Positions 1 to 25,587 of a stretch of 25,587 nt of DNA are shown piece by piece. Both the position numbers and the translations under genes were made by a program. Every line of letters begins with the position of its first letter. Within the stretch, counting starts at the first letter, position 1. The notes beneath the pieces are model-generated. The model worked only from the letters and a program-made list of their open reading frames with translations, was not told the origin of the DNA and ran no database searches. Origin of the DNA: Phycisphaerales bacterium (GTDB lineage Bacteria > Planctomycetota > Phycisphaerae > WQYP01); NCBI GenBank assembly GCA_027451365.1, contig DAIDJN010000010.1:1-25587 (forward strand). The letters run 5' to 3'.

Positions 1-65
1 CGGTATTCGCGGGTGTACCACCCCGACGCGTTCCGCTTTACATTTGCTTCCAATGTCATCATCAT
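1..65 (-). CDS. 5' end of a gene running off the window (MMMTLEANVKRNASGWYTREY...), product unknown
   Basis: Minus strand reads TAAGGAG (73-67) followed by ATG ATG ATG (65/62/59), and the frame stays open to the window edge. Confidence 0.55.
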   Translation of the reverse strand, partial: MMMTLEANVKRNASGWYTREY

Positions 66-306
66 GCTCCTTATGCTTGTGACGACAATAGATTCTCAAA
101 TTTTCAGGCTGCCGAGAAGACGCAGTTCGTAATGCGGACACCAATCAAGCGGTGCGGTTTCTTTTGGATCGCCGTCGCCGAACAGTGAGCGCCACACCGA
201 GCGTGCCACCGGGCGGGTTAAAACCGGCCTCAAAAATGCGCTAACGCGCAAAAGGATCAGCGGAGAATAATCGGGCTTTTGACGCGCAAGGGCGAAGATG
301 CAAATC

Positions 307-2019
307 CTACCAGGCGTGTTTAACCTCTATACGCTTAACCTCGAATGAGAATACATCCATAGTCATCCCATGCCAACTTAAATGATATACATTGCCTGTT
401 TTTGTGTAATGTTTAGTGGTCATGGTGGTGCCGGTGTTTAGGTGAAAGACATAGCCGGTGATCGGGCCGAGGGCGGCCGGCGGCGTTGGAATCTTCGAGG
501 AAATCCAGACTATCCTCACGTTGGATTGCAGGTAATATTGGGTTGCGTTATTTGATATGCTCACGGCGTTGATCAGCGAAAAGTCACGGTAGCCCAGCGC
601 TCCTTGCTCGGTAAACACCAACCCGGAAGGCAGCGTTACCGCCAGCGCTTTGCCTTCTGCTGCTTGTGGGGCGACGCCAACAACGACGCCAAAAGCCGCA
701 TGGGTTTGACGAGGTTCCCAATGAAGTACAACTGGGTTTTTGGAATAAATCCGGACCCTTTGCCACGGGGCCTGCGAGTTGCCCGCTATGATCCGCAAAG
801 CCGCATTTTTAAGCTTGCCGATTTGGCGATTAAATCTTCGTCTTTCGCTAACTTCCGCCAGCATTTCAGTTTTCGGGACCTGCCACTCGACAGCGTTGGG
901 GTATAAGTTTTTTTGCTCCTGAAGTGCGGCCGCGTGTTCCTCCTGTTGGCGCAATCTTCCTGCCCGATAGAGAGCCCCATACCAAGCCCTGACAGCCTTT
1001 ATTTCTGAAACCTGATGCCTTGAATAGTGGGATTGCTCCCGCCAAAAAAGGCGGCCCTTAATTATGTTGTAACCATTTGTTGCCGGCACTACACTCCGCA
1101 CTCGGAAATTTACGATTACGGGCTTCCGAATAAGCTTCAAATTGAGGGCGCGGGCGGAGGCGGGCAATTCGGCGGCCGTAGCCCGGGGCAGTTTTGGAAA
1201 AATAACTTTGAGCAGGCCCTCAAGATTAGAAATTCCTTTACGCTTCTGGGAAAATTTCGCTACCAGTCCCGGCCATTGACTTTGCGGAACTGCTCCCAAA
1301 GTTCCCGATTCATCGGGACGCGAGGGGAATAATGGTGACGAACTAACCGGATTGTTGGCAGAGTCGGCGTTAAGGTCGGCTCTTGCCACCTTGGACGCCG
1401 CGATATCATTTGCTATAGCAAGGGTGTTCTGGTCGCGCCTGTCCCGTTTTATAAGCGTATTTATTGCCGCGATCTCTTGCTCGTCGGCAGCCAATATTGC
1501 ACGGTGGCAGCGCTGTTGGGCGTTTGACCATTCTCTTAGGCTTCGCCGTGTGGCGGAGTTACGATTAATTACGGCGGTTTTGATGGACATGGGTTGCTGG
1601 AAACTGACGGTCTGGAAATATCCGAGCAAAGAGAGCGGGGTGGCCGGTGTTAGGGCCCCATACCTGGCGGTGATTTTCCCGACCAGACGGCGTGCCGCAT
1701 TTGCCGTGCTCACTCCGCCAGGTCCCGTTGGATTATTGGCAATCGAGTGGAGAACGGCTATCTCTGCCTTGTCCGCATGCAAAAGGGCCGCGACGCATTG
1801 CCTTTCCGCGGCTGCCCGCTCCTGCAAGGCTTTGGTAACGGCGGCTTGTCGATTCTTATTCAGCGATTCGATTGTAATGGGTTTGTTATTTCCAACGAGC
1901 AGCGTGCTTCCACCCATCGCTGAAAGGGGAAAATCGAACCATGCGGTATCCGTAAAAGCGGGAATTGCAGATCCGATGAATAGAGCAATCGCCCAACGGG
2001 ATATTGATTTTCGAATCAT
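307..2019 (-). CDS. Predicted secreted hypothetical protein, 570 aa, with an internal ~48-aa helical duplication and a small C-terminal beta-rich domain
   Basis: Long ORF. The N-terminus is signal-peptide-like (MIRKSISRWAIALFIGSAIPAFT). aa46-93 and aa142-189 align. The C-terminus is YVFHLNTG...VFSFEVKRIEVK. Confidence 0.8.
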   Translation of the reverse strand: MIRKSISRWAIALFIGSAIPAFTDTAWFDFPLSAMGGSTLLVGNNKPITIESLNKNRQAAVTKALQERAAAERQCVAALLHADKAEIAVLHSIANNPTGPGGVSTANAARRLVGKITARYGALTPATPLSLLGYFQTVSFQQPMSIKTAVINRNSATRRSLREWSNAQQRCHRAILAADEQEIAAINTLIKRDRRDQNTLAIANDIAASKVARADLNADSANNPVSSSPLFPSRPDESGTLGAVPQSQWPGLVAKFSQKRKGISNLEGLLKVIFPKLPRATAAELPASARALNLKLIRKPVIVNFRVRSVVPATNGYNIIKGRLFWREQSHYSRHQVSEIKAVRAWYGALYRAGRLRQQEEHAAALQEQKNLYPNAVEWQVPKTEMLAEVSERRRFNRQIGKLKNAALRIIAGNSQAPWQRVRIYSKNPVVLHWEPRQTHAAFGVVVGVAPQAAEGKALAVTLPSGLVFTEQGALGYRDFSLINAVSISNNATQYYLQSNVRIVWISSKIPTPPAALGPITGYVFHLNTGTTMTTKHYTKTGNVYHLSWHGMTMDVFSFEVKRIEVKHAW

Positions 2020-2056
2020 CCAGAACTCACTTTACGATCAGATAACATGTATCGAT

Positions 2057-2084
2057 ATTATGTCGAAAAATTTAAATAGTTCAA
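2057..2084 (-). promoter_or_regulatory. Putative sigma70-type promoter for the 570-aa gene
   Basis: Minus strand TTGAAC-16 nt-CATAAT in an AT-rich intergenic gap, about 38 nt upstream of the ATG at 2019. Confidence 0.45.
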
Positions 2085-2187
2085 GGTCCCGATCGCGGCA
2101 AGCTCGGAAAATGAGTATCCATTCTGGATGAACATGGACCAGTACCCGATATGAGCAAACGGATACGCGGCACTCCGCAATGAAACG

Positions 2188-3009
2188 TCAATGAACATGA
2201 CGGGCAATCTTAAGTGCCACCGCAGTTAAGACAATGACCCAATACACGAGCAGCATCGCATATCCGGACAGCGAAATAATTCCAAGGACCAATCCCGCGG
2301 TGGCCAAACCATTTCCATCGGTTGTTTTGAGCTTTCGATTGCCGCGTGACGTTACAGAGGCGAAAATTGTCGCCAAGGTAGCGCACGCCAATCCAATGAC
2401 AAGAATCACCCAGAACACCAGCGCCATTCCTCGCGAATAAACTAACAGTACAAGGCAAGCTGGTACTGCTGCTGGGACAATCAGGCTCGCGATGCCAAAA
2501 ATAAGTGATGCCACGCCATATCCATGACAACTGGGCGATGCGTCCGCGTTCGCTGGGGCTTGTCCGGCGGGCGGCACACTCGGCAGCAATCTTTGGTAGC
2601 ACGAGGGGCAGATATAACGTCCTCGGTCGTTAAAGAGCTGCGCCGCTGGCAATACGCTTCCACATGAAACACAAGCGATCACCGGGCCATTAAATGGCTG
2701 TGATTGTGTGTTGCCTGCGGCCGGCGTTGGTACGTCAGTTGTTACGTCATTTGAATCCGCCGAGTCCTTAACCGCATAAGGAACTTCCTCCGCAGCCGCG
2801 GCTTGTGGTCCAGGCAATATCGTGGCCCGCGGAGCCGCATCAGGTAGAAGGCCCGGCACGGCCGTGGCCGGGGTCCAGTCAACTTTATCTCTGGATACTT
2901 CGTGAATTCGAGATAACATGCCCAGCTTCACTAACCGCTGGAGAGCCGTAAAGTCAAAGGGGCCGGATATTTTTCCCCTCAATCGGACAAAATAAGTCTC
3001 ACTGGCCAT
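2188..3009 (-). CDS. GYF_2-like domain + CxxC zinc finger + DUF4190-like membrane domain protein (~273 aa)
   Basis: Start moved to ATG 3009, which has AAGGAG 8 nt upstream. N-terminus YFVRLRGKISGPFDFTALQRLVKLGMLSRIHEVSRDKVDW matches the GYF_2 pattern (GPF...L..L...G.L......W). CVSC-x17-CPSC finger. ASLIFGIAS ... GNGLATAGLVLGIIS is DUF4190-like, with about 3 TM helices. Confidence 0.8.
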   Translation of the reverse strand: MASETYFVRLRGKISGPFDFTALQRLVKLGMLSRIHEVSRDKVDWTPATAVPGLLPDAAPRATILPGPQAAAAEEVPYAVKDSADSNDVTTDVPTPAAGNTQSQPFNGPVIACVSCGSVLPAAQLFNDRGRYICPSCYQRLLPSVPPAGQAPANADASPSCHGYGVASLIFGIASLIVPAAVPACLVLLVYSRGMALVFWVILVIGLACATLATIFASVTSRGNRKLKTTDGNGLATAGLVLGIISLSGYAMLLVYWVIVLTAVALKIARHVH

Positions 3010-3049
3010 TTTGCATTCTCCTTCTGCCGTGTACATGTTTTCCGGCGGT

Positions 3050-5971
3050 TCATTTTCGCGGGCTGGTAATAAATACAAACGAGCCGTTGGTTATTTTGGA
3101 ATGCGCGGCCGGTGTCATGACCCATGTTCCTGACCGCATCACGCCAATCTGCTTTAGCTTATACCCCGTTTCATTCTCGAGAACGACCCATGCGATATCG
3201 CCTTCTTGTGGCGGCACGGCACAATGGAGTGTCGGGGAATCTACCTTCGTTTTTCGGTAGACGGCCAGCGACGCGATGTTGAAGCAGGCCAGCCGGGCCA
3301 TTGATTGGTGCGAGCGATTGGCCTTGGCAATTAGTGCCTTAAGGTCTGGCAACTTATTGAACGCCCGTTTCACACCGCGGGCAACGTTCCTGGGAATTGG
3401 CTCGCCGGCGGGGTACAGCCAATTGACGTTGTCCAGATCCAACTGTGTCAATTCTGAGGCAGCGTTGGAGAACGCGACCATTTTTGCCTTCCCGAGGGTC
3501 CGCTTATTGAGGGTAATGGCATCCAGCAGGAGCAGCCCCCGAACAACTGGACTGGTTGAAGAATAAAGTTGAGCGCCCATCAACTGCATTGTCTTAAATC
3601 CGATGGTGTCCCATTGGTCAAAGCGCATTGAATTAATCGCGTGAAGCAGACGGCGGGATAGCTTCGATTGCGGGCTGCGTGTCGGTTTTGCCGAATTGAG
3701 TTTAATCCCGGATGGAAGGTCGATCGTGGTCAGGTGTCTGATATCCGCAGAAGTGACGGCATTGAAGGATAATTCCACCAAGTTGCCAACCGTAATTTTG
3801 TTGATGACCGCATCGGGTAATACGTAATACATATTGCCATTTGACGCGGTCCAAACGTCAAGATTTCGCAATAAGCGATTATGAAGGACCGTAGAGAAGC
3901 GTCCTTTCCACGGGCCGCCGCTCGCGGTGGCAGACAGCCCCTGCGTCAGGTAGGTCGAATATGCGTTAGCCTGAATCGTGACTGGCGAATCGGGGAAGGC
4001 TTTGAGATATGTAGCGATTGCCGCGACGCGTGCGCGGGCTTCCGCTCTGGCCGGATTGAGCAAATGGCCGGACCATGGCCTCTGAAGGTCGGCCCAGGCG
4101 CTGACGGCCTTTAAGCCCGGAACCAACTGGGCTAATTGCCGGACCCTTAAGCGATGGCGTCCGTTGGGCTGCGAGCTTTGGTAATTGTTCAATGCCGCAA
4201 TATAGGCGGCTACGGAAAGTGGCGGGGAAAGCACGCGCTGGTAAAGTGAGTCATCAAAAATAATACGGTGAATTGACGCATCCCGCCTGGCAAGCGTGGC
4301 CTGCAATGAAGCGATTTCCGCATTGAATATGGGTGGGGAAACACCTTTGGTCGCAGACAATAATTTCAATTGGATATTCAACTGGTCCAAGACCTTGGCA
4401 GCGGCTGGGGCATTTTCAGTGATGACATTTTTAGACAAGCGAGAATAAATCGAATTGCTTAAAGCGGTTACGGCCCTGTTGAAGGCCGCGTTGCGCAACG
4501 CTTGCTGCTGCTGATCGTATTCGAGCCGATGACGAAACCATTTGTTTACGGAGGCTATCTCCGAAGGGCGGAGGGCGATTGGCTTGGCCTCTTCCATTAG
4601 TTGTAATGAGCGGGGACTGCCAATCCTCATGCCCATAGCCCGGTTGTAAAGCGACGCGAAGCGTCTGGCTCGCACTTTTTCCGCAGCGACGGCGGCCTTT
4701 AGCCTGGCCGTTCCCGCTGAAATATTCGGGATGTCGCGGATAGACGCGGACTGCTTGGCCAACATGGCCAGAATTTGTTGGCCGTCGGTTAAATCTCCAT
4801 TTTTGACGACCTTTTCGATGGCGGATTTAATGACATTGTTCCAGCCGTGAGCTTGTTGATTGCGAATGGTGAGATAGGTGAAAAGTCCCGCCCCCGCTAA
4901 TATGACCACAGTTAAGGCGGCGACCCCAAAATAGATCATTCTGCGGCGCCGTCCGGCTTCGCGGTCCCGACGCGCCATACATTGTTTATAACGGACCTCA
5001 AGGTCCGGTGGAATCGGAAGAGGTATGCGGGTTGTGGCTTTATAGGCTTGTTGAATAATAAGCGTTGCCTCGTCGCGGTCTATCGCTTGTTCGAGCCGCG
5101 CGCAGGCCGCGGCAAAATCCTGCTGCTGCGTCCGGACTTGATCCAGCCCATCAATCCAGTTTTGAACCGCATTGATTCTCTCAATTATATCTTCCGCGGG
5201 CTTTTGATCCCGCATTATATTTGCGCAGGCCGCGAGCAGTTCTCGGCAGCGACTCTCCTCGGAAGCAGAATAAGCCGCATCCAATTCCGGCAGCAGGCGT
5301 TGCAGGTCGCGTTCTGCTTCGGCTGCCTTAAATTTATTCAACCGGGCGTCTACCTCGCGCACCATGTCCACCGGCACAGGGACCCTCCAGCGGTCGGAAG
5401 TCAATTCACTTTTCAAGCTTACCAGCACGCCGCCATTTACATCGCCTGATGCAAGCACGCGGCGCACTTCAGCAATTCGGACGGTTTCAAAAAGGCGTAT
5501 ATCTTCCTCCCAGAAGGATGCGTTGGTGTCAAACTTGGCGATTTCCCGCATAACAACGAGCCGAAGCGATAGCGGTGCCGCAGAAAGCGCAAGCGTGCGG
5601 TGTTTTGCCAGCAATACCGCAATCGGCTGAACGGCGGCATAGGCTGCATTAATTGCAGCTGCGGAATCCACATCCAAAGGTGGTGCTTCGGGCAGGTCAT
5701 ACTTCAGGCAGAGTTGTTGCCAGTCACCTTGCCCGGAAAAATCCAGAATGCTTAGCTGATCAAGAACGTTTGGGCTGGCCTCTGCCAAATGAACCGCCTC
5801 GGTACGCAGGTTCTGCCGCAGCAGTTGCGAACAACGGCGAATGCGATCATTGACGGCGCGGCATAGTTCGGCGTAGCTAAGGGCCAAGTCGCGCAAATCG
5901 GGCGTCACGGTTTGATCCTGTGCCGTGAGCACGTCGCGTAACTTATCCACTACTTCCTGTGCTTCAGCCAT
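3050..5971 (-). CDS. 973-aa bitopic, largely alpha-helical hypothetical protein
   Basis: Long ORF with a GGGAG RBS. Acidic helical N-terminal ~340 aa, then RRRR followed by a single TM (MIYFGVAALTVVILAGAGLFTYLTI, ~4865-4939), then ~600 aa predicted extracytoplasmic. Confidence 0.85.
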   Translation of the reverse strand: MAEAQEVVDKLRDVLTAQDQTVTPDLRDLALSYAELCRAVNDRIRRCSQLLRQNLRTEAVHLAEASPNVLDQLSILDFSGQGDWQQLCLKYDLPEAPPLDVDSAAAINAAYAAVQPIAVLLAKHRTLALSAAPLSLRLVVMREIAKFDTNASFWEEDIRLFETVRIAEVRRVLASGDVNGGVLVSLKSELTSDRWRVPVPVDMVREVDARLNKFKAAEAERDLQRLLPELDAAYSASEESRCRELLAACANIMRDQKPAEDIIERINAVQNWIDGLDQVRTQQQDFAAACARLEQAIDRDEATLIIQQAYKATTRIPLPIPPDLEVRYKQCMARRDREAGRRRRMIYFGVAALTVVILAGAGLFTYLTIRNQQAHGWNNVIKSAIEKVVKNGDLTDGQQILAMLAKQSASIRDIPNISAGTARLKAAVAAEKVRARRFASLYNRAMGMRIGSPRSLQLMEEAKPIALRPSEIASVNKWFRHRLEYDQQQQALRNAAFNRAVTALSNSIYSRLSKNVITENAPAAAKVLDQLNIQLKLLSATKGVSPPIFNAEIASLQATLARRDASIHRIIFDDSLYQRVLSPPLSVAAYIAALNNYQSSQPNGRHRLRVRQLAQLVPGLKAVSAWADLQRPWSGHLLNPARAEARARVAAIATYLKAFPDSPVTIQANAYSTYLTQGLSATASGGPWKGRFSTVLHNRLLRNLDVWTASNGNMYYVLPDAVINKITVGNLVELSFNAVTSADIRHLTTIDLPSGIKLNSAKPTRSPQSKLSRRLLHAINSMRFDQWDTIGFKTMQLMGAQLYSSTSPVVRGLLLLDAITLNKRTLGKAKMVAFSNAASELTQLDLDNVNWLYPAGEPIPRNVARGVKRAFNKLPDLKALIAKANRSHQSMARLACFNIASLAVYRKTKVDSPTLHCAVPPQEGDIAWVVLENETGYKLKQIGVMRSGTWVMTPAAHSKITNGSFVFITSPRK

Positions 5972-6007
5972 AAAGGCTCCCTTTGATTCGTCCAGATTCT
6001 GAATTTC

Positions 6008-7231
6008 TTATTTTTTTTGGGCCATTCCTGCCGGTCGCGTGGCGCGGTGCGGTCTTTTGAAGGTAACCGTCTCCAGCACGGGCCCGCCGGGGTAAAGTTC
6101 AACGCCGAGAGACAATAACCGCAGGGATCGGAGGCGCTTATCCCGTGCCGCGATAATCGCCAGGATTGCCTTCACTTTTCTAAGATCATGGCCCAAGCCG
6201 ACAGCGCCCGTGTTTTGCTGTTCCAAAATCAATCGTAGTGTGGCGTTTAGCTGCGATTTTATTGAGGGAACCAGCCGAACTTCGTGACCGTAATTACATA
6301 TGAGGTTTCCATGCACAAGACGAAAAATCAGGCAGCTCAATTTTACAGCGGCTGGCTTACCGTCGGGCCTTGGGCGGCTGGTAAGGTTAATCCAGACTGC
6401 TTTGATACGACGATTGGTGGAGGTAGCCAAGCCAACAAGATGAATCCTTCGTCGCCCCCACATCCGGAATGATTCGAGTGCCAATGATAAATCTGGTCTG
6501 GTTCCAACTGCCACCAAATCCGGCGGAACCTGGGTCATGATTGAGGATGGGGTGGAAGGCCCCAGCAATACGATCTTATCCCGCGAGAGGGCGGGAAGAA
6601 ACTGAATACGTTCCTTTGCTCCACTTTTCAATCGAAAATCCAGTACCATCTTTTCCAACGGGACGCGCCCGCGCCCAATCCCCCGGCCCCCGGCCCAAAG
6701 GGCTGAGCTGGCGTTGATTATTATTTTCCCGGTCAGATTATTAATGCTTATTTCAGCGGCACGAACCGATTTTGGCGCGGCAATCGGGCTGCTTACGCGC
6801 GGGTTCCAATAAATGGCGAATTTTGCTTTTTTGGTTCCGAGAAAATGTATCTTGTACCAGTGCTGCGGCTTCAATCCGCCGGCGTTATCGTCGATTGTTT
6901 TTGCGAACCGGAGGATTGAGAATTGTCCGTCCTTGACATCCGGTGGAAAGACTACGCGAAACTGCTTAACGTCGGTAATCCGAACGGCTCTATGAGCATT
7001 GTTTGTACCGGTTGCAAGCAGCAGGCCGCCACCTTTGGGCGGTGCGAAAATCGGCTTGTTGATGACGATCAGGCTCTCCGATACGGCATTGCCATTCGTG
7101 CCCGTTGCAACGGGCGGAGGCATCGGGGCGGATAGAACGTTGGCGACCTGTAATAATGTCAGAACCAGAGCAATCACGCTGGCGAACAACCATAATGCGG
7201 AACAAGTTGAGAAGACGGATTTGATGTTCAT
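6008..7231 (-). CDS. Exported or membrane-anchored hypothetical protein, paralog of the C-terminal domain of the upstream GAP1-like protein
   Basis: N-terminal hydrophobic segment. ATGA overlap with the upstream stop (7228-7231). Colinear motifs shared with 7228..8298, including the identical VELYPGGPVLE. Confidence 0.85.
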   Translation of the reverse strand: MNIKSVFSTCSALWLFASVIALVLTLLQVANVLSAPMPPPVATGTNGNAVSESLIVINKPIFAPPKGGGLLLATGTNNAHRAVRITDVKQFRVVFPPDVKDGQFSILRFAKTIDDNAGGLKPQHWYKIHFLGTKKAKFAIYWNPRVSSPIAAPKSVRAAEISINNLTGKIIINASSALWAGGRGIGRGRVPLEKMVLDFRLKSGAKERIQFLPALSRDKIVLLGPSTPSSIMTQVPPDLVAVGTRPDLSLALESFRMWGRRRIHLVGLATSTNRRIKAVWINLTSRPRPDGKPAAVKLSCLIFRLVHGNLICNYGHEVRLVPSIKSQLNATLRLILEQQNTGAVGLGHDLRKVKAILAIIAARDKRLRSLRLLSLGVELYPGGPVLETVTFKRPHRATRPAGMAQKK

Positions 7232-9672
7232 TTTCCAGCCCCCTTGAAAATAAACCGCTCGAGCACAGGTCCCCCGGGGTAAAGTTCAACCCGGAAGGTA
7301 ATGCTTTTCAGAGATTTTAAACGATTCAGGCAGGTGGCAACATTAAGTTCCTCATCTCTTAAACGCGCTAAGTTTGGTTTGTGTCGAGCCCTTCTGATTT
7401 GAAGTAGTCGCAAAATCGCTGTTTTTTTCGATTTTGTAATGTGTTTCTTATTATCGATTTCGATTTCCGTTTTGATGGAATTTAAAAGCCTTTTCTCTTT
7501 TTCGATTTGTTGTTCCAGTTCATTTTCTCGCGACTTGAGCTTTTCGGCAAGTTGCCTGTAATTATTGTGGATAAATCCATCCGATGTAACCCAGAACTTG
7601 AGCGTCTCTTTTTTTTCGGATTGTTTAAGTCGGATTAAAAATGACTGCTTGTCTGCTTCGGAAAAGGCATAGCTCTTCATGTTCGAAGGTCGCAGAGATT
7701 CTTTTACCAAGCGAATGTTCGGAAATAAATTTCCACTTGGTAAACCTCCTTGCGGCCCTATATGGTTTGCAGACGGGGATTTATTATTAAGCTGGACAAT
7801 TTTCGGGGGATTCAGTCGATCAGGGGCCTCCGGGCCGGTAAGGAATTGGAGGCGATCGGTTTGGCCGTGATTCAAATGAAAATCAATAACCATTCGTCTT
7901 AAATAGCGAAGCCCTGTCTCGCTTCGTTGGCCGATCTGTTGGATCACAATCGATCTCCCGCTTTCCGGCATCTGAATGAGGGCAAGATTGGCGTACTTCT
8001 TAGACCCAACCAGTAAAAGTCCGGCGCCCGAGTCCCCACTCTTGGCCCAACGCACGTAAATCGACTCGCCGGGCTGCATTTTAATGTTATACAGTTTGCC
8101 ATCGCCATTAACGTCGATTTTTGCATCTGCGCCCGCCAGCGAAAAATTCCCAACATCGGTTGGCACGGGAGGGAACCTGACCAGCAAATTTGTGGCGCCT
8201 TGCGTCGAAATGGGACTTAAGGGCCGGTCGCGGGTTTCCAGCCCGGCAGCTGGGGGCGAGGCGAAAACTGTTGGGAGATTATGTATTGAAAGCGATTCTT
8301 TATTTGTACTAGGAATTGGCCTTGTTGATGGAGCTTTTCCAGTTGTTTTATTGGGCGTGGATTCGACGAGAGGCGTATGCTTAGTTGTATGAGCGTGATC
8401 GGTATTGACAGAATTTTTAGTTGTGGCTGGCGCGGTATTGACAGCAAGGTTGGCTGACCCAGTTGACCTGGTTGTTACATGCTTAGTCTTCAATTTTAAT
8501 TCTTTCTTTTTCGCTGAAATTGGTGGACTGACTATTACCATCGCTTGGTGCAGCTGGGCCAGGGATCGCAACATTTTGGGTGCGAGCAGTAAACCGATGA
8601 CCAGAATGATAATCAACGCCACGGATCCCAAAACCGTGGGCAAAACCCAGCGCCGTTTTCGTCTTGGGTATTGGTCATTGCCTGATTCATCCAGATTAGA
8701 TAGCGGGGAATAGCCGGTTGCGGCTTGATCCGGTTGCGGTACAGGTGCGAGATCGAAAATCTCCGGCTCGGCAATCATGGCGATGCCGGGCTTGGGTATT
8801 GGTACTTTTGGCAAAGAACCTGCGAGTGCTGAATCTTCACGGTTGACAACGGAAATGCGCAATTGCGATATATCAATCAAGGTGCCACCGCGGGCGGCTT
8901 GATGGCATGGGCCGTCGGGGGCTTGAGGCTTTGGGCGGGTCAAGTCAAGAATGGACTTCCGGTCAAGGTCGCCCTCTGTCGCTGGGTTGCCGGCAATTAC
9001 GCCCCGCCAATGGCACTTGATACCGGCTACGGGCAATCCAGTAAAATAAGTGCTGAAGGCGATCCGCCAGCGCGCTTCCGGCGGCAACAGAGCCAGCACC
9101 TCGGCAAACAAATCCAGCATTGGCGTACCTGGATTGCAAAGAATATGCACCGGCGCTTCCGGCTGGTCACAAAACCGCTGGAGTAAATCGCCGGCCCAAC
9201 CTGCGTCACCGGTGACACGTTCCCAGACGGTACAACGGGCGGGCGCGGAGTCGCCTTTTGGGATTGGGGTGGAATTATCAATCCAGCGCGACTCGCCGCT
9301 CCAGCCTTCCAACATCAGGCCTGGTTTTTGTAATAGCCATGCCGGACCAGCTGCGGCCAACTCGGCTGTATCCAGCACTATGAAATGGGCTAGCTTATTT
9401 GTACGCCCGGTGTAGTCGGCGGGAGCCGAACTGATTCGGGCTATTACCCGCACCAGACGCCCGCGATCGGGAACAAGGTAGTGGCAGAAATTGACGGGAT
9501 TTTGGCCATAATTGGCGTGACCAGCCATAAATAAATGACGATAGCCACTTAAGGATTCCAATACGGTGCCGAGGCTGGGTGACATTTGTCGGGACATGGC
9601 GACGGTGCAGAAGCCGAGGCTGCCCGGCTTAAGCCCCTTCCGGGCAGACGTATAAATAAGTTCCAGTCCCAT
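7228..9672 (-). CDS. GAP1-N2/GAP1-M-like (GTPase-associated protein 1) domain protein with TM helix, Thr/Ser/Pro linker and extracytoplasmic C-terminal domain
   Basis: N-terminus ELIYTSARKGL..G..GFCTVA...LESLSGYR...DYTGRTNKLAHF and LLPPEARWRIAFSTY match my recollection of GAP1-N2 and GAP1-M motifs. It lies directly downstream of a GTPase. TM at aa342-364 follows RRKRR. Confidence 0.75.
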   Translation of the reverse strand: MGLELIYTSARKGLKPGSLGFCTVAMSRQMSPSLGTVLESLSGYRHLFMAGHANYGQNPVNFCHYLVPDRGRLVRVIARISSAPADYTGRTNKLAHFIVLDTAELAAAGPAWLLQKPGLMLEGWSGESRWIDNSTPIPKGDSAPARCTVWERVTGDAGWAGDLLQRFCDQPEAPVHILCNPGTPMLDLFAEVLALLPPEARWRIAFSTYFTGLPVAGIKCHWRGVIAGNPATEGDLDRKSILDLTRPKPQAPDGPCHQAARGGTLIDISQLRISVVNREDSALAGSLPKVPIPKPGIAMIAEPEIFDLAPVPQPDQAATGYSPLSNLDESGNDQYPRRKRRWVLPTVLGSVALIIILVIGLLLAPKMLRSLAQLHQAMVIVSPPISAKKKELKLKTKHVTTRSTGSANLAVNTAPATTKNSVNTDHAHTTKHTPLVESTPNKTTGKAPSTRPIPSTNKESLSIHNLPTVFASPPAAGLETRDRPLSPISTQGATNLLVRFPPVPTDVGNFSLAGADAKIDVNGDGKLYNIKMQPGESIYVRWAKSGDSGAGLLLVGSKKYANLALIQMPESGRSIVIQQIGQRSETGLRYLRRMVIDFHLNHGQTDRLQFLTGPEAPDRLNPPKIVQLNNKSPSANHIGPQGGLPSGNLFPNIRLVKESLRPSNMKSYAFSEADKQSFLIRLKQSEKKETLKFWVTSDGFIHNNYRQLAEKLKSRENELEQQIEKEKRLLNSIKTEIEIDNKKHITKSKKTAILRLLQIRRARHKPNLARLRDEELNVATCLNRLKSLKSITFRVELYPGGPVLERFIFKGAGK

Positions 9673-9720
9673 GCTTTTCCCGTTCTAATTCCCATTCCAC
9701 GTCGCGACCGAACGGCGTTG

Positions 9721-11013
9721 TTATAGAACCAGTTGGCTGGTGGTCCATTGTGACAGTCCATACAAAACCGGGACGGTAACCCAATGTGGCCTGATATCTC
9801 GCGGACGGATGGCCAATAAATTCGCATCACTCGGATGTGGTTCTGGGGCATGCCCCAAGGAACTGATGGGGACGTAAATAACTACCTTGGATACGGATTC
9901 GGCCGTTGACACAATTTCCGGCGTTAGCGTCACAAGCAATTGTCGTACCTTGGAGGATACCCGATTGATGCGGGCTATATCTACCTTTGCATTGTCCAGC
10001 CCGGAATCGGACAAATGAGGCTCCGCCATGATGTCCTCGTCAATCAGGGGGGCCCAGATATCTGATTTGCTTACGCATATCACCAAGGGGCGATCTGATC
10101 TTGTTTGGGGGCCAAGGCCACCGTAACGTCGCATTCGCCCGGCGGCTTCGTTCAGGAGCGACTCCTGCCGCAGCGTTTTCCGGCCGACCTTAATTTGCGG
10201 GTCAGTGCTAAACGCACCGCATTTGGCTCTTACACGCGGGTCTTGGGTGGGATCAAATAAAAATAGAATCAGTTGTGCCTTGCCAAGATGCTGGGTGACC
10301 GGTCGGTCCGGTGTGTCCGCGCCAGGCAGGTAGCTTTCACCTGCGTTGTCATATACGCACACGACACGCGAATAATCAGCGGTATACGGAAACCGAGGGT
10401 GGGATGGAGTCGGTTTAAGCGAAAAAAGAAAAGGCCTGGTATACGCGGTGCTCTGACCGCCTATTTTTACCACATCATATATCTCCCCTTGTTCTTCCGT
10501 CTTGGCAATGTAGGTAAGCGCATCGGGGTCGGCAGCAAGAAAAAGCTGTTCCTCATAGCCGTTGAGAAGGTTATTGGCGGCGGCATCGATATCGGACCAT
10601 GCCAAGGAGAATTTGGCGGGAAGGGTTCGTCGCAATTCCCAGACCATGGCGGCAAGGAAATTGGATTTTCCACTGCCGGGGCCACCAATGACGGAAATGA
10701 AGAGTGGTGTGTTCTCAATGACCTCGCGCGGCAGTGGCAGGTGGCATCTCGGGCAGGCCAGGCGGTGGCAAATCGTTCCATTTGCGTCCAGTGCCTGCCC
10801 TTGCGGCGTGAAGCGGCTGGGCAGAAAACGTGAGGGGTGGTCTTGGCCGAGAATGGGGTCACCTATCAGGGCCGGGTGGGAGCTGATCCAGAGAATGTCT
10901 TCAGGGTGGGCGATGTGCCAACAATGCGGACAGGTAATCTTGGATCGCAATCGAATGACAGATGCTGTGTTCGTTCGCCCGCCGTGAGCCCGCCCATCTG
11001 CGCCGTGTGTCAT
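9721..11013 (-). CDS. TRAFAC-class P-loop GTPase (DO-GTPase2-like) with N-terminal split zinc ribbon
   Basis: G1 GGPGSGKS, candidate G2 Thr (AKT), G3 DNAGE, G4 SKSD, G5-like PISSLG. N-terminal CPHC...CPRC. GGAG RBS 7 nt upstream of the ATG. Confidence 0.85.
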   Translation of the reverse strand: MTHGADGRAHGGRTNTASVIRLRSKITCPHCWHIAHPEDILWISSHPALIGDPILGQDHPSRFLPSRFTPQGQALDANGTICHRLACPRCHLPLPREVIENTPLFISVIGGPGSGKSNFLAAMVWELRRTLPAKFSLAWSDIDAAANNLLNGYEEQLFLAADPDALTYIAKTEEQGEIYDVVKIGGQSTAYTRPFLFSLKPTPSHPRFPYTADYSRVVCVYDNAGESYLPGADTPDRPVTQHLGKAQLILFLFDPTQDPRVRAKCGAFSTDPQIKVGRKTLRQESLLNEAAGRMRRYGGLGPQTRSDRPLVICVSKSDIWAPLIDEDIMAEPHLSDSGLDNAKVDIARINRVSSKVRQLLVTLTPEIVSTAESVSKVVIYVPISSLGHAPEPHPSDANLLAIRPRDIRPHWVTVPVLYGLSQWTTSQLVL

Positions 11014-11149
11014 TGAAAATCTCCATTCCCTCGCTGGCCGTAACAGGCAAACATTACCTGATCCGATTCGCGGTAGGAAGGGTAAACCGGAGCTGCCAAT
11101 ATCGTGAGCCGCTCCCGCATTTCCTCAAAAAGCCGTAATATGTCGGCAA

Positions 11150-11178
11150 AGGATATAGCGATGGGCGGCAAAAATCAA
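11150..11178 (-). promoter_or_regulatory. Putative sigma70 promoter for the GTPase operon
   Basis: Minus strand TTGATT-17 nt-TATCCT. Confidence 0.4.
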
Positions 11179-11225
11179 TGGAACCATTCAGTTTTTCCCG
11201 CGCGGGTGAATTCTTGCACCGAACA

Positions 11226-11253
11226 TTGACAATGAATCTGGTTATCATATTCT
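11226..11253 (+). promoter_or_regulatory. Putative sigma70 promoter for the ZnF/ExbB/ExbD operon
   Basis: TTGACA (consensus -35)-16 nt-TATTCT, 48 nt upstream of ATG 11302. Confidence 0.55.
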
Positions 11254-11301
11254 TATATGAAAATCTATAACCCCGCATAAAAATTCGGACAGGGGATTGA
11301 A

Positions 11302-12414
11302 ATGTCAATTACGGTTGTCTGCCATCGATGTGGAACGCTGACGGATGCGCCTGAATCTTCCGCGGGTAAGCAATACAAATGCGGTCATTGCGGAAATGCG
11401 ATTCAGGTGGCTGGGAGCGCTGGCCAATCGTGCAGCGTCTGCCAGGTCTATGTCTCACCAACCGAGGGTGTCAGAGATGCGGCGGGTAGCCTTTATTGCG
11501 CGAAGTGTCAGGCAACCAACCGACCTCCCGAAGATGAAGTGGTGTCCGTGGGGCAAACCGGCGCAGCCGGGGGGCCCGGCCCGTCAGGTGAATTAGCAGC
11601 CTGTGTGGTATGCAGGGCGATTACTGCGCGAATGAATCTTTGTAATTTTGACGGACAATTGGTATGCAGCAAATGTGCGATCGAGGCGGGTTTGGGCACG
11701 ATGTCCTATCGAATTAAAAAATTGCGACGCGGCGCGGGGGCTATTATTTACCGGTGCCCGAAATGCAAGGGCGAGTTGGAATCCAGTTTGGACGAGGCGG
11801 GTAAGGAAGATGGCTGCCCCCGGTGTGGGCAGTTATTTGATGTTCCGGGGCGTTACGAATCGTTCAAGGCCGCCAACACTGCACGGGCCGATGATTCAGC
11901 GAAGACGGCATCGGTGAGGGCGGTTCGCGGAATTCCCAGCGGTGAAAAAAAATGGATTGTGATGGGGGCAATATTGGGTTTCGCGGTTCTAGTGCTGGTG
12001 GTGGCAGTCCTTTTTTTATTGATGCGCGAGGGTAAATCGTCTGCAATAGCTAAGCCGGCGACTGCCGGGGCTGCATCCGCTACGCAGAATGGGGTTGCCA
12101 AGGCACCCAAGGCGAAGGCTGCCGCAACAACCCAGCCACGCACGACAGCGGCTGCGCGCGCTGCGGCAATGGCTAAGGCCAAAGCCGCGGCCGCAGCAGC
12201 AAAACTCGCTGCCGCGATGGCAGCGATGGCTAAGGCTAAAGCTGCAGTAGCTGCGGCACACGCAAACGCTAGGAAGGCGGCAGCTTTGGCGGCTAAGGCT
12301 AGGGCTTCGGCCGAGAACGCGGCCGGCGGTGGAGGGACAGCCGCGGCAGCTGCATCAACTCCGGCGGACCAGCAGGGCCGCAAGGCCGCGTTACCGCAAC
12401 CAGAGCCGAACTAG
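11302..12414 (+). CDS. Four-zinc-finger bitopic membrane protein with TolA-like Ala/Lys-rich helical tail
   Basis: Eight CxxC motifs form four pairs (aa7-30, 44-69, 101-125, 152-175). TM at aa218-241. The tail contains AAAMAKAKAAAAAAKLAAAMAAMAKAKAA. Confidence 0.8.
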   Translation: MSITVVCHRCGTLTDAPESSAGKQYKCGHCGNAIQVAGSAGQSCSVCQVYVSPTEGVRDAAGSLYCAKCQATNRPPEDEVVSVGQTGAAGGPGPSGELAACVVCRAITARMNLCNFDGQLVCSKCAIEAGLGTMSYRIKKLRRGAGAIIYRCPKCKGELESSLDEAGKEDGCPRCGQLFDVPGRYESFKAANTARADDSAKTASVRAVRGIPSGEKKWIVMGAILGFAVLVLVVAVLFLLMREGKSSAIAKPATAGAASATQNGVAKAPKAKAAATTQPRTTAAARAAAMAKAKAAAAAAKLAAAMAAMAKAKAAVAAAHANARKAAALAAKARASAENAAGGGGTAAAAASTPADQQGRKAALPQPEPN

Positions 12415-12483
12415 TCAACGGGAAACATTGTTTAATAATCCTGTTATGAGAAACAGTTGTTGGCCAATATTTTGGAGCATGGG

Positions 12484-13509
12484 ATGGAATTTGCAACCTG
12501 TAAGACATGTGGGAATGAGCTTAGAATCGATGCGGAAACCAAGGCGGCGCGCTGTGACATTTGTGATGGGCCAATAATGCCTAAACGCAACAACGGTATG
12601 TTTGCCGATCGTATGGGGATACTGGCCCTTGGACTTGGCGTTGCATCCGCTGGAATATTCATCGGGTTAGCCCCGATCCTGCTTCCGCCGGAGTCTGCCT
12701 TGTATTATCTGTTTTTCAATCATGGGTGGGTGCCCTATGTGTGTATCTTGCTGTTTTTCGCAGCGTTCTGGATGCTCATGCTGAAATTCCCGGTTATCAA
12801 TCAGGAATTCCGAATTTTTGAATTGGATTTGCTTCCGTTGGAGCATAATCTGGTCATTGACGCGGCCATGAGTCGAAAGATACTGGCTCGGATCAATCGC
12901 CTGGAACCGAAGCAAAAAAAACGAATCCTGGTATCACGTATTCGCCAGGCATTGATGCGATTTAACCAACTTGGGACCGCCGAGAAACTTGATGATCTGC
13001 TTCGCTACCGTGCGGAAACCGATCTGGCCGCCATGGAATCCAGCTATGCGGCCCCCCGCTTCATCATCTGGGCAATTCCGGTATTGGGATTTGTGGGAAC
13101 GGTTATGGGGATCAGCGCGGGAGTGCAAAATTTCAGCACGCTTATTCAGAACGCTTCCAACCTTTCCGGATTGCGTCATTCTCTCAAGGGTGTCACGTAT
13201 GGTCTGGGCCAGGCGTTTCAGACCACCATGCTGGCGCTGACCATGAGTTTGATTCTTATGCTTATTATGAGTATTGCCCAGCGTCGGGAAGATCATCTTT
13301 TAGCCACCATAGACGAATACTGCGCGGAAAACCTGTTGCAAAAAGCCACACTTGGGTTCGACCAGCCAACCGCGGATGACAATCGGCGTTTGTTGCAGAG
13401 CGTACAAAAGCTGTTGGAACGCCTTGCCGGGCAAACTGTTGAGGTCACGCCGGATACGGGCCTAGGGGGAAAGACAGCCACGGTGGCATCGGAAAGGTCC
13501 GGGAGTTGA
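12484..13509 (+). CDS. MotA/TolQ/ExbB proton-channel family protein with N-terminal zinc ribbon
   Basis: Start moved to ATG 12484, which has GGAG 6 nt upstream. CKTC-x14-CDIC. The signature IPVLGFVGTVMGI resembles TolQ/ExbB PxxGLxGTVxGI. Last TM is LGQAFQTTMLALTMSL. Confidence 0.9.
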   Translation: MEFATCKTCGNELRIDAETKAARCDICDGPIMPKRNNGMFADRMGILALGLGVASAGIFIGLAPILLPPESALYYLFFNHGWVPYVCILLFFAAFWMLMLKFPVINQEFRIFELDLLPLEHNLVIDAAMSRKILARINRLEPKQKKRILVSRIRQALMRFNQLGTAEKLDDLLRYRAETDLAAMESSYAAPRFIIWAIPVLGFVGTVMGISAGVQNFSTLIQNASNLSGLRHSLKGVTYGLGQAFQTTMLALTMSLILMLIMSIAQRREDHLLATIDEYCAENLLQKATLGFDQPTADDNRRLLQSVQKLLERLAGQTVEVTPDTGLGGKTATVASERSGS

Positions 13510-13512
13510 AAA

Positions 13513-14361
13513 ATGGGTAGCCGAAGACGCGCACGCCAGGTGGAAATATTCAATTTTTCCTTTCTGGATATATTGGCCTGCACGATTGGCTTGCTTATCT
13601 TTATCCTTGTAATGATTTTTCTTCTGCAATCTTCCACCCGATTAACGGACTACAAGAAGATTATTCAAAACAAGATGAAAGTCGTAAGAGAAATCCAACG
13701 TGAGACTCAAAGTGCGACTGTTATTGAACAATCAATGAAGGCTCAACTTTCCAAGATGAAGGACGCCCGCGATCCGAAACTGTTGCGATTGCTGCGAAAC
13801 GCTCGGCAAAATATGATGCTGGCCAGAGAGAATTCGGAGGTCAAGGTCAGCGAATTATCCAATCTGGATGCGGAAATTGAATCCCAGCAGGCGGTTTATA
13901 GCCAGGAAACAGTCGTCACGCTGAAGAACCTGCAACAATCACTTACGGCCGCGACGCAAAAATTGGCTCGCTTGCGGCAGCGGGAATTGGCCGAAAAGAC
14001 AAATGATTTTACTTCTCATATGTTTGTCAGGCTGGCGAAAGGCAAGACCGGGGGCGTCTATACTATCATGAACGTTTTGTGCGCTGCGAACGGATTGAGT
14101 GTTCTTAAGGTGGATAAATTAGGCAAGGCAAGCATAGCGTCTGTGACTGATCCCGCGAGCATCGGAGATAACGACTCAGCATTTCAGCAGGCCTTGGTGG
14201 CGCTGCGATCGCACCGAAGGCCATTGGTCATATTTTGGATCAATACGGGCGGGATTAGCGCGTTCCGTCAGGCTAAAGACGATATCCCAAGTGGTATCAA
14301 ATATGGATATGAGCCTGCACTGCACCATTTTAAGTATAGAATTCATTCGGAGGGAAAATAA
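13513..14361 (+). CDS. ExbD/TolR/MotB-like subunit 1 (TM with conserved Asp, coiled coil, C-terminal alpha/beta domain)
   Basis: Basic N-terminus, then EIFNFSFLDILACTIGLLIFILVMI with Asp at the position expected for ExbD/TolR. Starts 3 nt after the ExbB-like gene. Heptad-rich middle region. Confidence 0.75.
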   Translation: MGSRRRARQVEIFNFSFLDILACTIGLLIFILVMIFLLQSSTRLTDYKKIIQNKMKVVREIQRETQSATVIEQSMKAQLSKMKDARDPKLLRLLRNARQNMMLARENSEVKVSELSNLDAEIESQQAVYSQETVVTLKNLQQSLTAATQKLARLRQRELAEKTNDFTSHMFVRLAKGKTGGVYTIMNVLCAANGLSVLKVDKLGKASIASVTDPASIGDNDSAFQQALVALRSHRRPLVIFWINTGGISAFRQAKDDIPSGIKYGYEPALHHFKYRIHSEGK

Positions 14362-15263
14362 TGGGAATTGAAGGCCGTGGCCGAAGTCGCGTGGATTTAT
14401 TCAACTTTTCATTTTTGGATGTGCTGGCATGCACGATTGGGCTACTTATTTTCATTATGACCATTATCGCGATTACGAGCAGTGCACCGAGCAATCAAAA
14501 AGCGGAAGCTAAGCTTGCCAAGATAAATCGGATGCTGAAACGCAACCAGGCCCGGCTTGCGCAGGTGCAGATTGTTGAAAACAATTACGCAGGCCAGTTG
14601 AGGGAAAGGGCTGCCCAGACAATGAATCTGGCGGGGGCGAACAACCATTTGCGTCATAAGATTGCAGAGTTGGTGCGCCAGTCGAAGGAATATGTGGAAC
14701 TGGCCATTCAAACCAAGGGCAAGATAGCCATGGCGCGAAAGCGGTTGGCCAAGGCCAGGTCTTTAAATAACCCAACAAAGGCGGCAAAACTTCATCAGGC
14801 CGTCATGCTTACCCAAGAACAGGTCACGGCGATACAAAAGCAAATTGCAGCCCTCGTAAAATTGAGAACTGATTATGCGGCTCGCTATTATATTCCCGTC
14901 AGGAGCAAGACCAAGCGGTCTGATCTAATGTTCGAGGTCGGCAAAAACAAGATATGGCGGATTGGCCATAAAGATTTCCATTTTAAGGCACTTTTTTTGT
15001 TGAATAGCTGCGAATGGACTCGGCGCGCAAATGCTGTACCCAAAACGCTGGCGGAGTTCATTTCCGCGAAGCATCCGCCGCAGTGCCTGGCGAATCGTCG
15101 CCCGACTCGCATGCTGTTACGCTTTTTCGTCAGGCCTGGTGGTTTTAGTACTTACCGGTCAATAGAGATTTGGGCTCGCAACAAAAAATATGCCGTGAAT
15201 TGGTATCCGGGAAATTACGGTCGCACATTAGACTTTACCTTCGGATCGGTGTCGCGCCAATAG
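14361..15263 (+). CDS. ExbD/TolR/MotB-like subunit 2, paralog of the preceding gene
   Basis: DLFNFSFLDVLACTIGLLIFIMTII is nearly identical to the TM of the preceding gene. TAATG stop/start overlap. C-terminal FFVRPGGFSTY...VNWYP parallels FWINTGGISAF...YGYEP. Confidence 0.75.
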   Translation: MGIEGRGRSRVDLFNFSFLDVLACTIGLLIFIMTIIAITSSAPSNQKAEAKLAKINRMLKRNQARLAQVQIVENNYAGQLRERAAQTMNLAGANNHLRHKIAELVRQSKEYVELAIQTKGKIAMARKRLAKARSLNNPTKAAKLHQAVMLTQEQVTAIQKQIAALVKLRTDYAARYYIPVRSKTKRSDLMFEVGKNKIWRIGHKDFHFKALFLLNSCEWTRRANAVPKTLAEFISAKHPPQCLANRRPTRMLLRFFVRPGGFSTYRSIEIWARNKKYAVNWYPGNYGRTLDFTFGSVSRQ

Positions 15264-15373
15264 ATTTTTTGGGCAGAAGCGGCATTCGCGGTGGATTGTG
15301 GATGTGGCGGGCGACGGTTTCACGCACCTGCCAAGCTACTACGCACCGTTTCATGGCATAACGGGGGCGAGGC

Positions 15374-15428
15374 AATTGAGAATGGCGAAATTTAGCGTTT
15401 CAAATTTTTAGAATTGAAAAATGGCGAA
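15374..15428 (+). repeat. Imperfect direct repeat in a convergent intergenic region
   Basis: aattgagaatggcgaa (15374-15389) and aattgaaaaatggcgaa (15412-15428). Confidence 0.5.
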
Positions 15429-15579
15429 TTCGTTGCGGGGTAGCGCTGCGGTTTATTCCCAATGGTCGGCTTCTGTCGCGCTGGGATTCCGCCCTGTGGT
15501 CAACCGCAGAGCGGGTGACAGGAGCGACTATATCGCAGGGAATCGCTGGGGATTGGCGTACGGAACGCCGGTAAAGGAA

Positions 15580-17472
15580 TTACCGGCTGGCGGGCGGGGC
15601 GGTTCTTTGCCATACACGCACGCGCCAAGGCGAGAAAAAGTAATACCGCCATTGGAAATACCAGCGGAATCGCTTGACAGCCACGAGTTTCCAGCCGGGG
15701 CCCAGCCGATGGCTGATGGCGGAAGTGCTAAGGTCGCCGGTATGCACATCCCCGAAGCGGTCTGCCAGAACCAGAGTGTGAATTTTGGGGTTATGGCGGG
15801 CCATATTGATGGTTCGCAGCCAGGCGATGGACCAGTCCGGCAGAAGAGTATAGGCGGGAAAATCTGCATATTGGCGAGGATCCAGCCCCCAGACGTTGTT
15901 GTCAGGCAGTATGCGCACATGGCGCAATTGAAGAAAGGAAATGGCCGGGTCATCAAAGGCATGATTGGTTTTGGAATAGGCTATAAACATTCCGCCCTGA
16001 TCTTTCGGATTGTAATATTTAATCGCCACGCGGTTGACGAATCGCCATGGCTCACCACGACAGATTGTAGAATTGGTAAGGGATGATGCGGTCATAACCA
16101 GCAATACCAGAGCAATCACGGTCCAGCGGAAATAGCGGAAGGGAAGTCGGGCCAGCGAAGCGCCCAGCCACAATACCCAGGCGATGGTCAGAAACCCCAT
16201 GTAACGCGGAAGCCAGAAAATAAAATGCGGGAACAGCGACCACGGGTCTTTGGCGGGAAGCGAAGCCAATCCAAAATAAATCATGGGGAGTGCCAGCCAG
16301 ATCAGCACTTGCCACCATCGCCCGGCTCCACGGCGTTCCGCGTCGGCCAGCGTTTTGAGGTTCTGGCGACCGGTTTTGGTCAGCCGCTGCCAGGGAAAAA
16401 GCCCCAGCAGCATAATGGCGAAAAGTCCCCATGCCACCGCAAATTCCACCGTTGAAATAAGCGGCAACGTACGCGTGGCCAAATGCGGCTGATAGAGCGG
16501 CCCGAGTTCAAACCAACTGATCATTCGCGGTGTCGGCAGCGCGGAGGGCCATAAATATCCGAGAAGATCAATCGTTGGCAAGCCAAGAACCGCCCTGTAA
16601 TTCATTCCATTGAACCAGCTTACCCACTGAAGATTTCCAGCCGTGTGATGAAACAAGACACCCTGAAACCAACCGCTTTTCCGGGTATACCACCAGGCGG
16701 TGAAACAGCCCGCCGCACCGGCGGATGTCAGCCACAAAGGAATATCCCAGGCGCGCATACGCGGTTTTGCGACCAGCCAGATCAATTGGATCGGAAGCAG
16801 AAAAAGCCCCATGAAATCCATTCCCACCATGCACAGCAGGCTGAGCAGATATAACAGGCCCCAGGGGAAGTGTCGCCCCCCCTGCCATCGCAAAAACAGA
16901 GCCATATTCAGCGTGACAAAAAAATAAAATGCGCTGTACATTTTCAGATCGCGGCTGTAATAGACGAAAAACGGATTGACCGCCACCAGCAGCATGATCA
17001 GAAGCGCTGTGCGGCGCCCGGTAAACTGTCGCGCCAGAAAATAGGCCGCCGGCACATTAAGCCAGCCCAAAAACGCACCCGGGAACCGCAGGACCGATGC
17101 GGTAAAAATGGTGCCCCATGGCTGGTGAAAGACATGATGGAGCAGTTGCACCCATCCCCACAGAAGCATATACCAACCTGGCGGAAAGCCCTGGCCCTGA
17201 AGCATTTGAAAAATGAACTGGAAACTGCCGCTGACGCGAATGGTGGTGGCCGTTTCATCACACCAGAAAGACTGGTAACTCAATCGCCAGAACCGCAGGA
17301 AAGCGCCAAGGGCAAGGATGAAGGCAAACGAAGACCAGAACCGCACGCCCGGCCGCCGCAGGAAATTTCGACAGCGCACAGCCGCGCCTGTTTGGCTGGA
17401 TTGTGGAGTTTCATTGTTTGCGGGCGACCGAACCTGATTCGACCCGTCCGCCGTTGACAAAATTGCACGCAT
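15580..17472 (-). CDS. GT-C fold glycosyltransferase (GT39/GT83, PMT/ArnT-like) polytopic membrane protein
   Basis: LRFWRLSYQSFWCDE (acidic DE motif after TM1), PPGWY, LRFPGAFLG and NPFFVYYSRDLKMYS motifs, plus many TM segments. The true start may lie further downstream. Confidence 0.85.
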   Translation of the reverse strand: MRAILSTADGSNQVRSPANNETPQSSQTGAAVRCRNFLRRPGVRFWSSFAFILALGAFLRFWRLSYQSFWCDETATTIRVSGSFQFIFQMLQGQGFPPGWYMLLWGWVQLLHHVFHQPWGTIFTASVLRFPGAFLGWLNVPAAYFLARQFTGRRTALLIMLLVAVNPFFVYYSRDLKMYSAFYFFVTLNMALFLRWQGGRHFPWGLLYLLSLLCMVGMDFMGLFLLPIQLIWLVAKPRMRAWDIPLWLTSAGAAGCFTAWWYTRKSGWFQGVLFHHTAGNLQWVSWFNGMNYRAVLGLPTIDLLGYLWPSALPTPRMISWFELGPLYQPHLATRTLPLISTVEFAVAWGLFAIMLLGLFPWQRLTKTGRQNLKTLADAERRGAGRWWQVLIWLALPMIYFGLASLPAKDPWSLFPHFIFWLPRYMGFLTIAWVLWLGASLARLPFRYFRWTVIALVLLVMTASSLTNSTICRGEPWRFVNRVAIKYYNPKDQGGMFIAYSKTNHAFDDPAISFLQLRHVRILPDNNVWGLDPRQYADFPAYTLLPDWSIAWLRTINMARHNPKIHTLVLADRFGDVHTGDLSTSAISHRLGPGWKLVAVKRFRWYFQWRYYFFSPWRVRVWQRTAPPASR

Positions 17473-17535
17473 GAAATACTAACGCCGCTGACGGCAGTTT
17501 GTTGTCAATTTAAATAGTTCCGGCGTAACTTTTTT

Positions 17536-18054
17536 TCAGGCCGAATCGCGCGTCAGCACCGGATAGTTCTCCCGTTCGCCTAAACCAGTAACCGGGTAAT
17601 CTTTCCGAAGGGCGTGCGGCTTAAAGCCTTCCCAGGTAAGCACCCGCCGCAAATCCGGATGGCCGGTAAAACGGACCCCGAACATATCCCACACTTCCCG
17701 TTCCATCCATTCAGCACCGGCATAAAGCGGCACAAGCGAATCGACTTCCAATTCATCTTCGGCAAGGAATACACGCAGAATCAGGCGAGGCAAACCCGCC
17801 CCGACGCTCGTTAAATTATAGACCATTCCGAAGCGCGGCTTGTCCCAACCGGGAAAGTTCAGATAATCAACACAGGTAATATCGCAGAGCATGTCGTATT
17901 GAAGGGTGGGTTCGTCGCGCAGGAACCGAATAATCTCCATCAGGCTGGCGCGGGGAATGGCGATCTGCACCTGACCATGAAATTCTGAACCCTTTAGTGA
18001 AAGGGTGGGAAACTTCGCCTTAAGCGCTTTGGCGGCGGGGTGATCCAGTACCAT
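17536..18054 (-). CDS. nuoC: NADH-quinone oxidoreductase subunit C
   Basis: Hallmark motifs LCDITCVDY, AEWMEREVWDMFGVRFTGHPDLRR and HALRKDYP. GAGG RBS. Confidence 0.95.
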   Translation of the reverse strand: MVLDHPAAKALKAKFPTLSLKGSEFHGQVQIAIPRASLMEIIRFLRDEPTLQYDMLCDITCVDYLNFPGWDKPRFGMVYNLTSVGAGLPRLILRVFLAEDELEVDSLVPLYAGAEWMEREVWDMFGVRFTGHPDLRRVLTWEGFKPHALRKDYPVTGLGERENYPVLTRDSA

Positions 18055-18140
18055 GGGAACCTCTTTTTCGCGTTGCCGCGAATATGTCTGTTACAAACGG
18101 CCTGATCCCGGCAACCCGGAATCGGACGGACCAGCAAGGA

Positions 18141-18169
18141 ATTATAGAATAGCCGGGCCAAACCGCCAA
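18141..18169 (-). promoter_or_regulatory. Putative sigma70 promoter of nuoC
   Basis: Minus strand TTGGCG-17 nt-TATAAT, with a consensus -10. Confidence 0.6.
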
Positions 18170-18579
18170 GCCAACGACCAGCGGAAATCGGAAGGGCGGA
18201 AGGATTCTGCCAATATTTGCGGCTATCGTAGATTTGCGGAGCAATAAACGCTTTTCAGAATGAATTTTATGGAGTGTCCGCCGCGCTTTGCGTCGCGTTC
18301 AATCCGGCCACACGAAACGCCCGTGGCGGAGCATGACCTTGGCGCGGCCCGCCGCGGGCGGGGCAATTCACCGGCCGTCGCGGCCAGGCATTATGGCATT
18401 GCCACAAATGACAGGAGCATTGAGCCGGCGAAGGGCGACTGGGTTGCATCGCAAAAAAGCGTTGCATCTTATGGCCGCAACTGACCGCGCGGCGACGCAT
18501 GCCGAAAAGGATGACGGCGAACAAAGCGTTGTGCTGCGGATGAATTGAAATACATTTAGATATGTATATTGTGCATTAA

Positions 18580-18662
18580 TGGGCGCGGCAGGATTCGAAC
18601 CTGCGTAGGCATAAGCCAACGGATTTACAGTCCGTCCCTTTTGGCCGCTCAGGCACACGCCC
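18580..18662 (-). tRNA. tRNA-Tyr (anticodon GTA), 3' CCA not encoded
   Basis: Reverse complement is GGGCGTG TGCCTGAGCGGCCAAAAGGG ACGGA CTGTAAA TCCGT TGGCTTATGCCTAC GCAGG TTCGAAT CCTGC CGCGCCC A. It has an acceptor stem, anticodon stem-loop, long variable arm and T-arm. Confidence 0.97.
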
Positions 18663-18676
18663 CTTCCGGGCCACAT

Positions 18677-18706
18677 ACTATATACGACAATGGAGCGTTT
18701 TCGCAA
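18677..18706 (-). promoter_or_regulatory. Putative promoter of tRNA-Tyr
   Basis: Minus strand TTGCGA-18 nt-TATAGT, 14 nt upstream of the tRNA 5' end. Confidence 0.5.
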
Positions 18707-18779
18707 ACATTCCAAAATGTTTTCGCGACGCGGCGCAGCATCAGGCAGCGCCCCCGCCGCAAACCGCCGCCACGCGGGC

Positions 18780-18808
18780 TTGTTTGTTCCCACCCGCTGT
18801 GCCATAAT
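18780..18808 (+). promoter_or_regulatory. Putative promoter of the pnt operon
   Basis: TTGTTT-17 nt-CATAAT with an extended -10 TG. GGAG RBS before ATG 18841. Confidence 0.5.
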
Positions 18809-18840
18809 CGCGTGCAGGGCAGGTCTGGAGAATCAGGTTT

Positions 18841-19995
18841 ATGATCGTCGTAGCCGTGCGGGAATCTTATCCGGGTGAAAAATGTGTAGCGCTTACTCCG
18901 CAGCGTACGGCGCTTCTGGTGAAGGGCGGTCTGGATGTTCATATTCAAGCCGGCTGCGGCCAGGCTGCGGGCTTTTCTGACGACCAATATCAGAAGCAGG
19001 GTGCAACGGTCATTGCGGATCGAATGGCCGTTCTTTCATCCGCCGATATTCTGGTTCAGCTTCACACGCTGGGTAATGGCGCAGCGGATACCGCGGACAT
19101 TGCGGCGTTAAAACAACATGCACTGATCATCGGGTTTGCCGACCCTTACGCCAATCAGCGCGGAATTGAAGCGCTGGCGACTCGTGGAGTGACCCTTCTG
19201 GCCATGGAACTTCTGCCCCGCATCAGCCGGGCGCAAAGCATGGATGCGCTTTCAGCCATGGCTTCTCTGGCGGGCTACAAGGCCGTGCTGCTGGCGGCGA
19301 ACCATCTGCCTAAAATCTTTCCCATGATGGTCACCGCCGCCGGCACGCTGACCGGTGCAAAAGTTCTGGTGGTGGGTGCTGGCGTCGCGGGTTTACAGGC
19401 AATCGCAACCGCGCGGCGGCTTGGTGCGCAGGTCAGCGGCTACGACGTTCGACCCGCCGTAAAGGAACAGATTCAGAGTCTGGGCGCAAAATTTGTAGAA
19501 CTTCCCCTGGAAAAAAAAGACGCCCAGACCGCCGCCGGCTACGCCGCCGAGCAAAGCGCCGCGGATCAGGCACGCCAGCGGGAATTGATGGCACGTGTGG
19601 TTGCCGAATCGGATGTGGTTGTCAGTACCGCGGCGGTTCCTGGTAAGAAGGCCCCCATACTTCTCACCCGGGAAATGGTTGAAGCAATGATGCCCGGTTC
19701 AATTATTGTGGACCTGGCCGCGTCGCGTGGCGGAAATTGCGAACTCACGCGGCCGGACGAAGTGATGGTGCATGCTGGCGTGACCATTCTAGGCCCCACC
19801 AATCTGCCCGCGACCGTGGCCTGTCACGCCAGTCAGGTATATGCCAATACGGTCGGCAACTTGCTGGGGCTTCTGATAAAAAAAGGTGAATTGCTGTTGA
19901 ATACGGAAGATCAGATTGTTCGCGAGATGCTGGTTCTTAAAAATGGCCGCCTGGAGAATTCGACCGTGCGAAAGGCCTGGGGGATACCCGATTAA
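18841..19995 (+). CDS. pntAA: NAD(P) transhydrogenase subunit alpha part 1 (domain I)
   Basis: PRISRAQSMDALS, VVGAGVAGLQAIATARRLGA, DVRP, VDLAASRGGNCE and GPTNLP motifs. Confidence 0.96.
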   Translation: MIVVAVRESYPGEKCVALTPQRTALLVKGGLDVHIQAGCGQAAGFSDDQYQKQGATVIADRMAVLSSADILVQLHTLGNGAADTADIAALKQHALIIGFADPYANQRGIEALATRGVTLLAMELLPRISRAQSMDALSAMASLAGYKAVLLAANHLPKIFPMMVTAAGTLTGAKVLVVGAGVAGLQAIATARRLGAQVSGYDVRPAVKEQIQSLGAKFVELPLEKKDAQTAAGYAAEQSAADQARQRELMARVVAESDVVVSTAAVPGKKAPILLTREMVEAMMPGSIIVDLAASRGGNCELTRPDEVMVHAGVTILGPTNLPATVACHASQVYANTVGNLLGLLIKKGELLLNTEDQIVREMLVLKNGRLENSTVRKAWGIPD

Positions 19996-20058
19996 GCCAT
20001 GGCAGCCGGGGGCCGCGTGCCCCGCAAGGAAGACCGAAAATTACGGAGAATAGATGTG

Positions 20059-20352
20059 ATGAACAGCAACCTGGAATCGAATCTGTTTGTATTCGCGCTG
20101 GCGGCGTTTCTCGGTTACGAGGTTGTGCGGCGCGTGTCGCCCCAGCTTCACACTCCGCTGATGTCGCTGACCAATGCTATTTCCGCGATTTCTGTAGTCG
20201 GTGCCATTGTGGTTACGGGCGCAGACCACGACTCTCCGCTGGTGCTTACCCTGGCGACAATTGCCGTGGCCTGCGCGATGATCAACGTCATCAGCGGATT
20301 CATGATTACCGACCGAATGCTGAAAATGTTCAAGAAACGCCGCGATAAATAG
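20059..20352 (+). CDS. pntAB: NAD(P) transhydrogenase subunit alpha part 2 (membrane)
   Basis: LHTPLMSLTNAISAI and NVISGFMITDRMLKMFK motifs. Start moved to ATG 20059, downstream of GGAGA. Confidence 0.95.
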   Translation: MNSNLESNLFVFALAAFLGYEVVRRVSPQLHTPLMSLTNAISAISVVGAIVVTGADHDSPLVLTLATIAVACAMINVISGFMITDRMLKMFKKRRDK

Positions 20353-20388
20353 CCCTGTGCGGGCCGCCGTATCATTCTGGAGCGCTCA

Positions 20389-21852
20389 GTGATGTCATTT
20401 CCAGTTCATATGTCTATGCTATCGGCATTGTCGCAAGCCCGCCTGTTGGCCAGTTTACCGGTCAGCGCCGCGGCGCCGGCACACTGGTATGTAGCGCTGG
20501 CAAGCATTCTGGCGGCGATTCTTTTCGTATTTTCCCTTAAATGGCTCAGTTCCCACAAAACGGCGCGCTATGGTGTATGGATGGGGGAAATTGGTATGGC
20601 CGCCGCCATTCTGGCCACACTTTTTCTGCCGCAGGTGCATCATTATGGCTGGATCGCGACGGCTTTTTTGATTGGCGGGGCAATCGGCGTTCCGCTGGCT
20701 CTGTTCACACCCATGACCGCCGTTCCGCAGCAGACGGCGCTTTCTCATGCCTTCGGCGCGCTGGCGGCCGCACTGGTGGGCGTGGCGGAATTTTATCTGC
20801 ATTACCCGCATTTAAGCGCCAGTATGCTGATCAGCATCTGTTTTGAAACGCTGCTCGGCTTTCTGACGTTTACCGGCAGTCTCATGGCGTTTGGAAAATT
20901 ACAGGAAATTCTTCCCACCGCACCGATGGCCTATCGTTTCGGAAATGTGGTGAGTCTGGGTGTTCTGGCCGCGGCCGTGGGTACCGGACTGTTCCTGGTT
21001 ATTCTGCCGCAACACGCAATACTGTTTCCCATTTTTATCGGGCTGGCACTGCTGTTCGGGATCCTGTTAATTGTGCCGATTGGCGGCGGAGATATGCCAA
21101 CGGTTATCGCGCTTCTCAACAGTTATGCGGGGCTTTCCGCGTCGGCGATGGGGTTTGTTATCAACAACAAGCTGCTGATTGTGGCCGGTGCGCTGGAAGG
21201 CTCATCCGGCTTTATTCTTTCCATGATCATGTGCAAGGCGATGAACCGTTCCTTTATCAACGTTCTTTTCGGACAGATGCAGGTCACCACGGCCGTGACA
21301 AAAGATGACATTTACGGCGGCAAAATAAAAACGACCACTCCGGAAGATATTGCCGCGATTCTAGAAGGCGCGCGCCGAATAGTCATTGTTCCCGGTTACG
21401 GGCTGGCTGTGGCCCAGGCGCAGCATGTCACCGGCGAATTGTTCGAACTGTTGGCGGACCGTGGCGCGGAAGTGGAATTTGCCATTCACCCGGTGGCCGG
21501 CCGCATGCCCGGGCACATGAATGTGCTGCTGGCGGAAGCAGATATTCCGTATGACCGGCTGAAGGAAATGGATGAAATTAATTCTCAGTTTGAAAACGTG
21601 GACTTGGTCATTGTCAACGGTGCCAACGACGTGGTGAATCCGGACGCGCGGGACAATCCTGGCAGCCCCATCGCCGGGATGCCCATATTGAATGTGGATA
21701 AAGCTCGCACGGTGGTGGTGATCAAGCGGAGCTTAAGCCCTGGATTTGCCGGAATTCCCAATCCGTTGTTCGCCGCGGATAACTGCCTGATGCTTTTTTC
21801 TGACGGCAAAAAAGCCATGGTGGACATTATTCAGGCGTTGAAAAAGGAATAA
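20389..21852 (+). CDS. pntB: NAD(P) transhydrogenase subunit beta
   Basis: TFTGSLMAFGKLQ, IGGGDMPTVIALLNSY, VPGYGLAVAQAQH, IHPVAGRMPGHMNVLLAEA and GANDVVNP motifs. The exact start is uncertain. Confidence 0.97.
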   Translation: MMSFPVHMSMLSALSQARLLASLPVSAAAPAHWYVALASILAAILFVFSLKWLSSHKTARYGVWMGEIGMAAAILATLFLPQVHHYGWIATAFLIGGAIGVPLALFTPMTAVPQQTALSHAFGALAAALVGVAEFYLHYPHLSASMLISICFETLLGFLTFTGSLMAFGKLQEILPTAPMAYRFGNVVSLGVLAAAVGTGLFLVILPQHAILFPIFIGLALLFGILLIVPIGGGDMPTVIALLNSYAGLSASAMGFVINNKLLIVAGALEGSSGFILSMIMCKAMNRSFINVLFGQMQVTTAVTKDDIYGGKIKTTTPEDIAAILEGARRIVIVPGYGLAVAQAQHVTGELFELLADRGAEVEFAIHPVAGRMPGHMNVLLAEADIPYDRLKEMDEINSQFENVDLVIVNGANDVVNPDARDNPGSPIAGMPILNVDKARTVVVIKRSLSPGFAGIPNPLFAADNCLMLFSDGKKAMVDIIQALKKE

Positions 21853-21899
21853 CCTCCAATTCATACCGATCCACCGGAGCCGCCATGCGGGCGATTCAG

Positions 21900-22844
21900 C
21901 TAAAATCCACTGAAGGTTCCGGGCGCATACACGCGAACCCGCGTGACGCGGCCGGCGCGAAGATTGACCAGACTTGGAATGCCAGGGGTGATGCGCCAGG
22001 TGAACCGATTGCTGAGTTTCAGCCGTAACCAGCTTTTGGGCGCCAGCCGCGCGGGCAAATGTCCCCATGGCGGCAACTGAACCAGAGCAATGCGAATATT
22101 GGCGGGCTTATGCGAGCGGTAATGCCTCGCAAGACTGGCGATCGCCTGTTGGCAGACTGGGCACGCATGGTAATATATAATTACAAGCCAGCGACCCGAA
22201 TTCAGAACTTCCGGATGATGAATAAATCGCGTCACGGGCATTTGGCGTCCATACCATCCGGGGGGCGTGGTGAACAGCAGCCCATGGCCGCCGGTGATTT
22301 GCCCACTGGAATGAAGAAACGCCGGTCGCCAATATTGCCGCCCCCAAATTCCCAGCCAGACCATTCCGACCGCCAGCAGCAGCGCCAGGACGCTGCGAGC
22401 GGAATACAGTTGCCGGCCTTGCAACGGGACCTTTTTTTCCCCGCCCATCGACCAAAGCATGGCCAGCACGACCGCTGCGTCCAGCGTCAGCGTCATCCAT
22501 GGATTGACGCGAACCGGCCCAAAGCATCCGCAAGTTGCGTGGCCGGTCAGGCCGCGCGTGGCCGAAACGCCGGCAAACACGGTGAACATGCAGATAGTCA
22601 CCAGCGCTGCCATGCGTGCCATGCGTCCGGAGACAAGCCACAATCCAACGGCCACTTCCAGCAATATTTCCACCAAATGCCAAAACAGATGGTGTGTGAC
22701 CGTTCCGTTAAAAAGATCAATACTTTTAAGCGCTGAAGCGGCCAGCAGAATAAGGCCGGTCAGGATGGCTGGAATCTGCGCCCGAAGCCTTGGAGTGTTC
22801 GGGCCATGGACCGCTGGCGAGGGCGTGTTGCGTGTTTCCGTCAT
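21900..22844 (-). CDS. MauE/DoxX-family membrane protein fused to a thioredoxin-like CxxC domain
   Basis: ILLAASALK..., EILLEVAVGLWL and CGCFG (MauE-like). C-terminal WLVIIYYHACPVCQ...IPSLV is Trx-fold-like. Confidence 0.75.
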   Translation of the reverse strand: MTETRNTPSPAVHGPNTPRLRAQIPAILTGLILLAASALKSIDLFNGTVTHHLFWHLVEILLEVAVGLWLVSGRMARMAALVTICMFTVFAGVSATRGLTGHATCGCFGPVRVNPWMTLTLDAAVVLAMLWSMGGEKKVPLQGRQLYSARSVLALLLAVGMVWLGIWGRQYWRPAFLHSSGQITGGHGLLFTTPPGWYGRQMPVTRFIHHPEVLNSGRWLVIIYYHACPVCQQAIASLARHYRSHKPANIRIALVQLPPWGHLPARLAPKSWLRLKLSNRFTWRITPGIPSLVNLRAGRVTRVRVYAPGTFSGF

Positions 22845-23656
22845 ACGGGTTTGTTCACCGGGTTGGCCCGGTCCTCCAGTTCATTGATTCGGATCACCAG
22901 ATCCAGCAAGTCCGCCGTTTGCAGCCGCCGATTGGTCAGCGACTCAATCTGGGCTGTAAGAATTTTAGCCGCCGCCCGCAGCGCGGCAATATCAGCCGAC
23001 CGTCCGAGCGGCCTTTGCGGTAATTCGCTCGGTGGTGCCAACCGGTACAGGGCAAGGATGATTCGGGATTCAGCTTTAATATTCAGTTCGCCGCATTGGC
23101 AATTCGCGCAAACCACCGTCCCATGGCCCGGCAGAAAGCGAACGGTTCCGCCCGATGTGATTGCCGCACCGCATACGATACAGGTGTCCAGCCGAGCCTG
23201 ATAGCCCGCCGCGACAAGAACGCATTTGAGATAAGCTATCAGCGCCCGCGAAGCCTGCGAGCCGGTCAGAAGTTTTAAAGTCGCCAGCAGTTCAATATAT
23301 AATCCGGCGTGCGGATCATGTGGCGACAGCATGGCGATGGTAAATTCACAAATGATCTGCCCGGCGTAAAATGCCGTCAGGTTGTTTCGGATTGCTGGCT
23401 GGTGGTCTTCTATTTGCCAGGCGGTAAGCGTGGCCAGTTCCCCGGTGCGAGGAGGTATAAATACCAATTCACCGGCGGCAAGCAGGTCCAGCGGACCACC
23501 GAACGCCGAAGCGCTTTTGACGGATATTTTACGGATACCTTTGGCCAGCATCGGAACAAGCCCGTGGCGGCGGGTCAGCATTGTCGCGACCTGCGATGTT
23601 TCAGAAAAATCCACCACACGCAGGCAAATACCCTGATCGTTTTCATAGTTTGGCAC
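22841..23656 (-). CDS. recO: DNA repair protein RecO
   Basis: GICLRVVDFSETSQVATMLTRRHG...AKG (OB fold), GYQARLDTCIVCG and CANC zinc motif. GTG start. Confidence 0.93.
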   Translation of the reverse strand: MPNYENDQGICLRVVDFSETSQVATMLTRRHGLVPMLAKGIRKISVKSASAFGGPLDLLAAGELVFIPPRTGELATLTAWQIEDHQPAIRNNLTAFYAGQIICEFTIAMLSPHDPHAGLYIELLATLKLLTGSQASRALIAYLKCVLVAAGYQARLDTCIVCGAAITSGGTVRFLPGHGTVVCANCQCGELNIKAESRIILALYRLAPPSELPQRPLGRSADIAALRAAAKILTAQIESLTNRRLQTADLLDLVIRINELEDRANPVNKPV

Positions 23657-23787
23657 AGGACTTATTCTACCCTAATCCAGCCGGTTTGGCATGTACGACT
23701 ATCCCGCGAAGCAGAAGCGTTCAGGATTCAGGCGCTTAAATTTGGCGGACTACCGCAACTCCCATTGTCGGCCGATCGTTGTCCGGA

Positions 23788-24210
23788 TCAGGACTTATTC
23801 CGGGCTTTGCCGCACTGTAAATGTACAGCGACCGCGCGAATCTGATTATAGGGAACCGCCTGATTGAGTGCGGAGAAAATGGGCCTCATACGCTGCGCGC
23901 CGTGCTGCTTAATCGCCGCCGCCACGCGCTGATATTCCGATTCCGGCACCCATATTTCAATTGAATCCGGCCGCTCGGCCAGAATAAACTCCGCCAGATA
24001 TTCCGATTTCGTACTGACCGCACGGCCCGTCTGTCGACTGACCTCCGCGATCGTCTGGCCGGTCCCGAACAGGCTCATGGCCAGCGATTTTGTAACGCCA
24101 GGCCGGGATACAGCGGGTGCCGCGGGTTGTGCCAATGACCGGTGGGCGGCACCCGGTACATTGGTCAGCAAAAGATGCGCTGTGGAATAATCCGCAATAA
24201 ACGCGATGTT
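23788..24210 (-). pseudogene. Probable C-terminal fragment of a RecQ-family helicase (end of HRDC + HTH_40-like domain)
   Basis: The frame reads NIAFIADYSTAH...LFGTGQTIAEVSRQTGRAVST..EYL...RMRPIFSALNQAVPYNQIRAV. It is closed upstream by TAA at 24225-24223, with no ATG or RBS in front. Confidence 0.55.
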
Positions 24211-24659
24211 TGGCGGCGGGAGTTATGTGGCTTACGGGAGACCCGCCATGTCATTTAGGCGTGACAGAATACGAGACAACGGAAATGCCGGCGTCGGAAA
24301 ATTCTGCCGTTTGATTACCCTTTTCCGGCCAGGCTCGGTCCAGATCGGGCCTTCAACGCGGCAGAGCGGCAACCGCCCGCAGGACGCCAGACACCCGTAG
24401 ATCGTCGGATCGCCATTGTTATTCCAAGTGAGATTGCTTGCTTTATCGCCCTGACTGCGAAAATTCAGAAGGATGGCATCAGTAGTCTTGGGAGCCGGTA
24501 TTCTTCGATCTTTGGCCAGTGGGGCAACCGTTGGGTTGCTTTTCGTCCCATTTTGATGTATGACACAGCTAGTTAGAACTCACCGTTCGATAGCCCTCGC
24601 GGTGCTGGTTGAATAGATTCAAATCTCAAGCTAATGAAGGGCCGGGGTGGAGTCTGTTT

Positions 24660-25298
24660 ATGGAACATGCAGCCATGCTTTGCCCGGCCTGTGCAGGTCC
24701 GCTGGAAGTAGCACAATCGCGTTTTACATTTTTACCCTTTCGTAAATCGCGGGAAATTCGCTGTGGCCATTGCGGGAAAACGACTGCCATTATTCAGGCC
24801 AAAGTGATGGGAGAAGCATTTACTTACTGGTGCGATCAGTTCGCCCATCAGGTGGAAGCGTCGCTGGCATATTTGCCGGAACTTACGCGAGAAGAATGCT
24901 TTACAGTGCTTAATCCGCGACATTTTGATGATGAAGTTCATGCCCACATCAAATTTAAAGTTCTACTTCATTACCTCTGCCAGGTTTTTCGGCCCGTGCT
25001 CCGGGATAAATCTCTGGGTTTTGAAGATGCCAGCCTGAGCATGGGACCTATCAAGCATAACGGGATTCCCAAGGCACTGGGCATTTTCGGCCATTGTGGG
25101 CATCATCAGCATTCGCACGATTCCGAAGCATGGACATTGCTGATTACCCGTCTGGGCAACAAGGGGTTTCTGACATATCTGATGTCCTCTAGTCCGCACC
25201 ACAACGGTATTACGATTGAGGGCTTTCTGCCACTGATGGGAAACCGCCCTTCCTCACCCTTGGAAAGTTCGACCGCCGGCACGCCCCGACCGGCATAA
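24660..25298 (+). CDS. Hypothetical protein with N-terminal zinc ribbon and His-rich patch
   Basis: ATG 24660 has GGAG 7 nt upstream. CPAC...CGHC and GHCGHHQHSHD motifs. Confidence 0.7.
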   Translation: MEHAAMLCPACAGPLEVAQSRFTFLPFRKSREIRCGHCGKTTAIIQAKVMGEAFTYWCDQFAHQVEASLAYLPELTREECFTVLNPRHFDDEVHAHIKFKVLLHYLCQVFRPVLRDKSLGFEDASLSMGPIKHNGIPKALGIFGHCGHHQHSHDSEAWTLLITRLGNKGFLTYLMSSSPHHNGITIEGFLPLMGNRPSSPLESSTAGTPRPA

Positions 25299-25587
25299 TC
25301 CAAATAATTGCCGGGTACCGCAACTGTTCAATCTGCCACCCGCCGCAAATCGCCCAAGCGACCGCCCCAACCTGCATCACATATTAACGGCAAAGTCCCT
25401 GCCATCCTGAACCTCGGCCGTGCTAACTTACGTCTGACCATCGGGCGTACTGAGCGTTTCACCCGCCGTTAATTTGTACGCAGTTAATCAGATTGCCGGT
25501 GTGGCACCAGGCGTTGATTCACCCTTCCCACAGCAATTCAAACTTTAAGCCGGTGGCTTTGTGGAATTCGTATGCGGCCTTGAACTC

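Follow-up and report, generated by a model that had tools for sequence, protein, structure and literature searches.

Ion motors of the 5:2 type are known from flagellar rotation, uptake, division, gliding and Zorya defence. For the DO-GTPase class, a role in biological conflict has been predicted computationally (Kaur 2020, PMC7159879), and the planctomycete versions are described there as linked with GYF proteins that carry trypsin or TM-rich regions. The accessible part of the Kaur 2020 main text names neither MotA, ExbB nor TolQ, and such neighbours may be listed in its Figure 6B and Figure 1-source data 1; the accessible parts of two Kaur supplements and one Attia 2024 supplement likewise hold no MotA, ExbB or ExbD, and Attia fig. 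S4 may show neighbourhoods. The available text on vWA-linked motors of PVC bacteria (PMC12204202) mentions no GTPase, GAP1 or coiled-coil subunits. In the literature on GAP1-N2/DO-GTPase and planctomycete ExbB/TolQ, we found no description of a link between such a GTPase core and a motor, in agreement with an earlier note on the DNA analysed here, which knew of no account of the combination. In this study, we have followed up a 25,587-nucleotide stretch from a Phycisphaerales bacterium (the window) and compared it with related loci. The genes for the GTPase, the GAP1 protein, a protein of about 970 aa that we call LONG and the GYF protein form a jointly inherited block, to which a module of ExbB and two Asp-bearing subunits, D1 and D2, is tied, most tightly to LONG.

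The nine ORFs listed by the earlier note were all found where it had placed them (Table 1), and apart from the label "TolA-like" its parts list stands, as does its picture of two tightly packed operons that diverge from a 288-bp gap, with overlaps of at most 28 bp and gaps of at most 49 bp within each arm. Hydrophobic TM or signal segments occur in eight of the nine products, again as claimed, the GTPase being the only product without one. Inside the intergenic region, a sigma70-like match (TTGACA, 16 nt, TATTCT; 11226-11253, + strand) is a candidate only, because the scan gave 9 sites against 12.4 expected. The 570-aa ORF beyond the left arm has no homologue in 96 GTPase loci and no family over cut-off in profile scans, and its membership in the system is doubtful. 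Neither a TonB-dependent receptor nor TolB or Pal was matched among the 13 window proteins scanned, as had been said before, and no nuclease, NADase or pore effector was found in the window.

Table 1. Features of the window, in order of position
Feature	Positions	Strand	Remarks
570-aa ORF	307..2019	-	168 bp downstream of left arm, same strand
GYF_2 + zinc ribbon + 3 TM (DUF4190-like) adaptor	2188..3078	-	GYF gene in 49/57 long-flank loci
LONG, conserved single-pass core protein, 973 aa	3050..5971	-	in 53/57 long-flank GTPase loci
Exported or N-anchored duplicate of GAP1 outer domain	6008..7231	-	close relatives only (L064, L066)
GAP1-N2 + GAP1-M, Pro-rich cytoplasmic linker, TM 346-364, fast-evolving outer domain	7228..9672	-	
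DO-GTPase (type 2), cytoplasmic switch	9721..11013	-	zinc-ribbon cysteines, Walker motifs
Divergent intergenic region, 288 bp	11014..11301	.	between the two arms
Four-zinc-ribbon single-pass protein, Ala-rich tail	11302..12414	+	eight CxxC motifs, 46% Ala tail
ExbB/TolQ-type channel subunit, distinct subfamily	12457..13509	+	MotA_ExbB E 1e-9, over cut-off (PF01618)
D1: TM helix with D19, ~125-residue coiled coil, TolR-like head	13513..14361	+	
D2: second Asp-bearing subunit (D20), paralogous; coiled coil + head homologous to D1	14361..15263	+	

In its left arm, the locus carries the planctomycete form of the predicted GAP1-N2 DO-GTPase system of Kaur 2020, with LONG added. The GTPase has zinc-ribbon cysteines (motifs at C28 and C87), a Walker A motif at 110 (GGPGSGKS), a Walker B motif at 221 (YDNAGE) and SKSD at 315, and neither the Walker B Glu (E226) nor the CxxC cysteines vary among 33 sequences; the window protein itself matches DO-GTPase2 only at E 3e-5, below the Pfam cut-off, and it is by these motifs and by the many homologues carrying PF19993 that its earlier assignment is upheld. 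The adjacent product matches GAP1-N2 (E 6.5e-27) and GAP1-M (E 9.3e-12), both over cut-off, and with its TM segment is the GAP1-like bitopic protein it had been taken for; a GAP1 gene (N2 + M) lies directly downstream of the GTPase in 54 of the 57 loci with long flanks. No GAP1-C domain is among the matches listed for the window protein or five homologues, the linker and TM following GAP1-M. The linker has a median Pro fraction of 0.154, vs 0.076 in the domain (77 proteins), and a bacterial GYF domain has been described, in the accessible part of a study on Myxococcus, as binding Pro-rich sequence (PMC11135422). The outer parts of 73 GAP1 proteins fall into 56 BLAST clusters, whereas 79 LONG sequences form 2, and the window GAP1 shares 73% identity with that of L064 in the GAP1 domains and 30% in the outer domain, for which an atlas search gave no usable match. 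The paralog encoded next to it aligns with the C-terminal part of GAP1 (25% identity over 374 columns, E 3e-12), as its earlier description as an exported GAP1 paralog implied. The GYF_2 match of the adaptor (E 1.9e-5, 24.8 bits) is slightly below the Pfam cut-off of 25.8 and, together with the zinc ribbon and 3 TM, agrees with the GYF-zinc finger membrane protein of the earlier note. The outer or membrane part of the GYF protein differs among loci (trypsin, TM-rich, vWA), with double GYF-trypsin proteins in L030 and L082 and the GYF + 3 TM form in the window.

LONG had been recorded as bitopic, correctly in view of TM 346-364, and had not been singled out as a likely partner of the motor. It consists of an all-helical cytoplasmic part (1-340), the TM segment, a helical rod (370-580) and a mixed alpha/beta C-terminal part, and its AlphaFold model (pLDDT 88.7) is mostly helical. 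Among 42 members there is no consistent Pfam family and no FNIII match, and Foldseek gave no match at E<=0.001, other matches being just spectrin-like or helical-bundle (best Z 10.7). With 3608 relatives at 50% clustering, the analysis defines as third core component a family of thousands of members without name or fold match. Motor-less core loci retain the outer part of LONG in full, so LONG does not exist solely for the motor. Shortened LONG followed by ExbB, D1 and D2 forms stand-alone modules (G066, G154, G332-G334), and since the motor is also found with shortened LONG alone, LONG is likely to be its conserved partner. In G162, residues 227-370 are joined with Hsp70 and TIR domains in a single protein (E 2e-31). 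This fusion was seen once in 301 genomes and is the only convincing other carrier of the juxtamembrane segment, the matches in G230 and G141 being weak.

Downstream of the core and on the same strand, ExbB is present in 29 of the 57 long-flank loci, and it is missing from the neighbourhood of the other 28; the arrangement is divergent in L066 and the window and convergent in L252, L307 and L353. An independent set of metagenome loci, none of which was used in building the ExbB profile, gave a sharp division: with at least 4 kb of upstream sequence, 18 of 18 loci scoring at least 265 carry the GTPase, GAP1 or LONG, vs 0 of 12 of the sister subtypes scoring below 265 (0 of 27 when all low scorers are counted). 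The top-scoring ExbB subtype occurs in 10 of 301 genomes, all 10 of which hold a LONG homologue; in G001, a genome in one contig, nothing matched the profile of the linked subtype. In all, at least 578 GTPase and 551 ExbB stretches are present in the sequence collections. The whole operon is present in two cultured strains, Allorhodopirellula solitaria CA85 (L093) and Botrimarina colliarenosi Pla108 (L143). Across 41 loci, the LONG tree follows that of the GTPase (r 0.90) and the ExbB tree follows it much less closely (r 0.50). The linked ExbBs fall in two clades; we do not claim two independent recruitments of the motor, because a single origin was not rejected (p-AU 0.157, 22 vs 18 rows picked from 135). 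A complex prediction of D1 (95-282) and D2 (100-300) with LONG (372-973) gave no answer (score 0.00 in both runs), speaking neither for nor against an interaction. The survey of gene neighbourhoods named in the earlier note finds the arms co-localised, with their genes in order on one strand, in many genomes and linked in three layouts, whereas arms that never co-localise would have refuted the note; its central view of them as one system is supported, with the motor as an optional module.

The channel subunit of this motor has 350 aa in the window and about 290 aa in the family, and its pore threonines (T215 in GTV, T256 and T257 in FxTT), which we equate by motif with Thr148/Thr181 of ExbB, are invariant in 17 rows; together with the Pfam match, they confirm the ExbB/TolQ-like channel. 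The TM Asp is invariant in D1 (D19, 23/23 rows) and D2 (D20, 18/18), as claimed for two Asp-bearing ExbD/TolR-like proteins, and neither protein matches Pfam ExbD (PF02472) or OmpA. Phe stands four residues before the conserved TM Trp, in the place of the Ser of ExbBD-TonB/TolQRA. D1 and D2 share their first 42 residues at 60%, measure 276-294 aa (D1, full-length close homologues) and 292-305 aa (D2), and have related heads (HHalign probability 95.7). The order of strands and helices in the D1 head fits TolR, 5by4 being matched over 91/105 residues (Z 7.4, rmsd 5.1) at rank 45 of 50; against canonical ExbD, HHalign gave a probability of 22.7 (P 9e-4). In the D1 structure searches, coiled coils and ribosomal S11-type chains predominate; PDB sequence searches returned coiled coils or no match, and the atlas search with the D1 head gave unnamed clusters only, under 0.9.

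The first gene of the right arm does contain the four zinc fingers and the Ala-rich region reported for it, and the analogy with TolA, GltG and GltJ fails: neither Ser-x3-His nor any His was found in a single-pass TM of the window, and none is apparent among the GAP1 and LONG TMs listed. Its close homologues are confined to two near relatives and differ in their C-terminal domains (RDD in L066, a further globular domain in L244), and by its sequence we regard the protein as a lineage-specific variable receptor, not a TolA.

The GTPase was found in 16 of 301 genomes of the phylum and 11 of 24 of the family, and not in the single genome of the same genus; one copy (G340) has a cut-short GTPase and lies beside transposase-like ORFs. 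Envelope surveillance or defence is favoured by the patchy presence and by the rapid change of the outer domain of GAP1. The explanation that we place first, at an even balance of belief, is one machine for surveillance or conflict that spans the envelope and works in a Zorya-like manner, its core being constant and its ion-driven motor optional. Such a machine can be pictured as follows: (i) an ExbB pentamer would surround the D1/D2 Asp helices (5:1:1) and conduct protons, as family knowledge suggests; (ii) the length-conserved coiled coils, replacing a TonB/TolA helix, would hold the TolR-like heads as far as ~18 nm out in the periplasm (an arithmetic value, at 1.5 A per residue); (iii) the outer domain of GAP1, with its exported copy, may recognise foreign particles, adjacent cells or a damaged envelope; LONG would pass this signal through the inner membrane to GAP1 and to the GTPase, and GTP cycling by the latter may set the on/off threshold; (iv) GYF would bind the Pro-rich GAP1 linker and recruit variable outputs (trypsin-like proteases, kinases, vWA and TPR proteins); (v) the motor, where present, would engage LONG and either sense the envelope mechanically or power the response, as ZorAB does in Zorya.

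Defence-type matches are few among the 299 of 343 flanking ORFs scanned (no control set), the rest being mostly housekeeping, and comprise two ThsB TIR and 8xMP in L027, RAMA, PDDEXK_3, bAvd, four transposases and one resolvase. These sparse flanks, the lack of a nuclease, NADase or pore effector in the window, the restriction of the Hsp70-TIR fusion to one genome, the absence of the motor from about half of the core loci and from whole genomes such as G001, and the weaker agreement of the ExbB tree with that of the GTPase are points against surveillance; the fusion itself and the cut-short copy in G340 count, with the patchy presence and the variable outer domain, as conflict-like traits in its favour.

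Among the roles proposed earlier, contact or invader sensing fits best and motility least. A contact-dependent machine that would serve kin recognition, adhesion or attack among planctomycetes that form aggregates, working like the Myxococcus focal adhesion, with the motor positioned by the GTPase and the partner cell selected by the variable outer domains, is unlikely but ranks next after the surveillance reading. It accords with the AglR5QS-like parts logic of heterodimeric plug, GTPase and ZnR/GYF adaptors in the accessible reports (PMC11761067, PMC11135422), the variable GAP1 outer domain, vWA single-pass proteins in 10 motor loci and the pilus ATPase and prepilin peptidase genes that follow LONG in L068, L072 and L075, but the locus lacks an SHLS-type transducer and any Pfam match to TonB_C, the 93%-complete source genome (G000) yielded no Roadblock/MglB family, and the recurrent neighbours include no conserved outer-membrane adhesin. 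Still less probable is a GTPase-regulated, Ton/Tol-like machine for uptake or envelope remodelling, whose stalked D heads would pull a lipoprotein or the cell wall. A ~200-aa lipoprotein does occur in 10 of 29 motor loci vs 0 of 28 motor-less ones (5 of those 10 seeded the profile), but it is missing from the window, and no TonB-dependent barrel (PF00593) or TolB_N (PF04052) was found in the 93%-complete genome, where two OmpA-domain genes lie on other contigs than the locus. The channel residues are intact and sister ExbB+2D modules without GTPase are common in the phylum, yet patchy presence and absence from the congener speak against housekeeping, and the genome carries a separate canonical ExbB/ExbD/ExbD set (C40). 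A gliding or crawling motor is very improbable despite a parts list resembling Agl-Glt, given that about half of the core loci have no motor and that no Glt-type transducer is present, NCBIfam GltJ reaching 21.7 bits against a cut-off of 450 and covering TM and low-complexity sequence only. That the motor genes merely travel beside the core, with no functional coupling, has equally little to commend it: each half is found without the other and the ExbB tree agrees less well, but the link has outlasted inversion into three layouts, is seen in distant lineages and in both clades of ExbB, and is still there where LONG is the only core gene.

Set against the accessible accounts of known systems, the surveillance machine that we prefer shares with the GAP1-N2 DO-GTPase system a ZnR-GTPase with Walker B Glu, a GAP1-N2/M gene directly downstream, TM fusions and, in the planctomycete subtype, a GYF protein with trypsin or TM-rich region; the Kaur 2020 system is described with an FNIII-repeat component; the third core gene here encodes the mostly helical LONG, and a proton-motor module is attached. 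With Zorya ZorA5B2 (PMC11946911) it has in common a patchy system with a 5:2-type ion motor and cytoplasmic partners, and ZorA profiles match the ExbB pore helices (best E 2.5e-7, ~90 residues of 461-1063 profile positions). The ~70-nm cytoplasmic tail of the Zorya pentamer subunit is absent from ExbB, the long coiled coil being here on the dimer subunits and outside, with a heterodimer plug and a GTPase-module partner; among 14 proteins, PADLOC matched no ZorB, C, D or E, and no peptidoglycan-binding OmpA-type domain was detected. Myxococcus AglRQS-Glt with MglA (PMC11761067, PMC11135422) also combines one TolQ-like and two different TolR-like subunits with a GTPase and ZnR and GYF adaptors, but has no counterpart to the DO-type GTPase, stalked D subunits and optional motor, and possesses TonB_C transducers (GltG/GltJ). 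ExbBD-TonB/TolQRA (PMC12905483) share the pattern of pore Thr and TM Asp and the TolR-like head, and have an SHLS helix and an ExbD/TolR linker of ~20 residues where this locus has ~125 helical residues and no such helix. The PVC vWA-linked motors (PMC12204202) likewise pair tolQ with two different tolR-like genes beside vWA single-pass proteins, but theirs are SHLS-bearing transducers or fused to the Asp helix, whereas the vWA TMs listed here contain no His.

To conclude, the locus is not a member of Zorya, Ton, Tol or Agl-Glt. We tentatively suggest, as a possibility rather than a probability, a new 5:1:1 proton-motor class in which the heterodimeric plug would itself be a stalk of ~18 nm that transmits force, and in which the DO-GTPase would gate the motor from the cytoplasmic side through LONG. 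In PVC bacteria, such a machine would serve immunity or the response to contact, under GTPase control and driven by protons; TIR effectors would have reused the juxtamembrane segment of LONG for docking, and the motor may have been recruited twice. For the predicted DO-GTPase conflict systems, the cultured carriers offer a concrete handle, in the form of changes to single Asp residues or to the Walker motifs. Compared with the 5:2 motors described so far, a motor that has stalked, heterodimeric plugs and a GTPase switch linked to it, and that lacks a TonB-type transducer, would represent a new mode of coupling.

The window carries a real, recurrent motor-bearing variant of a predicted DO-GTPase system, in which a motor (ExbB and the ExbD-like proteins D1 and D2) accompanies a core of GTPase, GAP1, GYF protein and LONG, a conserved single-pass protein of about 970 aa. 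The earlier note's account of the gene layout was reproduced, with nine tightly packed open reading frames, a 288-bp gap and eight transmembrane (TM) or signal segments in the window. Contig C10 is the window in full, and each of the nine genes is single copy in the host genome (G000, 93% complete), the only paralog pairs being GAP1 with the product of 6008-7231 and D1 with D2; close homologues bearing names come from Phycisphaerae and Tepidisphaeraceae. The GC content dips to 0.46-0.50 at 6500-8500 and 13500-15000 (about 0.55 elsewhere), stretches that hold the outer domain of GAP1, the paralog of that domain, and both D1 and D2. The right-flank open reading frames presumably include NADH dehydrogenase C, transhydrogenase and RecO, and the 570-aa protein of the left flank matched no family over the cut-off and had no homologue in the loci mapped.

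Features flanking the nine genes, elsewhere in the host genome (G000) and in mapped loci (L)
Feature	Location	Strand	Remark
570-aa protein	window 307-2019	-	signal-like N-terminus
Right flank	window 15580-23656		PMT-type glycosyltransferase (weak Pfam match), MauE-thioredoxin protein
tRNA-Tyr	window 18580-18662		right flank
Canonical ExbB-ExbD-ExbD set	G000:C40:113803-115329		separate from window motor
TonB_C protein	G000:C77:8130-9338		apart from the ExbB-ExbD-ExbD set
Lipoproteins (about 200 aa)	L073:9352-9975, L021:10666-11184, L242:5908-6453		examples, with 14 more; family tracks the motor
Hsp70-TIR-LONG segment protein	L246:7020-9908 (G162:C128)		962 aa
Two ThsB-type TIR genes, 8xMP membrane protein gene	L027:3894-5346		upstream of GTPase
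Second full operon	L243:16882-18625 (G340)		GTPase cut to 182 aa

The product of 7228-9672 carries GAP1-N2 and GAP1-M (Pfam), and the GTPase shows the DO-GTPase hallmarks of zinc-ribbon cysteines and a Walker B Glu, placing the system in the GAP1-N2 DO-GTPase class. No GAP1-C domain was among the matches listed for the window and five homologues, and none of 42 LONG proteins matched FNIII. The accessible part of Kaur 2020 (PMC7159879) describes this class and notes forms in planctomycetes that are coupled to GYF-trypsin or GYF-TM genes; such proteins were found among the 95 GTPase loci mapped (15 plus the 80 top-scoring from a set of at least 578). Among the 57 loci with at least 8.6 kb downstream of the GTPase, some of them close kin and the counts thus not independent, GAP1 was present in 54, LONG in 53 and a GYF gene in 49; LONG is therefore the third constant component of the core. 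No consistent family match was found for LONG, which has 3608 relatives at 50% clustering and whose model (pLDDT 88.7, pTM 0.51, good local confidence) runs from a helical cytoplasmic part through a single TM to a rod of helices, with mixed alpha/beta structure at the C-terminal end. N-terminal FHA, Ser/Thr kinase or GYF fusions occur in the GTPases of L026, L029 and L028, and in L068, L072, L075 and L356 a motor-less core, with FHA and GYF genes upstream, is followed by pilus-type ATPase, prepilin peptidase and TadE-like genes.

Motor and core are co-inherited. A same-strand ExbB lies downstream of the core in 29/57 of these loci, a lower bound with flanks limited to 10 kb, usually in the order GTPase, GAP1, LONG, GYF, ExbB, D1, D2; the divergent layout of the window recurs in L066, and L252, L307 and L353 are convergent. 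Conversely, among metagenome ExbB loci (best 80 of at least 551), GTPase, GAP1 or LONG accompanied 18/18 scoring at least 265 bits with at least 4 kb upstream, versus 0/12 below (24/25 versus 0/14 with 2.5 kb), the threshold having been chosen after the scores were known and coinciding with clades in the ExbB tree. The top ExbB subtype (at least 333 bits; next score 258) occurred in 10/301 phylum genomes, with LONG in 10/10 and GTPase in 8/10, seven of the ten having contributed rows to the profile and only G066, G154 and G164 being independent. Both host-family genomes with a close ExbB (n = 2) also carry the GTPase. We propose contacts and a signal path between the components.

The motor is optional to the system, and its closest genomic partner is LONG. 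Among 40 GTPase genomes picked for having no adjacent motor, seven carried the subtype elsewhere, 14 had distant paralogs only and 19 had no match, including the single-contig genome G001. In G066, G154 and G332-G334 the motor has no adjacent GTPase and follows a LONG shortened at its N-terminus by about 290 residues, and a single locus (L328) combines GTPase, GAP1 and motor without LONG. Tree distances (41 loci) agreed at r 0.90 for GTPase-LONG, 0.56 for LONG-ExbB and 0.50 for GTPase-ExbB, all inflated by shared ancestry; the window ExbB sits in a small clade separate from the main linked clade, and a single origin was not rejected. Since ExbB+D+D sister modules without the core are widespread, some adjoining kinases, FHA or trypsin proteins, the system draws its motor from a wider PVC motor family. 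Sister motors appear to have been paired repeatedly with signalling modules, kinase-PEGA-FGE (Ser/Thr kinase), FHA-trypsin or kinase-Hsp70 genes being interleaved with them in L146, L159 and L147. ExbB with two coiled-coil D genes and no GTPase (L155, L157, L160, L161, L162; also L144, L150, L248) is possibly a housekeeping envelope motor; in family f9, 14/15 genomes have an ExbB match. A lipoprotein gene, placed upstream of the GTPase or of a shortened LONG and encoding a linker, helical hairpin and conserved C-terminal strand, occurs in 10/29 motor loci versus 0/28 motor-less ones, and a single-pass vWA protein in 10 motor loci, both in other lineages and absent from the window.

The window ExbB scores over the Pfam cut-off with invariant pore-type threonines, the TM Asp is kept in D1 and D2, and by analogy with such family features the subunits would assemble as a motor. 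The D1 model is helical over residues 12-163, followed by three strands, helix, strand, helix and strand, and likeness to TolR is suggestive, TolR being the sole Ton/Tol chain among 50 matches listed (Z 7.4, within the common-fold range). The tightly held lengths of full-length close homologues (D1 276-294 aa, D2 292-305 aa) suggest a ruler across the periplasm; because the D1 monomer model folds the coiled coil back on itself, we can only infer that it is extended. The TolA-like label of the zinc-finger protein is not supported, the TolA motif being absent and relatives ending in other domains.

As to function, we give a surveillance or defence machine an even chance. A conflict or recognition role is favoured by three lines of evidence: (i) the GTPase is patchy (16/301 phylum and 11/24 family genomes) and was not found in the congener genome; (ii) the GAP1 outer domain changes fast, sharing 30% identity with its counterpart in a relative, against 84% for the GTPases of the pair, 73 such domains fall into 56 clusters, and the window holds an exported second copy; and (iii) there are scattered ties to defence domains, namely the Hsp70-TIR-LONG segment fusion, the ThsB TIR genes with 8xMP, and an Mrr nuclease gene downstream of one motor. 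Against it, flanks are mostly housekeeping, no recognisable effector is encoded in the window, and the role of the DO-GTPase class is itself predicted. In L246, Hsp70 and TIR domains precede the juxtamembrane helices and TM of LONG (E 2e-31), a possible effector-docking module; the GTPase found no match in that genome. The cut GTPase of L243 adjoins two open reading frames resembling, by eye, insertion-sequence transposase, the longer without a Pfam match. A cell-contact machine is rather unlikely, and uptake or envelope remodelling less likely still; no TonB-dependent barrel was found in the 93%-complete host genome. That the arms are uncoupled is highly improbable.

No account of a motor tied to DO-GTPase systems was found in the accessible parts of the literature searched (Kaur 2020; Attia 2024, PMC11135422; Hu 2024, PMC11946911; PMC11761067; PMC12204202; PMC12905483), most subscription papers and the Kaur 2020 neighbourhood data lying outside its scope, and the combination is, as first thought, apparently undescribed. 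Membership of Zorya, Ton/Tol and Agl-Glt was rejected, tested defining features of each having failed. The analogy once drawn with Agl-Glt survives in plug composition and not in the defining features tested. Gliding is very improbable. In working logic the window system stands closest to Zorya, and in plug composition to AglRQS.
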